Below, piece after piece: positions 1-64,000 of a stretch of 64,000 nucleotides of DNA. The DNA comes from Candidatus Eiseniibacteriota bacterium (GTDB taxonomy: Bacteria; Eisenbacteria; RBG-16-71-46), in contig JANYBS010000031.1 of NCBI GenBank assembly GCA_025360715.1, positions 1,708 through 65,707 of the forward strand. Reading direction: 5' to 3'. The notes under the pieces are model-generated. The model searched no databases and was not told the DNA's origin. It saw only the letters and a list, made by a program, of their open reading frames with translations. The translations under genes were made by a program, and so were the position numbers. The number at the start of each line of letters is the position of its first letter. The stretch's first letter is position 1.

Positions 1-3000
1 CTGGTCGATCGGGCCGGGGGGCCCCGCCCCGCCGGCGGGCCCGAACAGATCGCCCTGATCCACGACGATTGCGCCCGTATGGTCCTGGATACGCATTCGA
101 AGGGAGGGCGTCGAACCAGGCGATGCGTAGCCCAATTGGACGAATCCGGTCGCTGGGTCGCCGTTGGCATCGCGTGGGGCGAAGCCTAGGACCGAGGTGG
201 GCGACGCGGGGGCGCCGGCGCCGAAGCATGAACTGGCGGCCGTGAGCACATCGCCGTGCGAATTTCGCGGGTTGGGCAGTGTGCGAGTGACCAAGCTGTC
301 GTTCGGGAGTTTCTCGATGCTCTGACCGAAGTTGACGATCCCCGGGCCCGTATTGCCGATGCTGGCTTGCACCTGAAGACGGTCCAGTACGATCGAACTC
401 ACACCCGGCGCGGGTTGCCATCGCAATTCGAGGTTCGTCACGCCCGCGCTGGTCAGGACCTGATCGGGAATGATCCCATTGAGAGCCGCGAAGTCCCGGT
501 CCGCGATCAGCCAGTTCGCCCCGGCCGGCCAATTCTCACCGATGTGCCCGGTGAACAGCGGCGTCTCGCTAGGCGTCAGGGTGACTTGCCGAAGGCTGAC
601 GCCGTCGGGCAACGAGCGCGCAGGGCCATCGTTGCGAAGTTCGAGGAAGGCGCCTGTCTCATCCATGGGCTCGAAGCCACACCCGGGCGAGACCTCGCTG
701 AGCTGGACACGCGGGGCGTCATCTCGATAGCACGGCGCCGTCGCCACGGTGATGTTCGGATAGCGGTGAACGTTGGGGACCGCGACCGGGCCCTTGCTTC
801 GAGCGTTTCCTGTTGCGTCATAGTCATATCGATAGACGAACCCCGGCACCGGCATCGATTCCGTGGACGACCGCGAATAGGCGACTTGATTCGTGGCGAT
901 CCGCACCCCAGGGGCGATCTCAAAGTAGACAGTGATTCGCCCGCCTGCGGTGTCTAGCGGCGCGGGCAGCGTCGCGTCGGGCGTCACTCCGAAAGCACCT
1001 TGTGCGCTTGCCGGCGCAAGCAGGAAGTGGCCCGTTGAGGCGATCGGGTCCCACGCCCGTGAAGCGAACAAGTGTGGAAGGTTGGCGATCACGTTGCCAC
1101 TGGAATCGCGGATCTCGATCCCCACGGATGGATCGAGCGAGCCAGCGTGCAGGCAGCCCAATTCGACGAACGATGCCGACGAGGATCCGTCGGAGCATTC
1201 GAGCCCCAACCGCGTCACCACGAAGTAGCTCGGCGGGAGATACTGGAAGCACGTGCTCGTCGGCAGAGTGCCGTCGTGACGCAGTGCAGTCTGCTGGTCG
1301 ATCTGCGAAAAGGACACATTGGACGAGCGCACGAGTGCTGCGCCGCGGGGCGGTGCGGCGATGGCATCGTGGAATCCGTAACGGCATGTGTGCAGGATCG
1401 CTTCTGGGCTCGTTGCGGAGTCACGAAGGTAGAGCTGGATCGATCCGGAATCGGCAGGCGGGGCGTTGCTGAGAACGACATCGGGCGCGACACCAGTGCC
1501 ATTCGTGAAGTCGTTCAAGGCGAGCAGGATGCCGCCGCTGCCCCACGATCTGCCAATCAGGCCGGCCGGGACCGCCGGACGGTCTTCGAGCACAGTGCCC
1601 TGTCCATCACGGATGCGAATTCGCAGACCGCCGTCGATGCGTGAGTTCGGGTCGAGTGTGCCCAGCTCGATGAACCGCGTGTCGGCGACACCCGTGTAGC
1701 ATCCGAAAGCCACTTCGTCGATGCGCGTGCTCGTGTCGGGCGGGAACCAGCAGCGCGAGAAAGCGATGCGGCCGAGTAGATCGGTGGGCGTCGGCGGGCT
1801 CTTGAGCACGAACGTGCCATTCGGCTGCCGTTCCTGGCTCTCGCCATCGCCGGGCGCCGGAATCGATCCGGGGCCATAGTGCAGAGTGTCGAGTGCGCGA
1901 TGGACCAAAGGGTCGAACGGGTCCTGTAGGTACAACTCGAGAGAGCCGCCTTGGACGTCCAGCTCCGTCGACAGCGTCGTATCCGGAGGCGAAGCGCTCG
2001 TGGCCGCGAATGCGGCGCTGCCCAGCAGGAAACGTTGGCTCCGGCTCACGGCCGTACCACGGCGACCAGTGAAGATCCCGGCGAAGTCAGCAAGCAGCAG
2101 CCCGTTTCGATCCATGACACGCAATCCCACGCGGGTATTGAGGACCTGTGCCAGATCAAAGCCCAATTCGATGAAGGAACTCGCAACGTCGTCCCGGCAG
2201 CGCGTCCCGAACGACTGGAAGGATATCGAAGTCGTGTCGGCCACAAAGCAGTTGGCGCCTCCGACGCGGCCCGAGAGATTGGTCGGGCTTGGGACTGCGC
2301 TCAGTTGATACTCAGAGTCACTCACGCGCTGCAGGCTAGCGCCCGGCGGGATGGTCACGGCAGGCGCCCCGTACCGGACGTCGCTAAGGATCTGCTCGCC
2401 GCCATCGAGCGCCGTGCGATAGAGGACGACGCGGCCACCAGCGAGATCGGGTGGTGATGGCAGCAGGATGTCACCGCTCACACCGAACGCATTGAACTGT
2501 GCCGTTGCGAGCAGGAGGCGGGTGCCCTGCACGATGGTCTGCCCTTTCAGGCTCGAGCCGACGCTGAGATCACTCAGGAGGGCACCGGTGTGATTGAAGA
2601 GCCGCAGCCCGGTGCGTCCGTCGAATGTGTAGTTCGGCTTCACGCACTGGAGCTCGATGAACTGGGCGGGACTGCCCAGATCGCACTGGAGCCCGATCTC
2701 GTCGAGCCGCATTCCGTCCTGAGCGACGCCGGAGAAGCATTCGCCCGTTGCGAGTGTCCCGTCGGAACGCTGCGGGTCAGCCTGCGATTTGGTCGCGTAA
2801 CCACTGGGCGAATACTGGATGCTGCCGCCCGCCGGTGGCGGCGGTATCTGACCGGGGGTGGGACCGTACGTGAGTTCACTCACCACGCTGTCGGCGCTTC
2901 CCAGCGTGACATACACTTCGATGCGCCCGGCGGACAGTGAAGGTGGCAAAGGCACGAGAAGATCCGGCGACAGACCGGTGACGGACTGGAATCCGGGTGA

Positions 3001-4311
3001 GGCCAGAAGTGTCGGTGCGTTCGCAGGCACGTTCGTGATGGAGCCGCCGAAGATATCTGGCTGATCACTGACCACAGTTCCAGCCGCATCGCGCATCCGC
3101 ACGCCGACGCGCGAGTCACGCCTCTGCGGAGCCATGGCGCGCAGCTCGAGGAACCAGAATCCCGGAGCATCGCTCTTGCAGGCAACGCCGAACTCGTCGA
3201 TACGCCAGACGGGCAAGGCTGCCGACGCCAAATCGAAACACGCCGTATTCGTGGGCCCCTGTCCCGCACGGTTCGACGGTGTGGGACGTGCAGCCGCGAA
3301 GCTCCCGTCGCTCTGCCGCTGCAGGCTCTTGCCCGGGTCCGGCAACGGCGCACCGCCCGCGCTGCCGTAGGCGAGATGGTCGATGACCTCAAGCGTATCG
3401 CCACCGGAGTTCGGCAGGACCAGCTCGATATTCCCCCCCAGCGAATCGGGAAGACCGGCCAGCGTCAGGTCGGCCGCGGGACCCACGCCGGCGCTGAACG
3501 CCGCGCTGGCCGCAAGCCATCGAGTGCCCGCGGCGACCGGCTGGTTCGTCGCGCCTGCCAACAGGCGTGTCTGGATGATCACGTTTCCGAACGCGTTGGT
3601 GGCTCGCAGCGTCAGGTTCGGGTCGTAGTACTGCGCGGCGCCCGAGCGCGCGGTCACGAAGCGCATGCCCTTGGCACCATTCGCGCACGCGAGCATGGCC
3701 TCATCGATCACCCAATTCGTCTGCGGCTCATATCCGTAGCTGATATCGATCGACGACGCGCCCGCGGAGTTGGTGGGCGTCGGGTGCGACTGGCGGGTGA
3801 AGCCGCTCGCGACTCGCTGCAGGCTCTGGCCGTTGTACGGCGCCCGAGGCTGCCCCGCCGCACGGCCCCACGAGTACGAGTCAAGGTCCACGCGGTTGCC
3901 GTCATTGTCGAAGGTGTAGAGCGTCAATGTGCCCGCAGCCGCATCGATCCTGGACATCGCACCATCGCGCACGAGCCCGGTCTTGGTCGTGAACGCGCTG
4001 CCGCCCAGCAGCCACTTGCCATCCTGCGGCCACGCCGCGCCTTCGGTAGCGCCGAAGCTCACGAGCAGGTCGCTCGTGGCGCCCAGTCCTGTCGTGACCT
4101 CCAGGTGCAGCTCCGCATCGCGTGTCTGCCCGGGTGCCGTGGCGACCAGTTCCACGAACTGCGTATTCGCGTCACCAGCGCGCGTGGCCCAGCCGATCTC
4201 GTTGATGCGGATGGCGCTCATGTCGGCGTGGGCGCTGACGGCGAGCGACAGCAGTGCGAGCACGGCGGCTGTGGAAAGCACGGCGGTACGCTTGGCGGCG
4301 GGGATGCGCAT
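1..4311 (-). CDS. Secreted giant protein with ~9 lamin-tail-domain (LTD)-like repeats of ~150 aa each. It is 5'-partial only in the sense that it continues past the window start; the N-terminus and signal peptide are inside the window.
   Basis: ATG at 4311 (revcomp of cat 4309-4311) gives MRIPAAKRTAVLSTAAVLALLSLAVSAHA, a signal peptide. The track lists no complete minus-strand ORF in this frame across 1-4311, so the frame must be open to the window edge (1437 codons). Translation shows recurring INE/IDE..G..C...F(I/V)EL modules: IRINEIGWATRAGDANTQFVEL, WRIDEFGVACKSDAPGFWFLEL, MRLDEIGLQCDLGSPAQFIEL, TRIDEVAFGCYTGVADTRFIEL, LGLECSDGSSSASFVELG. All listed ORFs in this region are short antisense or out-of-frame pieces. 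Confidence 0.7.
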   Translation of the reverse strand, partial: MRIPAAKRTAVLSTAAVLALLSLAVSAHADMSAIRINEIGWATRAGDANTQFVELVATAPGQTRDAELHLEVTTGLGATSDLLVSFGATEGAAWPQDGKWLLGGSAFTTKTGLVRDGAMSRIDAAAGTLTLYTFDNDGNRVDLDSYSWGRAAGQPRAPYNGQSLQRVASGFTRQSHPTPTNSAGASSIDISYGYEPQTNWVIDEAMLACANGAKGMRFVTARSGAAQYYDPNLTLRATNAFGNVIIQTRLLAGATNQPVAAGTRWLAASAAFSAGVGPAADLTLAGLPDSLGGNIELVLPNSGGDTLEVIDHLAYGSAGGAPLPDPGKSLQRQSDGSFAAARPTPSNRAGQGPTNTACFDLASAALPVWRIDEFGVACKSDAPGFWFLELRAMAPQRRDSRVGVRMRDAAGTVVSDQPDIFGGSITNVPANAPTLLASPGFQSVTGLSPDLLVPLPPSLSAGRIEVYVTLGSADSVVSELTYGPTPGQIPPPPAGGSIQYSPSGYATKSQADPQRSDGTLATGECFSGVAQDGMRLDEIGLQCDLGSPAQFIELQCVKPNYTFDGRTGLRLFNHTGALLSDLSVGSSLKGQTIVQGTRLLLATAQFNAFGVSGDILLPSPPDLAGGRVVLYRTALDGGEQILSDVRYGAPAVTIPPGASLQRVSDSEYQLSAVPSPTNLSGRVGGANCFVADTTSISFQSFGTRCRDDVASSFIELGFDLAQVLNTRVGLRVMDRNGLLLADFAGIFTGRRGTAVSRSQRFLLGSAAFAATSASPPDTTLSTELDVQGGSLELYLQDPFDPLVHRALDTLHYGPGSIPAPGDGESQERQPNGTFVLKSPPTPTDLLGRIAFSRCWFPPDTSTRIDEVAFGCYTGVADTRFIELGTLDPNSRIDGGLRIRIRDGQGTVLEDRPAVPAGLIGRSWGSGGILLALNDFTNGTGVAPDVVLSNAPPADSGSIQLYLRDSATSPEAILHTCRYGFHDAIAAPPRGAALVRSSNVSFSQIDQQTALRHDGTLPTSTCFQYLPPSYFVVTRLGLECSDGSSSASFVELGCLHAGSLDPSVGIEIRDSSGNVIANLPHLFASRAWDPIASTGHFLLAPASAQGAFGVTPDATLPAPLDTAGGRITVYFEIAPGVRIATNQVAYSRSSTESMPVPGFVYRYDYDATGNARSKGPVAVPNVHRYPNITVATAPCYRDDAPRVQLSEVSPGCGFEPMDETGAFLELRNDGPARSLPDGVSLRQVTLTPSETPLFTGHIGENWPAGANWLIADRDFAALNGIIPDQVLTSAGVTNLELRWQPAPGVSSIVLDRLQVQASIGNTGPGIVNFGQSIEKLPNDSLVTRTLPNPRNSHGDVLTAASSCFGAGAPASPTSVLGFAPRDANGDPATGFVQLGYASPGSTPSLRMRIQDHTGAIVVDQGDLFGPAGGAGPPGPIDQ

Positions 4312-4444
4312 GACGGCGGGATCTCCGGGAGGATGGGGTGCCGGAAGGGGTGTCCCGCGCGGGGGCGTTGGGAGCGGGAAGATTATCCTCTGTGGGGGAT
4401 TGCCGTCTCAATAGGCGATTCGCCGCCGATGCGGCGCCCCGCAC

Positions 4445-4473
4445 TTGAACCACCGGAGCGTTTGGGCTTACCT
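4445..4473 (+). promoter_or_regulatory. Possible sigma70-like promoter for the histidine kinase gene
   Basis: TTGAAC, 17-nt spacer, TTACCT; lies 53 nt upstream of ATG 4527 in the divergent intergenic region. Confidence 0.25.
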
Positions 4474-4526
4474 GACTGTGGCTGGCCCATTGCGGCGGGC
4501 GGCCTCCCGAACCCCCGAGGATCCGA

Positions 4527-5822
4527 ATGACGACTCCGGACCCGTTCCGGCTGGGCAGCAAGCCGTTCGTGAAGGTGAGCCTGTTCCTGGGCGGAAGCCT
4601 CCTCGTGGTGGCGGTATTCCTATTCACACATCAGATGGTGCAGCGGCTCTCCGAAGAGGTCTCCACGACCTCGCGCGTTCTGGCGCAGTTCTGCGCGCAG
4701 GCATCGCTGCCCGCCACGCGCGATGCGCAGCTGCGCCAGCTGCTGTCCGAAGTCATCAATCACATCGATTTCCCGATCGTGATCACCGACACCACGGGCA
4801 CCGCGCGCGCGTGGCGCGACGTGGGCGTGGCGACCGACAGCCTGAGCGTTCCGCCCGAGGCGATCGACAGCCTGAGCCTGGGCTTTACGATCTCGCCCAG
4901 CGTGAAAGCGCGGCTCGACAAGGTGAAGGCGAGCATCCCGGAGATGGACCGTCAGCACGCGCCGATCGCGATGCAGCAACAGGGCACGAATCGCGTGCTC
5001 GGGCACGTGCACTACGGCGAGCCGGCGGTGCTGCGGCGCCTGCGCTGGATGCCGTTCCTTGCCATCGGCGGCACGGGCATCCTGGTGCTGCTGGGATTCT
5101 CGGGACTCGCCACGATCCGTTCCGCGGAGAAGCGCACGATCTGGGTGGGTATGGCGAAGGAGACTGCGCATCAGCTGGGCACGCCGCTGTCGAGCCTCAT
5201 GGGCTGGGTCGAGCTCTTGCGCGGTAATCTCGAGAGCGATCCGCGCGCGCAGGTCGTCGAAGTGCCGCGCGCCGAACTCGCCGAGACGCTCGATGACATG
5301 GAGCGCGACATCGAGCGGCTCTCCAAGGTTGCGCAGCGCTTCAGCCACATCGGCTCCGCGCCGCAGCTGCAGCTGCAGGATGTGACACCCGTGGTGCGCG
5401 AAGCGGTGCAGTATGTCTCGCGGCGAATTCCGCAGAGCCAGGGCGAGGTCGAGATCCGCGAACGCTACGAGGAAGTCCCGCCGATCAACCTGAATCGCGA
5501 GCTCCTCGAGTGGGCGGTCGAGAACCTGCTCAGCAACGCTCTGTCCGCACTCGACAAGAAGCCGGGCGTGATCGAGGTCGCCGTCGAGCGCCGCGCCGAG
5601 ACCGAAGAGGTGGAGATCAGCGTCACCGACAACGGCCGCGGCATGTCGCGCGAGGAACAGGGGAAGGCGTTCGAGCCAGGCTATACGACGAAGCGCCGCG
5701 GCTGGGGCTTGGGACTGGCCCTTGCGCGGCGCGTCGTCGAGGAATATCACGCGGGGCGGATCGGTATCCGCCACAGCGCGCCCGGGCAGGGGACCGTGAT
5801 GGTGATCCGCTTCCCGACGTGA
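4527..5822 (+). CDS. Sensor histidine kinase with two TM helices, HisKA and HATPase_c
   Basis: H-box HQLGTPLSSLMGWVELL. ATPase N/G boxes: ENLLSNALSAL, DNGRGM, GWGLGLALARRVV. TM segment LFLGGSLLVVAVFLF. Confidence 0.88.
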   Translation: MTTPDPFRLGSKPFVKVSLFLGGSLLVVAVFLFTHQMVQRLSEEVSTTSRVLAQFCAQASLPATRDAQLRQLLSEVINHIDFPIVITDTTGTARAWRDVGVATDSLSVPPEAIDSLSLGFTISPSVKARLDKVKASIPEMDRQHAPIAMQQQGTNRVLGHVHYGEPAVLRRLRWMPFLAIGGTGILVLLGFSGLATIRSAEKRTIWVGMAKETAHQLGTPLSSLMGWVELLRGNLESDPRAQVVEVPRAELAETLDDMERDIERLSKVAQRFSHIGSAPQLQLQDVTPVVREAVQYVSRRIPQSQGEVEIRERYEEVPPINLNRELLEWAVENLLSNALSALDKKPGVIEVAVERRAETEEVEISVTDNGRGMSREEQGKAFEPGYTTKRRGWGLGLALARRVVEEYHAGRIGIRHSAPGQGTVMVIRFPT

Positions 5823-5832
5823 TGCTACTAGA

Positions 5833-6693
5833 CTAATCCGACAGCCCAAGCGTCAGCGAGCCATCGCCGCTGCGTAGCCGCAACGTGGGTCCCCCGCCGT
5901 TGAGTTCGCCGCTCAGCTGGTGATGGCGGATGTCGCCGCGCACGGCGATCGGCAGGTCCACGTGCAGGCGGCCGTCGCCAGTGCGCGCATCGAGCATCGC
6001 TTTGAGGTCGTGCGGGATGTGCAGCTGCATGCCGCCATCGCGCGTCTCGAGGTTCCACGCGTCAGCCAGCCGCGAGCCGCGTTCGGCCTGCGCCTCGATG
6101 CGGCCATCGCCGGTGCGCAGGTCCAGATGGTCGAAGCGCCCGCTCACGTGCAGGTGGCCGTCGGTCGTATGCGCGCGCAGCGAACCGTCCAGGCCTTCGG
6201 CGTCGATGGCGCCGTCACCGCTGAAGAGCGTGATATCGCCGCGCGCGCCGGTCACGCGGATGTGGCCGTCACCGGTCTCGATCTGCACGTGACCGGACAG
6301 GTCGGGCACATCGACCGCGCCATCGGTGCTGCGCACATCGACCGCGCAGTTGGCAGGCACCGTCACGTCGATGGTGAACTGCTCGGATACGCCGCCGAAG
6401 AACACGTTCAGCCCGTGCGTGCGCGCGATGATCTCGACGCGGTTGTCGTTCTGCAGCAAGCTCACCTCGGGCTGGGTCTCGTGCACGTACAAGCCCCACT
6501 TCTTCACATCGTGCAGGACGCGGGCATGGACCGAACTGGCGGGGCCCACGTGCAGGCGCACATGGGCGTCGTTCGTGATCACACTCAGCGTGGGTGTGGG
6601 CCCGACCCGAAAGTCCTGGTCCCAGGTATTGGCGGCGGCAGGCGAGGATATCGCAATGGCCGCGACGGCCACGACAGCGAACAGATGGCGCAT
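5833..6693 (-). CDS. DUF4097-family beta-helical (putative adhesin-like) secreted protein
   Basis: Internal Met 45 of the track ORF gives MRHLFAVVAVAAIAISSPAAA (signal peptide), with GGAGG 8 nt upstream. Repeated DG..DV / GDG.I.V motifs. The upstream extension of the ORF is Arg-rich junk. Confidence 0.78.
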   Translation of the reverse strand: MRHLFAVVAVAAIAISSPAAANTWDQDFRVGPTPTLSVITNDAHVRLHVGPASSVHARVLHDVKKWGLYVHETQPEVSLLQNDNRVEIIARTHGLNVFFGGVSEQFTIDVTVPANCAVDVRSTDGAVDVPDLSGHVQIETGDGHIRVTGARGDITLFSGDGAIDAEGLDGSLRAHTTDGHLHVSGRFDHLDLRTGDGRIEAQAERGSRLADAWNLETRDGGMQLHIPHDLKAMLDARTGDGRLHVDLPIAVRGDIRHHQLSGELNGGGPTLRLRSGDGSLTLGLSD

Positions 6694-6796
6694 ACAGATG
6701 CCTCCGAGGTGATGCCTTCCATTGGACCAGCGTGTGCCCCGGATACGCCGCGGCCGGACTGCGGGTTGCAGCCCGGCCGGCGCGGCGCGAACCGCG

Positions 6797-8509
6797 TCAG
6801 CGCTTGGTGCCGAACTTGACGCCAAAGTAGTCGCCCTTGTTCCAGCTGGGCGCTTGCGCGTCCTGGGCCACGAACCACGCGGTCTCGAACGCCATGCGAG
6901 TGAAGCGGACGCCGCTCTCCCAGTCGAACATCTGTGTCATATCGTCGCTGGGTGAGTGGTAACGCGTGCGGTCCCAGTCATCGAGCGCCTTCGCGCCCTG
7001 GGCGCCGCCGCCCAACAAGGAAGTGGGGAAGATGCTCGGCACGCCCTGCTTGACGAACGGGAACTGGTCGCTGCGCACGAAGACCACTTCCTCGGGCCGC
7101 GGGTCCGGCACGACCGTGAGGCCGTTGAGCGTGGCCATGCGCTGGAGGACTGGTCCCAGTGTGGAGTGCTCGGCGCCGAAGCCGATCACCGTCGTGACCT
7201 TGGAGAGCAGCATGACTTCGTCGAGGTTCACGTCGGCCACCACGCGCAGGTCGAACGGCGCGGCGTGGCGCGCGAAGTAGTCGGCGCCCTGCAGGCCCTT
7301 CTCCTCGCCCGACACGTTCAGGAACAGGATTGAGCGCTTGGGGCGCGTCTTCATGCTCGTGAACGCGCGCGCCACCTCGATCATCATCGCCGTGCCCGAC
7401 GCGTTGTCGTACGCGCCATTGTTGATGGAGTCGCCGCTCACCGGCGTGCTGATGCCGAGATGGTCGAGGTGCGCCGAGATCACCACGCATTCCTTGGCGA
7501 GCTTGGGATCCGAACCGCGCAGCAGGCCCACCACGTTGGGGCTCTGCACGCGCGCGCGCGTGGTCACGCGCGTGGCGCGTAGGTGCGGCACAAGGTCGAA
7601 GCCCTGCGCCACGCTGGAATCCCCATCGGCGAAGATCTGCTCCACTGTGCGCGGCGCGTGATAGAAGAATGCGTCGAGCGGCTCACGCGCGAGCGTGCCG
7701 TTCAGTTCGAGGAGGGCCTGCGTGTTGCTCGGCGCGCCGCCTTGGTCGGTCCAGCGCATGGCCGAGAGCCGGCCCTGGCGCACGACTCGTTCCCACGCCA
7801 CGCGTTTTTCCTCGTCGGGCCTGCGCACGCTCAGGATGCCGATCGCGCCGTGAGCGGCCGCGATCTGCTCTTTTACGATGCTGTTCGAATAATACGCGCG
7901 CTGGTCGTGATCGAACTTCGGCGGCGCGCCGCGGAACGTGAGGATCACCTTGCCGCGCACGTCGACCTGGGCGAAGTCGTCGTAGCCCAGCTCGGGTGCG
8001 GACACGCCGTATCCGGCAAACGCGAGCGGCGCGTCGGTGGTCCATTTATCGCGCAGCAGGTCCGGGCTCAGCATGTAGTCCTCGGCGATCACCAGCGTGT
8101 CGTCGTTGCCCGGGCGCTGCAGCACCATCATGCACTCGCCCTCGCGGATGCGGCCGCTCATATAGGGGACGCTCTGCAAGAAGGTCGAGTCGCCGCCGCC
8201 CGCAGGTTCCAGCCCCAGCGCGAGCATGCGCGTGGCCATGTAGTGCGCGGCCAGGTCGTAGCCGCGAGTGCCCGTGCCGCGGCCCTCGAGCAGGTCGTCG
8301 GCCAGGTAGCGGATGGTCGCCTCCAGTTGGCGGCCATCGATGGCGCCTGCGGCCTGCGTGACGCTGGGCGGCAGCGGTACGAGCGGGACGATGTGCTGCG
8401 CGGCCTTGGGTGACAACATTGGCGCGGCAGCGGCGGCAGCCGCGGCGGCGACAAGCGTCGCGGCGGCAGCCAGGAGCAGACGGCGGGTGCGATTCGGGAG
8501 CGCGGACAT
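6797..8509 (-). CDS. M28-family Zn aminopeptidase with PA domain, secreted
   Basis: Start at Met 103 gives MSALPNRTRRLLLAAAATLVAAAAAAAAAP (signal peptide). Zn-ligand motifs HLDHLG, NNGAYDNASG and GEEKGLQGADYF. Confidence 0.85.
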   Translation of the reverse strand: MSALPNRTRRLLLAAAATLVAAAAAAAAAPMLSPKAAQHIVPLVPLPPSVTQAAGAIDGRQLEATIRYLADDLLEGRGTGTRGYDLAAHYMATRMLALGLEPAGGGDSTFLQSVPYMSGRIREGECMMVLQRPGNDDTLVIAEDYMLSPDLLRDKWTTDAPLAFAGYGVSAPELGYDDFAQVDVRGKVILTFRGAPPKFDHDQRAYYSNSIVKEQIAAAHGAIGILSVRRPDEEKRVAWERVVRQGRLSAMRWTDQGGAPSNTQALLELNGTLAREPLDAFFYHAPRTVEQIFADGDSSVAQGFDLVPHLRATRVTTRARVQSPNVVGLLRGSDPKLAKECVVISAHLDHLGISTPVSGDSINNGAYDNASGTAMMIEVARAFTSMKTRPKRSILFLNVSGEEKGLQGADYFARHAAPFDLRVVADVNLDEVMLLSKVTTVIGFGAEHSTLGPVLQRMATLNGLTVVPDPRPEEVVFVRSDQFPFVKQGVPSIFPTSLLGGGAQGAKALDDWDRTRYHSPSDDMTQMFDWESGVRFTRMAFETAWFVAQDAQAPSWNKGDYFGVKFGTKR

Positions 8510-8747
8510 GAATGGCCTCGGGTCAGTGGTTCGGCCGCACGGGGTGCGGCCACGGTTCTGGACGCGGCGACGATGCTTGCATGTCAGGCCCGCGTCAATG
8601 CCCACATGACGGCCGCGGGCCCGCCACCGCTGGCTGGTCCCTTGGTCGGCCGCTATAGTCGCCCGGCATCCGGAACCTTGGCGCCGCGGCCGGGGTTCTG
8701 CAGCTGCCCGCAGCTCGCAGCGACCCATTCCCACGAGCGTAAGCGCC

Positions 8748-10346
8748 ATGCCGAACGACGTCCCACGCCGGATCCTATGGGCCGACGACGAGATCGATCT
8801 CCTCAAGCCGCACATCCGTTTCCTCGAGCAGAAGGGCTACGCGGTCACGCCCGTGCTCAATGGCGAAGACGCGCTCGCCCGCATCGAGGCGGAGCGCTTC
8901 GATGTGCTGCTGCTCGACGAGATGATGCCGGGCATGGGCGGGCTCGAGACGCTTGCGCAACTCAAGGCGCGCGAGATCAACCTGCCGGTGATCCTCATCA
9001 CCAAGAGCGAAGAAGAGACGCTCATGGAAGAGGCGATCGGCAAGCGCATCACCGATTACCTGATCAAGCCGGTGAACCCCTCGCAGGTATTCCTGGCCTG
9101 CAAACGCGTGTTCGATTCGCAGAAACTGCAGGATTCGCAGCGCGCCCGCGACTACGTGGGCGAGATGCAGCGTTGGCAGACCATGGACATCCGCCATCTG
9201 GACTGGGCAGGCTGGGCCGCGCTCGCGGTGGATGTGGCCAAGTGGGACGTGGGCCTGGACGGCGCGCCCGAGGCGGGCCTGCAGCAGGCGCATGGGGATT
9301 TCCGGCGCAGCCTCAACATCGATTTCAGCCGCTTCATCGAGGACAAGTACCCGGGCTGGGTAGCGACTGCGGCCAAGGGATCCGATGAGAACCGCCCGCC
9401 GCTGTCATGCGATGTGGTGCGCCACAAGGTGGTACCCGAACTCAGGGCAGGCAAACGCGTCGTGTTCATCGTGATCGACTGCATGCGGCTCGACCAATGG
9501 TTCACTTTGGAGCCATTGCTGGAGGACTGGTTCGATATCGAGCGTGATTACTACTGCTCGATCGTGCCCACCGCCACGCCGTATTCGCGCAATTCGATCT
9601 TCTCGGGGCTCCTGCCGGCGCAGTTATGGAAGAAGCACCCGGACCTGTGGCAGGAGAACACGCACGACGAGCGCACGCGCAACCGCTTCGAGCGCCAGTT
9701 CATGGACTTCCAGCTCGAACGTCTGGGCGCCACGCCGGCGCGGCCGCCGAAGTATCTCAAGATCTACGACCAGGACGAGGCCATCAACACGCGGCGCCAG
9801 ATCAATTCATTCTCCGGCGTACCGCTGGTCTCGATGGTCTTCAACTTCCTCGATATCCTCGCGCACGGCCGCTCCGAGAGCGAGATCCTGCAGGAACTCG
9901 CGCCCGATGAAGCGGCGTTCCGCGCGGTCATGAAGGCGTGGTTCACGCACTCGCCGCTCTACGAGATCTTCCAAGCGCTCTCCACGCAGGACTGCACGGT
10001 GGTCGTGACCACCGACCACGGCGCGGTGCTGGGAAAGCGCGCGGCGCTCGTGTACGGCAATCGTGACACGTCGACCAACCTGCGCTACAAGTTCGGCATC
10101 AACCTGAACACAGATGTGAAGCAGGCGATCATCATCCGCAAGCCCATGGACTATCAGCTGCCCGATGACGGCGTGAACAAGAACTACGTGCTCGCGCGCG
10201 AGGACTACTATTTCGTGTATCCCACGAAATTCCACGAGTACGAACGCCAGTACCGTGGTTCGCTGCAGCATGGCGGCGTGTCGGTCGAAGAGATGATCCT
10301 GCCACTCATGACGCTGCGCCCCAAGGCGCCGCGGCCCGGAGCGTGA
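8748..10346 (+). CDS. PorX-like response regulator: CheY receiver plus C-terminal PglZ (alkaline-phosphatase-superfamily) domain, no DNA-binding domain
   Basis: Receiver ILWADDEIDLLK...VLLLDEMMPGMGG...LIKP. PglZ-like segment VFIVIDCMRLDQW...TATPYSRNSIFSG...VVVTTDHGAV. Confidence 0.85.
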   Translation: MPNDVPRRILWADDEIDLLKPHIRFLEQKGYAVTPVLNGEDALARIEAERFDVLLLDEMMPGMGGLETLAQLKAREINLPVILITKSEEETLMEEAIGKRITDYLIKPVNPSQVFLACKRVFDSQKLQDSQRARDYVGEMQRWQTMDIRHLDWAGWAALAVDVAKWDVGLDGAPEAGLQQAHGDFRRSLNIDFSRFIEDKYPGWVATAAKGSDENRPPLSCDVVRHKVVPELRAGKRVVFIVIDCMRLDQWFTLEPLLEDWFDIERDYYCSIVPTATPYSRNSIFSGLLPAQLWKKHPDLWQENTHDERTRNRFERQFMDFQLERLGATPARPPKYLKIYDQDEAINTRRQINSFSGVPLVSMVFNFLDILAHGRSESEILQELAPDEAAFRAVMKAWFTHSPLYEIFQALSTQDCTVVVTTDHGAVLGKRAALVYGNRDTSTNLRYKFGINLNTDVKQAIIIRKPMDYQLPDDGVNKNYVLAREDYYFVYPTKFHEYERQYRGSLQHGGVSVEEMILPLMTLRPKAPRPGA

Positions 10347-10375
10347 CGCGGGCCTCAGGGCCAGCGGAACCGCGC

Positions 10376-10852
10376 ATGTCCGGAAGCCTGGTGCGGCATA
10401 CGGATTCGGTCGAGGCGACCGGTCGTCTTGGTGCGGCCTTCGCTATCGAGCTGCGCGTGGGCGATGTCGTGGCGCTGCGAGGCGACCTTGGCGCGGGCAA
10501 GACGCGCTTCGTGGCCGGTATGGTGCACGCGTTCGATCCGCACGCGCGCGTGCGCAGCCCGAGCTTCACGCTCGTGAACGAATACCTGCTGGCCACGCCG
10601 ATCTTTCATCTGGACCTGTACCGTTTGGAGCGCTCGAGCGAGACCGACAGCTTGGGGCTCGAGGAATACGCTTCACGCGGCGCGCTCATCGTGGAGTGGG
10701 GCGAGCGCTTGCCCGCGTCGTGGCTCGCCGAGGCGCTCATGATCGCGATCACGTCGGGCGAGGGCGACCAGCGGACGTTCCACGCGAGCGCCTTCGGCGG
10801 CCGCGGCAAGGAGCTTCTCGAAGCTTGGCGCGCGCTGCCGGAGGCGCCGTGA
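10376..10852 (+). CDS. tsaE: tRNA t6A37 biosynthesis ATPase TsaE (YjeE)
   Basis: P-loop GDLGAGKT. Typical TsaE length. Start at Met 12 of the track ORF, just after the PorX-like stop. Confidence 0.8.
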   Translation: MSGSLVRHTDSVEATGRLGAAFAIELRVGDVVALRGDLGAGKTRFVAGMVHAFDPHARVRSPSFTLVNEYLLATPIFHLDLYRLERSSETDSLGLEEYASRGALIVEWGERLPASWLAEALMIAITSGEGDQRTFHASAFGGRGKELLEAWRALPEAP

Positions 10853-12030
10853 ACGGACTCGCGATCGAGTCCGCCACCGATCACGTGGAGGTCGCGGCCG
10901 TTTACGGTGAGGCTGTGATGGCGCACCGCATCGAGGAAGTCGGCCACGGGCACACGCGCAGACTCGCCGCGATCTGCGAAGACGTGCTTACCGAAGCGCG
11001 GCTGGCGCCCAAGGACCTTGCGTGGGTCGCCGCCGATCTGGGCCCCGGCTCGTTCACCGGTGTGCGCGTGGGGCTCGCAACCGCGCGCGCGTATGCGTTC
11101 GCGGGCGGCGCCAAGGTGCTCGGCGCCTCGAGCCTGGCCTCCCTTGCGCAGGCGGCCCCGGCGCGCCGCGCGCTCGTGGTGCCGCTCGTGGGCGCCGGCC
11201 GGCGCGATGTCTACGCAGGCTTCTTCCGCCGCGGCGCGCGCGGACCGGCCATCCTGGTGGCCGCGCCGCGCGTGCTGCCGGCCGACGCGCTGCTCGACGC
11301 GGTCGCCGAGGTGCATTCGGTGGTGCCCGAGCTTGCTGTGCGCTTCGTGGGTCCGGGCGCGGGGCGCGAGCAGGAGCGGCTGGAAGCGCGGTATCCCACA
11401 TCGACCGCACTCGCCTTTCGGCATGATGGCCTCTCGGCGCTCGATCTGGCTGCTGCGGTGCGGTCGGGGCTTGGCGCGGGCCACGGACTGCCGGCCGCCG
11501 GCCGCGAGGCCGAGCCGCTCTACGTGCGCTCCGCGCAAGCCGAGGAGCGCGTGCGTCACGCGGCGATGAGCCACATCGAGGTCGCCGTGCGCCACACCGT
11601 ATTGAGTGACGTGCCGGTGATCAGCGCGCTCGAGCAGCACATCTATTCCGACGCTTGGGAAACCACCTTCTTCCACAGCCTGCTGCGCCAGAAGGGCGGC
11701 TTCTCGCGCGTGGTCGATCGCAGCGGCGAGCTTGCCGGGTATCTCTTTGCGCGCATGCTGCCGCCGGGTTGCGACCTGGAGAACATCGCGGTCTCGCCGC
11801 TGCATCGCCGCGCAGGCGTGGCGCGGATGCTGCTCGCAGCACTGTTCGACGGCTGCCGCGCGAACGGTGTGAACCACGTGATGCTCGAAGTGCGCGTGAG
11901 CAATGACAACGCCCAGGCTCTGTACCGCAGCCTGGGCTTTCGGTTGGTGGGCCTGCGCCGCGGTTACTACACCGATCCCGAAGAGGACGCGCTGCTCATG
12001 CGCATCGAGGTGCCGCGCGCGAGCGGGTAG
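10849..12030 (+). CDS. tsaB: TsaB (YeaZ)–RimI (GNAT ribosomal-protein-alanine acetyltransferase) fusion protein
   Basis: GTG at 10849 overlaps the tsaE TGA (GTGA). N-terminal VNGLAIESATDHVEVAAV...DLGPGSFTGVRVG matches the TsaB fold. The C-terminal ~150 aa is a GNAT/RimI domain (NIAVSPLHRRAGVARMLL...MLEVRVSNDNAQALYRSLGF). There is no stop codon between the two domains. Confidence 0.75.
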   Translation: MNGLAIESATDHVEVAAVYGEAVMAHRIEEVGHGHTRRLAAICEDVLTEARLAPKDLAWVAADLGPGSFTGVRVGLATARAYAFAGGAKVLGASSLASLAQAAPARRALVVPLVGAGRRDVYAGFFRRGARGPAILVAAPRVLPADALLDAVAEVHSVVPELAVRFVGPGAGREQERLEARYPTSTALAFRHDGLSALDLAAAVRSGLGAGHGLPAAGREAEPLYVRSAQAEERVRHAAMSHIEVAVRHTVLSDVPVISALEQHIYSDAWETTFFHSLLRQKGGFSRVVDRSGELAGYLFARMLPPGCDLENIAVSPLHRRAGVARMLLAALFDGCRANGVNHVMLEVRVSNDNAQALYRSLGFRLVGLRRGYYTDPEEDALLMRIEVPRASG

Positions 12031-12048
12031 CCCGGCGCGGGCCCGGCG

Positions 12049-13092
12049 TCACAGCCCGTCGTACTTGGAGTAGCCGCGCTCGTTCCAGTAGTCCGCGGGT
12101 TCCTTGGCGGTGTACGCGATCTCGGTGATCGCCTTGATATTCTTAAGGCCCAGCTTCATCGGGACCAGCAATCGCATGGGCGCGCCGTGTTCGATGGGCA
12201 GCGGCTGGCCGCCCAGCTGCGTCGCCAGCAGTGTCTGCGGATGCCGTGCGGTCTCGAGGTCGATCGAGACGTAATAGGGATCGGGATGGCCGTGGGCATC
12301 CCGGTTGACCGCCGAACGCATCGCGGCCCACTTCGCGCCGGGTGCGGGCGGGAACGCCGCGAGGAAGTCGGCGAAGCGGATGCCGCCCCACCACGCGACG
12401 GCGCTCCAGCCCTCGACGCACACGAAACGCGTGACCTGCTCGTGCGTGGCGAAGCGCGCCAGGTCATTCACGCCCAGGCGCTCGATGCGGCCCGACGCGA
12501 GGCCCGAGATCTGCAGTTGCCACGTGGGCAGGTACGCGGGGTCCGGCGTCTGGCCATCGTAATTATTGCGCAGCGGTGTGACCTCGGATCTCGCATACGT
12601 GCGGATCGTGCGGTCTTTTGAATACAGCGCCTCGGCCACATCGTCGTCGAATGTGAGCGAGCCATCGAGCAGCTTGCCGCGGCGCTCCGAAGTGAGCCCC
12701 ACGCGCGCGGCCAGTGTATCGAGCGCGTCGTGGCCGGCCTGCAGAGGCAGGTGCGATTTGGTGCGCGACGGCAGCAGCCACCACGCGCCGAGGGCGGCGG
12801 CCGCGACGCCCGCGCCATACAACAGGAAGTCGCGGCGCGTCTGCGCGGCGAGCTTGCGGCGTGGCAGGGCGATGGCGACCTCGGGGCGCTCTTCAATGGG
12901 CGAGAGCTTGCGCGGCGCGGGTCGCGCCGGTGCCGGCGCGGGCTGCGCGGGTGGTTCTGCGGCGGCCGGTGCCTGTTCGGCCGCGGGCGCTTCCGGCACC
13001 GCGGCAGGCTCGGGCGTCACCGCCGGCGTCGCCTCCGGCGCTGCGTCAGCCGCATCCTCGCGCGGCGTGTCGTCATGCATGTCCATCGCCAT
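12049..13092 (-). CDS. msrP: Tat-exported molybdopterin oxidoreductase of the sulfite-oxidase family (MsrP/YedY-like)
   Basis: Twin-arginine motif TRRDFLLYGAGVAAAALGA. Mo-binding core FVCVEGWSAVAWWGGIRF. Preceded by an unusual ~85-aa Pro/Ala/Glu-rich N-terminal extension. Confidence 0.85.
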   Translation of the reverse strand: MAMDMHDDTPREDAADAAPEATPAVTPEPAAVPEAPAAEQAPAAAEPPAQPAPAPARPAPRKLSPIEERPEVAIALPRRKLAAQTRRDFLLYGAGVAAAALGAWWLLPSRTKSHLPLQAGHDALDTLAARVGLTSERRGKLLDGSLTFDDDVAEALYSKDRTIRTYARSEVTPLRNNYDGQTPDPAYLPTWQLQISGLASGRIERLGVNDLARFATHEQVTRFVCVEGWSAVAWWGGIRFADFLAAFPPAPGAKWAAMRSAVNRDAHGHPDPYYVSIDLETARHPQTLLATQLGGQPLPIEHGAPMRLLVPMKLGLKNIKAITEIAYTAKEPADYWNERGYSKYDGL

Positions 13093-13861
13093 CCTCCTTC
13101 ACCCGTGCGGACCAGCCCGTGATCATGGACCGAAATGTGTCGAAGCCATCGGCGATGACCAGGATCACGTGCGGCACCACGAACGTGCCGAGCACAAGCA
13201 TGCTCACGAAGTGCACGATGCGTGCGCCGTCGTAGTTCACGAACAGCCGCTCGAGCCAGCCGAGCATCGCGGGCTTGTGCATGGCCCAGCCGGAGGCCAC
13301 CACGAGCGCGCCGAAGATCGGCATGGAGAAATAGGCCGCGCGCTGCAGGGCGTTGTACTTGAACGCGATCTTCGGATGCGGATTCGGCTTGCGCAGCACC
13401 AGGCTCGGCACGGCGTTCAGGTAATAGCGCAGCATGGCCACGGCCTCGGCGGGATCGGTCCCGCGAGGCAGCAGCGCGCGCCAGCCGCCGCCGGCGGCCA
13501 AGCCCAGCGCGTAGAGCGCGCCGTTGATCATGAACAGGTACGCGAACAGCCAATGAATACTCAGCGCCGATGCCAGCGAAGACGTGCCCAGGCTGAAATG
13601 GTTGTAGATCCAGTTGCGCGGGTCGTCGTGGGTGTCGTGCAGCAATCGTGCGATGAACACGCTCACATCGCCCAAGCCATCGTGCGTGTGCGTGACCGGG
13701 TTCCACGGATGCATGAACACCGGCGCGGCCCAATAGATGCTCAGGCCCGTCACCAGCAGTCCGAACAGCAATGGGATATTCACCCAGTGGGTGATCCGCA
13801 CGAGCCCATGATGCTTGGGCACGACGCGAACGGTGTCGGTGCTCTGGGGAGCTCGGCTCAT
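13073..13861 (-). CDS. Cytochrome b561-family membrane heme protein, likely the redox partner of MsrP (MsrQ-like role)
   Basis: ATG at Met 53 of the track ORF. HWVNIPLLFGLLVTGLSIYW and several His-containing TM helices. Overlaps the msrP start by 20 nt. Confidence 0.72.
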   Translation of the reverse strand: MSRAPQSTDTVRVVPKHHGLVRITHWVNIPLLFGLLVTGLSIYWAAPVFMHPWNPVTHTHDGLGDVSVFIARLLHDTHDDPRNWIYNHFSLGTSSLASALSIHWLFAYLFMINGALYALGLAAGGGWRALLPRGTDPAEAVAMLRYYLNAVPSLVLRKPNPHPKIAFKYNALQRAAYFSMPIFGALVVASGWAMHKPAMLGWLERLFVNYDGARIVHFVSMLVLGTFVVPHVILVIADGFDTFRSMITGWSARVKEDGDGHA

Positions 13862-14166
13862 CGGCTTGTGGACCTCGCAAGGGGTGCGGCGGGTAGGACG
13901 GACGAAGGCGTTACGCGATGGGGCCGCTCGCGTGACGGAAGCCTTGCGTGCGCTTGACCTTGTGCGCGGCGCGCGGGCCGCAATATGCCACACGCCGGGG
14001 TGCCCGCGCAGCGCCAAGCGCTTCCGGCCGAGCCCGGTAATGCGCTGGCGGGCGGGGCGTCCCGGTATTATCGTGCCGCGACTGGCTTTGTACTCGAGCG
14101 ATCACTTCCGGCAGCTTGGCGCCTTCGTCGGCGGCTGCGCCGGCTCACACATATGAAGGTACGCCC

Positions 14167-15090
14167 ATGTCCTGGTTGAAACGCGAACGCACCGGCATCA
14201 AGACCACGACCAAACCCGACCGGCCGGAACTGCCGGAGGGGTTGTGGACGAAGTGTGACGATTGCGGCGAAGCGCTCTTCCAGACCGTCCTCGAAGACAA
14301 CCTTTGGACCTGCCCGCACTGCAGCCATCACTTCCGCGTGCCCGCTCGCACCTACATCGGCTACCTCACGGACGAGGGCAGTTTTCGAGAGCGCCACGCG
14401 AACCTGGTGGCCGGTGATCCGCTGGAGTTCCGCGACGCCAAGATGAAGTACCCCGACCGCCTCGCTGCGGCGCAGCGCGACACCGGCGAGAAAGACGCGT
14501 GCATCTCCGGCGTGGCCACGATCGGCGGCGTGCCGGTGAGCCTGGCGGTGATGAACTTCTTCTTCATGGGCGGCAGCATGGGCTCGGTCGTGGGCGAAAA
14601 AGTCGCGCGTGCGATCGAGGACGGCATGCGCGAGCGCCGGGCAGTGGTCGTGGTCTCGGCCACGGGCGGCGCGCGCATGCAGGAAGGCATCCTTTCGCTC
14701 ATGCAGATGGCCAAGACCAGCGTGCTACTGGCACAGTTGCGCGAACAGCGCGTCCCGTTCGTCTCTCTCTTGACCGATCCCTCGACGGCGGGCGTGCTGG
14801 CGTCGTATGCATCACTGGGCGATCTGATCATCGCCGAGCCCAAGGCGCTGGTCGGTTTCGCCGGTGCGCGCGTGATCCGGCAGACGATCGGTGAGGACCT
14901 GCCACCGGGCTTTCAGCGCGCCGAGTTCGTGCTCGAGAAGGGCTTCATCGACCGGATCGTGCACCGCAAGCAGATGCGCGAACAGGTCGGGCAGTCGTTG
15001 GGCTTCTTCTGGCATTCGACGCGGGGTTTCGCGCCCGAGGGCGCGCCATCACCGCACGCCTACGACCCGAACGCTCCCCGTTCGTCCTGA
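14167..15090 (+). CDS. accD: Acetyl-CoA carboxylase carboxyltransferase beta subunit
   Basis: MSWLKRER..., Zn-finger CDDCGEALF...CPHCSHH, and carboxyltransferase core GGSMGSVVGEK...GGARMQEG. Confidence 0.9.
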   Translation: MSWLKRERTGIKTTTKPDRPELPEGLWTKCDDCGEALFQTVLEDNLWTCPHCSHHFRVPARTYIGYLTDEGSFRERHANLVAGDPLEFRDAKMKYPDRLAAAQRDTGEKDACISGVATIGGVPVSLAVMNFFFMGGSMGSVVGEKVARAIEDGMRERRAVVVVSATGGARMQEGILSLMQMAKTSVLLAQLREQRVPFVSLLTDPSTAGVLASYASLGDLIIAEPKALVGFAGARVIRQTIGEDLPPGFQRAEFVLEKGFIDRIVHRKQMREQVGQSLGFFWHSTRGFAPEGAPSPHAYDPNAPRSS

Positions 15091-15109
15091 GCCTTCGCCA
15101 GATCCTATC

Positions 15110-16429
15110 GTGACCCATTCGCTGCAGCGCCAACTCGAAGCCCTCTACGGTCTCGAGCGCCGGCGCGACAAGCTCGGCTTGGACGGCACCCGCGCACTGC
15201 TCGCCGCGCTCGGCGACCCGCACACGCGCTTCCGCTGCGTGCATGTGGCCGGCACGAACGGCAAGGGCTCGGCATGTGCGCTCATCGAGCGCGTGCTGCG
15301 CGCGGCTGGTGCTCGCTCGGGCCTCTTCACGTCGCCGCATCTGGTGGACTTCCGCGAGCGCTTCCGCGTGCGCGGCCACTGGGGCGACGAGGCCACGCTG
15401 AGCGCGCGTCTCGCGTATGTCGAATCGCTGCCCCAAGCGCAGGACCGCACCTTCTTCGAGGTGGCGACCGCGCTGGGCTTCGATTGGTTCGCATCGCAGA
15501 AGGTGGATTGGGCGGTGCTGGAAGTCGGCTTGGGCGGGCGCTTGGATACCACCAACGTGGTCACTCCCAAGGTCTGCGCGATCACATCGATCGGGCTCGA
15601 CCACGCCGAGATACTGGGCGACTCGCACGAGAAGATCGCCGCCGAGAAGGCGGGTATCCTCAAACCCGGCGTGCCGGCGATCTCGGGAGTCGAGCACGAC
15701 GCGGCGGCCAGCACGATCGCGCGCATCGCCCGCGAAGTCGGTGCGCCGCTCGTGCAGGCGCGCGACGTGGTCGACGTGAAGGATACGATCTACGGCCCGT
15801 GGGGCACGCGACTATCGATCGAGTGCGAGCCGTGGGGGCGCTTCCAGTTGCAGACCACGCTGCGCGGCAGCCATCAGCGCGAGAACGCGCGCGTCGCGAT
15901 CGCGGTACTGGCGCAACTCACGCAGCAAGGCGTGCCCTTGCCGCTGGCCGCGCTGCGCGAGGGCTTCGCTGCCACACGTTGGCCCGGGCGGCTGGAGCCT
16001 TCGCCCACCGTGCGGCGGCTGTGGTGGGACGGCGCACACAACCTGGATGGCGTGCGCCGCCTGGCGCAGGCGTGGCGCGATGAGATGCAACTCGAGCCGC
16101 CATTCGCGGTGGTGTTCGCAGTCGCGCGTGACAAAGACGCACTGGCCATGCTGCGCCGGTTGCAGAGCTTCGCACCCAGCGCGCGGTTCATCCTCACGCG
16201 CACGCGCAACGAACGCGCGCTGCCGGTGGATGTGCTGCAGGAACACGCGAAGAGCATAGGGCTGATCGCCGAGACGGCGCCAAGCGTTGAGGCAGCGCTG
16301 CGTCCGCTCTTGGATCACGGCGACGATGGCCGCGGCAAGGCGGCGGGCCGTGTGCTCCTCGCGGGCTCGCTCTTCGCCGTGGGCGAAGCGATGGAAGCGT
16401 TTGGCGGCGCGCCAGGAGATGTGCAGTGA
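15110..16429 (+). CDS. folC: Dihydrofolate synthase / folylpolyglutamate synthase (Mur ligase family)
   Basis: GTG at Val 74 of the track ORF, 20 nt after the accD stop. P-loop VAGTNGKGS. Mur-ligase middle and C-terminal motifs. Confidence 0.82.
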   Translation: MTHSLQRQLEALYGLERRRDKLGLDGTRALLAALGDPHTRFRCVHVAGTNGKGSACALIERVLRAAGARSGLFTSPHLVDFRERFRVRGHWGDEATLSARLAYVESLPQAQDRTFFEVATALGFDWFASQKVDWAVLEVGLGGRLDTTNVVTPKVCAITSIGLDHAEILGDSHEKIAAEKAGILKPGVPAISGVEHDAAASTIARIAREVGAPLVQARDVVDVKDTIYGPWGTRLSIECEPWGRFQLQTTLRGSHQRENARVAIAVLAQLTQQGVPLPLAALREGFAATRWPGRLEPSPTVRRLWWDGAHNLDGVRRLAQAWRDEMQLEPPFAVVFAVARDKDALAMLRRLQSFAPSARFILTRTRNERALPVDVLQEHAKSIGLIAETAPSVEAALRPLLDHGDDGRGKAAGRVLLAGSLFAVGEAMEAFGGAPGDVQ

Positions 16430-19400
16430 GCCGCCTGCGCGCGATCTCCTGCGTCGCGCTGCGTGCCGCCGCGTGGGCAGCGCTCCTGTGCGCCACGTTC
16501 ATGCTGGCACCCGGCATTCGCTCCGCGAATGCCGCTGCGGAGGAGCCGCCTTTCCACATCACCGCCAACAACATGACCGGCGGCCGCGAGCCCAGCGGCG
16601 ACGTGCTGTACCTGAACGGCGACATCCGCGTCACGCGCGGCAAGACGCTCCTCACCGCCGATGCCGGCCGATACCTGCGCGCCACGGGGATGATCGACCT
16701 GAACGGCCATGTGAAGCTCGTGGACTCGACGACCACCGTCACGTGCGAACACGCGCAGTTCTCGGAGAACGACGACCGCCTGAACCTGGACGGCAACGTG
16801 GTGATCGTCGACAAGACGGCGACGCTGCGCGCGCCGACCGGCTGGTACGACCGCAAGAACGGACTCGCGCATCTCTCCGGCGGCGTCACGGGCAGTGAGA
16901 AGCTCCAGCGCCTGTCGGCCGATGAGGTCACCTACCTGCGCGATTCGCTGCTCGTGCAGGCGCGCGGGCGCGTGAAGGGCTTCGACGACGAGAACAAGGT
17001 GGAGCTGAGCGCGCGCTCGGTGGACTTCTACCGCAAGACGAAGATCGCGGTCGCGACGGGCGACCCCGAGATGCGTTCCAAGGATACGGACGGCCAGACG
17101 AGCATCCTGCGCGCGCGCCTGCTGCGTGTGGACTCCGATGCCAAGACCGCCGAGGCGATCGATTCGGTGACGGTGGAGCGCGACACGCTGCGCGCGCGCG
17201 CCGATCGCGCGTTCTTCGACGACAGGCAAGGCCGCGGGCTCATGCTCGGCTCGCCGCGCGCGTACGACAACGAGACGAGCGTGAGCGGTGACACGCTGGA
17301 GTTGCTGTCGGACAACCACAAGCTGCGCAAGGTCGTCGTGCACAGCAATGCCACCATGGACTACCTGGGCCGGCGCGAGACGAACAGCGGCGAGACCAGC
17401 CGGCTGAGCGGCGCGCGCATCGAGGCCTATGTGGTGGAGGACCGCATCGACAGCCTGCGCGCCACCGGCGCGGCGCGAAACGGATATTCGTCGCCGAGCA
17501 AGGCCGGTAAGACGAACGAGACCAACCAGGCCAGTGGCGATACCATCCTGGTTTATTTCAAGGACAAGAAGATCGACCGCGCCCGCGTGATCGGCACCGC
17601 CTCGGGCGAGTACCGGCCGTCGGTCGCGAAGGACGACACGACCGCGGTGATCAACGAGGTCGTGCGCTACGACGGCAAGAAGATCGACTTCGTGGTGCCC
17701 AAGAACACCATCGTGCTCGACGGCGACGCGCACCTGACTTACCGCGAGATGGAACTCACCGCCAAGCGCGTGGAGTTCGACAGCGACAAGCAGACGCTGG
17801 TGGCCACCGGTAAGCCGCAGTTGCAGGACCGCGGCGATAAGGTCGACGGCCACCTCATGAGCTATGACATGCAGACGCGCACGGGCACGATCTACCAGGC
17901 GCAGACGGCGTACGAGAAGGGTCTGTACCGCGGCCAGCGAATTCGCAAAGCGGGCGACAATGAACTCGATGTGCTGGGCGGCTCGTACAGCACCTGCGAT
18001 CTCGACGAGCCGCACTATCACTTCTCGGCGCGCTGGATGAAGATCTATCTCAAAGACAAGCTCGTCGCGAAGCCGGTGGTGTTCTATCTGCGCAACGTGC
18101 CGATCTTCGCGCTGCCGTTCTACGTCTTCCCGATCAAGCCGGGCCGGCACTCGGGGTTCCTGTTCCCGCAGTTCGAGCTGGGATTCAACAACAAGTCGGG
18201 CCAGTTCCTGCGCAACGCCGGTTACTACTGGGCGCCCAACGACTACTTCGACCTCACCGGCGCCGCGGACTATTATCAGGCCGCGCCGTCGTATGCGATC
18301 CGCGGGGAGGGCAACTACAAGCTCTTGTATCGCTTCGACGGGCACTTCGAGGGGCGCTTCGAGCACAACGACGCCACGGGCCGCGATGACTACGTGTTCG
18401 ACGGCACGCACCAGCAGGACGTGACGCCGCGCACGCGGCTCACCGCGCAGGGCAACTTCGTCTCGAGCCGCGACTACAACAACAGCGCATTCTCGGGCGC
18501 CACGCTCGAGCAGCGGCTCAACCGCTTCCTGCGCTCGAACATCTCGATCTCGCATTCCGCGGACTGGGCGGCGTTCAACGCAGTCATCGACCGCAACCAG
18601 GATCTGGACGCCGACCAGTCGATCGTCTACTCGTCGGCGAACGGCGCCTCCACCGCGCCAGCCATCGGCCAGCGCGCGAGCCTGGCGAACCTGAGCGTGT
18701 CGTCGCCCAACCTGAGCGTGAGCTTTCCCACGCGCACGCTGGGCAGCTACGCCTTCCTGAAAGACCGGCCGCTCGGCAAGGCGCTGCAGACGACTTACTT
18801 CAGCCTCAACACCCAGTTCCTCTCGCAGAGCACCCGGCAGGCGTTCGTGAAGAACTACCTCGTCACCAACGGCGGGCTCGACTCCTCGACCGTGCTCGAT
18901 CAGCAGGTGCTCACGCGCCGCGGATTCCGCACCAATGTGTCGATCAGCGATTCACGCCGCGCGTTCGGTTGGCTGAACATCGCTCCTGGCGTGAATGCCA
19001 CGGGCGTGGTGTTCGACTTCGACGAACAGGGTCGCAAGGTCGTGCCGGCCGCGGTGTGGTCATCGCAGTTGTCCATGTCGAGCACGTTCTACGGCACGTT
19101 CAAGCCGCCCATCCCCAAGTTGGTGGGCTTGCGGCACGTGATCGCGCCGGCGCTGTCGTTCAGCTACAGCCCCGATTTCTCGGGCCTGCAGTACACCGAC
19201 ACGGCGGGCGTGCGCCGCAACCGCTTCAATGGCTTCGGCGGCATCTCGATCTCGGGCTTCAAGAGCGCGAATATGAACTTCAGCCTGGACCAGCGCTTCC
19301 AGGTGAAGCTCAAGGACCACGATCAGGTCACGCGCCTCGACAACCTGTTGAGCATGACCACATCGGGCTCGTACAACTTCCTCTATCAGGAAGCGCACCA

Positions 19401-19962
19401 GAAGCACGGGCTCTCTGCCCTCTTCACGAACATCCGCCTGCAACCGCCCGGGCTGTTGTCCGCGGACGCCGCAGGCTCCGTTGACGTGCACGAAGGCCGG
19501 CCGCTGCGCACGTTCGGCTACAACCTGGGCGCGAACTTCAGCAGCAACGGCGCAAAGAAGACGCCGGCTTCGCTGCCCGTGGACCAGACGGCGCGTAAGG
19601 GCGAGATCACTTCGGCCGACGATTTCAAGGAGAACTGGCGCATGTCGCTGGCGTATTCGTACAGCGGCGGCTACGCGGGCCCCAGTTGGAGCGCGCAGAA
19701 GACGGCGAACGCGGTCGTGAGCTACGCGTTCTCGCCCAACTGGCAGTTCGACTACTCCACGTCGTATGACGTCACGCGCAGCCAAGTCGTCTCGCAGCGC
19801 TACAGCCTGACCCGTCACATCCATTGTTGGGAGGCGATCTTCACCCGGTCGTTCACGCCGGGCGGCGAAGCGGAGTACTACTTCCGTCTGGGCATCCGCG
19901 ACCAGCGGGAGGTCTACATCGAGCGCGGCACCCGCGTGCAGAGCTTTGGCGGGATCCAGTAA
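16426..19962 (+). CDS. lptD: LptD/OstA-family LPS-assembly outer-membrane protein (multiple OstA-like N-terminal repeats plus large beta-barrel)
   Basis: GTG overlaps the folC stop. Signal peptide present. Repeated OstA-like beta-jellyroll segments (LNGDIRVTRGKTLLTADAGRY..., LDGNVVIVDKTATLRAPTGWY...). Long Tyr/Phe/Asn-rich C-terminal region typical of a barrel. Confidence 0.65.
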   Translation: MSRLRAISCVALRAAAWAALLCATFMLAPGIRSANAAAEEPPFHITANNMTGGREPSGDVLYLNGDIRVTRGKTLLTADAGRYLRATGMIDLNGHVKLVDSTTTVTCEHAQFSENDDRLNLDGNVVIVDKTATLRAPTGWYDRKNGLAHLSGGVTGSEKLQRLSADEVTYLRDSLLVQARGRVKGFDDENKVELSARSVDFYRKTKIAVATGDPEMRSKDTDGQTSILRARLLRVDSDAKTAEAIDSVTVERDTLRARADRAFFDDRQGRGLMLGSPRAYDNETSVSGDTLELLSDNHKLRKVVVHSNATMDYLGRRETNSGETSRLSGARIEAYVVEDRIDSLRATGAARNGYSSPSKAGKTNETNQASGDTILVYFKDKKIDRARVIGTASGEYRPSVAKDDTTAVINEVVRYDGKKIDFVVPKNTIVLDGDAHLTYREMELTAKRVEFDSDKQTLVATGKPQLQDRGDKVDGHLMSYDMQTRTGTIYQAQTAYEKGLYRGQRIRKAGDNELDVLGGSYSTCDLDEPHYHFSARWMKIYLKDKLVAKPVVFYLRNVPIFALPFYVFPIKPGRHSGFLFPQFELGFNNKSGQFLRNAGYYWAPNDYFDLTGAADYYQAAPSYAIRGEGNYKLLYRFDGHFEGRFEHNDATGRDDYVFDGTHQQDVTPRTRLTAQGNFVSSRDYNNSAFSGATLEQRLNRFLRSNISISHSADWAAFNAVIDRNQDLDADQSIVYSSANGASTAPAIGQRASLANLSVSSPNLSVSFPTRTLGSYAFLKDRPLGKALQTTYFSLNTQFLSQSTRQAFVKNYLVTNGGLDSSTVLDQQVLTRRGFRTNVSISDSRRAFGWLNIAPGVNATGVVFDFDEQGRKVVPAAVWSSQLSMSSTFYGTFKPPIPKLVGLRHVIAPALSFSYSPDFSGLQYTDTAGVRRNRFNGFGGISISGFKSANMNFSLDQRFQVKLKDHDQVTRLDNLLSMTTSGSYNFLYQEAHQKHGLSALFTNIRLQPPGLLSADAAGSVDVHEGRPLRTFGYNLGANFSSNGAKKTPASLPVDQTARKGEITSADDFKENWRMSLAYSYSGGYAGPSWSAQKTANAVVSYAFSPNWQFDYSTSYDVTRSQVVSQRYSLTRHIHCWEAIFTRSFTPGGEAEYYFRLGIRDQREVYIERGTRVQSFGGIQ

Positions 19963-19964
19963 CC

Positions 19965-21188
19965 GTGCCCGTCACACGACTGCACCTGGCGTGCGATCAC
20001 TGCGATGCCGCCGCGTGGCTGGGACCGCGCGCGGACCGCGGCGCCGTCCGCACCAAGGCCGCGGCAGCCAGCGTCGACGCTTGGTGCGAGGCCTGTCAGC
20101 TCGCGCAAGCGGCGCCGGGCGCCGGCGCGCCGTGCACGCGCTGCGGCACGCCGCTCACGGCCGGCGCGCCGCGCTTCGCCGAGCTATGGGGCGCGCTGCA
20201 GGAATGTGATGCCGTGCTGGCAGCGTGGACCGGTGACCCGCAGCCGCTGCGCACGCTGTTGCCCGAGCGCCCGCGATTCCTGACGGACCTCGCGCCACCG
20301 GCGATCGATGCCGCGGAGCCGGTCACCGAGCTGGTCGCGCGCGGCGACTATGCTGGCGCACTCGCCGCTGCCAAGCCGGCGACCGCGCAGGGCTGGGCCG
20401 CGCGCGCGATCGCGCACGAGCGCCGCGGTGATGCGGCGGCGGCGACCGCCGACTGGTCGCGCGTGCTCGAGGCGCACGACGCGGCATCGCTGCATGCGCG
20501 CGCGCGACTGGCGCGCGGCAGCCTGCATGCGCGCGCCGGCGAGTGGGATGCCGCGGAGGCCGACCTGGCGCTCGCGGGCGAGGGCTTTGAAGCGCGCTGG
20601 GATCGCGCGGCGGTGCGCGTGCATCGCGCGGTCGAGATCACACCGGGCCTGCCCGACGCTGCGCTCATCACGCGCGCGCAGACACAAGTCCCCGAGGTCA
20701 CGCCATACTGGAGCGACCCGACCATCGCGCGGCTCTTGTGGACGCTGCTCGTGGAGCGCTCACTCGAGCGCCAAGGGCCCATGCGCTCGGATTGTCCCGA
20801 CGTGCGCGTGCTGCGCGCGGCCGAGAGCTTCTTCGAGTTCGACTCGTTCTGGGACCGCGCGATGATGCTGCTGGGCTGGACGCGCGTGAATGTGATGCGC
20901 GAAGTAGCGCGCCATGCTTCGCTGCTCGCCGAGGCGCACCTGCACGCGCTCACGCTGGAGCCGCCGGTACGCGGGCAGGCGCTGGCGCCGCTTGCCGCAG
21001 CGATCGAGGCCGCGCGGCGCGCCGTGCACCTGCGCGAGCCGGCCGCGGCCCGCGCGGCGCTCGCGCCCATGCTCGAGCGCGCCGACCTGCGCCATTACCG
21101 GCTGCCCTGCGCGGTCTGCGGTGTGGGCAGCGTGGGCGTGGATGCGGTCGACGAAGCAGGCGGCGAAGAGGATGAGACGGCGCTCTGA
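19965..21188 (+). CDS. Hypothetical protein with N-terminal Cys-pair cluster (zinc-ribbon-like) and Ala/Arg-rich helical repeats
   Basis: GTG 2 nt after the lptD stop. CDHC...CEAC...CTRC. Composition is more protein-like than the overlapping antisense ORF 20348..21070. Confidence 0.45.
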   Translation: MPVTRLHLACDHCDAAAWLGPRADRGAVRTKAAAASVDAWCEACQLAQAAPGAGAPCTRCGTPLTAGAPRFAELWGALQECDAVLAAWTGDPQPLRTLLPERPRFLTDLAPPAIDAAEPVTELVARGDYAGALAAAKPATAQGWAARAIAHERRGDAAAATADWSRVLEAHDAASLHARARLARGSLHARAGEWDAAEADLALAGEGFEARWDRAAVRVHRAVEITPGLPDAALITRAQTQVPEVTPYWSDPTIARLLWTLLVERSLERQGPMRSDCPDVRVLRAAESFFEFDSFWDRAMMLLGWTRVNVMREVARHASLLAEAHLHALTLEPPVRGQALAPLAAAIEAARRAVHLREPAAARAALAPMLERADLRHYRLPCAVCGVGSVGVDAVDEAGGEEDETAL

Positions 21189-21219
21189 GCCGCGAGGGGC
21201 CAGCCCGGTGAGCGTCCGA

Positions 21220-21234
21220 TAGACCGCTGGTCTA
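21220..21234. promoter_or_regulatory. Perfect 6-3-6 palindrome TAGACC-GCT-GGTCTA, 11 nt upstream of copA ATG, overlapping a TACACT hexamer. Candidate metalloregulator operator.
   Basis: Read directly from sequence, anchored to the copA ATG at 21246. Confidence 0.35.
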
Positions 21235-21245
21235 CACTCGCACTC

Positions 21246-23600
21246 ATGACCTTGATCCCGATCCAGAGCTTGCGCCGCGAGAGCGCGCTGCCGCCGCCGG
21301 TCGTCGAGTCCGTGCGTCTGCGCATCTCGGGCATGCACTGCGCGTCGTGCGTGAGCCGCGTCGAAGGCGCGCTCGCCTCGGTGCCCGGTGTGGCGCAAGC
21401 GCGCGTGAACCTAGCGACCATGCGCGCCGAGGTCGACTTAGGAACCCCTCTGGATGCGGGCGTGCTCGCCGCTGCGGTGCGCGAGGCGGGCTATGACGCG
21501 CATGTGGTCACCGCGCTTGTGGCCGATGACGCCGAGCAGCGCGAGCGCGCAGTCGAGCTTGCCGTGGTGCGCAAACGCTTCCTGCTGGCGCTCGCGTTCG
21601 GCGCGCCGGTGGTGGTGATCGCGCATCTCTCGTTGCTGCCGCTGCCTGCGGCTGCGGCAGCGCTCGTGGGCGGCACTGCGGCCGCATGGGCGCAGTGGCT
21701 GCTGGCGACGCCCGTGCAATTCATCGCGGGCCTGCCGTTCCTACGCGGCACGTGGCGCGGCATCACCAAGCGCGCGCCGGACATGGACATGCTGGTGGGC
21801 ATCGGCACCCTCGCGGCTTACGCGTATTCGGTATTCGCGCTCTTCGAGCCGTCCGCGCCGACGAGCGGCGCTGCGATGGGTGTGGGCCACGGCGCGGGGC
21901 CGGCGCTGTACTTTGATACGTCGGTCACGATCGTGTCGCTCATCCTGCTTGGCCGCCTGCTCGAGGCGGGTGCCAAATCGCGCGCGTCGCAGGCCATGCG
22001 CAAGTTGCTCGAGCTGCGCCCCAAGACGGCGCACCGCCTGCGCGCCGCAGGCGACGCACAAGGCGAGGACGTGACGCTCGACTTGGTACAGGTGGGCGAC
22101 CTGCTGCGGGTGCGCCCCGGTGAGCGCGTGCCGGTCGATGGCATTGTCATGGAGGGGCGCTCGACCGTCGACGCGTCGTTGGTCACCGGTGAGTCGCTGC
22201 CGGTCGAGGTTTCGCCCGGTGCGCGCGTGACCGGGGCGACGTTCAACCAGACCGGCGCGTTCACGCTGCGCGCGGAACACGTGGGCGCAGACAGCCAGTT
22301 GATGCGCATCGTCGCCATGGTCGAGCGCGCGCAGAGTACAAAGGCCTCGGTGCAGTCGCTGGCGGACCGGATCGCGGCGGTATTCGTGCCCGCGGTGCTC
22401 GTGGTCGCGGCGGTCACGGCCGCGTCGTGGCTGTTCGCCGGCGCGGGCATGACCACGGCGCTCATGCGCATGGTCGCCGTGCTCATCGTTGCGTGTCCGT
22501 GCGCGCTGGGCCTGGCCACGCCCACAGCGTTGATCGTGGCCACGGGCCGCGGCGCTGAACTGGGGTTGATCGTGCGCGATGCGCGCGCGCTCGAGGCGGC
22601 CGCGCGCGTGCGCACGGTCGTGTTCGACAAGACGGGCACGCTCACGCTGGGCGCGCTGCAGGTGGTGGCCGTGGTCGCTGCGCCGGGGCAGAGCGAAGAA
22701 GCCGTGCTGCTCGCAGCCGCGACCACCGAAGCGCGCAGCGAGCATCCGATCGCTCGCGCCATCATTCGTGCCGCCCGTGAGCGAGGCCAGCAGCCGCAGG
22801 CCGTGGAAGACTTCGGCGCCGCGCCGGGACGTGGCGTGTGGGCGCTGCGCGAGGGCCGCGTGATCGTGGCCGGGCGCGATGACCTGCTGGCCGAGTATGG
22901 CGCGGACGCCGCGCCGATCGCGGCGGACCGCGCGCGGCTCGAAGCGCAGGGGCGCACGGTACTCGCCGTCGCCGAGGGCGGCACGCTGCTCGGGTTGCTC
23001 GCGCTCGCGGACACCGCTCGCGCCGATGCCGCCGCCGCCGTGCGCGCCCTGCGCGCGCAGGGCTGCCGCGTGCACATGCTCACGGGCGACCGGCCGGCGA
23101 GCGCGTCGGCACTCGCGCTCGAGGTGGGAATCGAGCCGGCCAACGTGATCGCCGGCGTGCTGCCGTCCGAGAAGGCGGCGCGCATCGCGGCGCTTCGTGC
23201 GGCGGCACCGGTGGCGATGGTCGGCGATGGCATCAACGACGCGCCCGCGCTCGCGTCCGCCGATGTGGGCTTCGCGATGGCCTCTGGAACGGACATCGCC
23301 ATGGAGGCGAGTGGCTTCACGCTCGTGCGCGGCGATCTCCTGAGCGTGGTCGATGCTGTGCGGCTCTCTCGCCGCACTATGCAGGTGATCCGCCAGAATC
23401 TCTTTCTTGCCTTCGCTTACAACGTGATACTGATCCCCGTGGCGGCCGGCGTGCTGGCGCCGTTGCTCGCACCCGGCGGTGCGGTGGGCCCGGTCCTGGG
23501 CTGGCAAGGCACGTTGCATCCCATGCTGGCCTCGCTCGCCATGGCGCTCTCGAGCGTGTCGGTGGTCAGCAGTTCGGTGCGTTTGCGGGGGTTCCGCTAG
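21246..23600 (+). CDS. copA: Cu(I)/Ag(I)-exporting P1B-type ATPase
   Basis: HMA domain GMHCASC, TM CPC motif [29 protein letters not shown]. Confidence 0.92.
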
Positions 23601-23741
23601 AAGACACCCTGTCAGGGGCTTGTGATTCCTCGCGCTGCAGGCCGTCACGAGGATGACGCCGCAACGTATCTGTGCCGATAATGGTGACGCGGGGCGGTAT
23701 GCGCCCGAGTGGTGACCCGATACTTTATGGAGGTCCTCACG

Positions 23742-24149
23742 ATGTTTCGTCGTTCGGCTGCGTTGATGCGCCTGTTCGCGCTCGTGTTCGCGGTGGTGCT
23801 GCCCCTGTCGGCGGCCCATTGCCTGTTCATGGGTGCGCCCGCGCATGGCGCTACCAAGGCGATGCATCCGTGCTGCGAGAAGGCCGCAGCGCGCGCGAGC
23901 GCTGCGCACGCGAAGCACGCGCCGCTGGGCGAGCCGAAGTCCTGCTGCACGCAGCTGCCCTCCGGCGTGAACGCCGGCGTGGTCACGCTCGATGCGCCCC
24001 ATGCGAGCATCGCGACGCTCGTGCAGTTCACGGTGCTACTGGCGCCGGCGCCCGTGATGCTGCCGCGCGCCGAAGAAGGCTCCGATGACCCGCCGGGTGC
24101 GCCGCCGCATGCTGCGCATCTGTTGCGAGGTCCGCCCGCACAGGCCTGA
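23742..24149 (+). CDS. Small exported Cys/His-rich protein of unknown function in the copper-resistance cluster
   Basis: GGAGG then ATG at Met 12 of the track ORF. Signal/TM MFRRSAALMRLFALVFAVVLPLSAAHC. Motifs HPCCEKAA...HAKHAPLGEPKSCCTQLP. Confidence 0.5.
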   Translation: MFRRSAALMRLFALVFAVVLPLSAAHCLFMGAPAHGATKAMHPCCEKAAARASAAHAKHAPLGEPKSCCTQLPSGVNAGVVTLDAPHASIATLVQFTVLLAPAPVMLPRAEEGSDDPPGAPPHAAHLLRGPPAQA

Positions 24150-24251
24150 GACGCGCGCGCTGTTGGAGCGCCGTCTGTTGCCGCCGTCTGGGAATCGCGC
24201 GCCGCCGCATGCGCGCTTGAACGCACCTGCGATCCCTGTGTGGGAGAAGTC

Positions 24252-25583
24252 ATGAGTGGCCTTGGAATCGCGCGCGCGCTGCTGTGCCGCTGCGCGTTGT
24301 TGCTGATGGTCGTGGCCGCCGGGCCGGCGCGCGCCGCCGATGCGCCGCACGCGCTGGACCTGACCACGGTGCTGGCCCAGGTCGCCGCGAGCTCTCCCAT
24401 GCTGGCCGCCAGCGGCGCCATGAGCGATGCCGCGCGCGATCGCATCGCGCCCGCCGGCGCGTGGAGCGCGCCCATGCTGGAGGCCGGTGTGGTGAACGTG
24501 CCCACCACGGGGCGCTTCGACGCCGACATGATGACCATGAAGATGGTGGGCGTCGAACAAAAGGTGCCGATCTCGGGCGCGAACGCGCGTTCGCGCGCCG
24601 CCGCCACGTATGCGTATGAGGCTGCGCGCTGGAACGCGCAGCGCGACCGCATGAATGTGTTCAGCGACACGTGGCAGGCCTACGCCGACGCGTACCTGGC
24701 CGGGCTTGCTGCCGACGCCGCCGATGCCCACGACGCGGTGATGGCGCGCATGGAGGACGCCGCGCGCGCCAAGTTGGCATCGGGCCGCGGGCGCATCGGC
24801 GAGGTGCTCACCGCGCAGGCGGAGCGCGCGCGGCTGAGCGCCGACGGCGAACGCGCGCGCGCGGAGCAGCGCACGGCGCTGGCGAAGCTCGCAGCGCTGC
24901 GCGGACGCGATACGGTGGTGGCGGGCGAGACGCTCGCGCCGCCGCCCGAGTGGCTCGCGAGCGACACCACGCGCGCGTGGGACGCCGCGTACGGCGCGGC
25001 CCACCCGGCGCTGCGCGCGATGGCCGCCGGCGTGGCGCGCGATCGTGCAAGTGCCGACGCCATGCGGCGCATGCGCTGGGGCGATCTGGACGTGAAGGCA
25101 AGCTATGGCAAGCGCGAGACGCTCCAGGGCGGCATGACGCAGGACGACATGTTCAGCGCCAGTGTGGGAGTGATGCTGCCCGTGGGCTTTGGCGGCCGCG
25201 AGGGCGCACAGGCGCGCGCGATGGACGACATGGCGCGCGCAGGCGAGTCCGAGCGCCGCGCGCTGGCGCTCGATCTGCGCCAGCAGTTGATCGCCGCGCG
25301 CAACGATGCGCGCGTGAATGAGCGCCGCGTGCGCGTGCTGAGCGACACCGTGCTGGTGCTGCAGCAGCGCGCGCTGGATGCCGACTGGGGCGCGTACGCC
25401 TCGGGCAGCCTTGACCTGGCGCGCGTGCTCGACACGGCACATGCGGCCTACACGACACAGATCGAGATCCTCCGCGCCCGGCAGGACCTGGCGCACGCGC
25501 TCGCGCGCGTGCTGGCGCTTTCGGCCGACGGTTCACTGGTTGGCGTCACGCTTCCGCAGGAAGCACCAAGGAGCACACGATGA
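24252..25583 (+). CDS. TolC/CusC-family outer-membrane efflux protein
   Basis: Signal peptide; long Ala/Arg-rich helical repeats typical of outer-membrane factors. First component of a CBA operon. Confidence 0.78.
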   Translation: MSGLGIARALLCRCALLLMVVAAGPARAADAPHALDLTTVLAQVAASSPMLAASGAMSDAARDRIAPAGAWSAPMLEAGVVNVPTTGRFDADMMTMKMVGVEQKVPISGANARSRAAATYAYEAARWNAQRDRMNVFSDTWQAYADAYLAGLAADAADAHDAVMARMEDAARAKLASGRGRIGEVLTAQAERARLSADGERARAEQRTALAKLAALRGRDTVVAGETLAPPPEWLASDTTRAWDAAYGAAHPALRAMAAGVARDRASADAMRRMRWGDLDVKASYGKRETLQGGMTQDDMFSASVGVMLPVGFGGREGAQARAMDDMARAGESERRALALDLRQQLIAARNDARVNERRVRVLSDTVLVLQQRALDADWGAYASGSLDLARVLDTAHAAYTTQIEILRARQDLAHALARVLALSADGSLVGVTLPQEAPRSTR

Positions 25584-27034
25584 GTATGCCCGAGAAGGCT
25601 GTAGCGCCCGCGGGCGCTGCGTTCATGAACGTGGTGCGGTGGGCGCTGTTCGTGGGTCTGTTGCTGCTCGCCGGTGCGAGCTTGGGCCGCGTGTTCGCGC
25701 CCGGTGGTGGCGGCGCGCTGGCGCTGGGCTCGAGCAACCGCGCGGCCACCGATCATGGCAAGCCGGCGCCGCTTTATCACTGCCCCATGCATCCGAATTA
25801 TACGTCCGATCGCCCGGGCGAATGCCCGATCTGCGGCATGACGCTGGTCCGCATCGACGGCGGCGAGCACGACTCGCATGGAATCGGCTCGCACGGAATC
25901 GGCTCGCGTGACATCTCAAACGTGACCGGGCTCGTGCCCGTGCAGCTGAGCAGCGAACGCATCCAGCGCATCGGCGTGCGCACGGCGGTCGCCACCCGCT
26001 CCGCTCTGACACGCAGCGCCTCGCTCACGGGTTTCGTGACGCCCGATGAGAGCCGCATCACACGGCTCCAAGTTCGCCTCAGCGGCTGGGTGCGCAGCCT
26101 GGACGTGAACGCGGTCGGCCAGGCGGTGCGCCAGGGCCAGAGCCTGCTCACGCTCGAGAGCCCGGACCTGTTCCAAGCCGAGCAGGAGTACTTGATCGAA
26201 CTCAGCGCGGCCGAGAACCAGAGCACGGCGGCACACCTTCGCGGCGACAGCGCAATGGTCGGCATGAGCGGCGCAGGCAGCAGCATGTCGCACGAAGCGC
26301 CGGGCCGGGCCGCAGCGCGCCAGCGGCTCAAGTTGCTGGGCGTGCCCGACGACGAGGTGCGACGCCTGGAGCGAGAGCGCGTGGCGTCGTCGCGGCTCAC
26401 GTTCCGCTGTCCTGTCAATGGCGTCGTGCTCGAGCGCGGGGTGCTGAACGGCCAGGCGATCTCGCCCGACACGCCGCTGTTCGCGATCGCGGACCTCTCG
26501 CGCGTGTGGGTGCAGGCGGACCTGTTCGTGCAGGACCTGGGCGCCGTGCATGTGGGTGACCGGGTGCACTTCACAGCCGACGGTCCGGGCGGCGCACAGG
26601 CCAACGGCACCATCGAGTTCCTCACGCCCACGGTCTCGACCGAGACGCGCACGGTGCAGGCGCGGATCGCGCTCGCGAACCCGCAGGGCCGCCTGCGCCC
26701 GGGCATGTTCGGCCGCGTGAGTGTGGCGGGCAGCATGGCGAGCAGCATGGCAGGCAGCGGCGGCGCGGCGCTCACCGTGCCGAGCGAAGCCGTGGTCCAT
26801 ACGGGCGAAGAGGACTATGTGTTCCTGGCGCATGCCGGCGGCATCTTCGAGCCGCGGCGCGTCATTGCCGGCGCGGAGGATGGCGACCGGATCGCGATCG
26901 TCTCCGGCATCGCCGCGGGCGACACAGTGGTGGCGAGCGCGTCGTTCCTGATCGATTCCGAGAGCCGCCTCAAGGCGGCGATCGCCGGACTCGGCGCGCA
27001 GCCGGCCGCACACCAGCGCGGGTCTACCCGATGA
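25580..27034 (+). CDS. RND efflux membrane-fusion protein (CusB-like) with N-terminal heavy-metal-binding domain
   Basis: ATGA overlap with the upstream stop. HMBD motif YHCPMHPNYTSDRPGECPICGM. His-rich HDSHGIGSHGIGS. Beta-barrel/lipoyl MFP core. Confidence 0.85.
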   Translation: MSMPEKAVAPAGAAFMNVVRWALFVGLLLLAGASLGRVFAPGGGGALALGSSNRAATDHGKPAPLYHCPMHPNYTSDRPGECPICGMTLVRIDGGEHDSHGIGSHGIGSRDISNVTGLVPVQLSSERIQRIGVRTAVATRSALTRSASLTGFVTPDESRITRLQVRLSGWVRSLDVNAVGQAVRQGQSLLTLESPDLFQAEQEYLIELSAAENQSTAAHLRGDSAMVGMSGAGSSMSHEAPGRAAARQRLKLLGVPDDEVRRLERERVASSRLTFRCPVNGVVLERGVLNGQAISPDTPLFAIADLSRVWVQADLFVQDLGAVHVGDRVHFTADGPGGAQANGTIEFLTPTVSTETRTVQARIALANPQGRLRPGMFGRVSVAGSMASSMAGSGGAALTVPSEAVVHTGEEDYVFLAHAGGIFEPRRVIAGAEDGDRIAIVSGIAAGDTVVASASFLIDSESRLKAAIAGLGAQPAAHQRGSTR

Positions 27035-30000
27035 TGATCCCGCGCCTGATCGCCTTCTGCGCGACACGCCGCACGCTCGTGTTCGTGATCACGATACTCG
27101 CGTTCATCGGCGGGCTCGTGGCCATGCGCGCGGTGCCGCTCGATGCGCTGCCCGACCTGAGCGACCCGCAGGTGATCGTATTCACTGACTGGATGGGCCG
27201 CAGCCCCGACCTGGTCGAGGACCAGGTCACCTATCCGATCGTGAGTTCGCTGCTGGGTGCTCCCAAAGTGGTGGCGGTGCGCGGCCAGTCGATGTTCGGG
27301 ATGAGCTTCATCTACGTGATCTTTCAAGAAGGCACGGATCTCTACTGGGCGCGCAGCCGCGTGCTCGAGTACCTGAGCACGATCCGCTCACGGCTGCCTG
27401 AAGGCGTCACGCCCACACTGGGCCCCGATGCGAGCGCCGTGGGCTGGGTATTCCAATACGCGCTGGTCGACAAGAGTGGCAAGCATGACCTGGCCGAACT
27501 GCGCGCGTTCCAGGACTTCCACCTTCGCTATGCGCTCAGCAGCGTGCCCGGCGTGGCCGAGGTGGCGAGCGTGGGTGGCTATGAGCGCCAGTACCAGGTC
27601 GAGGTCGATCCCGCGCACCTGCATGCGTATGGGCTGTCGGTGGGCGATGTGACCAGCGCCATCCGCCGCAGCAATCGCGAAGTCGGCGGGCGCGTGATCG
27701 AGATGTCGGGGCGCGAGTACTTCGTGCGCGGACGCGGCTATATAAAAAGCCTCGACGACCTGCGATCGGTGGCGGTGGGCGCGGACACGCGCACGGGCAC
27801 GCCGGTGCGCGTGGGCGACATCGGCCGCGTGAGCTTCGGCCCCGACATCCGCCGCGGCGTCGCGGAACTGGATGGCGAGGGCGAGGCCGTGGGCGGCACC
27901 ATCGTGATGCGCTCGGGTGAGAACGCGCTCACGGTGATCCACCGCGTCAAGGCGAAGCTGGCCGAGCTCAAGGCCAGCCTGCCGCCGGGCGTGGAGCTGC
28001 AAGTGGTCTACGACCGCAGCTCGCTCATCGAGCGCGCCGTTCACACGCTGCGCCACACGCTTGTGGAAGAAGCGATCGTGGTGAGCCTGATCATCTTCCT
28101 GTTCCTGCTGCATTTCCGCAGCACCTTGGTGCCGGTGCTCACGCTGCCGATCGCGATCGCGCTGGCGTTCATCCCCATGAAGCTGCTGGGTATTCATTCC
28201 AATATCATGAGCCTGGGCGGGCTCGCGATCGCCATCGGCGCCATGGTCGACGCCGCCATCGTGCTGGTGGAAAACGCGCATAAACACCTGGAGACCGCGC
28301 CACCGGGCGCCGACCGCACGCAGGTGCTGATCGCTGCGGCGCAGGAGGTGGGCCCGGCGATCTTCTTCTCGCTGCTCATCATCACCGTGGCGTTCCTGCC
28401 CATCTTCGGATTGGAGGGCCAGGGCGGGAGGTTGTTCAAGCCGCTCGCGTACACCAAGACGTTCGCCATGGCGTTCGCTGCGCTGCTGTCGGTCACGCTC
28501 GCGCCGGCGCTGATGGTGGTGTTCCTCAAAGGCCGCGTGCGGCACGAGAGCGAGCATCCGGTCTCGCGCGCGCTCATGGCCGCCTACCGGCCGTTCGCGT
28601 GGGTGGCGCTGCACAACCCGCGCATGACCATTGCCATCGGCCTGGCAGCGCTGCTGTCGGCGGTGCCCATGGCCATGCACCTGGGCCACGAGTTCATGCC
28701 GCCGCTCAATGAAGGCGATTTGTTGTACATGCCCACCACGTTCCCGAACATCAGCATCGAGGAAGCGAAAAAATACCTGCAGGTGCAGGACCGCATCCTG
28801 GCCAGCTTCCCCGAGGTCGAGCGTGTGTTCGGCAAGGCGGGGCGTTCCAGTACGCCGACCGATCCCGCGCCGCTGTCGATGGTCGAGACCGTGGTCAAGC
28901 TGCGCCCGCGCGAGCAGTGGCGCGATATCGGCGTGCGCCGTTGGTACAGCGCGTGGGCGCCGGGGTGGCTCAAGCCGGCCTTGCAGCCGCTATGGCCCGA
29001 TCACCGCCGCATCTCGTGGGACGAACTCGTGGCCGAACTCGACCGCCAGGTGAGCCTGCCCGGCTGGACGAATGCGTGGACGATGCCGATCAAGACGCGC
29101 ATCGACATGCTTTCCACCGGCGTGCGCACGCCGATCGGTATCAAGGTCTTTGGCGCCGACCTGGATTCGATTGAGCGCATCGGCATGGACCTGGAGCGCA
29201 TCGTTTCGAAAGTCCCGCACACGCGCAGTGTGTACTCCGACCGTAGCACGGGCGGTTTCTACGTGGACATCGTGCCCGACCGCGCCGCGCTCGCGCGCTA
29301 TGGCCTTACGCTGGGCGAGGTGCAGGACGTGGTCGAAGCCGCGATCGGCGGGCAGCCGATCGAGACGACCGTGGAGGGTCGGCAGCGGTTCACGATCAGC
29401 GTGCGATATCCGGCGGACATGCGGCAGGACATCGGCCGGCTCAAGCAGGTGCTCGTGCCGCTGCATGGCAAGAGCGGCGGGCCGAGCGGTTCGGGCGCCG
29501 GCGATGGCATGAGCAACAACGCCGCCGCGCCGCCGCAGGTGTTGCTGGCCAGCGCGGGGCTGCTCGATATGGGCGAGAGTGCCGGTGACGACGGCATGGG
29601 CGGCGGTATGAGCGGCGGCGGCAGCGCGCCGCGCGCGCCCACGAGCGCGCCGGGCATGCGGAGCGCCGCCGCGCCGGCGCCGCGCGGCATCGCAGGCGCC
29701 GCGGCCGATCCCGGCGCCGCGAGCTTCGGCAGCGCGTTCGGCGCCACGGGCGCGCACGTTCCATTGGGCCAGATCGCCGACATCCGCATCACCAGCGGCC
29801 CGCCCATGATCCGCGATGAGGCCGGCCTGCTCACGGGCTACGTGTACGTGGACATGGACGAGCGCGGCCAGGACATCGGTGGCTATGTGGACCAGGCCAA
29901 GCGCGCGGTGGAGAAGCAGCTCAAGCTGCCGCCCGGCTACTTGCTCAAGTGGACCGGGCAATACGAATTGCTCGAGTCCATGCAGCAGCGCATGCGCGTG

Positions 30001-30540
30001 CTCGTGCCGCTCACGCTCGTGCTGGTGCTACTGCTGTTGCTCATGCAGTTCGGCAATCTGGCGCAGGCGCTGATCGTGCTCGCGTCTGTTCCTTTCGCGC
30101 TGGTGGGCAGCGTGTGGCTGCTGGCGATGCTGCACTACAACCTGTCGACCGCCGTGTGGGTGGGGTTGATCGCGCTGGTGGGGCTGGCCACGCAGACGGG
30201 CGTGGTGATGATGGTCTACTGCGACAGCGCGTATTTCCGCTGGCGCCGCGAGGGCCGCATCCGCGGGTTGGCCGACATTCTTGACGCAACCCTGGAAGGC
30301 TCTGTGCAGCGCGTGCGGCCCAAACTCATGACGGTCGCGACCATGCTGATCGGCCTGGTGCCGCTGCTGTGGTCGCAGGGTGCCGGCGCCGACGTGATGA
30401 AGCGCGTCGCGGCGCCCATGGTGGGCGGGCTGATCACGTCGGCGTTTCTCACATTGGAGATCATCCCGGTGGTGTACGCGTACTGGCGGTATTCGCAGTG
30501 GCAGCGCGAGCAGCGCCAGATCAACACGCCTTCGGCTTGA
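27031..30540 (+). CDS. Heavy-metal efflux RND transporter (CusA/CzcA family) with a ~95-aa Gly/Ser/Ala/Met-rich insertion
   Basis: 12-TM RND architecture with conserved AcrB/CusA blocks. The insertion GKSGGPSGSGAGDGMSNN...DMGESAGDDGMGGGMSGGGSAPRAP... lies between conserved VLVPLHG and HVPLGQIADIRITSGPPMIR. Confidence 0.9.
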   Translation: MMIPRLIAFCATRRTLVFVITILAFIGGLVAMRAVPLDALPDLSDPQVIVFTDWMGRSPDLVEDQVTYPIVSSLLGAPKVVAVRGQSMFGMSFIYVIFQEGTDLYWARSRVLEYLSTIRSRLPEGVTPTLGPDASAVGWVFQYALVDKSGKHDLAELRAFQDFHLRYALSSVPGVAEVASVGGYERQYQVEVDPAHLHAYGLSVGDVTSAIRRSNREVGGRVIEMSGREYFVRGRGYIKSLDDLRSVAVGADTRTGTPVRVGDIGRVSFGPDIRRGVAELDGEGEAVGGTIVMRSGENALTVIHRVKAKLAELKASLPPGVELQVVYDRSSLIERAVHTLRHTLVEEAIVVSLIIFLFLLHFRSTLVPVLTLPIAIALAFIPMKLLGIHSNIMSLGGLAIAIGAMVDAAIVLVENAHKHLETAPPGADRTQVLIAAAQEVGPAIFFSLLIITVAFLPIFGLEGQGGRLFKPLAYTKTFAMAFAALLSVTLAPALMVVFLKGRVRHESEHPVSRALMAAYRPFAWVALHNPRMTIAIGLAALLSAVPMAMHLGHEFMPPLNEGDLLYMPTTFPNISIEEAKKYLQVQDRILASFPEVERVFGKAGRSSTPTDPAPLSMVETVVKLRPREQWRDIGVRRWYSAWAPGWLKPALQPLWPDHRRISWDELVAELDRQVSLPGWTNAWTMPIKTRIDMLSTGVRTPIGIKVFGADLDSIERIGMDLERIVSKVPHTRSVYSDRSTGGFYVDIVPDRAALARYGLTLGEVQDVVEAAIGGQPIETTVEGRQRFTISVRYPADMRQDIGRLKQVLVPLHGKSGGPSGSGAGDGMSNNAAAPPQVLLASAGLLDMGESAGDDGMGGGMSGGGSAPRAPTSAPGMRSAAAPAPRGIAGAAADPGAASFGSAFGATGAHVPLGQIADIRITSGPPMIRDEAGLLTGYVYVDMDERGQDIGGYVDQAKRAVEKQLKLPPGYLLKWTGQYELLESMQQRMRVLVPLTLVLVLLLLLMQFGNLAQALIVLASVPFALVGSVWLLAMLHYNLSTAVWVGLIALVGLATQTGVVMMVYCDSAYFRWRREGRIRGLADILDATLEGSVQRVRPKLMTVATMLIGLVPLLWSQGAGADVMKRVAAPMVGGLITSAFLTLEIIPVVYAYWRYSQWQREQRQINTPSA

Positions 30541-30620
30541 CGAGACCCGCGGCGCGCGGAGAACTTCTGCGCGCCGACGAACGATTCCCACACGCCCGCT
30601 GCGGCGGGCAGGAGGACACG

Positions 30621-30953
30621 ATGAAGCGCATGCTCATGACGATCGCACTCGCCACGGCTCTGGCGGGCTGCGCGCCCAAGGGCCCATCCGAGATCCAGGT
30701 GGCGGTGACCGACAAGGGCTTCGAGCCCGCGAGCGTGTCGATCAAGAAGGGCGCCGACGCCGTGCTGGTGATCACGCGCAAGACCGACGCCACGTGCGCG
30801 ACCGAGGCCGTGTTCGAGACCACGGGCCGCAAGTACGAGCTGCCGCTCAACACGCCCGTGCGCATCGAACTGCCGACCGAGGCCGCGACCACGATCCACT
30901 ACGCATGCGGCATGGGCATGTACTCGGGCCAGATCGTGGTAGCGGCGAAGTAA
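30621..30953 (+). CDS. Lipoprotein with cupredoxin-like domain (putative copper-binding)
   Basis: AGGAGG then ATG at Met 85 of the track ORF. Lipobox MKRMLMTIALATALAGC. Motif TTIHYACGMGMYSGQIVV. Confidence 0.68.
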   Translation: MKRMLMTIALATALAGCAPKGPSEIQVAVTDKGFEPASVSIKKGADAVLVITRKTDATCATEAVFETTGRKYELPLNTPVRIELPTEAATTIHYACGMGMYSGQIVVAAK

Positions 30954-30959
30954 GCGCCC

Positions 30960-31781
30960 TTACGCCAATCCCCAGTCGTCGAGTTCGTCTTCGTCCAGGC
31001 CCATCAGGTGGCCCACCTCGTGCAGCACGGTGATGCGCACTTCGTGAGCGAGTTCGTCGCGGTCGGTGCACGCGCGCAGGAGATTGCGGCGAAACAGGTA
31101 GATGGCGCCCGGAGCCTCGGGCGCTTCGGTGGAACTGCGCGCGAAGATGTGGCGACCGGCGAATAGTCCAAGAAGATCGGGCGTAAGTGGCGGGTCCTCG
31201 GCGGTGAGCATCTCGCGCGCGGGCAGGTCCTGCACGATCACGGGGAGCTCTTCAAGCTGCTTGGCGATGCGCTTGGGCAGGTCGGCCACGGCCTTCTCGA
31301 CGAGCGCGTCGAAGTCCTCGTTGCCGACATCGAGCGGCAGCGGGAAGGCCTCGGGATCGATCGCATACGCATGGTCGGCCGCCTCGGAACTCTTCTCGGC
31401 GTCGCCCAAGTGCTCGAACACGCGCGAGAGCAGGTCCCACGCGTAGCCGTACTCGGGCCTTATGCCCAGCGCCTGTTCGGCATCGCGGCGCGCGTCCTCG
31501 AACTTCACCACGTCATAGCTGGCCGCGGCGCGCACCGCAAAATACTCGGCCGGGTCGGCCGCGCGTTCCGCGCCGCGCAGCACGATGAGCGCCTGGACCG
31601 CGTCGCCTTCTTCCAGGCAGAGCTGGGCGTCGAGCAAGCGCAGATCCGACTGCCCGGGGCGCTTGGCGCGCAGGGCATCGAGCGCTTCGCGCGCGTCGTC
31701 GAGCTCGGCCTCGTCCATGAGGTCATGGATGTGCTCGACTTGCGTCCAGTCCGTCTCGGAGAGTGTCTCGTAGTCTTTCAT
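30960..31781 (-). CDS. Minimal zincin-type metallopeptidase-like protein (HExxH) with helical N-terminal region
   Basis: HEVGHLMGLDEDEL at the C-terminus; acidic TPR-like N-terminus. Confidence 0.65.
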   Translation of the reverse strand: MKDYETLSETDWTQVEHIHDLMDEAELDDAREALDALRAKRPGQSDLRLLDAQLCLEEGDAVQALIVLRGAERAADPAEYFAVRAAASYDVVKFEDARRDAEQALGIRPEYGYAWDLLSRVFEHLGDAEKSSEAADHAYAIDPEAFPLPLDVGNEDFDALVEKAVADLPKRIAKQLEELPVIVQDLPAREMLTAEDPPLTPDLLGLFAGRHIFARSSTEAPEAPGAIYLFRRNLLRACTDRDELAHEVRITVLHEVGHLMGLDEDELDDWGLA

Positions 31782-31833
31782 TTGGCAGCGAGCGTACTCA
31801 GGTTATCGCGCCAGCGCCAGCGCCGCAGCGTTC

Positions 31834-34518
31834 TCACTTCGCCACGTGCGTGCGGCCCTTGACCCCGGGCAGTCCTGTCACGCGGTACAACTGGTTCGTG
31901 CTGCTGGTGTACGAGATCACCAGCGACTTGCCGTCGTGCGAGGGGCCGATCGACTCGATCTCGGCGTCGGGCGGCGAGACGTACCGTGCATGCGAGGGCG
32001 TGACCACACCCATGCTCTCGTCGAAGGGCTGCTCATACACGCCGAGCCGGCCATCACGCTGCTGCCCCAGGATGAAGATCGCCTTGCTGTCGGCGCGCCA
32101 CCGCGAGCGGCCGGCCTGCAGCTGAGAAGGCTGCAGCGCAAGCCCCGCGGCCTGGAAGGGCAGCACGACGCCGTCCGCGAGCCGCACGACACCTACGCGA
32201 TTCTGGTCATTGATGTAGCTCGCGTAGCGCCCGTCGGGCGAGAGGTCGGCGATGATCGCGGTGGTGTTCACGAGCCGCGTGAGGCCCGTGCCGTCGGGAT
32301 GGACCTTCCAGAGCCCCGCGGCCTTGGAGTTGCCCGACGCGTAGATCACCCACTTGCCGTCGAGTGTCAGGCTCGGGTTCTCGGCGTCGACCCCGTCATG
32401 GCTCACTTGGTGAGGGTTCGTGCCGTCAGCATTCGCCATCCAGATCTCGTAGTTGCCGCTGCGGCTCGAGCTCCAGAGGATCTGCGAGTCGTCGGGCGAA
32501 TAGGCCGGATCCCAGTCTTCTTGGTCGCACTGTGTGAGCCGGTCGATCGCGCCGGTCTTGAGCTCGAGCCGCCAGATGCTGCTGGGGCCCGTGCGATTCG
32601 AGGCGAAGAGCAGGTAGCGGCCATCGTGCGAGAAGCACGGCTGGCGGTCGGCGGCATTGCCGCTCGTGAGCGCCGTGGCCGGGCCGTCGTGGTCCAAGGG
32701 CAGCAGCGAGAGGTGCGAGCGGTTGGTGGCGGTGCTGAACGCCACCTCGCCATAGCCGCCCACGGACGCCGACATGATCGGGTGGGGCTGGTACAGGATC
32801 GGGCGCAGGCCCTTCTCGCCGATCCGGTGCAGCGCCAGGTACGACTCACCCACCAGCACCGACAGCCGCCGTTCGATGATCGACACCAGTACGGTGTTGG
32901 GATCGCCTGTCCAAGCGGCGGCGCACACGAATCCGCGGTCGGGCGCGGCGAGCGAGTCCGTGACCTCGCCCTGCGGCGTCATGATGAGCAACGAGATCCC
33001 CGAGCCGATCTGCGCGTCGGAGTTCGCGACCGCGCCGAAGTGCTTGGAGTCCGGCGACCAGCAGCAGGTGAACACGTTGTTGGCAGGCAGCACGCGGATC
33101 GTGCGATCGGTGCCTGTGGTCATGTCGCGCAGCATCAGGCGAAGACGCGAATCGTTCAGCGCGGTGGTCGTGGAGTACAGCAGCCAGCGGCCATCGGGCG
33201 AGAGCCGGCCCACGGTCGCGCTGGGGATGAGCACGCGGTCCTCGCCGCCGAGCAGCGAGGCGCGGTGCAGCGAGGAGACGATCGTGCCCGCTTGGGCCGC
33301 GTAGAGCACCTCCTGGCCATCGGGCGTGAAGCAGGCGGAGAAACTCGTGTCGGCGCCGAACGAGCGCTCGCTGCCGGTGCCGAGCTGGCGCACGTACACG
33401 CGCAGATGGCCATCGCGGCGGCTCGTGAACGACATGAGCTTGCCATCGGGCGAGAGGTCGGGATCCGCGTCGGCGTCGGAGCTGCCGATCTCGAGCAGGT
33501 GTGGCGGGTCCTGCGCGGCGCTGCCTGGCATGAGCTTGCTGGCGCCGAACACCAGCGCGCCGCCCAGCAGCAGTGCGGCGAAGAGTGCCAGAGGCTGCGG
33601 ACGCGCGCCGCTGCCGGCGCCGCCCGCGCGCTTGAGCGCATCGATGCCGCCGGCCGGCAGCGTCTGCACGCTGGGCTCGGCCATGGACTCCAGCGCGAAT
33701 GCCAGATCGCGCGCGCTCTGGAATCGCTGCGCAGGCTCCTTCTCGAGCAGGTGCTCGACCACGCGCCGCAGCGCGGGCGGCACGGACTCGGGCAGGGGCG
33801 GCGCGTCGCTCTGGATGACCGCGGCCAGCGTCTCGATCGCGCTCGCGCCTTGGAACGTGCGTGCGCCGCTGAGCATCTCATGCAAGACCGTGCCGAGCGC
33901 GAAGAGGTCGCTGCGCGCGTCGGCCGCCTGGCCGCGCGCCTGCTCGGGCGCCATGTAGCCCACCGTGCCAAGCAGCACACCGGTCTGCGTCATGGTGGCG
34001 GTGAGCGAATCGCCGCTTTCGGCCGCAACGCCATCGCGCTGCGTGAGCTTGGCCAGGCCGAAGTCGAGGATCTTGAGCCGCGAGTCGCGGGTGACGAACA
34101 GATTCTCGGGCTTGAGGTCGCGGTGCAGCACGCCGCGCTCGTGCGCCGCTGCCAGGCCACGCGCGGCCTGCAGTGCCAGGTCGATCGCGCGCTTGGGCGC
34201 GATCGGCCCCTTGGCGAGAACGCTGCGCAGCGTGCCGCCTTCCAATAGCTCGCTGGCCACGTAGGGTGCGCCGTCCGCGACGCCCGCTTCGAAGACCGTG
34301 AGGACGTTCGGGTGGTTCAGCGCTCCGGCCGCGCGCGCCTCGACCTCGAAGCGCAGGAGGCGCTCGGGATCGCGCGCGAACGCTTCGGGCAATACCTTGA
34401 CTGCGACCTCACGGCCGATGCGCGGGTCCTTCGCGCGCCACACCTCGCCCATGGCGCCGGCGCCTAAGGGCGCGATGATCTCGAAGGGTCCGATGCGTTG
34501 ACCGGGGCTGAGCGACAA
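31834..34518 (-). CDS. Ser/Thr protein kinase with C-terminal TolB-like (PD40/WD40) beta-propeller
   Basis: TTG at 34518 preceded by GGAGGAG; the longer track ORF to 34965 is Arg-rich and overlaps the divergent gene. Kinase motifs GAGAMGEVW, HRDLKPENL, DFGLAK. Repeated SPDG(R/K)W..YAS propeller blades. Confidence 0.8.
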   Translation of the reverse strand: MSLSPGQRIGPFEIIAPLGAGAMGEVWRAKDPRIGREVAVKVLPEAFARDPERLLRFEVEARAAGALNHPNVLTVFEAGVADGAPYVASELLEGGTLRSVLAKGPIAPKRAIDLALQAARGLAAAHERGVLHRDLKPENLFVTRDSRLKILDFGLAKLTQRDGVAAESGDSLTATMTQTGVLLGTVGYMAPEQARGQAADARSDLFALGTVLHEMLSGARTFQGASAIETLAAVIQSDAPPLPESVPPALRRVVEHLLEKEPAQRFQSARDLAFALESMAEPSVQTLPAGGIDALKRAGGAGSGARPQPLALFAALLLGGALVFGASKLMPGSAAQDPPHLLEIGSSDADADPDLSPDGKLMSFTSRRDGHLRVYVRQLGTGSERSFGADTSFSACFTPDGQEVLYAAQAGTIVSSLHRASLLGGEDRVLIPSATVGRLSPDGRWLLYSTTTALNDSRLRLMLRDMTTGTDRTIRVLPANNVFTCCWSPDSKHFGAVANSDAQIGSGISLLIMTPQGEVTDSLAAPDRGFVCAAAWTGDPNTVLVSIIERRLSVLVGESYLALHRIGEKGLRPILYQPHPIMSASVGGYGEVAFSTATNRSHLSLLPLDHDGPATALTSGNAADRQPCFSHDGRYLLFASNRTGPSSIWRLELKTGAIDRLTQCDQEDWDPAYSPDDSQILWSSSRSGNYEIWMANADGTNPHQVSHDGVDAENPSLTLDGKWVIYASGNSKAAGLWKVHPDGTGLTRLVNTTAIIADLSPDGRYASYINDQNRVGVVRLADGVVLPFQAAGLALQPSQLQAGRSRWRADSKAIFILGQQRDGRLGVYEQPFDESMGVVTPSHARYVSPPDAEIESIGPSHDGKSLVISYTSSTNQLYRVTGLPGVKGRTHVAK

Positions 34519-34695
34519 GTCTCCTCCAGACGTGGGCCATGCGAGTACGTGCGGCGCGCAGCATAAGCGCCGCGGCTGCCGCGTGGAAAGTCTGCGCTGG
34601 CGCGAATGCCCGCAATTGGTGCAGCGTGCGTGCGTGTGCATGGCGCCGGTGTGGCGCCGGTGTGGCGCGAGCGAACTCTTCTGGCAGGAGACAAG

Positions 34696-37164
34696 ATGAA
34701 GATCCGCGGCTGCGTGGTGACGTGCTTGTGGCTGGCTGGCGTGTGCGTGAGCTCGGCCCTCGCCGCCGATGCGCCGGTGTACCAGAGCCCGCCTTCGGCG
34801 ATGGCCGACATCCTGAGCGCGCCGCGTCTGCCGCGCACGGCGCCCGACTTGTCGCCCGACGGCGCGTGGATCGCCCAGAGCGATTTGCGCTCGCTCATCC
34901 CGATCGCGGTGCTGGCCGAGCCGGTCGAGAAACTGGCTGGCTTCGAGATCCTGCCGCAGCTGCATGCGCTGCGCCGGGACCTGAAAGCCGCCGCGGCGGG
35001 CGTGACGTTCTATCGCGTGGCCGACGGCAAGAAGGTGCGCGCGCTGTTACCAGCGGATGCGCGCGTGGGTGCGGTGGAGTGGTCGAACAAGGGCGACCGC
35101 GCGGCGTGCGCGCTGTTTGCGGACGGCGGCGCCGACTTGTGGATCGTGGACGCGGCCACGGGCGCGGCCAAGCGCATGGACGGCGTGAAGCTGCAGGGCG
35201 TGCCGGGGCTGTGGATGCAGTGGAGCAACGACGATCAGGCGGTCTTCGTGGCGGCGGTCGACCTGGGGCTGAGCGCGCCGAGTGCCGCATCGCGCGTGCC
35301 CGCAGGCCCCGCGGTGCGCAAGGCCGCGGGCCGCGCCGAGCCCCAGCGCACCTCGCGCGATGTGCTGCGCACGAGCGAGGACCAGGCGCGTTTCGCGTAC
35401 TTCGTGCGCACCCAGCTCTGGCGCGTGCCGGTGGACGGCAGCCCGGCGCTCAAGCTCGGTGCGCCCGAGGCGATCGCCGAAGTCGGCCTCTCGCCCGACG
35501 AACGCTCTATCCGCGTGACGCGCTTCACGCTGCCGGCGCCCGTCGGCTTCCCGGCCGCGTTGTTCCCGACCACGAGCGACCTGTGGCCCATGGCCGCCGG
35601 CGCGAGCGCCGTGGTGGCATTCGCCAGCGCGCCGCTCAACTCGCGCAGCGCCATCGCCAGCACGGCCTCTTTGGGTCCCCGCGAGTTCACATGGGCTCCC
35701 GACGGCAAGTCGCTCTGGGCCGCGGATTGGGAAGACGCCGCCGGCAGCAACATGAACGCCGCCGTGCGCGACACCTCGCTGCCGCCGCCGGGGCGCGACC
35801 GCATCATCCGCTGGGACGCGCCGTTCACGGGCGCGCCGCGCGAAGTGGCGAGCGCGCAGTGGCCGGTGCAGGCGCTGCACTTCACGAGCGATGGCGCGAA
35901 GTTGTTCGTGGAGGAATCCTACGAGCCGCGCCGCGACGAGCGCGTGTGGTGGCTGAGCGTGGCCGATCCCGCGCAGCGCCGCATCGACGTGCTGCGCTCG
36001 ACCGAAGGGGTCTACGACGCACCGGGCAGACTGGTGAGCTTTTCAGAGCACCATCAGGAGCTGGTGCGCGTGACCGCCGACGGCAAGAGCTTCTATCGCG
36101 CCGGTGAAGGCTTCAACGCTGCGGGCCAGCAGCCGTTCCTGGACCGCTGTGCATTCGCGGGCGGCAAGCCGTCGCGCCTCTTCGAGAGCGACGCGAAGCA
36201 CCTGGAGCAGGTCTTCGCCGTGGCGGATGCGGGCGCGAAGAGTTTCATCACGCTGCGCCAGAGTTCGACCGAACCGCCCAATTACATGTTGCGCCATGCG
36301 GGCGATCCGGCGGCGCGGCCGATCACCGACTTCGCCGATCCGGCGCCGGCGCTCTCCAAAGCGCAGCGATTCACGTTCGAGTTCACGCGCAGCGACGGCG
36401 TGAAACTGCACGCCGAGGCCGTGCTGCCGGCGGACTGGAAGAGCGGCAAGCCGCTGCCGACGCTGTTCTGGATCTATCCCAACGACTACCGCTCGGCCGC
36501 GGCGGCGTCGCAGAACCGCACCTCGCCGAACCGCTTTCCGTCGCAGAGCGCGCTCAACCCCGAGGTGCTGATCACCCAGGGCTACGCGGTGATCAAGCCC
36601 GACCTCGCGATCGTGGGCACGAACGACCAGTACGTGAGCGAGTTGCAGAAAAGCGCGCAGGCCGCCGTGGACGAATGCGTGAAGCGCGGCTTCACCGACC
36701 GCGACCGCATCGCCGTGGCGGGGCACTCGTATGGCGCGTTCTCGACCGTGAACTGCCTCGCGCACACCAAGCTCTTCCGCGCCGGCCTCGCCAGCGACGG
36801 CGCTTACAACCGCACACTCACGCCGTTCACCTTCCAGGCCGAGACGCGCACGCTGTGGGAGGCCAAGGACACCTATCTGGGCATGTCGCCGTTCCTGTAC
36901 GCGAACCAGATCGATGCGCCATTGCTGCTGGCGCATAACCAGGACGACACGAACGTGGGCACGAACCCGATCCAGAGTGACCGGCTCTTCGAGGCCCTGA
37001 ACGGCCTGGGAAAGACCGCCGCGCTGGTCCAGTACCCGTACGAAGATCACGGCCCGGTCGCCCGCGAGACCGTGCTGGACTACTGGTCGCGGGCGCTCGA
37101 TTGGTTCGACCGGTACGTCAAGAACGCCCCGGCGCGCGCGCCGGAGAGCGCCCCGCGGCCCTGA
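34696..37164 (+). CDS. S9-family serine peptidase (prolyl-oligopeptidase/DPP-like) with N-terminal beta-propeller, secreted
   Basis: AGGAGA then ATG at Met 31. Signal peptide MKIRGCVVTCLWLAGVCVSSALA. Nucleophile GHSYGAF. Confidence 0.85.
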   Translation: MKIRGCVVTCLWLAGVCVSSALAADAPVYQSPPSAMADILSAPRLPRTAPDLSPDGAWIAQSDLRSLIPIAVLAEPVEKLAGFEILPQLHALRRDLKAAAAGVTFYRVADGKKVRALLPADARVGAVEWSNKGDRAACALFADGGADLWIVDAATGAAKRMDGVKLQGVPGLWMQWSNDDQAVFVAAVDLGLSAPSAASRVPAGPAVRKAAGRAEPQRTSRDVLRTSEDQARFAYFVRTQLWRVPVDGSPALKLGAPEAIAEVGLSPDERSIRVTRFTLPAPVGFPAALFPTTSDLWPMAAGASAVVAFASAPLNSRSAIASTASLGPREFTWAPDGKSLWAADWEDAAGSNMNAAVRDTSLPPPGRDRIIRWDAPFTGAPREVASAQWPVQALHFTSDGAKLFVEESYEPRRDERVWWLSVADPAQRRIDVLRSTEGVYDAPGRLVSFSEHHQELVRVTADGKSFYRAGEGFNAAGQQPFLDRCAFAGGKPSRLFESDAKHLEQVFAVADAGAKSFITLRQSSTEPPNYMLRHAGDPAARPITDFADPAPALSKAQRFTFEFTRSDGVKLHAEAVLPADWKSGKPLPTLFWIYPNDYRSAAAASQNRTSPNRFPSQSALNPEVLITQGYAVIKPDLAIVGTNDQYVSELQKSAQAAVDECVKRGFTDRDRIAVAGHSYGAFSTVNCLAHTKLFRAGLASDGAYNRTLTPFTFQAETRTLWEAKDTYLGMSPFLYANQIDAPLLLAHNQDDTNVGTNPIQSDRLFEALNGLGKTAALVQYPYEDHGPVARETVLDYWSRALDWFDRYVKNAPARAPESAPRP

Positions 37165-37263
37165 AGCGCTGCAGAATGTCCCGCCGGCTGCCGAGAAACA
37201 GGGCCGCCGGCGCGTTGCTGACCCGGCGTCCGCGTCCGCCGCAACGCTTTTCGCCTCCTTGTC

Positions 37264-37293
37264 TTGACGCTCCCCAAGGGTGGCCCCTAGACT
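37264..37293 (+). promoter_or_regulatory. Promoter-like element TTGACG-N18-TAGACT, 60 nt upstream of ATG 37354
   Basis: Shares the extended motif GGGTGGCCCCTAGaCT with the elements at 43099 and 40359. Confidence 0.4.
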
Positions 37294-37353
37294 CAGTGAC
37301 CTCACCTTGGCTCCCGGCTGCCTTGTATCCCTTTTGAGGAGAGACTCCACAAG

Positions 37354-38790
37354 ATGAAGTCCCTCGTGACCCGACTGACTGCCGCTCTGCTGGCGCTCGT
37401 GGCCGTCGTCCTGCTCGCTGGCGCTGCCGCGAAGAGCGCGACGATCGCTTCGCCCGACAAGCTCGTCATCCTCTCCACGACCGACGTGAAGGGGAAGACG
37501 AGCCCTTGTGGCTGACACACGCCCAAAGGTGGCCTCGCCCGGCGGGCGAGCTTCGCGGACAGTCTCAAAGCGCAGTACGGCCAGGTCGCTCTGGTCGACA
37601 ATGGTGGGTTCTTCCCCGAACTCGAGGACTATCAGGACGTCGCCTGGTTCCTGATGGACTCGATGAAGCTCCTTGGCATCGACGCGATCGGCGTCAGTGA
37701 GAAGGAGTTGCGCTGGGGCAAGAGCTTCCTCATGGCCAACTACAAGCGCACGCAGGCTCCGCTCGTGTGCGCGAACCTGTACGACAAGGCGACCAAGAAG
37801 ACGCTGGTGGCCCCGTACCTCATCAAGAAGATCGGCGCGGTCAATGTTGGATTCTTCGGCCTGACCAGCGACAAAGTGGACATGGGGATCTCGCGTGATT
37901 CGCTCACGGTGGAAGACCCGTCGGTCGCCGCCAAGCGCACGGTCGAGGAGATGCACAAGAAAGGCGCGACGGTCGTCGTGCTGCTGTCGATGCTGGGCAA
38001 GGTCGAAGCCGAGGACCTGGTCAGCTCGGTGGATGGCATCGACGTCGTGATCGTGGGACGCAACACGCCGCTGCTGCAGAAGGGCCGGCTGATCAAGAAC
38101 ACGATCGCCTGCTACGGCGGTGAGCAGGGTCAGTACATCGGGCGCACGCTGGTGTCGCTCGATGCGGGCAAGAAGATGACCACGGGCGAGAACGATACGT
38201 ACATCCTTGGCCCCGAAGTCGGCGAGAAGCCCGAAGTGCTCACCCTGGTGAAGAGCTTCGAAGACAACTTCAACGACAAGCTGCGCAAGGCCGAGAAGGC
38301 CCGCGCCGCCAAGGCCGAGATCGACAAGGCCAACGGTGGAACGGGCACGACCGAGCAGGCGGTGGACCACTATCTGGGCGCCGAGCTCTGCCAGCGTTGT
38401 CACGCCGAAGAGTACAAGCAGTGGCAGGGAACGGGGCACGCAGGCGCATGGCAGACACTCGTCACCCAGAAGAAGGAAGCGACTCCCGACTGCATCCCGT
38501 GCCACGTGCTCGGGTACAAGCAGTCGGGCGGCTTCCAGACGGGCGACGATGCGCCGCGGTTGGCGAACGTCCAGTGCGAGAGCTGCCACGGCATGGGCAC
38601 GACGCACGAGTCGTATCCGGCGCAGACGAAGCGGATCACGGAGGCAACCTGCAAGGGCTGCCACACGATCAGCAACAGCCCGGCGTTCGACTTCGCGATC
38701 TACGAGCCGCATATCCTGCATCACCCGCCGGCCTCGATGCCGCCCCTGCCGCCGAATCCGGCGAAGCAGAAGATGATGGGCGGACACTGA
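37354..38790 (+). CDS. Degenerate 5'-nucleotidase-like domain fused to a tetraheme cytochrome c domain, containing in-frame UGA (candidate selenocysteine) at codon 54
   Basis: GAGGAGAG RBS plus ATG 37354, then signal peptide MKSLVTRLTAALLALVAVVLLAGAAA. In-frame TGA at 37513-37515 in SPCG-TGA-HTPKGG, where paralog 38870..40315 has TGC (Cys). Same frame as track ORF 37654..38790 with no other stop. Four CxxCH motifs: CQRCH, CIPCH, CESCH, CKGCH. Confidence 0.6.
37513..37550 (+). other. In-frame UGA plus downstream hairpin (candidate bacterial SECIS)
   Basis: TGA at 37513-37515. Stem CTCGCCC (37534-37540), loop GGC, stem GGGCGAG (37544-37550); loop G is ~26 nt from the UGA. The small 3-nt loop makes this a weak structural match. 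Confidence 0.35.
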
Positions 38791-38869
38791 CGGCTGTTCC
38801 ATGCGACCAAGAGGGCTCCGGACCGGGCGCACCGGTCCGGAGCCATTTCGTTTCCGGGAGAGGGCTTTC

Positions 38870-47042: not shown

Positions 47043-49071
47043 GCGCGCGCGCCTGCAGGGCGCCGGAGTCGACACCGGCGGCACATTCACCGACTTCGTG
47101 CTCTGGCAAGGCGGCCAACGCGTGGCGTTCAAGGTGCCCTCCACGCCAGCGGCGCCCGAACAGGCGGTGCTCACGGGCCTCGCGCGCGCAGGCAGCACGC
47201 GCATCACACCGGTGCGGCACGGCTCCACCGTGGCGACGAACGCATTGCTCGAGCGCAAGGGCGCGCGCGTGGTGTTCGTGACCACGCAGGGGTTTGAAGA
47301 CCTGCTCGAGATCGGTCGTCAGGACCGGCCCGACCTGTACGCACTGGACCCGCACCGCACGCCGCCGCTGGTGCCCGCCGCGCGCCGCATCGGCGTGGCC
47401 GAGCGCATCGAAGCCGGCGGCCGCGTGCGCGTGGCGCTCACGTCGCGTGAGATCGCGCGCGTGACGGCCCGTGTACGCGCGCTGCGGCCCGAAGCCATCG
47501 CGATCGGCCTGCTGCACTCCTACGCCGCTCCGCGGCACGAGCGATCGCTGGCCCGTGCGCTGCGCAAGCTCGGCGTGCCCGTGAGCGTGAGCAGCGAACT
47601 GGCGCCCGAGATCCGCGAGTACGAGCGCTTCGCCACGACGGTCGCGAACGCATTCCTGGCGCCGCGCATGGACGCCTACATGAGTGCCCTTGCGGCAAGC
47701 GGCCGTGGGCGCTTCGAGATCGTGCTGTCGCATGGCGGCACCGCACCGCCGGCGCAGGCGGCGCGCGAGCCGGTGCGCCAACTGCTCAGCGGCCCCGCGG
47801 CGGGTTTACGCGCGGCGCTCCGTGCGGCGCGCGATGCGGGCTTCGCGGCGGCACTCACGCTCGATGTGGGCGGGACCTCCACAGACTGCGCGTGGTTGGG
47901 CGGCGACGACCAAGCCCCGGGCGCAGGCCGCGACGCACTGCCGCGCCGCCGTGCGCGCGAGGTGGGCGGTGTGCCGGTGCTGCTGCCCACGCTCGATGTG
48001 CACACGGTCGGCGCGGGCGGCGGGTCGATCGCGTACGTGGACGCGGGCGGCATGCTGCAGGTCGGCCCGCAGAGTGCCGGCGCCGATCCCGGGCCCGCCT
48101 GCTATGGCCGCGGCGGCCCTGCGACGGTCACCGACGCGCTGGTGGTGCTGGGCCGCATCCCCGGCGAGAGCATCGCGGGCGGCGCGCTGGCGCTGGATCG
48201 CGCAGCGGCGCTCGCGGCGCTCACGCGGCTCGGGCGCGCGATGAACCGCGATGCCCGCGCGGCGGCCGAGGGCGTGATCGCGGTGGCCGATGCGCGCATG
48301 GAAGCGGCCCTGCGAAAGGTGAGTATCGAGCGCGGCCAGGATCCGCGCGCCGCGGCGCTCGTGGCCTATGGCGGCGGCGGCGCGTTGCACGCATGCGCGC
48401 TGGCGCAAGCGCTGGGCGCGCAGGCCGTGGTGTGGCCCGAGCACGCAGGCGTGCTGTGCGCGCTGGGCGCGTTGGAGGGCGGCGCGCGGCGCGAGGCGAG
48501 CCGCACGGTCTTGCTGCCCGCGCGCCCGCAAGCGCCACTCGCGCGCGAGATCGTAGCGCTCGAGCGGCGCGTGCGCGCACGCTTCGGCGCTGGCGAACGC
48601 CGCCGGGTGAGGCTCGAGCGCTGGGCCGAGGTGCGCTACCGCGGCCAGGCGCATGAGCTAAGCGTGCCGGCGGATGATCTTGGAGCGTTGGAGACGCGCT
48701 TTCATGAAGCGCACGCGCGGCGCTTCGGTTACGCCGACCGCACGCGCGAGGTGATCGTGGTCACGCTCGAGGTGCGCGGCGAAGTGGCGAGCGAGTTGCC
48801 ACGTCCGGCGCCGCGTCCGGTGCCGAGACGCCGCGCGGTGGCGGCAGCGGCGCGCGCGTACACGCTCGTGCGCCACGCCGGCCGCGACGTGCGCGCAGGC
48901 TTGTTCGCACGCGCCGCACTCGCGCCCGGCGCGCGCTTGCGCGGCCCGGCGATCGTGCTCGATGCCGGCGCGACCTGCTGGTTGCCGCCGGACTGGAGCG
49001 CCCGCGTGACACCGCACGGCGCGCTGCTCGCGACACGTGCGAGCATGCCGCGCAAGGGGAGGGCGCAATGA
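47029..49071 (+). CDS. Hydantoinase/oxoprolinase family subunit A (HyuA-like)
   Basis: ATG at Met 21. GVDTGGTFTDFV; ATP-dependent hydantoinase A fold. Confidence 0.85.
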   Translation: MPPRERARLQGAGVDTGGTFTDFVLWQGGQRVAFKVPSTPAAPEQAVLTGLARAGSTRITPVRHGSTVATNALLERKGARVVFVTTQGFEDLLEIGRQDRPDLYALDPHRTPPLVPAARRIGVAERIEAGGRVRVALTSREIARVTARVRALRPEAIAIGLLHSYAAPRHERSLARALRKLGVPVSVSSELAPEIREYERFATTVANAFLAPRMDAYMSALAASGRGRFEIVLSHGGTAPPAQAAREPVRQLLSGPAAGLRAALRAARDAGFAAALTLDVGGTSTDCAWLGGDDQAPGAGRDALPRRRAREVGGVPVLLPTLDVHTVGAGGGSIAYVDAGGMLQVGPQSAGADPGPACYGRGGPATVTDALVVLGRIPGESIAGGALALDRAAALAALTRLGRAMNRDARAAAEGVIAVADARMEAALRKVSIERGQDPRAAALVAYGGGGALHACALAQALGAQAVVWPEHAGVLCALGALEGGARREASRTVLLPARPQAPLAREIVALERRVRARFGAGERRRVRLERWAEVRYRGQAHELSVPADDLGALETRFHEAHARRFGYADRTREVIVVTLEVRGEVASELPRPAPRPVPRRRAVAAAARAYTLVRHAGRDVRAGLFARAALAPGARLRGPAIVLDAGATCWLPPDWSARVTPHGALLATRASMPRKGRAQ

Positions 49072-49127
49072 GAAAGGCGGCCAAGTCACGCGCCTCGCGG
49101 CCGGAGGTCGCGAAGAATCGCCATTCG

Positions 49128-50783
49128 ATGGACGCGGTCCAGCTCTCGCTCTTCCAGGGCCTCTTCGCCGCGGCCGCCGAGGAGATGGGCGCCACGCTGC
49201 AGCGCGCCGCTCACTCGCCCAACATCACCGAGCGGCTGGACCATTCATGCGCCATTTTCGATCGCGATGCGCGACTCGTCGCGCAGGCCGCGCACATCCC
49301 CGTGCACCTGGGCAGCATGCCGCGCGCGGTCGAGGCGGCGCTCGAGGTGGGCCCGCTCGAGCCCGGCGACATCGTGCTGCTCAACGACCCATTCGCAGGC
49401 GGCACGCACCTGCCGGATCTGACGCTCGTGAGCGGTGCTTTTCTAGATGAGAAGATTCTGGCCTCCGGCCGGGCGGCTCGCGGCAGCGTCCGAGGCGCCG
49501 CGCCGCGTGCTCACTTCTACCTCGCGTCCCGCGCGCATCACGCCGACGTCGGCGGCGCGGCGCCCGGATCTCTTCCCATCGCCCGCGAAGTGTATGAGGA
49601 AGGCCTGCGCATCCCGCCGGTGTTCCTGGTGCGCGGCGGCGTGGTGCAGCGCGATGTGATGGCGCTGCTGCTCGCCAACGTGCGCACGGCCGATGAGCGC
49701 CGCGCCGACCTGGCGGCGCAGCAAGGCGCGCAGGCCACGGGCGAGCGGCGGCTACGAGAACTCGCCGCGCGCGTGGGCGCCGCGACGCTTGTGCAAGCGG
49801 CCGACGCGCTACTCGCCGCCACCGAACGCCGCAGTCGCGCTGCGCTGCGCCGCCTGCCGCGCGGCACGTGGCGCGCCCAGGACGTGCTCGACGGCGATGG
49901 ACTGGTGCCCGGCGAGGTCCGGATCCGCGCGACGCTCACGATCGGCGGCGGCCGCGCGCGAGTGGACTTCACCGGCAGCGCGCCGCAGACGCGCGGGCCC
50001 GTGAACGCGGTGGCCGCCGTGACGCGCGCCGCCACGCTCTACGTGGTGCGTTGCGTGCTGGCCGAGGATATTGCGGTGAATGACGGACTTCTGCGATGCA
50101 TCGAGGTCATCGCGCCCGCGGGCAGCGTCGTGAATCCGTTGCCGCCCGCGGCGGTGGGCGCGGGCAATGTGGAAACCTCGCAGCGCATCGTCGACACGGT
50201 AATGCGCGCATTCGCCAAGGCGCTGCCCGGCCGCGTGCCCGCGGCGAGCAACGGGACCATGAACAATCTGCTCATCGGCGGCACCGACCCGCGCACCGGC
50301 CGCGCGTTCGCGTACTACGAGACGCTGGGTGGCGGTCACGGCGCCGGGCCATCGTGGGATGGCGAGAGCGCCATGCAGGCGCACATGACGAACACGCGCA
50401 ACACGCCCATCGAGACACTCGAGCACGCGTATCCCGTACACGCGGTGGCCACGCGCATCCGCCGCGGCAGCGGCGGCAAGGGCCTGCATACCGGTGGCGA
50501 CGGCATCGAGCGCGCGCTCGAGATGCGCGCCGATGTGCGGGTGACGGTCATCTCGGAGCGCCGCGCCCGCGGCCCGTGGGGCCTCGCCGGGGGCGAAAGC
50601 GGCCAGTGCGGTGTCACGCAGGTTCGGGAGGGGGGAACGCAGGCCAAGCCCCGCACGCTTCCCGCCAAGTTCACGTTTGACCTGCGCACAGGCGACGTAT
50701 TGACTGTGGCCAGTCCCGGCGGCGGCGGCTATGGTCGCCCGCGCGCCCCCAAGTCGTCCCGCCGCCCCGTGCGGCGGGGATGA
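49128..50783 (+). CDS. Hydantoinase/oxoprolinase family subunit B (HyuB-like)
   Basis: Start at Met 21, matching the family N-terminus MDAVQLSLFQG...EEMG..L.R.A.SPNI. An alternative ATG at 49068 overlaps the hyuA stop (ATGA). Confidence 0.82.
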   Translation: MDAVQLSLFQGLFAAAAEEMGATLQRAAHSPNITERLDHSCAIFDRDARLVAQAAHIPVHLGSMPRAVEAALEVGPLEPGDIVLLNDPFAGGTHLPDLTLVSGAFLDEKILASGRAARGSVRGAAPRAHFYLASRAHHADVGGAAPGSLPIAREVYEEGLRIPPVFLVRGGVVQRDVMALLLANVRTADERRADLAAQQGAQATGERRLRELAARVGAATLVQAADALLAATERRSRAALRRLPRGTWRAQDVLDGDGLVPGEVRIRATLTIGGGRARVDFTGSAPQTRGPVNAVAAVTRAATLYVVRCVLAEDIAVNDGLLRCIEVIAPAGSVVNPLPPAAVGAGNVETSQRIVDTVMRAFAKALPGRVPAASNGTMNNLLIGGTDPRTGRAFAYYETLGGGHGAGPSWDGESAMQAHMTNTRNTPIETLEHAYPVHAVATRIRRGSGGKGLHTGGDGIERALEMRADVRVTVISERRARGPWGLAGGESGQCGVTQVREGGTQAKPRTLPAKFTFDLRTGDVLTVASPGGGGYGRPRAPKSSRRPVRRG

Positions 50784-50817
50784 AGCTGTCATCATCCGCC
50801 CATTCCCCGAGGTCCGC

Positions 50818-52038
50818 ATGCGTCGAATGTTGCGCGTGTTCCCGGTCGCGCTGCTGGCGATCAGTCTTGTCTCGCTCGCGCTGAGCCCCAAGCCGGGCCA
50901 GAGCGTACCGCTCTACGCCGCCCGCACGGGCCTCATGTGCCAGAGCTGCCACTTCGATCCCAACGGCGGCGGTCCCCGCAACGAGTTCGGCTTCAACTAC
51001 GCCAAGAACCGACATTCGCTCGAGGCCGACACGACGGGCGAGTGGAAGGACCTGGACCTGAGCAACCGAGTGAGCGCGAACTTCCCGCTGTATTTTGGTT
51101 TGAACCAGCGCTTCATGTTGCTCAGCGACCAGCTCGCCAAGAGCAGCGGCGTCGATCGCGCGGGCTTCTACAATATGGAGAACGCGATCTACACCACGTT
51201 CCAGCCGCACTCGCGCCTCACGCTCGTGTACTCGCGCGACGGCTTCAACTCGGGTTCCACGACCAAGGACGCGTTCGGCCTGATCGGCGTGACGCCCGAC
51301 ATCTATCTGAAAGCCGGCCAGTTCCGCACGCCGTTCGGCTTGCGCATGGACGACCACACGGTCGCCACGCGCAATGCGTTCCTCGACGTGATCGGTGGTC
51401 CCGGCTTCCTTCCTTACGACCCGCGCCGCCCGGATCAGGGCCTCGAAGTGGGCGGCAGCCACGGCAGCATGTTCGGCCGCGTCGCCATCTTGAACGGCCT
51501 GTCGAACCCGCTCGGCAGCGAGCCCAACCACGCACAGGCCGTGGCCGCCAAGCTGGGCGGCAACATGGCGCACTACCAGGGCGCGTTCTCGTTCTACGAC
51601 GACTGGAGCGATCTTGGCGCCGGCAACGGCAACCTGCGCCAGACGCGCTGGGGCTATTACGCGCTCACGCACGCGGGCAAGTTCGCGCTGCTGGGCGAGG
51701 CCGCCGCGGGCACCGACAAGATCAAGAACGACTCGGCGCCGCAGGGCGCGGCCACGAACAGCCTGGCCGCATGGGGCGAGGTCGACTGGACGCCCGAGCG
51801 CGAGTACAACGTGCGCGTGCGTGTGGACCATCTGGAACTCGACCGCGCGAGCGACAAGACGATCAAGGACCTGAATTCCTTCAACCGTTACTCACTGGAA
51901 GGCGAGTGGGTGCCGGTGCCCTTCGCCGAGATCCGCTGGGCTTTCCGCCTGATCGATCCGGTCGCGAAGGTCGACTTGTCGAACCAGGAACTCAAGACCG
52001 AGAAGCAGGGTTTCGTGCAGTTCCATTTCTCATACTGA
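50818..52038 (+). CDS. Putative outer-membrane beta-barrel protein with N-terminal CxxCH motif
   Basis: ATG at Met 30. Signal peptide MRRMLRVFPVALLAISLVSLALS. LMCQSCHFDPNGGG directly after the signal peptide. C-terminal ...FVQFHFSY ends in an aromatic residue. Confidence 0.55.
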   Translation: MRRMLRVFPVALLAISLVSLALSPKPGQSVPLYAARTGLMCQSCHFDPNGGGPRNEFGFNYAKNRHSLEADTTGEWKDLDLSNRVSANFPLYFGLNQRFMLLSDQLAKSSGVDRAGFYNMENAIYTTFQPHSRLTLVYSRDGFNSGSTTKDAFGLIGVTPDIYLKAGQFRTPFGLRMDDHTVATRNAFLDVIGGPGFLPYDPRRPDQGLEVGGSHGSMFGRVAILNGLSNPLGSEPNHAQAVAAKLGGNMAHYQGAFSFYDDWSDLGAGNGNLRQTRWGYYALTHAGKFALLGEAAAGTDKIKNDSAPQGAATNSLAAWGEVDWTPEREYNVRVRVDHLELDRASDKTIKDLNSFNRYSLEGEWVPVPFAEIRWAFRLIDPVAKVDLSNQELKTEKQGFVQFHFSY

Positions 52039-52136
52039 CGCACGGATCTTCGCAAGCGCGCAACACACACGAACGCCGCCGGGCACGTAACCCCGGCGGC
52101 GTCGTGTTGTGGTTCGGCGTCCTTGCCGAGTGAGAC

Positions 52137-54839
52137 TCACGCAGCCTTGGCCACGTTCTCCTTGTCATCCTCTTCCGCTTCGTCACGCTCGCCATCCGCT
52201 TCATCGCGCGCCACCAGCGAGATGGCGGACTTCACCTTGGCCGAGCTATTGCGCTCATCCCGAAGGCTGTCGATCGCGGCGTCGGCCTGCTTCAGCAGGA
52301 ACTGCAGGCTGCCGGTCTTCTCCACCGCCTGTTCGACCAGCGCGCGCTGGCCATGCAGGGCTTCCAGGTTCGAGCGCAGGTCGGTAAGCAGGCTTTCGCT
52401 GCGCGCCAGCCGTTCCTCGGCGCGCGTGAGCTGGCGCTTGCGCTCATCGAGAGTGCTCGTGGTCTCCTCCAGGCCCTGCAGCTGCTCGCGGACATTCTCG
52501 AGCTGCTCGCGGGCCTGCGACATCTCGCCGTGCGCCGATGCGATCTCGCGCACGTGCCCGGCGGTCTCGCTCGTGAGCGTGATCATGCGATCGAGCTCAG
52601 CCTGCAGCGAGCCCACCGTCGCCTGACGCGCCGCGATCTCCTCGAGCGCCTGCGACACGTTGGTGTCGGCCACCTCCCAGGACGCCAGCTTTCGCTCGAA
52701 CGTGTCGAACCGCTTCTGCACCGTGTTCAGGCTTGTCGAGCGCTGCTCCAGCTCGCCGGCCAGACGGCCCAGATCGGTCGCCTGCACCTGCGCGATCTTG
52801 AGATCCGACGACAGCTGCGTGCGCGTCTCGGCCAACTGCTGCGCCAGCGTGGACGCCTCTTCGCGCAAGGTCGCCGCACGCTCGAGTTCCTGCGCGCTGG
52901 ACTGCAGCGACTTCGCGCGCTGCTCGATCTCCTTCTTGAGCGCCTGCGTCTTGCCGGCCAGGGCCTCGACCGACTCACAGCGCGCCGCGACGGCGTCGAG
53001 TGTCTGCAGCACGGCGTTGCTCTTGTCCTTGGCGCCCGCGACTTCGCTCGCCACCGCGGCCATGGTCATCGTCATCTTTTCCGCAACCTCCGCCTGTTCG
53101 TGCAATGCCACGAAGTGCTGCTCGGCGGCCTCCATGCGAGTGGCCAGCTGCTGGCCGCGCTCGTCCAGACGCTTGGCCTGCGACGCGAACTCGGTCATGC
53201 GGCGGTTCAGGTCTTCGGTGAACTCGCGCTTGGCTTCGATCTGGCTCATGGCCTCACCGATGCGCTGAGTCTGCGCTTCGATGAACCCCAGCGTCGCTGC
53301 CTTCTCCTGCAACGTAGCGGCCTGAGTGCGCATCTCGGCCAGCGACTGCTGCACGTTCGCGAGCCACGTGCGCGTCTCGGCCTGCGTGCCGCGCATGCCG
53401 TCGTACTCTTCGCGAGCGCCTTTCGCCTGGTCCCACGCCTCACGCACCGCTGCATGCGACGACGCAAGCGAGTGGAGGTCGGCAAGACCCGAGTCGAGCG
53501 CCGGACGGGCGTCTTCGATGGCGCGCACACGCGCGTGCAGCTCGTTGGCGAACTCGATCGCCTCGGCCAGACCCTGCTGGAGGCCCGAGAGCTTCGCGAT
53601 CTCGCCCTCGAGCGAGTTGGCCTCGTCGGCGATGTGTTTGAGCCGTGCGTCCAGGCTCTGGGTCTGCGACAGCAGTTCATTCATGTTTCGGCTGGATTCG
53701 GTCAGCGGACGGAAGCGCGTCTCGCATTCGGTCACCGAGTTGCGCAGGTCAGCCACGCGCTGCGTGACGCTCTCCAGGCCGCGACGCTCGAAGTCGAACC
53801 GCTCGACCGTCTTTCGCGACTCGTCCGTTACAGCGGCCAGCTCTTCGCGGGCCTGCGCCGTGCGCGAGTCGACTTCTTGCTGGAACGCCGTGATCTCGCC
53901 CGAGCGCTCGAGCACGGACTCGTGCAAGTTGCGCAAGGAGCCGACCTGCTCCTGAAGCGACGCCAGCGCGGCTTCGTTCGTCTTCTGCTGCTGCACATGT
54001 TCGGCCAGCTGCCGCATGGCGCGGTCCAGATGCTCCGACTGCGCGAGCGCGCGATCCACCGAGTCGCGCTGGGCTTCGAGCGCGATCGTCTTCTGCTGCA
54101 CGAGGTCGGCCAGCGTCTTGAGCCCATGGAGTTCGCGGCGCATCTCGTCGGCGCGCGTCTGCACGCCGTCCATGCCACGCACGGCCTGCTCCACACCCGA
54201 GAGGCGGCGCTCCTTGTCCTGGATCGAGCGGCCCAACTCATCGCGGCGGCGATCGAGTGCTTCCATCTTGGTGAGCGCCAGCTTGTTCGCATCGAGCAGG
54301 CGGTCATGCTGTTCACGCAGGCGCGTCATCTGCTCGCCCGAGCCTTCGACCTGCGTGCGCAGCGTGTCGGCCTCGGCGCGCAGCGCCTGGATGGGCTTGT
54401 CGGTCTGCATGAAGATGTCGATCTGCGCCTTGAGCGCTTCGGCCTGTTCGGCCTTCTGCGCCAGCGATTCCATGATCGTGAGTGTGTTCTGTGAATCCTC
54501 GGCCAGGCGCGCGAGCTGCGAAGTGGCGGCCTCGTGCTTGGCGCTCATCTCCTCGGCACGCGCATCGAGGTTCTCGTACAGAGTAGAGAGACGCGTGACG
54601 CCCTCCAAGCGCTGCTCGATCTCGGCCAGGCGCTGCATCACCGTGTCGGCGGCATCGCCGGCCTTGGCGAGCGGCGTCTGGATGGCTTCGAGCCGTTGCG
54701 CAGCCACGGCGCCCGAATCCACCAGGCCGGCGTAGCGGTCGCGTTCCTTGCGCATCTCCTCAAGGAGCGTGCGCATCTCTTCGCCGAGCTCCTTCTCATT
54801 CGTCGTGTTGCCGAGCAGGTTCTTGAACAAGGAGGCCAT
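52137..54839 (-). CDS. 900-aa coiled-coil protein without recognisable NTPase motifs
   Basis: AGGAGA RBS plus ATG at Met 207 of the track ORF (MASLFKNLLGN...). Heptad-rich E/Q/L/A/R sequence throughout. Acidic C-terminal tail. The upstream 206 codons of the track ORF are Arg-rich. Confidence 0.7.
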   Translation of the reverse strand: MASLFKNLLGNTTNEKELGEEMRTLLEEMRKERDRYAGLVDSGAVAAQRLEAIQTPLAKAGDAADTVMQRLAEIEQRLEGVTRLSTLYENLDARAEEMSAKHEAATSQLARLAEDSQNTLTIMESLAQKAEQAEALKAQIDIFMQTDKPIQALRAEADTLRTQVEGSGEQMTRLREQHDRLLDANKLALTKMEALDRRRDELGRSIQDKERRLSGVEQAVRGMDGVQTRADEMRRELHGLKTLADLVQQKTIALEAQRDSVDRALAQSEHLDRAMRQLAEHVQQQKTNEAALASLQEQVGSLRNLHESVLERSGEITAFQQEVDSRTAQAREELAAVTDESRKTVERFDFERRGLESVTQRVADLRNSVTECETRFRPLTESSRNMNELLSQTQSLDARLKHIADEANSLEGEIAKLSGLQQGLAEAIEFANELHARVRAIEDARPALDSGLADLHSLASSHAAVREAWDQAKGAREEYDGMRGTQAETRTWLANVQQSLAEMRTQAATLQEKAATLGFIEAQTQRIGEAMSQIEAKREFTEDLNRRMTEFASQAKRLDERGQQLATRMEAAEQHFVALHEQAEVAEKMTMTMAAVASEVAGAKDKSNAVLQTLDAVAARCESVEALAGKTQALKKEIEQRAKSLQSSAQELERAATLREEASTLAQQLAETRTQLSSDLKIAQVQATDLGRLAGELEQRSTSLNTVQKRFDTFERKLASWEVADTNVSQALEEIAARQATVGSLQAELDRMITLTSETAGHVREIASAHGEMSQAREQLENVREQLQGLEETTSTLDERKRQLTRAEERLARSESLLTDLRSNLEALHGQRALVEQAVEKTGSLQFLLKQADAAIDSLRDERNSSAKVKSAISLVARDEADGERDEAEEDDKENVAKAA

Positions 54840-55107
54840 CGGGATTCTCCTACGAGCGCGCTCCGCCGGCGCCGTGCAAGGGGCCGTCGATACGGCAGTG
54901 ATGGGGTGACCGGCCCGCGCCCAGAAGGCGACGAGACCAGGACAAGGGAAGCCGGCCGTGCAGAATGCAAGAGCCGGGCCCGGCCGCCCCGCGCGTGCCG
55001 CGCGCTGCGATTGCAGCACTTGCGGGTGCCGCGAGAGCTGCATCTCATGCGCCTGCGGCCAATTGGCAGCCGGTCGGCGGATGGTGGATGGGCGTTGGGC
55101 CATGGGA

Positions 55108-56250
55108 TCAAGGCGTGGCCTTACGCCGCGCGCCTTCGTACTTGGTACCACGAGGAGCGAGATGCTTGAGCACCGCCTTGAGCCGTTCCTCGAGCGTCGC
55201 GCCCGGGATGTCGCCATGGTGGATGCACAGATCGAGCGCTTCGGCCTTCGGCACACCCAGACTGCGCACCCAGGGCAGGAGCTCCTGGGCTCGCTCGACC
55301 TTGGCAGCGTGCTCGGTACGTTCTGCGGCCGCTTGCGCGCGCTTCGATTCGATGAAGCCTGCGCCGAACGCGCGCTTTGCCTCGAACTGATTGTGCGCGC
55401 GGCAGAGCAGGCGCAGGTTGTCGACTGTCGTCTGGCCGCCCTTCGCAAGAGGCACACGGTGGTCGAACTCGATCAGCGCGCGACTCTCGCAACGCCGGCC
55501 ATTGTCGCCGACGAACGTGCACTGGTGGTTGTCTCGCTCGTACACCTCGCGCTGGATCTCGGCCGGAATGTAACGGCCATCACCGTCGCTCGTTCGCTCG
55601 CGCGGAGCGTCCGTCGCGGCGAAGCGCTCGCGCTCGATCTGTTCCACGAGCAACGTGAGCGCGCGCTTCAGGACCTCTTGAGAGTCCTCGAAGCCGACGG
55701 TGTGAGAGAGACCATCGTGCGCGCGGTCGAGTAATTCCTGCACCTCTGGCGAGAGTAAGCCGCGTAGTTCGTGACGCTTAGCGCCTTGCGGTACTCGGTT
55801 TGAACCGAGTTCATCGGCCTCACAGAGCGTGCCCGGGACTCGGTTCAAACCGAGTTCCCGCTCCAGCGCCTGGCGGATCTCGACGCAGCTCTTGCCCGCG
55901 GCGAGTGCCACCAACGCATCCGCGTTGCCGTCGCTCAGGTGCGGGCCGAGCAGGCCGATCGCGCTCAACTCGATGCGACCGTCCGCGATGGCATCGATCA
56001 GCACCGGGTGGCGGCGAGCATGCCGGGCCGCGTGGATGCGACGCGTTGCGGCGTCGTGCGCAAGGCCCAGCTCGCCGCGGCAGTACGCGTACATCGACGG
56101 GTACGCTTCGGGCAGGTAGAGCTGCTGGGCATCGAACTCGCTCAGGTACACGAGGAACATCGCCAAGCTGTAACGGTCACGCTTGAGATACGTGAACATG
56201 CCGCGGCGCAGCTTGGACGGAGCGAGGACATCGACACGATGATGGTGCAT
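55108..56250 (-). CDS. DUF222 plus HNH endonuclease domain protein (REP13E12-like)
   Basis: HNH motif DNHQCTFVGDNGRRCESRALIEFDHRVPLAKGGQTTVDNLRLLCRAHN. Exact start is uncertain: Met 14, 28 and 45 are all possible. Confidence 0.72.
   Translation of the reverse strand: MHHHRVDVLAPSKLRRGMFTYLKRDRYSLAMFLVYLSEFDAQQLYLPEAYPSMYAYCRGELGLAHDAATRRIHAARHARRHPVLIDAIADGRIELSAIGLLGPHLSDGNADALVALAAGKSCVEIRQALERELGLNRVPGTLCEADELGSNRVPQGAKRHELRGLLSPEVQELLDRAHDGLSHTVGFEDSQEVLKRALTLLVEQIERERFAATDAPRERTSDGDGRYIPAEIQREVYERDNHQCTFVGDNGRRCESRALIEFDHRVPLAKGGQTTVDNLRLLCRAHNQFEAKRAFGAGFIESKRAQAAAERTEHAAKVERAQELLPWVRSLGVPKAEALDLCIHHGDIPGATLEERLKAVLKHLAPRGTKYEGARRKATP
55793..55855. repeat. Two 18-bp palindromes, ACTCGGTTTGAACCGAGT and ACTCGGTTCAAACCGAGT, in inverted orientation and 27 bp apart, inside the HNH gene
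   Basis: Read directly; alignment checked against track ORFs 55800 and 55829. Encodes the peptide repeat ELGLNRVPG / ELGSNRVPQG. Confidence 0.6.
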
Positions 56251-56647
56251 GTGAAACCCATCGCGGGGGCGAGTTCGCGGTGGCGTGTGCATTGTCGCAT
56301 GCGTGTTTTCGGCGCTCGTAGAGCCACGCACGCAGCGTTAAGCACGCACTCACGACAACGCGCGAGCGTTCATCGTGTGGGCGGCGCCCATACACGCGAC
56401 AGGCGCGCTACGAACGTGTGGCGTGAGTAGTCTCGATGTGTGTTTGGTGGCTCGCGAAATCCTGTCAAGCCCTGACTCGCGCGCGATCTCGGCCAGCATC
56501 TCAGGCTTCATCCGAGTGAAGGCCGAGAGCATGGACGCCGCTCGCCGGCTGCTCGAGGGCAATCGCTCGTACGAGACCGGCGGGACTGTGGAGATCCGCG
56601 AGCTGTCGCAGGAGTGAAGCGCCACCACCCTACCGAGCGACCTACGC

Positions 56648-58087
56648 CTACCCCCCCGCCGCCGCCTTCGCGCGCAGCTCCGCCAGCGCCTTCGCCACCA
56701 CACGCCGCGTGAGCGGTGTCTGGTCGCTGGCACTCACGCGCAGCGCGGCCTCGGGCACCTGCGCCAAGAACGCGTCGCTCTGCAGGCCCAGCAGCACCGT
56801 CGGCAGCTGCGCGGCACGCGCGCGCAAGTCGGCGATCGCCGCCGCCGGCAGCGGCACACGCGAACTCACCGCGATCACCTGCGCGGTCGGCGCAGCGCCT
56901 CCGTCGGGCACTCCGTGTGCCGCAAGGTCCGCCGCCAGCGAGCCGCCGTGCTTGTACTCGGCCTCGCTCACGCGCCAGCCGCCTTGAGCAGCCGCCGCAG
57001 GAAGCGCGCCATCCACAAGCAACCCGCGAGTGACGATCGCCTCCAAGCGCGACTCCCAATCCGGCGGCGTCAGCGATTCCAGCGGCACCGCCAACTCCGC
57101 AGGGCTGGGCGCCGAACGTGCCGCGTCGAATGCCGCAAGCCGCGGACGCGAGAGATCCAGATATGTGCGGTCGAACGGGCCGTCCACGATGGCGTCGGCG
57201 ATCGCCAGGCGCGCGCGGCGCACATCTTCATTCCAGTGCGCGAAGAGCAGCAGGTCGCATCCGGCTTCGAGCGCCAAGCGGCCCGCTTCGCCTTCGCCGC
57301 GCTCGCCCGAGGCGCCCTTCATCTCGAGCGCATCGGTGATGGCGATGCCCCTGTAGCCCAGCGTCTCGCGCAACAGCGTGTGCACGATGCGCGGCGAGAA
57401 CGTGGCAGGGCGCGCGGCGTCAAGCGCGCGCACGATCACATGCGCGGTCATGACCGAGTCGGCGTCCAGATTCGCGCGGAATGGCACCAGCTCGCGCGCA
57501 TGCAAGAGCGCCTCGTCGGCGTCGATCGCCGGCAGCGTCAGGTGCGAATCCAACCGCGTGTCGCCGTGGCCGGGGAAGTGCTTGAGGCAACTCGCCACGC
57601 CCGCCTCGCGGAACGCGCGCACGATCTCACGGACGGCCACCGCCACCAAAGCGGGGTCCGTTCCGTACGCGCGCGGACCGATCACCGGATTGTCGATCTC
57701 GCTGTGCACATCGGCCACGGGCGCGAAATCCCATTCGAATCCCAGCGCCCGCAGCCGCCGCGCGGTCACGCTGGCCACATAACCGATGTCGCCCGGCATC
57801 GCGCCTCGCGCAAGCAGCGCTGCGTTGGGAGGCACCACCAGGTGCCCGGCGAGCTGTGAGACCCAGCCGCCTTCTTCATCGAGTGTCAGGAACAGGCGCT
57901 TCTGGCCGGCGAGTGTGCGCAGGCGCGAGGTGAGGCGCCGCAAGTCATCCAGGTCGCGGAAGTCGCGCGAGAAGATGATCACGCCAGCAGGCGGGTATTG
58001 CGCGAAGTCACGCTCGAAGGCGGGAGTGAGCCCGTCCTTCGGGAGACCGATCACAGCGCGGCGGGCGACGATGCGTTGGGCGTCCAT
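56648..58087 (-). CDS. nagZ: Beta-N-acetylhexosaminidase (GH3, NagZ-like) with C-terminal extension
   Basis: ATG at Met 55. KHFPGHGDTRLDSH catalytic motif. Confidence 0.85.
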   Translation of the reverse strand: MDAQRIVARRAVIGLPKDGLTPAFERDFAQYPPAGVIIFSRDFRDLDDLRRLTSRLRTLAGQKRLFLTLDEEGGWVSQLAGHLVVPPNAALLARGAMPGDIGYVASVTARRLRALGFEWDFAPVADVHSEIDNPVIGPRAYGTDPALVAVAVREIVRAFREAGVASCLKHFPGHGDTRLDSHLTLPAIDADEALLHARELVPFRANLDADSVMTAHVIVRALDAARPATFSPRIVHTLLRETLGYRGIAITDALEMKGASGERGEGEAGRLALEAGCDLLLFAHWNEDVRRARLAIADAIVDGPFDRTYLDLSRPRLAAFDAARSAPSPAELAVPLESLTPPDWESRLEAIVTRGLLVDGALPAAAAQGGWRVSEAEYKHGGSLAADLAAHGVPDGGAAPTAQVIAVSSRVPLPAAAIADLRARAAQLPTVLLGLQSDAFLAQVPEAALRVSASDQTPLTRRVVAKALAELRAKAAAGG

Positions 58088-58269
58088 GTGGGCGGCAGAC
58101 TCCCCGAGCGTCCAGCGGATGTCAATGATTCGGCCGCAAGCACGCGCCGCCGCCCCGTCCGTGACGCATTCCGCAGCGCCCGTGAAGGAACGTGGTTGGG
58201 CAGGGCGCGCGCTACCGTTACACTCTTGATTGGACTGGACTGCCCCCACTGACCTTCCGCGCCCGGAGG

Positions 58270-58926
58270 ATGGATCTGAAGTCTCCGAACGTCTCGCGCC
58301 TCATCGCGCTGTCGCTTGTGGCTGCCTCGCTTCTCGCGTTGGGTTCCGCGGCCATCGCTGCGCCGGCCAAGCCCGCGCCGCCTGTTCTCAAGGGCGCCGG
58401 CAAGGGCACCGCCAGTGCCAAACAGAAGACGCTCGAACTCGTCTATGGCGATGACCACGTGTTCGGCACTGTCGTGCCGCCGGGCTGGGCGCTCGATGAC
58501 ACGAGCGGCCTGGGCGCCAAGATCCGCGTGGTGCTCTACCCCAAGGGCCAGACATGGGCCAAGGCGCCGGTCGTCATGTACGCGAATCCGATCCATCAGG
58601 CCGCCAATACGCACGTGCCTCTCGCGACCATGATCCAGCGCGACGTGAACGAATTCCAAAAGGCCAATCCGCACGGCACGGTCGCCACTGCGCCGCCGAT
58701 CACCAGCGCCAAGGGCCAGACCGCGCAGGTGCGCTACTTCGCGCCCGATGGTGGCAAGCCGGTCGAGGCCGTCGCGTATTTCGAAGAGAAGACGCTCGTA
58801 CAGTTGCTCGTCCTGCAGTCGCGCGACGCCGCGGGTTTCGCGAAGAACCTGGCCACTTACCGCGACTGGGTCGCCACCTACCAGTTCGCGGGCACGGGCA
58901 TGGCCACGCCGTCGGGGCCGCGTTGA
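58270..58926 (+). CDS. Secreted hypothetical protein
   Basis: GGAGG then ATG at Met 27. Signal peptide MDLKSPNVSRLIALSLVAASLLALGSAAIA. Confidence 0.6.
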   Translation: MDLKSPNVSRLIALSLVAASLLALGSAAIAAPAKPAPPVLKGAGKGTASAKQKTLELVYGDDHVFGTVVPPGWALDDTSGLGAKIRVVLYPKGQTWAKAPVVMYANPIHQAANTHVPLATMIQRDVNEFQKANPHGTVATAPPITSAKGQTAQVRYFAPDGGKPVEAVAYFEEKTLVQLLVLQSRDAAGFAKNLATYRDWVATYQFAGTGMATPSGPR

Positions 58927-58940
58927 GCAGCCGCGCGCGT

Positions 58941-60137
58941 GTGTCGCAGAAAAGCCTGCGGTTCACCGAGTCGGTGATCCGTGAGATGACCCGCCTGTGC
59001 ACGCAGCACGGCGGCATCAACCTTTCGCAGGGCTTTCCCGATTTCCCCGCGCCGCAGGCGATCAAGGATGAAGCCGCGCGCGCCGTGCAGGCCGACGTGA
59101 ACCAGTACGCCATCACGTGGGGCGCCAAGCGGCTGCGCGACGCGTTGGTGGCCAAGCAGCAGCGCTTCACCGGTGTCACCTACGATCCCGAACGCGAGAT
59201 CGCCGTGTGTTGCGGGTCCACGGAGTGTATGGCGGCGACGATGTTGGCGTTGGTCGATCCCGGCGATGAAGTGATCATCTTCGAGCCGTACTACGAGAAC
59301 TACGGACCCGACGCCATCTTGTCGGGCGCGCAGCCGCGCTTCATCACGCTGCGCGAGCCCGACTGGGCGTATGATCCCGCCGAGCTCGAGGCTGCGTTCA
59401 ACAACAAGACGCGCGCGATCGTGGTGAACACGCCGAATAACCCGACCGGGAAAGTCTTCACGCGCGAGGAGATGAACCACATCGCGGCGCTGTGCCAGCA
59501 ATGGGACGTGATCTGCATCACCGACGAGATCTACGAACACATTCTTTATGATGGGTGCCAGCACGTGTCGATGGCCGCGATCGACGGCATGCGCGAGCGC
59601 ACGGTCACGCTGAGCGGCCTGTCGAAGACCTGGAGCGTCACCGGTTGGCGCATCGGTTGGAGCCTGGGGCCGCCGGACCTCACGGGCGCGATCCGCAAAG
59701 TTCACGACTTCCTCACCGTGGGTGCCCCCGCGCCGCTGCAGGAGGCCGCTGCGGTCGCGCTTGAGATGCCCGATGCGTATTACGCCAAGCTGGCAGCCGA
59801 CTATCATGCGCGGCGCGAGTTCCTGGTGCCCGCGCTGGCTGCGGCAGGATTCGGCGTTTTCGCGCCGAAAGGCGCCTACTACTGTATGACCGACATCTCG
59901 GGTTTCGGGTTCGAGGACGACGTGACGTTCGCACGCTGGCTGGTCAGCGAGGTCGGCGTGGCGGGAGTCCCCGGCTCGAGCTTCTATTCGGACCCGGCCC
60001 GTGGCCGGCAGAGACTCCGCTTCCATTTCGCGCGCAAGCGCGAGACTCTGGAGGCGGCCGTGGAGCGATTGCAGACGCTCAAGGCTCGCGCTGCGAGCCA
60101 CACTCGTGGACCCCAAGGGGATCGTAACCGGACATGA
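58941..60137 (+). CDS. Class I/II PLP aminotransferase (methionine/kynurenine aminotransferase-like)
   Basis: GTG at Val 130 of the track ORF, 14 nt after the upstream stop. FTESVIREMTRL..., SGLSKTWSVTGWRIGW and the PLP-binding Lys region. Confidence 0.83.
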   Translation: MSQKSLRFTESVIREMTRLCTQHGGINLSQGFPDFPAPQAIKDEAARAVQADVNQYAITWGAKRLRDALVAKQQRFTGVTYDPEREIAVCCGSTECMAATMLALVDPGDEVIIFEPYYENYGPDAILSGAQPRFITLREPDWAYDPAELEAAFNNKTRAIVVNTPNNPTGKVFTREEMNHIAALCQQWDVICITDEIYEHILYDGCQHVSMAAIDGMRERTVTLSGLSKTWSVTGWRIGWSLGPPDLTGAIRKVHDFLTVGAPAPLQEAAAVALEMPDAYYAKLAADYHARREFLVPALAAAGFGVFAPKGAYYCMTDISGFGFEDDVTFARWLVSEVGVAGVPGSSFYSDPARGRQRLRFHFARKRETLEAAVERLQTLKARAASHTRGPQGDRNRT

Positions 60138-61756
60138 CACCCACTCGCCGTTCTTCCTTCGGCCCCCTCATGGTGGCGATGGCGCTCTCCGTACTGCTGG
60201 GCTTTGGTCTGGCCCGTGCGCTGTCGGCGACCGATGACCTGCGCAGCAACCTGGACCTGTTCACGCAGGTGCTGGTCATGGTGCACAACAATTACGTGGA
60301 AGCTCCCGACGACCAGAAGCTCATCAAGGGCGCCATCGACGGCATGCTCAAGACGCTCGACCCGCACACCATCTACCTGCCCGCGCAGCGCGCGCAGCAG
60401 ATGGACGAGCAGTTCCACGGCGAATATTCGGGCATCGGCGTGCAGTTCGATCTGCAGGACAACAAGATCATCGTGATCTCGCCGCTCGAGGGGACCCCGG
60501 CCTATCGCTTGGGCATCCGCGCCGGCGACAAGATCTTCGAGATCGATAACAAGCCGCTCAAGAAGGGCCTGACCAACGACGACGTGTTCCACGCGCTACG
60601 CGGCCCGACGGGTTCCACGGTCGAGGTCACGGTCGAGCGCGAGACCGAATCGGCGCCGATGCACTTCACCATCGAGCGCGCCAAGATCCCGATCGAGAGC
60701 ATCCCCTACGCCTACATGATCCGTCCGGGCGTGGGCTACGTGCGCATGATCCGCTTTGCGCAGACCACGGGCGAAGAGCTCGAGGCCTCGATCGCCAAGC
60801 TGCGCGCGCAGGGCATGAAGAGCCTGCTCATCGACCTGCGCAGCAACTCGGGCGGTCTGCTCTCGCAGGCAGTCGACGTGCTCGATCAGTTGGTGCCCGA
60901 CAACAAGCGCTTGGTCTACACGCGCGGCCGCATCAGCTCGGCCAACGCGGACTACTACAGCACCACGCGCCCCGGGAAGTGGACCGACGGTCCCGTCGTC
61001 GTACTCGTCGATCACGGCAGCGCCTCGGCGTCCGAGATCGTGTCCGGCGCGATCCAGGACCTGGACCGCGGCCTGGTGGTGGGCATCAACACGTTCGGCA
61101 AGGGCTTGGTGCAGAACCAGCTCAACATGACCGAGGGCAAGCTGCTGCTCACGATCGCGCGCTACTACACGCCGAGCGGACGCGGCATCCAGCGCGACTA
61201 CACCAAGTTCTCGGACAACTCGGATTACCAGGAGGATGCGTTCAAGGAGGACGTGCCCACCGACTCCGCGCTCAAGGCCCGGCCCAAGTTCGCGACCGCG
61301 GCCGGCCGCGTGGTCTACGGTGGCGGCGGTATCTATCCCGACGTCGTGATCAAAGACCCGCCGAACCTGACCCGCGCCGAAGTCGACATGATCACCAAGC
61401 GCGCGTTCTTCGAGTACGCCACGCACCACATCGCCCAGCATCCAGACGTGAAGTGGACGCAGGACGAGCTCGACAAGGGCAAGTTCAAGCTTGATGACGC
61501 CGAGTGGGGCAAGGTGAAGTCGGTCATGACCAACAAGAAGATCGTCATGAACGATTCCACGTGGACCGCCGAGAAGCCGTTCATGATCCGCCAGGTCCGC
61601 GCCGAACTCGCCAGTGCGCAGCTGGGCGCGCTCGACCGCTACAAGATCGCGGTCGAGGACGACGTGCAGCTCAACGCGGCGCTGGAGCTGTTCCCCCGCG
61701 CGCAGAAGCTCATGGCCACTGCGGCGCTGCCCGTGAAGAAGGACAAGAAGAACTAG
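60134..61756 (+). CDS. Carboxyl-terminal processing protease (S41 family) with PDZ domain
   Basis: ATGA overlap with the upstream stop. PDZ domain. S41 catalytic blocks GSASASEIVSGAIQD and TFGKGLVQ. Confidence 0.9.
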   Translation: MTPTRRSSFGPLMVAMALSVLLGFGLARALSATDDLRSNLDLFTQVLVMVHNNYVEAPDDQKLIKGAIDGMLKTLDPHTIYLPAQRAQQMDEQFHGEYSGIGVQFDLQDNKIIVISPLEGTPAYRLGIRAGDKIFEIDNKPLKKGLTNDDVFHALRGPTGSTVEVTVERETESAPMHFTIERAKIPIESIPYAYMIRPGVGYVRMIRFAQTTGEELEASIAKLRAQGMKSLLIDLRSNSGGLLSQAVDVLDQLVPDNKRLVYTRGRISSANADYYSTTRPGKWTDGPVVVLVDHGSASASEIVSGAIQDLDRGLVVGINTFGKGLVQNQLNMTEGKLLLTIARYYTPSGRGIQRDYTKFSDNSDYQEDAFKEDVPTDSALKARPKFATAAGRVVYGGGGIYPDVVIKDPPNLTRAEVDMITKRAFFEYATHHIAQHPDVKWTQDELDKGKFKLDDAEWGKVKSVMTNKKIVMNDSTWTAEKPFMIRQVRAELASAQLGALDRYKIAVEDDVQLNAALELFPRAQKLMATAALPVKKDKKN

Positions 61757-61845
61757 CTCGCAGCGGGCCAGAGGCGTCCAGAAGAAGCACGAAGCCCCGA
61801 CGGAGCGATCCGCCGGGGCTTCGTGCTTTCGGAGAGGGCCGGGTG

Positions 61846-63918
61846 TCACCCCAGCGGCGTGACGTTGCTCAGCCCCATGCGGCCCAGCATCCACGCGAAG
61901 TCGAACGCCACTTCGCGCAGCGCGTCATAGCGGCCGCTCGAGCCGCCGTGGCCCGCGCCCATGTTGATCTTGAAGAGCAGGGGATTCGCGTCGGTCTTGA
62001 GCGTTCGCAGCCGGGCCACGTACTTGGCCGGTTCCCAGTAGCCCACCTGGCTGTCGTTGAGGCCCGTCTTCACCAGGATCGCCGGGTACGCCTTGCGCTC
62101 CATATTGTCGTACGGCGAATACGCGCGGATCCAGGCGTACTGCGTGGCGTCGTGGGGGTCGCCCCATTCCTCGTATTCGCCCACCGTGAGCGGCAGGCTG
62201 GTGTCGAGCATGGTGTTGATCACATCCACGAACGGCACCTGTGACACCACGCCCGCGAACAGGTCCGGCCGCAGGTTCGTGACCGCGCCCATGAGCAGTC
62301 CGCCCGCGGAGCCGCCCTGGATCACCAGACGGTCGCGGCTCGTCCACTTGCTGGCGATCAGGTGCTCGGCGCACGCGATGAAGTCCGTGAACGTATTCAT
62401 CTTCTTGGCCATGCGGCCATCGTCGTGCCAGCGCTGCCCAAGGTCACCGCCGCCGCGGATGTGCGCGAGTGCGAACACCGCGCCGCGATCCACCAGGCTG
62501 TAGCGCGCGGAACTGAACGTGACGTCGATCGAGATGCCGTACGAACCATAGGCGTACAGCAGGCAGGGCGCGCTGCCGTCCGGCTGGGTGCCCTTGCGGT
62601 AGAGCAGCGTGACCGGCACGGCCGTGCCGTCGGCGGCCTTGGCCGAGATGCGCTGCATCTCGTAGCGCGATGCATCCCAGCCGCCCAGCACGGCGGTGCG
62701 CTTGAGCAGCTTGCTGTTGCGTGTCGCCAGATCCAGATCGAACACCGACGGAGGCGTCACGAAGGACTGATACGCATAGCGGAACGTGGTCGCCGCGAAC
62801 TCTTCATTGGTCGAGGAGCCCACCGAATAGGCCGGCTCCTCGAAGCGCACGCGGACCGACGTGTCTCGTTTGAGGTCCATGACCGTCATGTGCGGCAGGG
62901 CGCTTTCCCGCTCGCTCAGCACGATGAAGTCGGCGAAACAGCTCACGCCGCGGATCGTCACGCCTTCACGCGCGGCCACGAATTCGCTCCAGTGCGCGGG
63001 ATCGGGCGTCTCGACTGGCGCCGTGACCACGCGGAACTCGCGGCTCGTGTCGTTGACCATGATGTAGAACAAGCCGCCGCGGTGGTCCACGTAGTATTCG
63101 CGGTCCTGCACGCGCGGCGCGATCAGTGTCCACGTGCCCTTCGGATCATCCGCGCGCAGCACGCGCGTCTCGCACGTGGTGTGGCTCGTGCGCGACTCCA
63201 CCAGCCATTCGCCGCTGCGCGTGCGGTGCACGCCGATGCCAAAGCGCTCGTCGCCTTCCTCGGCGACCAGGTCGTGCGCTGCGTCACCGAGCACATGGCG
63301 GTACACGCGGTACGAGCGCTTGGAGGTCTCGTCCTCCTGCGTATAGAAGAGCGTGCGGCCTTCGGCGCACCACGCGATGCTCGTCACGCGCTCGGCGGTG
63401 TCAGGGAGCACCTCGCCGGTGGCCAGATCCTGTACATGCAGCACGTACTGGCGGTAGCCCGTGGTGTCGGTCGAGTACGCGAGCTTGCTGCCGTCGGGGC
63501 TGACCTCGAAGTCACCGACCGCCATGAACGCCAGGCCCTCGGCCATCGCGTTAAGATCGAGCAGCACCTCTTCGGGCGCGTCCATGGTGCCGCGGCGCCG
63601 GCAGTAGGTGGGATACTGCTTGCCCTCTTCCGTGCGCGCGTAATACAGCCAGCCGCCCTTGGGGTAGGGCACCGACAGGTCGGTCTGCTGGATGCGCGCG
63701 AGCATCTCGGTGTAGAGCGATGTCTGAAGCGCTGCCGAGTCCGCCGTGAGTGCCTCGGCATACGCATTCTCGGCTTCGAGATACGCGATCACCTTGGGAT
63801 CGCTCTTCTCGCGCAGCCACGCGTAGTCGTCGTGGCGCGTCTCGCCGTGCAGCGTGCTGACATGAGGGTGCTTCTCGGCCTCAGGTGGCTCCGGGCGTGT
63901 CTGGGTGCTCAAGGTCAT
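61846..63918 (-). CDS. ptrB: Oligopeptidase B (S9A prolyl oligopeptidase family)
   Basis: ATG at Met 27. DDYAWLRE, GGSAGGLLMG (Ser nucleophile) and the C-terminal His region. Confidence 0.9.
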   Translation of the reverse strand: MTLSTQTRPEPPEAEKHPHVSTLHGETRHDDYAWLREKSDPKVIAYLEAENAYAEALTADSAALQTSLYTEMLARIQQTDLSVPYPKGGWLYYARTEEGKQYPTYCRRRGTMDAPEEVLLDLNAMAEGLAFMAVGDFEVSPDGSKLAYSTDTTGYRQYVLHVQDLATGEVLPDTAERVTSIAWCAEGRTLFYTQEDETSKRSYRVYRHVLGDAAHDLVAEEGDERFGIGVHRTRSGEWLVESRTSHTTCETRVLRADDPKGTWTLIAPRVQDREYYVDHRGGLFYIMVNDTSREFRVVTAPVETPDPAHWSEFVAAREGVTIRGVSCFADFIVLSERESALPHMTVMDLKRDTSVRVRFEEPAYSVGSSTNEEFAATTFRYAYQSFVTPPSVFDLDLATRNSKLLKRTAVLGGWDASRYEMQRISAKAADGTAVPVTLLYRKGTQPDGSAPCLLYAYGSYGISIDVTFSSARYSLVDRGAVFALAHIRGGGDLGQRWHDDGRMAKKMNTFTDFIACAEHLIASKWTSRDRLVIQGGSAGGLLMGAVTNLRPDLFAGVVSQVPFVDVINTMLDTSLPLTVGEYEEWGDPHDATQYAWIRAYSPYDNMERKAYPAILVKTGLNDSQVGYWEPAKYVARLRTLKTDANPLLFKINMGAGHGGSSGRYDALREVAFDFAWMLGRMGLSNVTPLG

Positions 63919-64000
63919 GCGCAAGGTCACCAAGGTGGGGTGGGGTGCAAGCGGCAGCCGTGGACGTCGCTCGGGCGGGGGGACCCTGTCGTCCAAGCGT

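What the first reader, a model, noticed from the sequence alone, without database searches (positions are those of the whole stretch)
1..4311. Giant exported protein built from ~9 Cys-containing lamin-tail-domain-like repeats
An open frame of at least 1437 codons on the minus strand is absent from the ORF track because it runs off the window edge. It encodes a signal peptide followed by repeated ~150-aa modules.

Each module has the LTD hallmarks. There is an N-terminal (I/V)(N/D)E(I/V/F)G, and about 15 residues later an aromatic-(I/V)EL strand. Examples are IRINEIG...QFVEL and RIDEFGVACKSDAPGFWFLEL.

Almost every repeat also carries a conserved Cys between these motifs (G.xC, with C at about +3 to +5 after the (N/D)E.G). 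That is not a standard LTD feature.

The gene is transcribed divergently from a sensor kinase gene. A PorX-like regulator lies 4 kb away. Its C-terminus is outside the window, so a T9SS C-terminal domain or other sorting signal cannot be assessed.
Basis: partly seen in the sequence, partly recalled or inferred. Interest (0 to 1): 0.55.

Follow-up and report, generated by a model that had tools for sequence, protein, structure and literature searches.

The report
Giant secreted protein of lamin-tail-like repeats
The window holds the first two thirds of a very large secreted surface protein from an uncultured Eisenbacteria bacterium, built from nine tandem copies of a divergent lamin-tail-type beta-sandwich domain, most with a conserved cysteine pair; it is a new sub-type of a known kind of protein, not a new kind of system.

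Summary
The minus-strand frame is open from the stop at 4408-4410 to the window edge, with ATG at 4311 and 1437 codons. It encodes a signal peptide, eight complete repeats of about 167 aa, and the start of a ninth.

The LTD reading is supported, but only by sensitive methods. Pfam and NCBIfam find nothing in the protein. Four other lines agree:
- A profile of 68 repeats reaches Pfam-verified LTDs.
- hhalign against canonical LTDs gives 97% probability.
- The AlphaFold2 model has pLDDT 92.6.
- Its nearest solved folds are DUF4876 and nuclear lamin Ig-like domains.

The conserved Cys is half of a pair. Its partner is the Cys at the C-terminal end of the same domain (238 of 239 co-occurrence). 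Window repeat 1 has lost both. A disulfide is inferred, not measured.

Full-length homologues are 1857-2080 aa and 26-38% identical. They end in a beta-sandwich, an Fn3-like domain and a T9SS type A sorting domain.

The kinase and PorX-like neighbours are a conserved serS-HK-porX block. The giant gene sits there only in two lineages, and other family members lie in unrelated contexts.

Most likely it is a fast-evolving, T9SS-exported, cell-surface fibrillar protein. Interest is modest.

The parts
1..4311 (-). N-terminal 1437 codons of the giant gene. By alignment with the syntenic orthologue P0001 (2077 aa), about 640 codons, including the C-terminus, lie beyond the window edge.
4225..4311 (-). 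Signal peptide, aa 1-29 (MRIPAAKRTAVLSTAAVLALLSLAVSAHA). No lipobox Cys.
   Evidence: read from the sequence, no predictor run.
3751..4224 (-). Repeat 1 (aa 30-187). Both Cys of the pair are absent (Ser at the r1/r2 boundary). It is the repeat best conserved with orthologues (46-57%).
3238..3750 (-). Repeat 2 (aa 188-358). Cys pair 209/358.
2737..3237 (-). Repeat 3 (aa 359-525). Cys pair 378/525.
2248..2736 (-). Repeat 4 (aa 526-688). Cys pair 543/688, plus an extra Cys at 556.
1750..2247 (-). Repeat 5 (aa 689-854). Cys pair 705/854.
1249..1749 (-). Repeat 6 (aa 855-1021). Cys pair 871/1021, plus an extra Cys at 976. This is the repeat that was modelled (pLDDT 92.6).
730..1248 (-). Repeat 7 (aa 1022-1194). 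Cys pair 1039/1194, plus an extra Cys at 1053.
226..729 (-). Repeat 8 (aa 1195-1362). Cys pair 1211/1362. It is the most divergent complete repeat.
1..225 (-). Start of repeat 9 (aa 1363-1437), cut by the window edge. It lacks the loop Cys.
4312..4526 (.). 215-bp divergent intergenic region between the giant gene and the histidine kinase gene. It presumably holds both promoters; this was not analysed.

Best explanation
The gene encodes a Sec-exported, T9SS-delivered cell-surface protein of a Candidatus Eisenbacteria bacterium.

Proposed route. After signal-peptide cleavage the chain folds in the periplasm into a string of 9-10 beta-sandwich domains, each about 165 aa. Each domain is a divergent lamin-tail domain (LTD) with the usual C-terminal two-strand extension. 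Most domains are locked by one disulfide, between the loop after strand 1 and the domain's C-terminal tail. A C-terminal beta-sandwich, an Fn3-like domain and a type A sorting domain are seen in the homologues. These would direct export through the T9SS and attachment to the cell surface by the C-terminus. The array then acts as a stiff, protease-resistant stalk. The N-terminal repeats 1-2, which are the most conserved, sit at the distal tip as the likely binding end. This is the layout of a fibrillar adhesin or surface fibril.

Shown here:
- the open frame, the repeats and the positional orthology of the repeats;
- LTD homology and fold;
- co-occurrence of the two Cys;
- the sorting domain in homologues;
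- rapid divergence and patchy presence of the gene.

Inferred, not shown:
- the disulfide itself;
- T9SS export of this particular protein;
- surface anchoring, the stalk/tip roles and any ligand.
For: Gene and repeats.

LTD homology:
- The A1 profile matches Pfam-verified LTD regions.
- hhalign gives 97.3% probability.
- LTD is the only Pfam family touched by more than one repeat.

Fold:
- AF2 gives pLDDT 92.6 and pTM 0.89.
- The Foldseek top hit is the mouse lamin Ig-like domain, followed by many lamin entries at probability 0.98-1.0.

Cys pair:
- Of 239 domains with the loop Cys, 238 have the C-terminal Cys, but only 196 have a Cys at the N-terminal boundary.
- The 42 exceptions are first or single domains.
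- Window repeat 1 lost both partners.
- Canonical LTDs carry 0.21 Cys per domain.

T9SS:
- PF18962 matches the extreme C-terminus of 4 of 5 homologues.
- TIGR04183 matches 9 of 10.
- The organism is diderm (LptD, RND efflux pump) and has a PorX-like regulator.

Orthology and evolution:
- P0001 sits in the same place, between serS and the kinase.
- The giant protein is 37% identical to it, against 73-79% for the kinase and PorX-like neighbours.
- Repeat-by-repeat identity is highest on the diagonal, and repeats 1-2 are the best conserved.
Against: - The window lacks the C-terminus, so the sorting domain of this protein is unobserved.
- P0001, the syntenic orthologue, matches TIGR04183 only at E 0.0066 (16.4 bits against a cut-off of 23) and has no Pfam hit.
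- Nine last repeats have a C-terminal Cys without the loop Cys.
- Three window repeats have a third, unpaired Cys.
- No ligand, adhesive-domain signature or conserved partner gene was found.
- GC3 of the gene is 0.775, below its neighbours' 0.83-0.91. That fits low expression or foreign origin and says nothing about function.
Confidence: 0.6

Rival explanations
1. The molecule is as described, but it works as a non-adhesive structural coat: an S-layer-like, spacer or barrier protein. On this view it shields the outer membrane or sets cell-surface spacing, and its rapid divergence reflects phage or predator pressure rather than ligand binding.
For: - No adhesive tip domain distinct from the repeats was found.
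- The protein is acidic (pI 4.9), Lys-poor and rich in G/A/S/T/P.
- It diverges fast and is present only patchily among close relatives.
Against: - Repeats 1-2 are more conserved than the rest, which fits a specialised distal end better than a uniform coat.
- A single gene that is absent from about 28 related loci is unlikely to be an essential envelope layer.
Confidence: 0.2
2. The LTD array binds an extracellular polymer, either DNA or a polysaccharide. The protein would then be a matrix or nutrient-capture scaffold, by analogy with LTDs attached to extracellular nucleases such as ExeM.
For: - In other bacteria, LTDs are found fused to extracellular nucleases and hydrolases. This is reported in papers listed (PMC6085458, PMC8289736), which I did not read in detail.
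- Distant relatives of the repeat are fused to PKD, Fn3, cytochrome c and carboxypeptidase-regulatory domains.
Against: - Neither this protein nor its homologues carry a catalytic domain.
- The protein is acidic (pI 4.9), which is unfavourable for DNA binding.
- The LsGW.L strand motif of canonical LTDs is replaced in this subfamily.
- No carbohydrate-binding module signature was found.
Confidence: 0.1
3. The gene is a functional partner or target of the adjacent PorY/PorX-type two-component system. On this view the divergent arrangement reflects co-regulation.
For: - The gene is transcribed divergently from the kinase across 215 bp.
- The same arrangement occurs in the P0001 lineage.
Against: - In about 28 other Eisenbacteria loci, serS abuts the kinase directly and no giant gene is present.
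- The family members P0003 and P0005 lie in unrelated contexts.
- The kinase is followed directly by the PorX-like gene in deeper relatives, so those two are the conserved pair.
Confidence: 0.1

Closest known systems
Lamin tail domain (Pfam PF00932, LTD), bacterial extracellular LTDs
   Same: - The fold is the same: an Ig-like beta-sandwich whose nearest solved neighbours include lamin B1, A/C and B2.
- The strand motifs are the same: I.E at strand 1, F(I/V)EL at strand 2, the GG.I.L...vd.v.YG pair, and the G.S..R...PTP tail.
- Profile-profile probability is 97%.
- Like many bacterial LTDs it sits in an exported protein. Tandem LTD arrays also exist elsewhere, for example P0111 and P0136.
   Different: - It falls below Pfam's gathering score. 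The whole protein gives no hit at all.
- The central LsGW.L.d strand is replaced by L.LR..D..G, and about 20 aa are inserted before the PD..LP segment.
- It has a conserved Cys pair that canonical LTDs lack.
DUF4876 (PDB 4q1z, BT_1938), a putative lid lipoprotein of a TonB-dependent transporter
   Different: - Sequence identity is only 9%, and no sequence-level link was found.
- It is a lipoprotein of about 390 aa, not a repeat array.
- Its proposed role as a transporter lid (10.1101/2023.03.17.533168) does not fit a 2000-aa protein bearing a T9SS sorting domain.
Giant repetitive T9SS cargo and fibrillar adhesins (for example SprB-type gliding adhesins; Ig/Fn3/cadherin-stalk adhesins)
   Same: - It has a signal peptide, a long array of Ig-like stalk domains and a C-terminal T9SS type A sorting domain in its homologues.
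- It diverges fast compared with neighbouring genes.
   Different: - The stalk is built of LTD-type domains with a disulfide in each.
- No separate adhesive head domain is present.
- The host is Eisenbacteria, not Bacteroidota.
- No motility or partner genes lie nearby.

The comparison with SprB rests on my own knowledge. It was not tested.

Membership tests
Lamin tail domain, Pfam PF00932 | Match to the Pfam LTD model at or above its gathering score (34.3 bits) | tested here: not met
   The whole protein gives no hit at E<=1. Of 68 family repeats scanned singly, 2 touch LTD, with best E 0.0021.
Lamin tail domain, superfamily level | Significant profile-level homology to bona fide LTDs over the whole domain | tested here: met
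   The A1 profile hits P0097, P0139 and P0086 at E 1e-10 to 1e-17, in a library of 1.84 billion. It does so on residues that Pfam LTD also matches at or above its gathering score. hhalign against 28 canonical LTDs gives probability 97.3% and E 7e-11 over 137 columns.
Lamin tail domain, superfamily level | Lamin-type Ig-like beta-sandwich fold | tested here: met
T9SS cargo with type A C-terminal sorting domain (TIGR04183 / PF18962) | A C-terminal domain of about 75-80 aa matching the sorting-domain model, at the extreme C-terminus | not testable with these tools
T9SS cargo with type A C-terminal sorting domain (TIGR04183 / PF18962) | N-terminal Sec signal peptide | tested here: met
   The n-, h- and AxA features were read from the sequence. 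No predictor was run.
T9SS cargo with type A C-terminal sorting domain (TIGR04183 / PF18962) | The host genome encodes the T9SS core machinery | not tested
   Only a PorX-like regulator and a PorY-like kinase are seen in the window. No core component was looked for beyond the window.
Fibrillar adhesin | Stalk of tandem repeats, plus a surface anchor, plus a distinct adhesive domain or demonstrated binding | tested here: inconclusive
   The stalk is present. The anchor is seen only in homologues. No distinct adhesive domain was found; there is only higher conservation of repeats 1-2.

The most novel reading that the evidence does not exclude
The Cys-stapled LTD is a separate, so far unannotated domain family. 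It has about 50 strong members among 1.84 billion representatives. On the most novel reading, its positionally conserved repeats each keep a distinct binding specificity. The protein would then be a variable, rapidly evolving multi-ligand surface fibre of Eisenbacteria, for example in cell-cell or cell-particle attachment, or as a phage receptor or decoy. Its gain and loss at the serS-porY junction would mark an envelope-variation hot spot.
Probability: 0.12. Interest if true: 0.5.

Novelty: new variant of a known kind. Interest (0 to 1): 0.33.

Why it matters
- It defines a divergent LTD subfamily that Pfam and NCBIfam do not capture. The subfamily has a conserved intradomain Cys pair and a confident structural model, which could seed a new family model and improve annotation of FCB-group metagenomes.
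- It adds LTD-type domains to the stalk repertoire of giant T9SS surface proteins.
- It gives a first candidate surface fibre for the uncultured phylum Eisenbacteria.
- It does not bear on a long-standing open question.

Tried and rejected
- Pfam and NCBIfam scans of the whole protein found nothing.
- A sequence-profile search of the PDB with the repeat alignment gave only chance hits at E 0.1-0.4.
- The search for related loci with the giant protein in genome contigs found no relative.
- The search for homologous proteins with the A1 profile returned nothing at E<=1e-10. This is probably word-index saturation.
- The afdb50 fold library was unavailable.
- A family-specific CTD HMM found no other sorting-domain ORF in the window.
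- The Bacteroidetes O-glycosylation motif D[ST][AILVMT] is not clearly enriched: 9 observed against 5.9 +/- 2.3 in shuffles.
- I first assumed that the boundary Cys pairs with the loop Cys about 17 aa downstream. The co-occurrence table rejects this in favour of the same-domain pair about 148 aa apart.
- I considered co-regulation with the kinase and PorX-like genes and rejected it as a conserved association.
- A pseudogene or chance ORF is excluded. The frame is open (P about 3e-14), GC3 exceeds GC1 and GC2, and orthologues exist.
Full report
**Observation**

The minus strand of 1-4410 has one frame open for 1469 codons, running off the left edge. The stop is at 4408-4410. At the window's 68% G+C a stop is expected about every 47 codons, so the chance of such a frame is about 3e-14. 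The other two minus-strand frames reach at most 194 codons.

The first ATG is at 4311, preceded by GGAG. It gives 1437 aa beginning MRIPAAKRTAVLSTAAVLALLSLAVSAHA|D. This is a typical type I signal peptide with no lipobox. I read it by eye and ran no predictor.

GC3 (0.775) exceeds GC1 and GC2, as expected for a real gene. It is lower than in the neighbouring genes, which have 0.83-0.91.

**Repeats**

I cut the protein at the recurring Cys and aligned the pieces. This gave eight units of 163-173 aa and the start of a ninth.

- An HMM built from the window's units alone finds 9-10 copies in every full-length homologue, at E 1e-20 to 1e-39.
- The family HMM finds nothing else in the window.
- Repeats within the protein are only 22-34% identical.
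- Repeat i of the window is most similar to repeat i of P0001 and P0003: repeat 1 at 46% and 57%, repeat 2 at 47% and 47%, the others at 31-41%. Off-diagonal pairs are 22-36%.

The array is therefore old and positionally conserved, and it has not been homogenised. Repeats 1-2 are the most constrained.

**Relatives**

A word-indexed search of 5.8 billion proteins gave only ten homologues. They are 26-38% identical, and the full-length ones are 1857-2080 aa. One is named by NCBI as a T9SS type A sorting domain protein of Candidatus Eisenbacteria.

An exhaustive profile search of 1.84 billion representatives with the 68-repeat alignment A1 gave 51 proteins at E<=1e-30 and 949 at E<=1e-3.

**Is it an LTD?**

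Direct library scans say no.
- Pfam and NCBIfam give no hit for the whole protein at E<=1.
- When 68 repeats are scanned singly, LTD is the only family hit more than once, but only twice, with best E 0.0021.
- A sequence profile against the PDB found nothing.

Three more sensitive tests agree that it is a divergent LTD.
1. *Transitive profile match.* The A1 profile matches P0097 (26-185), P0139 (16-154) and P0086 (1388-1519) at E 1e-10 to 1e-17. Pfam LTD matches those same residues at or above its gathering score.
2. *Profile against profile.* hhalign of A1 against 28 canonical LTDs, seeded on Pfam-verified domains, gives 97.3% probability and E 7e-11 over 137 columns. It aligns the I.E strand, F(I/V)EL, the GG.I.L...YG pair and the G.S..R...PTP tail.
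3. *Structure.* AlphaFold2 on repeat 6 with A1 gives pLDDT 92.6 and pTM 0.89, all beta.
   - Foldseek ranks the mouse lamin Ig-like domain first, followed by many lamin A/C, B1 and B2 entries at probability 0.98-1.0. Its E-values are weak, about 4e-3.

Compared with canonical LTDs, the central LsGW.L strand motif is replaced and about 20 aa are inserted before a conserved PD..LP segment.

**The cysteines**

Each repeat has two conserved Cys. The other lies at the repeat boundary.

I counted 273 domains from the family and its nearer relatives, of which 266 had room to score the C-terminal boundary.
- The loop Cys co-occurs with the Cys at the C-terminal end of the same domain in 238 of 239 cases.
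- It co-occurs with a Cys at the N-terminal boundary in only 196 of 239.
- The 42 exceptions are first or single domains, which have no preceding domain.

In the window, repeat 1 lacks the loop Cys, and the r1/r2 boundary residue is Ser where orthologues have Cys. This is a double loss.

The window's pairs are 209/358, 378/525, 543/688, 705/854, 871/1021, 1039/1194 and 1211/1362. There are three extra Cys, at 556, 976 and 1053. Canonical LTDs average 0.21 Cys per domain.

The simplest reading is one intradomain disulfide that ties the strand 1-2 loop to the C-terminal tail. It would form in the periplasm before export. I could not measure the distance, because model coordinates are not returned. 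The disulfide is therefore inferred.

**The missing C-terminus**

The window aligns to residues 4-1418 of P0001, which is 2077 aa long, so about 640 residues are missing.

- Pfam Por_Secre_tail matches the extreme C-terminus of 4 of 5 homologues, below the gathering score.
- TIGR04183 matches 9 of 10, with best E 4.7e-7. P0001 scores only E 0.0066.
- An AF2 model of the last 395 aa of P0001 has pLDDT 76 and shows three beta domains.

The family architecture is therefore: signal peptide, 9-10 Cys-LTD domains, a beta-sandwich, an Fn3-like domain, and a T9SS type A sorting domain.

**Context**

The neighbouring genes are:

| Coordinates | Strand | Gene |
|---|---|---|
| 4527-5822 | + | histidine kinase, two TM segments |
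| 5833-6825 | - | DUF4097 |
| 6797-8815 | - | M28 peptidase |
| 8748-10346 | + | receiver+PglZ, PorX-like |
| 16426-19962 | + | LptD |
| 27031-30540 | + | RND efflux pump |

The last two show the organism is diderm. The kinase's closest relatives, at 65-75% identity, are Candidatus Eisenbacteria MAGs.

Across 32 loci the conserved order is serS, then kinase, then PorX-like. In deeper relatives the kinase is followed directly by the PorX-like gene, so these two are the cognate pair, PorY/PorX-like.

The giant gene lies between serS and the kinase, on the opposite strand, only in the window and in the P0001 species (L001, L002, L005). In about 28 other loci serS abuts the kinase. P0003 and P0005 lie in unrelated neighbourhoods. 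The association with the two-component system is therefore positional and not conserved.

Between the window and L001, identities are kinase 73%, PorX-like 79%, M28 54%, DUF4097 44% and the giant protein 37%. The giant protein evolves fast.

**Mechanism**

The most likely reading is a T9SS-exported surface fibril. It would be anchored by its C-terminus, with a disulfide-stapled LTD stalk and the conserved N-terminal repeats at the distal end. I put this at about 0.6.

The rivals are a non-adhesive coat, a polymer-binding scaffold, and a target of the adjacent regulators. They are weighed in the Rival explanations section.

**Literature**

I found no paper on LTD arrays in T9SS cargo or on T9SS in Eisenbacteria. 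DUF4876 is discussed only as a putative lid of TonB-dependent transporters.

**Verdict**

- The feature is real.
- The Cys is one of a pair.
- The regulatory link is incidental.

This is a new variant of a known kind, of modest interest.

Noticed in passing
window 4527-5822(+) and 8748-10346(+); loci L003-L034: serS, a histidine kinase (two TM segments) and a receiver+PglZ (PorX-like) gene form a conserved block across Eisenbacteria. In deeper relatives (L024, L026-L034) the kinase is followed directly by the PorX-like gene, so the kinase looks like its cognate PorY-type partner. Kinase orthologues at 35-45% identity occur across FCB-group phyla.
   Followed up: partly
window 5833-8815(-); L001 5289-8519: The stretch between the kinase and the PorX-like gene is variable. 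In the window lineage, DUF4097 and an M28 peptidase are inserted there. In L001, L004 and L020 a CHAT-TPR gene of about 1076 aa is inserted as well. The serS-kinase junction also gains and loses the giant gene, so the region behaves as an insertion hot spot.
   Followed up: partly
window 1-4311(-): GC3 of the giant gene is 0.775, against 0.83-0.91 for eight other genes of the window. This may reflect low expression, relaxed codon selection or foreign origin.
   Followed up: no
proteins P0102, P0107, P0113, P0116, P0125, P0128, P0138: A second LTD-like group has no Pfam coverage. It is a single N-terminal domain directly after a signal peptide, with the motif FHLMK(V/I)(S/D)EV...QF(V/I)EL. Some members (P0102, P0116, P0125, P0128) share a Cys pattern different from the window family's (G.(V/I)CF ... 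(H/D)C(I/V)AYG), while P0107, P0113 and P0138 have only partial versions of it. It is fused to Fn3, CarboxypepD_reg, IPTL-CTERM or Cys-rich modules.
   Followed up: no
window 21246-23600(+), 25580-27034(+), 27031-30540(+): A heavy-metal resistance cluster: a P-type ATPase with an HMA domain, a CusB-type membrane-fusion protein with a heavy-metal-binding domain, and an RND pump.
   Followed up: no
window 36043-39231(-) and 52137-55457(-): Two ORFs of more than 1000 aa (1062 and 1106 aa) have no convincing Pfam domain. In 68% G+C DNA they could be spurious, or they could be real unknown proteins.
   Followed up: no
window 31834-34965(-): A 1043-aa protein with a Ser/Thr protein kinase domain followed by PD40/WD40-like beta-propeller repeats.
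   Followed up: no
window 10696-12030(+): An apparent fusion of a TsaB-like (TsaD-family fold) domain with a GNAT acetyltransferase (RimI-like). The same fusion is seen in L001, next to tsaE.
   Followed up: no

What the first reader, a model, noticed from the sequence alone, without database searches (positions are those of the whole stretch)
37354..38790. In-frame UGA at a conserved Cys codon: candidate selenoprotein with a tandem Cys-paralog
Two adjacent paralogous genes, 37354..38790 and 38870..40315, encode the same architecture. Each has a signal peptide, a 5'-nucleotidase-like domain and a C-terminal tetraheme cytochrome c domain with four CxxCH motifs.

Around residue 54 the two align almost exactly. 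Copy 1 reads ILSTTDVKGKTSPCG-*-HTPKGGLARRA. Copy 2 reads VLSTTDVKGKTSPCG-C-HTPKGGLARRA. The codon is TGA at 37513-37515 in copy 1 and TGC in copy 2.

Upstream of the TGA, copy 1 has a proper RBS (GAGGAGAG), an ATG and a signal peptide. Downstream, the frame stays open for 425 codons with strong conservation to copy 2 and no other lesions. This argues against a decayed pseudogene. A Sec/Cys paralog pair with UGA replacing Cys is the classic signature of selenocysteine recoding.

A 7-bp GC hairpin with a G-containing loop starts 19 nt after the UGA. It is a possible but weak SECIS.

The Sec would sit next to another Cys (C-G-U), which resembles redox-active vicinal C-X-C and C-U centres.
Basis: partly seen in the sequence, partly recalled or inferred. 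Interest (0 to 1): 0.92.

Follow-up and report, generated by a model that had tools for sequence, protein, structure and literature searches.

The report
Known UshA-like heme selenoprotein gene
The in-frame TGA is a genuine, widely conserved selenocysteine codon in a periplasmic heme protein, but the protein family (the "UshA-like PCGU" selenoproteins) has been published since 2008 and has a curated model, so this is a correct call of a known kind.

Summary
Gene 37354..38790 has one in-frame TGA (37513-37515). It aligns to TGC (39035-39037) in the 57%-identical tandem paralog 38870..40315.

It is neither an error nor gene decay. Two independent assemblies of a ~98% related strain carry the same TGA. 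In 80 loci from species-representative genomes, mostly Candidatus Eisenbacteria MAGs, this codon is TGA 64 times and TGC/TGT 34 times.

All 61 distinct Sec genes keep a 17-nt hairpin, CTSGCCC-GGC-GGGCSAG (37534-37550 here). One pair is compensatory at synonymous sites (C:G 39, G:C 21, none broken). Cys paralogs encode the same L-A-R-R-A with free codons and no hairpin. This behaves as a bacterial SECIS.

The family is already known: NCBIfam NF041198 "UshA_like_PCGU, UshA-like (seleno)protein" (273.9 bits, cutoff 275, both domains matched), and the COG0737 CxU selenoproteins of Zhang & Gladyshev 2008.

The N-domain has a 5'-nucleotidase fold but has lost all dimetal ligands except one Asp. The C-domain is a c554-like tetraheme cytochrome. 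The likely function is a periplasmic Cys/Sec-heme redox enzyme; the substrate is unknown.

Sec-machinery genes could not be checked beyond about 1 Mb. I rate it a new member of a known kind, with modest interest.

The parts
37264..37293 (+). Sigma-70-like promoter candidate (TTGACG-18-TAGACT) upstream of the Sec gene.
   Evidence: Consensus scan only: 1 site found against 0.3 expected. This is weak evidence.
37336..37343 (+). Shine-Dalgarno-like GAGGAGAG ahead of the ATG at 37354.
   Evidence: Read directly. The GGAGAG core is kept in the related strain.
37354..38790 (+). Selenoprotein gene (copy 1): 478 residues including Sec54. It consists of a signal peptide, a UshA-like domain and a tetraheme cytochrome c domain, and its own stop codon is TGA.
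   Evidence: NF041198, 273.9 bits. Orthologs with the same TGA occur at 64 places in 80 loci.
37354..37437 (+). Predicted Sec-pathway signal peptide (MKSLVTRLTAALLALVAVVLLAGAAAKS...). It lies upstream of the UGA.
   Evidence: By inspection (basic n-region, hydrophobic core, AxA-like site); no predictor was run. Export is required for c-type heme attachment (established knowledge). The UGA must therefore be read through for the heme domain to mature.
37504..37518 (+). Active-site motif P-C-G-U-H. The Sec codon TGA is at 37513-37515.
   Evidence: P53, C54, G55 and C56 are invariant in 44 Cys-form homologs. His is Ser in 10 of 99 Cys forms.
37521..37533 (+). Possible small 5' stem (GCCC/CCCC - AAR(GG) - GGGG/GGGC) between the UGA and the SECIS hairpin. 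It is weak in this window, which has GGT at codon +5.
   Evidence: Codon +3 is CCC in 61/61 Sec genes. Codon +5 is GGG in 55/61 Sec genes, against GGC in 29/34 Cys genes. Cells are 82-83% paired, the register is ambiguous and there is no compensatory pair.
37534..37550 (+). SECIS hairpin: 7-bp stem CUCGCCC/GGGCGAG with a GGC loop. The loop starts 25 nt after the UGA.
   Evidence: 100% of cells are paired in 54 distinct sequences. Pair 27-39 is C:G in 33 and G:C in 21, with none broken. RNAalifold predicts the same helix. Codons +8, +9 and +10 have zero synonymous variation. The hairpin is absent in Cys paralogs, with mean dG -4.0 against -11.6 kcal/mol.
37459..38253 (+). UshA/5'-nucleotidase-fold N-domain with a degenerate dimetal site.
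   Evidence: Evidence comes from NCBIfam, a PDB profile search (2z1a, E = 2e-24) and Foldseek (CD73 and 2z1a, TM about 0.5). Ligand motifs are replaced: DxH to DVK, GD to GG, GNHE to SEKE/GERD, SH to SM/SQ, GHSH to GRNT/GRDV (and direct reading).
38353..38688 (+). Cytochrome c554-like tetraheme domain with four CxxCH motifs.
   Evidence: PF13435 at 61.6 bits against a cutoff of 20.8. PDB 1bvb cytochrome c554 at E = 3e-15.
38814..38844 (+). Terminator-like hairpin (13 bp, 11 G:C) followed by ATTTCGTTTC, lying between the two paralogs.
   Evidence: It suggests that the Sec and Cys genes can be transcribed separately; this is an inference.
38870..40315 (+). Cys paralog (copy 2), 481 residues, with TGC at 39035-39037 in P-C-G-C-H. 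It has the same architecture as copy 1.
   Evidence: NF041198, 268.1 bits. It has no SECIS hairpin.

Best explanation
Gene 37354..38790 is a functional selenoprotein gene. It belongs to the UshA-like 'PCGU' (seleno)protein family in the broad sense, as its Candidatus Eisenbacteria-type branch.

Decoding. UGA-54 is decoded as selenocysteine. A 17-nt hairpin (37534-37550, GGC loop) lies 18 nt downstream of the UGA inside the coding sequence. It is inferred to recruit SelB-GTP-Sec-tRNA(Sec) while the ribosome sits on the UGA, as bacterial SECIS elements do.

Product. The full-length product is exported by its N-terminal signal peptide and receives four c-type hemes in the periplasm.

Catalytic unit (inferred). 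The N-domain keeps the 5'-nucleotidase/metallophosphatase fold but has lost the dimetal ligands. In their place, a loop directly after the first beta-strand carries C-G-U(-H). The most likely reading is a Cys/Sec selenenylsulfide-type redox centre that exchanges electrons with the tetraheme c554-like domain. That would make the protein a periplasmic oxidoreductase acting on a small sulfur, selenium or other thiophilic substrate.

Paralog (inferred). The adjacent Cys paralog is an old duplicate, separated by a terminator-like hairpin. It probably provides a selenium-independent isoform.

Shown: the TGA, its conservation, the hairpin and its covariation, the fold, the loss of ligands and the heme motifs.

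Inferred: SelB binding, the redox chemistry, the substrate and the back-up role of the paralog.
For: (1) The same codon is TGA in 64 and TGC/TGT in 34 of 98 homologs across 80 species-level genome loci.

(2) A ~98% related strain in a JGI metagenome and in a Logan assembly has the identical TGA and hairpin. Differences upstream of the TGA are mostly synonymous.

(3) In the Sec genes, only 4 of 95 conserved columns of four- to six-fold degenerate amino acids have zero codon entropy. All four lie at codons +3, +8, +9 and +10 after the UGA. Codons +7 and +11 vary only as a coupled pair, CTC/GCG or CTG/GCC.

(4) The hairpin is 100% paired and has a compensatory pair. On the NJ tree the G:C variant occupies at least three separate clades, with one apparent reversal.

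(5) Cys paralogs encode the same residues without the hairpin.

(6) UGA is the ordinary stop in this genome: 19 of 25 genes end in TGA, including this one. A reassigned genetic code is therefore excluded.

(7) The signal peptide lies upstream of the UGA and the heme domain downstream.

(8) NF041198 'UshA_like_PCGU' matches both domains, at 273.9 and 268.1 bits against a cutoff of 275. The C-terminal part alone scores 139 bits on profile positions 346-518.

(9) The family is published as a CxU selenoprotein family (PMC2398784, PMC9312934, PMC13188914).

(10) The fold and the loss of ligands are shown.
Against: - No selA, selB, selD or tRNA-Sec was found in the window or in the 80 loci, about 1 Mb in total. 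The rest of the genome could not be searched, so the decoding machinery is assumed.
- In this sequence alone the hairpin region does not fold better than shuffled controls (z = -0.48), and the MFE structure uses a shifted register.
- There is only one covarying pair.
- The whole-protein score is 1.1 bits below the NF041198 cutoff.
- The active-site loop is modelled with pLDDT below 50, so its geometry relative to the hemes is unknown.
- No experiment exists for any member of the family that I could find. The function is inference.
- Neighbourhood conservation looks like inherited synteny rather than functional linkage.
Confidence: 0.88

Rival explanations
1. Sequencing error or recent pseudogene: a TGC-to-TGA change killed copy 1, and copy 2 carries the function.
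For: A single nucleotide separates TGA from TGC, and an intact Cys paralog sits next door.
Against: - The same TGA occurs in 64 homologs from different species-level genomes and in two independent assemblies of a near-identical strain.
- The frame is open, with high GC3 (0.83) on both sides of the TGA.
- There are no other lesions.
- Sec genes form an old, nearly monophyletic clade under purifying selection.
Confidence: 0.01
2. UGA is a true stop. The locus would then encode a 53-residue peptide plus an N-truncated protein started at an internal Met (37654), which is how public gene callers annotate it.
For: Gene callers produce exactly this: a 53-aa ORF plus a 378-aa ORF. 21 of the 120 best database homologs are N-truncated in this way.
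Against: - The truncated product would lack the signal peptide needed for c-heme attachment, and also the conserved D46 and P-C-G motif.
- The 53 upstream codons are conserved at protein level across the phylum, up to and across the TGA.
- The internal start differs between genomes: MKAQYGQ..., MDSLK..., VKAQ..., MDSMK....
- RNA-level selection is centred just downstream of the UGA.
Confidence: 0.03
3. UGA is read through, but not as selenocysteine. A near-cognate or suppressor tRNA would insert Trp, Cys, Gly or Arg, with the hairpin acting as a generic read-through stimulator.
For: The Sec machinery was not found in the sequence available. Downstream structures can stimulate stop-codon read-through in other systems (general knowledge).
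Against: - The position alternates only with Cys (TGC/TGT) in 34 homologs, which is the signature of Sec/Cys exchange.
- The family is curated and published as a selenoprotein family with exactly this motif.
- The size, loop G content and distance of the hairpin fit the spacing I recall for published bacterial SECIS models: apical loop 16-37 nt from the UGA, with G in the loop.
Confidence: 0.04
4. C-G-U-H is an aberrant heme-attachment motif (CxCH-like) carrying a fifth, seleno-linked heme, not a free redox dyad.
For: It resembles CxxCH superficially. His follows the second Cys/Sec in about 90% of sequences.
Against: - His is replaced by Ser in 10 of 99 Cys-form homologs, whereas the His of all four CxxCH motifs is invariant.
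- I know of no CxCH heme c site (own knowledge), and the spacing is one residue short for the standard maturation system.
- The motif sits in the phosphatase-fold domain, not in the cytochrome domain.
Confidence: 0.03

Closest known systems
NCBIfam NF041198 'UshA_like_PCGU', UshA-like (seleno)protein; the same family as the COG0737 'UshA-like' CxU selenoproteins of Zhang & Gladyshev 2008 (PMC2398784)
   Same: - Identical P-C-G-U/C motif just after the signal peptide.
- The same UshA-like N-domain, matching profile positions 3-274.
- The same C-terminal tetraheme region, matching profile positions 346-518 at 139 bits.
- Mixed Sec and Cys members.
   Different: - The whole-protein score is just under the curated cutoff: 273.9 and 268.1 against 275. 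Relatives range from 236 to 287 bits.
- Profile positions about 275-345 are not matched, and this protein is about 40 residues shorter than the model.
- This branch is from Candidatus Eisenbacteria MAGs, whereas the reviews cite single RefSeq proteins as examples.
Periplasmic 5'-nucleotidase / UDP-sugar hydrolase UshA and CD73 (metallophosphoesterase superfamily)
   Same: The N-domain fold is shared: Foldseek E about 1e-21 and TM about 0.5, and profile E = 2e-24 to 2z1a. Both are periplasmic.
   Different: - All dimetal ligands except the first Asp are replaced.
- There is no C-terminal nucleotide-binding domain; a tetraheme cytochrome takes its place.
- It is therefore very unlikely to be a phosphoesterase.
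SoxB thiosulfohydrolase (TIGR04486), a 5'-nucleotidase-fold enzyme of sulfur oxidation
   Same: Distant homology of the N-domain (53-79 bits). Both are periplasmic, and SoxB works alongside c-type cytochromes in sulfur chemistry (established knowledge).
   Different: - It scores far below the SoxB cutoff of 550 bits.
- SoxB uses a di-manganese site, which is lost here.
- SoxB has no Sec and no fused hemes.
Bacterial SECIS elements (E. coli fdhF type)
   Same: It is a hairpin inside the coding region, downstream of the UGA, with a G-containing apical loop. It is 17 nt long, which I recall as about the size of the minimal fdhF upper stem-loop (own knowledge).
   Different: - The spacer is 18 nt, not about 11 nt.
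- There is no bulged U and no conserved lower stem.
- A second small stem may occupy the spacer.
- No Rfam family matches.
Vicinal Cys/Sec redox centres (thioredoxin reductase GCUG, ferredoxin-thioredoxin reductase CxU) and the U-H dyad of formate dehydrogenase H
   Same: A Cys one residue away from the Sec could form a selenenylsulfide. A His immediately follows the Sec, as in FdhH (own knowledge; the CxU families are listed).
   Different: The fold is unrelated. There is no flavin, Fe-S cluster or molybdopterin. The electron partner here is a fused tetraheme domain.

Membership tests
NCBIfam NF041198 UshA_like_PCGU (UshA-like (seleno)protein) | P-C-G-U (or P-C-G-C) motif near the N-terminus | tested here: met
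   Copy 1 has PCG*H at residues 51-55 and copy 2 has PCGCH at residues 53-57.
NCBIfam NF041198 UshA_like_PCGU (UshA-like (seleno)protein) | UshA-like N-terminal domain aligned to the front half of the profile | tested here: met
   Residues 16-276 match profile positions 3-274 of 519.
NCBIfam NF041198 UshA_like_PCGU (UshA-like (seleno)protein) | C-terminal part of the profile, the multiheme region | tested here: met
   The C-terminal 214 residues alone match profile positions 346-518 at 139.2 bits.
NCBIfam NF041198 UshA_like_PCGU (UshA-like (seleno)protein) | Whole-protein score at or above the curated cutoff of 275 bits | tested here: not met
   Copy 1 (with U scored as C) reaches 273.9 bits and copy 2 reaches 268.1 bits. 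Ten relatives score 236-287 bits and 4 of them pass. This is a borderline branch of the same family, not a formal equivalog hit.
Bacterial selenoprotein gene (Sec-UGA recoding) | In-frame UGA aligned with Cys in homologs | tested here: met
   64 TGA against 34 TGC/TGT at the same column.
Bacterial selenoprotein gene (Sec-UGA recoding) | Conserved stem-loop (SECIS) shortly downstream of the UGA, under RNA-level selection | tested here: met
   The hairpin is 100% paired with one compensatory pair. Synonymous sites are frozen in Sec genes only.
Bacterial selenoprotein gene (Sec-UGA recoding) | selA, selB, selD and tRNA-Sec present in the same genome | not testable with these tools
   They are absent from the 64-kb window and from the 80 loci.
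Bacterial selenoprotein gene (Sec-UGA recoding) | Selenium physically present in the protein | not testable with these tools
   This needs 75Se labelling or mass spectrometry.
Active 5'-nucleotidase / metallophosphoesterase | Dimetal ligand motifs DxH, GD, GNH(E/D), H and GH | tested here: not met
   In the alignment to 2z1a, DtH becomes DvK, GD becomes GG, GNHE becomes GERE (SEKE in copy 1), SH becomes SQ/SM, and GHSH becomes GRNV (GRNT in copy 1).
Active 5'-nucleotidase / metallophosphoesterase | C-terminal 5'-nucleotidase substrate-binding domain | tested here: not met
   Pfam reports only cytochrome families for the C-terminal third, with no 5'-nucleotidase C-terminal domain hit.
SoxB thiosulfohydrolase (TIGR04486) | Score at or above 550 bits | tested here: not met
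   53-58 bits.
Cytochrome c554-type multiheme domain (PF13435) | Pfam gathering score and CxxCH heme motifs | tested here: met
   61.6 and 64.4 bits against a cutoff of 20.8. There are four CxxCH motifs, and all Cys and His are invariant in 44 homologs.

The most novel reading that the evidence does not exclude
The family's chemistry may be new. A metallophosphatase fold has lost its metals and acquired a C-G-U(-H) selenol/thiol centre. This centre would be wired to four c-type hemes, making an undescribed type of periplasmic selenoenzyme, for example an oxidoreductase for sulfur or selenium compounds or for thiophilic metals. It is close to universal, and ancient, in the phylum Candidatus Eisenbacteria. 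Its SECIS may be two-part: a spacer mini-stem plus the 17-nt hairpin. No member has been characterised experimentally in the literature I could search.
Probability: 0.3. Interest if true: 0.6.

Novelty: new member of a known kind. Interest (0 to 1): 0.3.

Why it matters
Practical value. Public gene calls split these genes into a 53-residue ORF and an N-truncated "hypothetical protein". 21 of the 120 best database homologs are truncated this way. The correct annotation restores a signal peptide, the active-site motif and a selenocysteine.

Taxonomic value. It indicates that Candidatus Eisenbacteria, an uncultured soil and groundwater phylum, decode UGA as Sec. I found no paper in the searchable library that mentions this phylum together with selenocysteine.

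Methodological value. The Sec/Cys paralog sets give a clean natural control. They show RNA-level selection for a SECIS embedded in an amino-acid stretch that is conserved either way.

Open question. The function of the UshA-like PCGU family is unknown. The loss of the dimetal ligands together with the fused tetraheme domain gives a concrete redox hypothesis to test.

Tried and rejected
- Rfam at gathering thresholds on the whole window, and at E up to 10 on 37480-37620, found no SECIS, tRNA-Sec or other RNA family.
- ARAGORN found no tRNA in the window. In the 80 loci it found only tRNA-Leu, tRNA-Pro and tRNA-Ala.
- tblastn with E. coli SelA, SelB and SelD (taken from NC_000913.3) against the window plus loci gave no hit at E below 1e-3.
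- Single-sequence folding of the region is not better than shuffles. I therefore dropped thermodynamics as evidence and used comparative data.
- Two registers were tested for a 5' mini-stem. Neither has a compensatory pair, so I kept it only as a possibility.
- Neighbourhood as a clue to function: CBS/CGL, the zincin-TPR gene, the S9 peptidase and a CopA-like ATPase are syntenic across the phylum. Cys-only paralogs elsewhere in the genomes lack them, so I treat the association as inherited synteny.
- I considered and rejected the heme-attachment reading of C-G-U-H, because His is replaced by Ser in 10 of 99 Cys forms.
- A megablast against E. coli genomes was pointless and found nothing.
- An exact look-up of the neighbouring cystathionine gamma-lyase-like protein, meant to identify the source record, found nothing.
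- The Haft 2023 and 2025 selenoprotein papers are not in the held library.
- No held paper mentions Eisenbacteria together with selenocysteine; a broader four-term search listed no Eisenbacteria paper among its top hits.
Full report
**Observation**

The frame starting at ATG 37354 runs to TGA 38788-38790 and contains a single internal stop, TGA at 37513-37515 (codon 54), in the context KTSPCG*HTPKGGLARRA. The next gene, 38870..40315, reads KTSPCGCHTPKGGLARRA, with TGC at 39035-39037. The two products are 57% identical over 465 residues.

Each has four CxxCH motifs and a Pfam cytochrome c554 domain. GC3 is 0.83 on both sides of the TGA. The GC3-based scan flagged three in-frame TGAs; I read the other two as a gene's own stop (21186) and a site opposite a minus-strand gene (56615), so 37513 is the only convincing one. 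UGA is otherwise the ordinary stop codon here: 19 of 25 confident genes, including this one, end in TGA.

**Not an error and not decay**

The public protein P0116 is 373/378 identical to the ORF downstream of the TGA. It occurs in a JGI metagenome (3300045919) and in a Logan assembly (SRR35489358). In both, the DNA upstream has the same TGA and the same downstream sequence, and gene callers report a 53-residue ORF followed by a 378-residue ORF.

A scan of one genome per species (GTDB representatives) returned 80 loci, mostly Candidatus Eisenbacteria MAGs. Translating all frames found 98 homologous genes. The aligned codon is TGA in 64 of them, TGC in 28 and TGT in 6.

In a neighbour-joining tree the Sec genes form one large clade with a few Cys genes nested inside. 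Copy 1 is 72-78% identical to its closest orthologs but only 57% identical to its own neighbour. The Sec/Cys duplication is therefore old. Sec-plus-Cys arrangements recur: in tandem in L001-L003 and L007, and flanking two intervening genes in about ten loci.

**The SECIS**

All 61 distinct Sec genes carry CTSGCCC-GGC-GGGCSAG starting 21 nt after the T of TGA. In the window this lies at 37534-37550.

- On an alignment of 60 sequences (54 distinct), every cell of the seven pairs is a standard pair. Pair 27-39 is C:G in 33 distinct sequences and G:C in 21, with no broken intermediates.
- RNAalifold finds the same helix independently.
- The covarying positions are the third bases of Leu(+7) and Ala(+11): CTC with GCG (39), CTG with GCC (21).
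- On the NJ tree the G:C state sits in at least three separate clades, with one apparent reversal.
- Across the whole gene there are 95 columns with a conserved four- to six-fold degenerate amino acid. Only four have zero codon entropy, and all four lie just after the UGA: Pro+3 CCC, Ala+8 GCC, Arg+9 CGG and Arg+10 CGG.
- The Cys paralogs encode the same G-L-A-R-R-A with freely varying codons and no hairpin. Mean dG of the 17-mer is -4.0 against -11.6 kcal/mol.

This contrast is the strongest evidence that the structure is selected only when UGA has to be recoded.

Two caveats apply. In this window alone the region does not fold better than shuffled sequence (z = -0.48). No Rfam family matches it.

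A second, smaller stem may lie in the 18-nt spacer (CCC-AAR-GGG). Gly+5 is GGG in 55/61 Sec genes but GGC in 29/34 Cys genes. However, there is no compensatory pair and the register is ambiguous.

**What the protein is**

NCBIfam gives one strong hit: NF041198 "UshA_like_PCGU, UshA-like (seleno)protein". Copy 1 (with U scored as C) reaches 273.9 bits and copy 2 reaches 268.1 bits, against a curated cutoff of 275. The N-domain matches profile positions 3-274, and the C-terminal heme region alone matches positions 346-518 at 139 bits. The curated family therefore has the same two-domain architecture and the very motif found here.

Ten relatives score 236-287 bits and four of them pass the cutoff. 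This is a borderline branch of the same family.

The literature lists "COG0737, UshA-like" with motif CxU among the selenoprotein families of the Global Ocean Sampling data (76 selenoprotein sequences in the GOS table, PMC2398784). Two later reviews list it under COG0737 or NF041198. I found no experimental work on it.

**Structure and active site**

An AlphaFold2 model of the Cys paralog has mean pLDDT 82.4. The N-domain is mostly above 90, but the loop GKTSPCGCHTPK (residues 49-60) is below 50.

Foldseek places the N-domain with CD73, UshA and Thermus 5'-nucleotidase (E about 1e-21, TM about 0.5). A profile search of PDB sequences gives 2z1a at E = 2e-24 and cytochrome c554 (1bvb) at E = 3e-15 for residues 334-414.

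In the alignment to 2z1a the metal-ligand motifs are replaced: DtH by DvK, GD by GG, GNHE by GERE (SEKE in copy 1), SH by SQ/SM, and GHSH by GRNV/GRNT (and direct reading). Only the first Asp (D46 in copy 2) is invariant. The P-C-G-C/U segment lies directly after that Asp, in the loop that in true nucleotidases leads away from the dimetal site.

The His after the Sec is Ser in 10 of 99 Cys forms. This argues against a heme-binding CxCH reading.

**Mechanism proposed**

Shown: the gene must be read through UGA to join the signal peptide (upstream) to the heme domain (downstream). C-type heme attachment needs export (established knowledge).

Inferred:
- SelB-Sec-tRNA(Sec) is recruited by the 17-nt hairpin.
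- The mature periplasmic protein uses a Cys52/Sec54 selenenylsulfide-type centre, in the former phosphatase pocket, that exchanges electrons with four c-hemes.
- The substrate is probably a small sulfur, selenium or thiophilic compound. The only homology hint is the distant relation to SoxB (53-79 bits).
- The Cys paralog lies behind a 13-bp terminator-like hairpin at 38814-38844. It probably serves as a selenium-independent isoform.

**Context**

The window contains no sel genes. The order CopA-like ATPase ... zincin-TPR - (S9 peptidase) - SEC - (cys) - cystathionine beta-synthase-like - cystathionine gamma-lyase-like - (cys) - DUF4097 - bactofilin is conserved across the phylum. Cys-only paralogs at other genomic places lack these neighbours. 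I therefore read the association as inherited synteny, a weak functional hint at best.

**Verdict**

Novelty is low, because the family, motif and architecture are already curated. What is new is modest:
- a phylum-wide Eisenbacteria branch;
- a well-supported SECIS with a natural Cys-paralog control;
- explicit documentation that the phosphatase ligands are lost.

The main untested link is the presence of the Sec machinery in these genomes.

Noticed in passing
window 40349-43047: A cystathionine beta-synthase-like gene (PALP + CBS domains) and a cystathionine gamma-lyase/synthase-like gene (Cys_Met_Meta_PP) follow the paralog pair directly. They are adjacent to the Sec gene in 55 and 51 of 80 loci. 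In about ten loci a Cys paralog sits after them (SEC-CBS-CGL-cys). This is probably inherited synteny, but a link to sulfur metabolism is not excluded.
   Followed up: partly
window 21246-30540: A heavy-metal efflux cluster: a CopA-like P-type ATPase with an HMA domain (21246-23600), then a CusCBA-like OEP / HlyD-with-HMBD / AcrB-family RND pump (24240-30540). The ATPase gene is syntenic with the Sec gene in 30 loci.
   Followed up: partly
window 38814-38844: A strong terminator-like hairpin (13 bp, 11 G:C, then ATTTCGTTTC) lies between the Sec gene and the Cys paralog. It suggests separate transcription or regulation of the two isoforms.
   Followed up: no
public proteins P0031, P0055, P0058, P0059, P0065, P0116 and others; L083 2701-4137: 21 of the 120 best database homologs are N-truncated gene calls that start at the first ATG/GTG after the TGA. 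Several are named 'hypothetical protein'. In L083 and L084 the upstream 53-residue ORF is called as a separate gene. This is systematic mis-annotation of the selenoprotein.
   Followed up: yes
L072:6163 and L004:7603: Both are apparent frameshifts just after the motif, in assemblies whose contig names suggest long-read data. L072 has one base missing in the G-run before the hairpin. The Cys copy in L004 reads HTPKGGLRASRG. These are probably homopolymer assembly errors, not pseudogenes.
   Followed up: no
L026, L030, L032, L036, L053, L060: These contigs have the typical Eisenbacteria synteny and about 70% identical Sec genes. The MAGs they belong to are labelled Methylomirabilota, Terriglobales, Saccharimonadaceae, Udaeobacter and Limnocylindria. 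Binning contamination is more likely than horizontal transfer.
   Followed up: no
L039 3670/5117/6157 and L057 3679/5126/6148: These loci carry three tandem paralogs (cys, cys, SEC). The first Cys copy (L039_3670, L057_3679) groups inside the Sec clade in the NJ tree, which suggests recent Sec-to-Cys conversion after duplication. The middle copy was not in the tree.
   Followed up: partly
window 37525-37530 (codons +4 and +5 after the UGA) and homologs: The Gly codon at +5 is GGG in 55/61 Sec genes but GGC in 29/34 Cys genes, and Pro+3 is CCC in 61/61 Sec genes. This fits an extra small stem or a G-rich element in the SECIS spacer. The window itself has GGT, so the stem is weaker here.
   Followed up: partly
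window 12049-14017 (minus strand): An MsrP/YedY-like molybdopterin oxidoreductase and a cytochrome b561 (MsrQ/YedZ-like) pair. This is another periplasmic redox system, unrelated to the finding.
   Followed up: no
alignment A2 columns 2-5 with 51-54 (window 37511-37514 with 37560-37563): RNAalifold also pairs GYUG, which includes the U and G of the UGA, with CAGY of the conserved Asp-Ser codons. This would enclose the whole element. There is no compensatory change, and the same codons occur in Cys genes, so it is unsupported.
   Followed up: no
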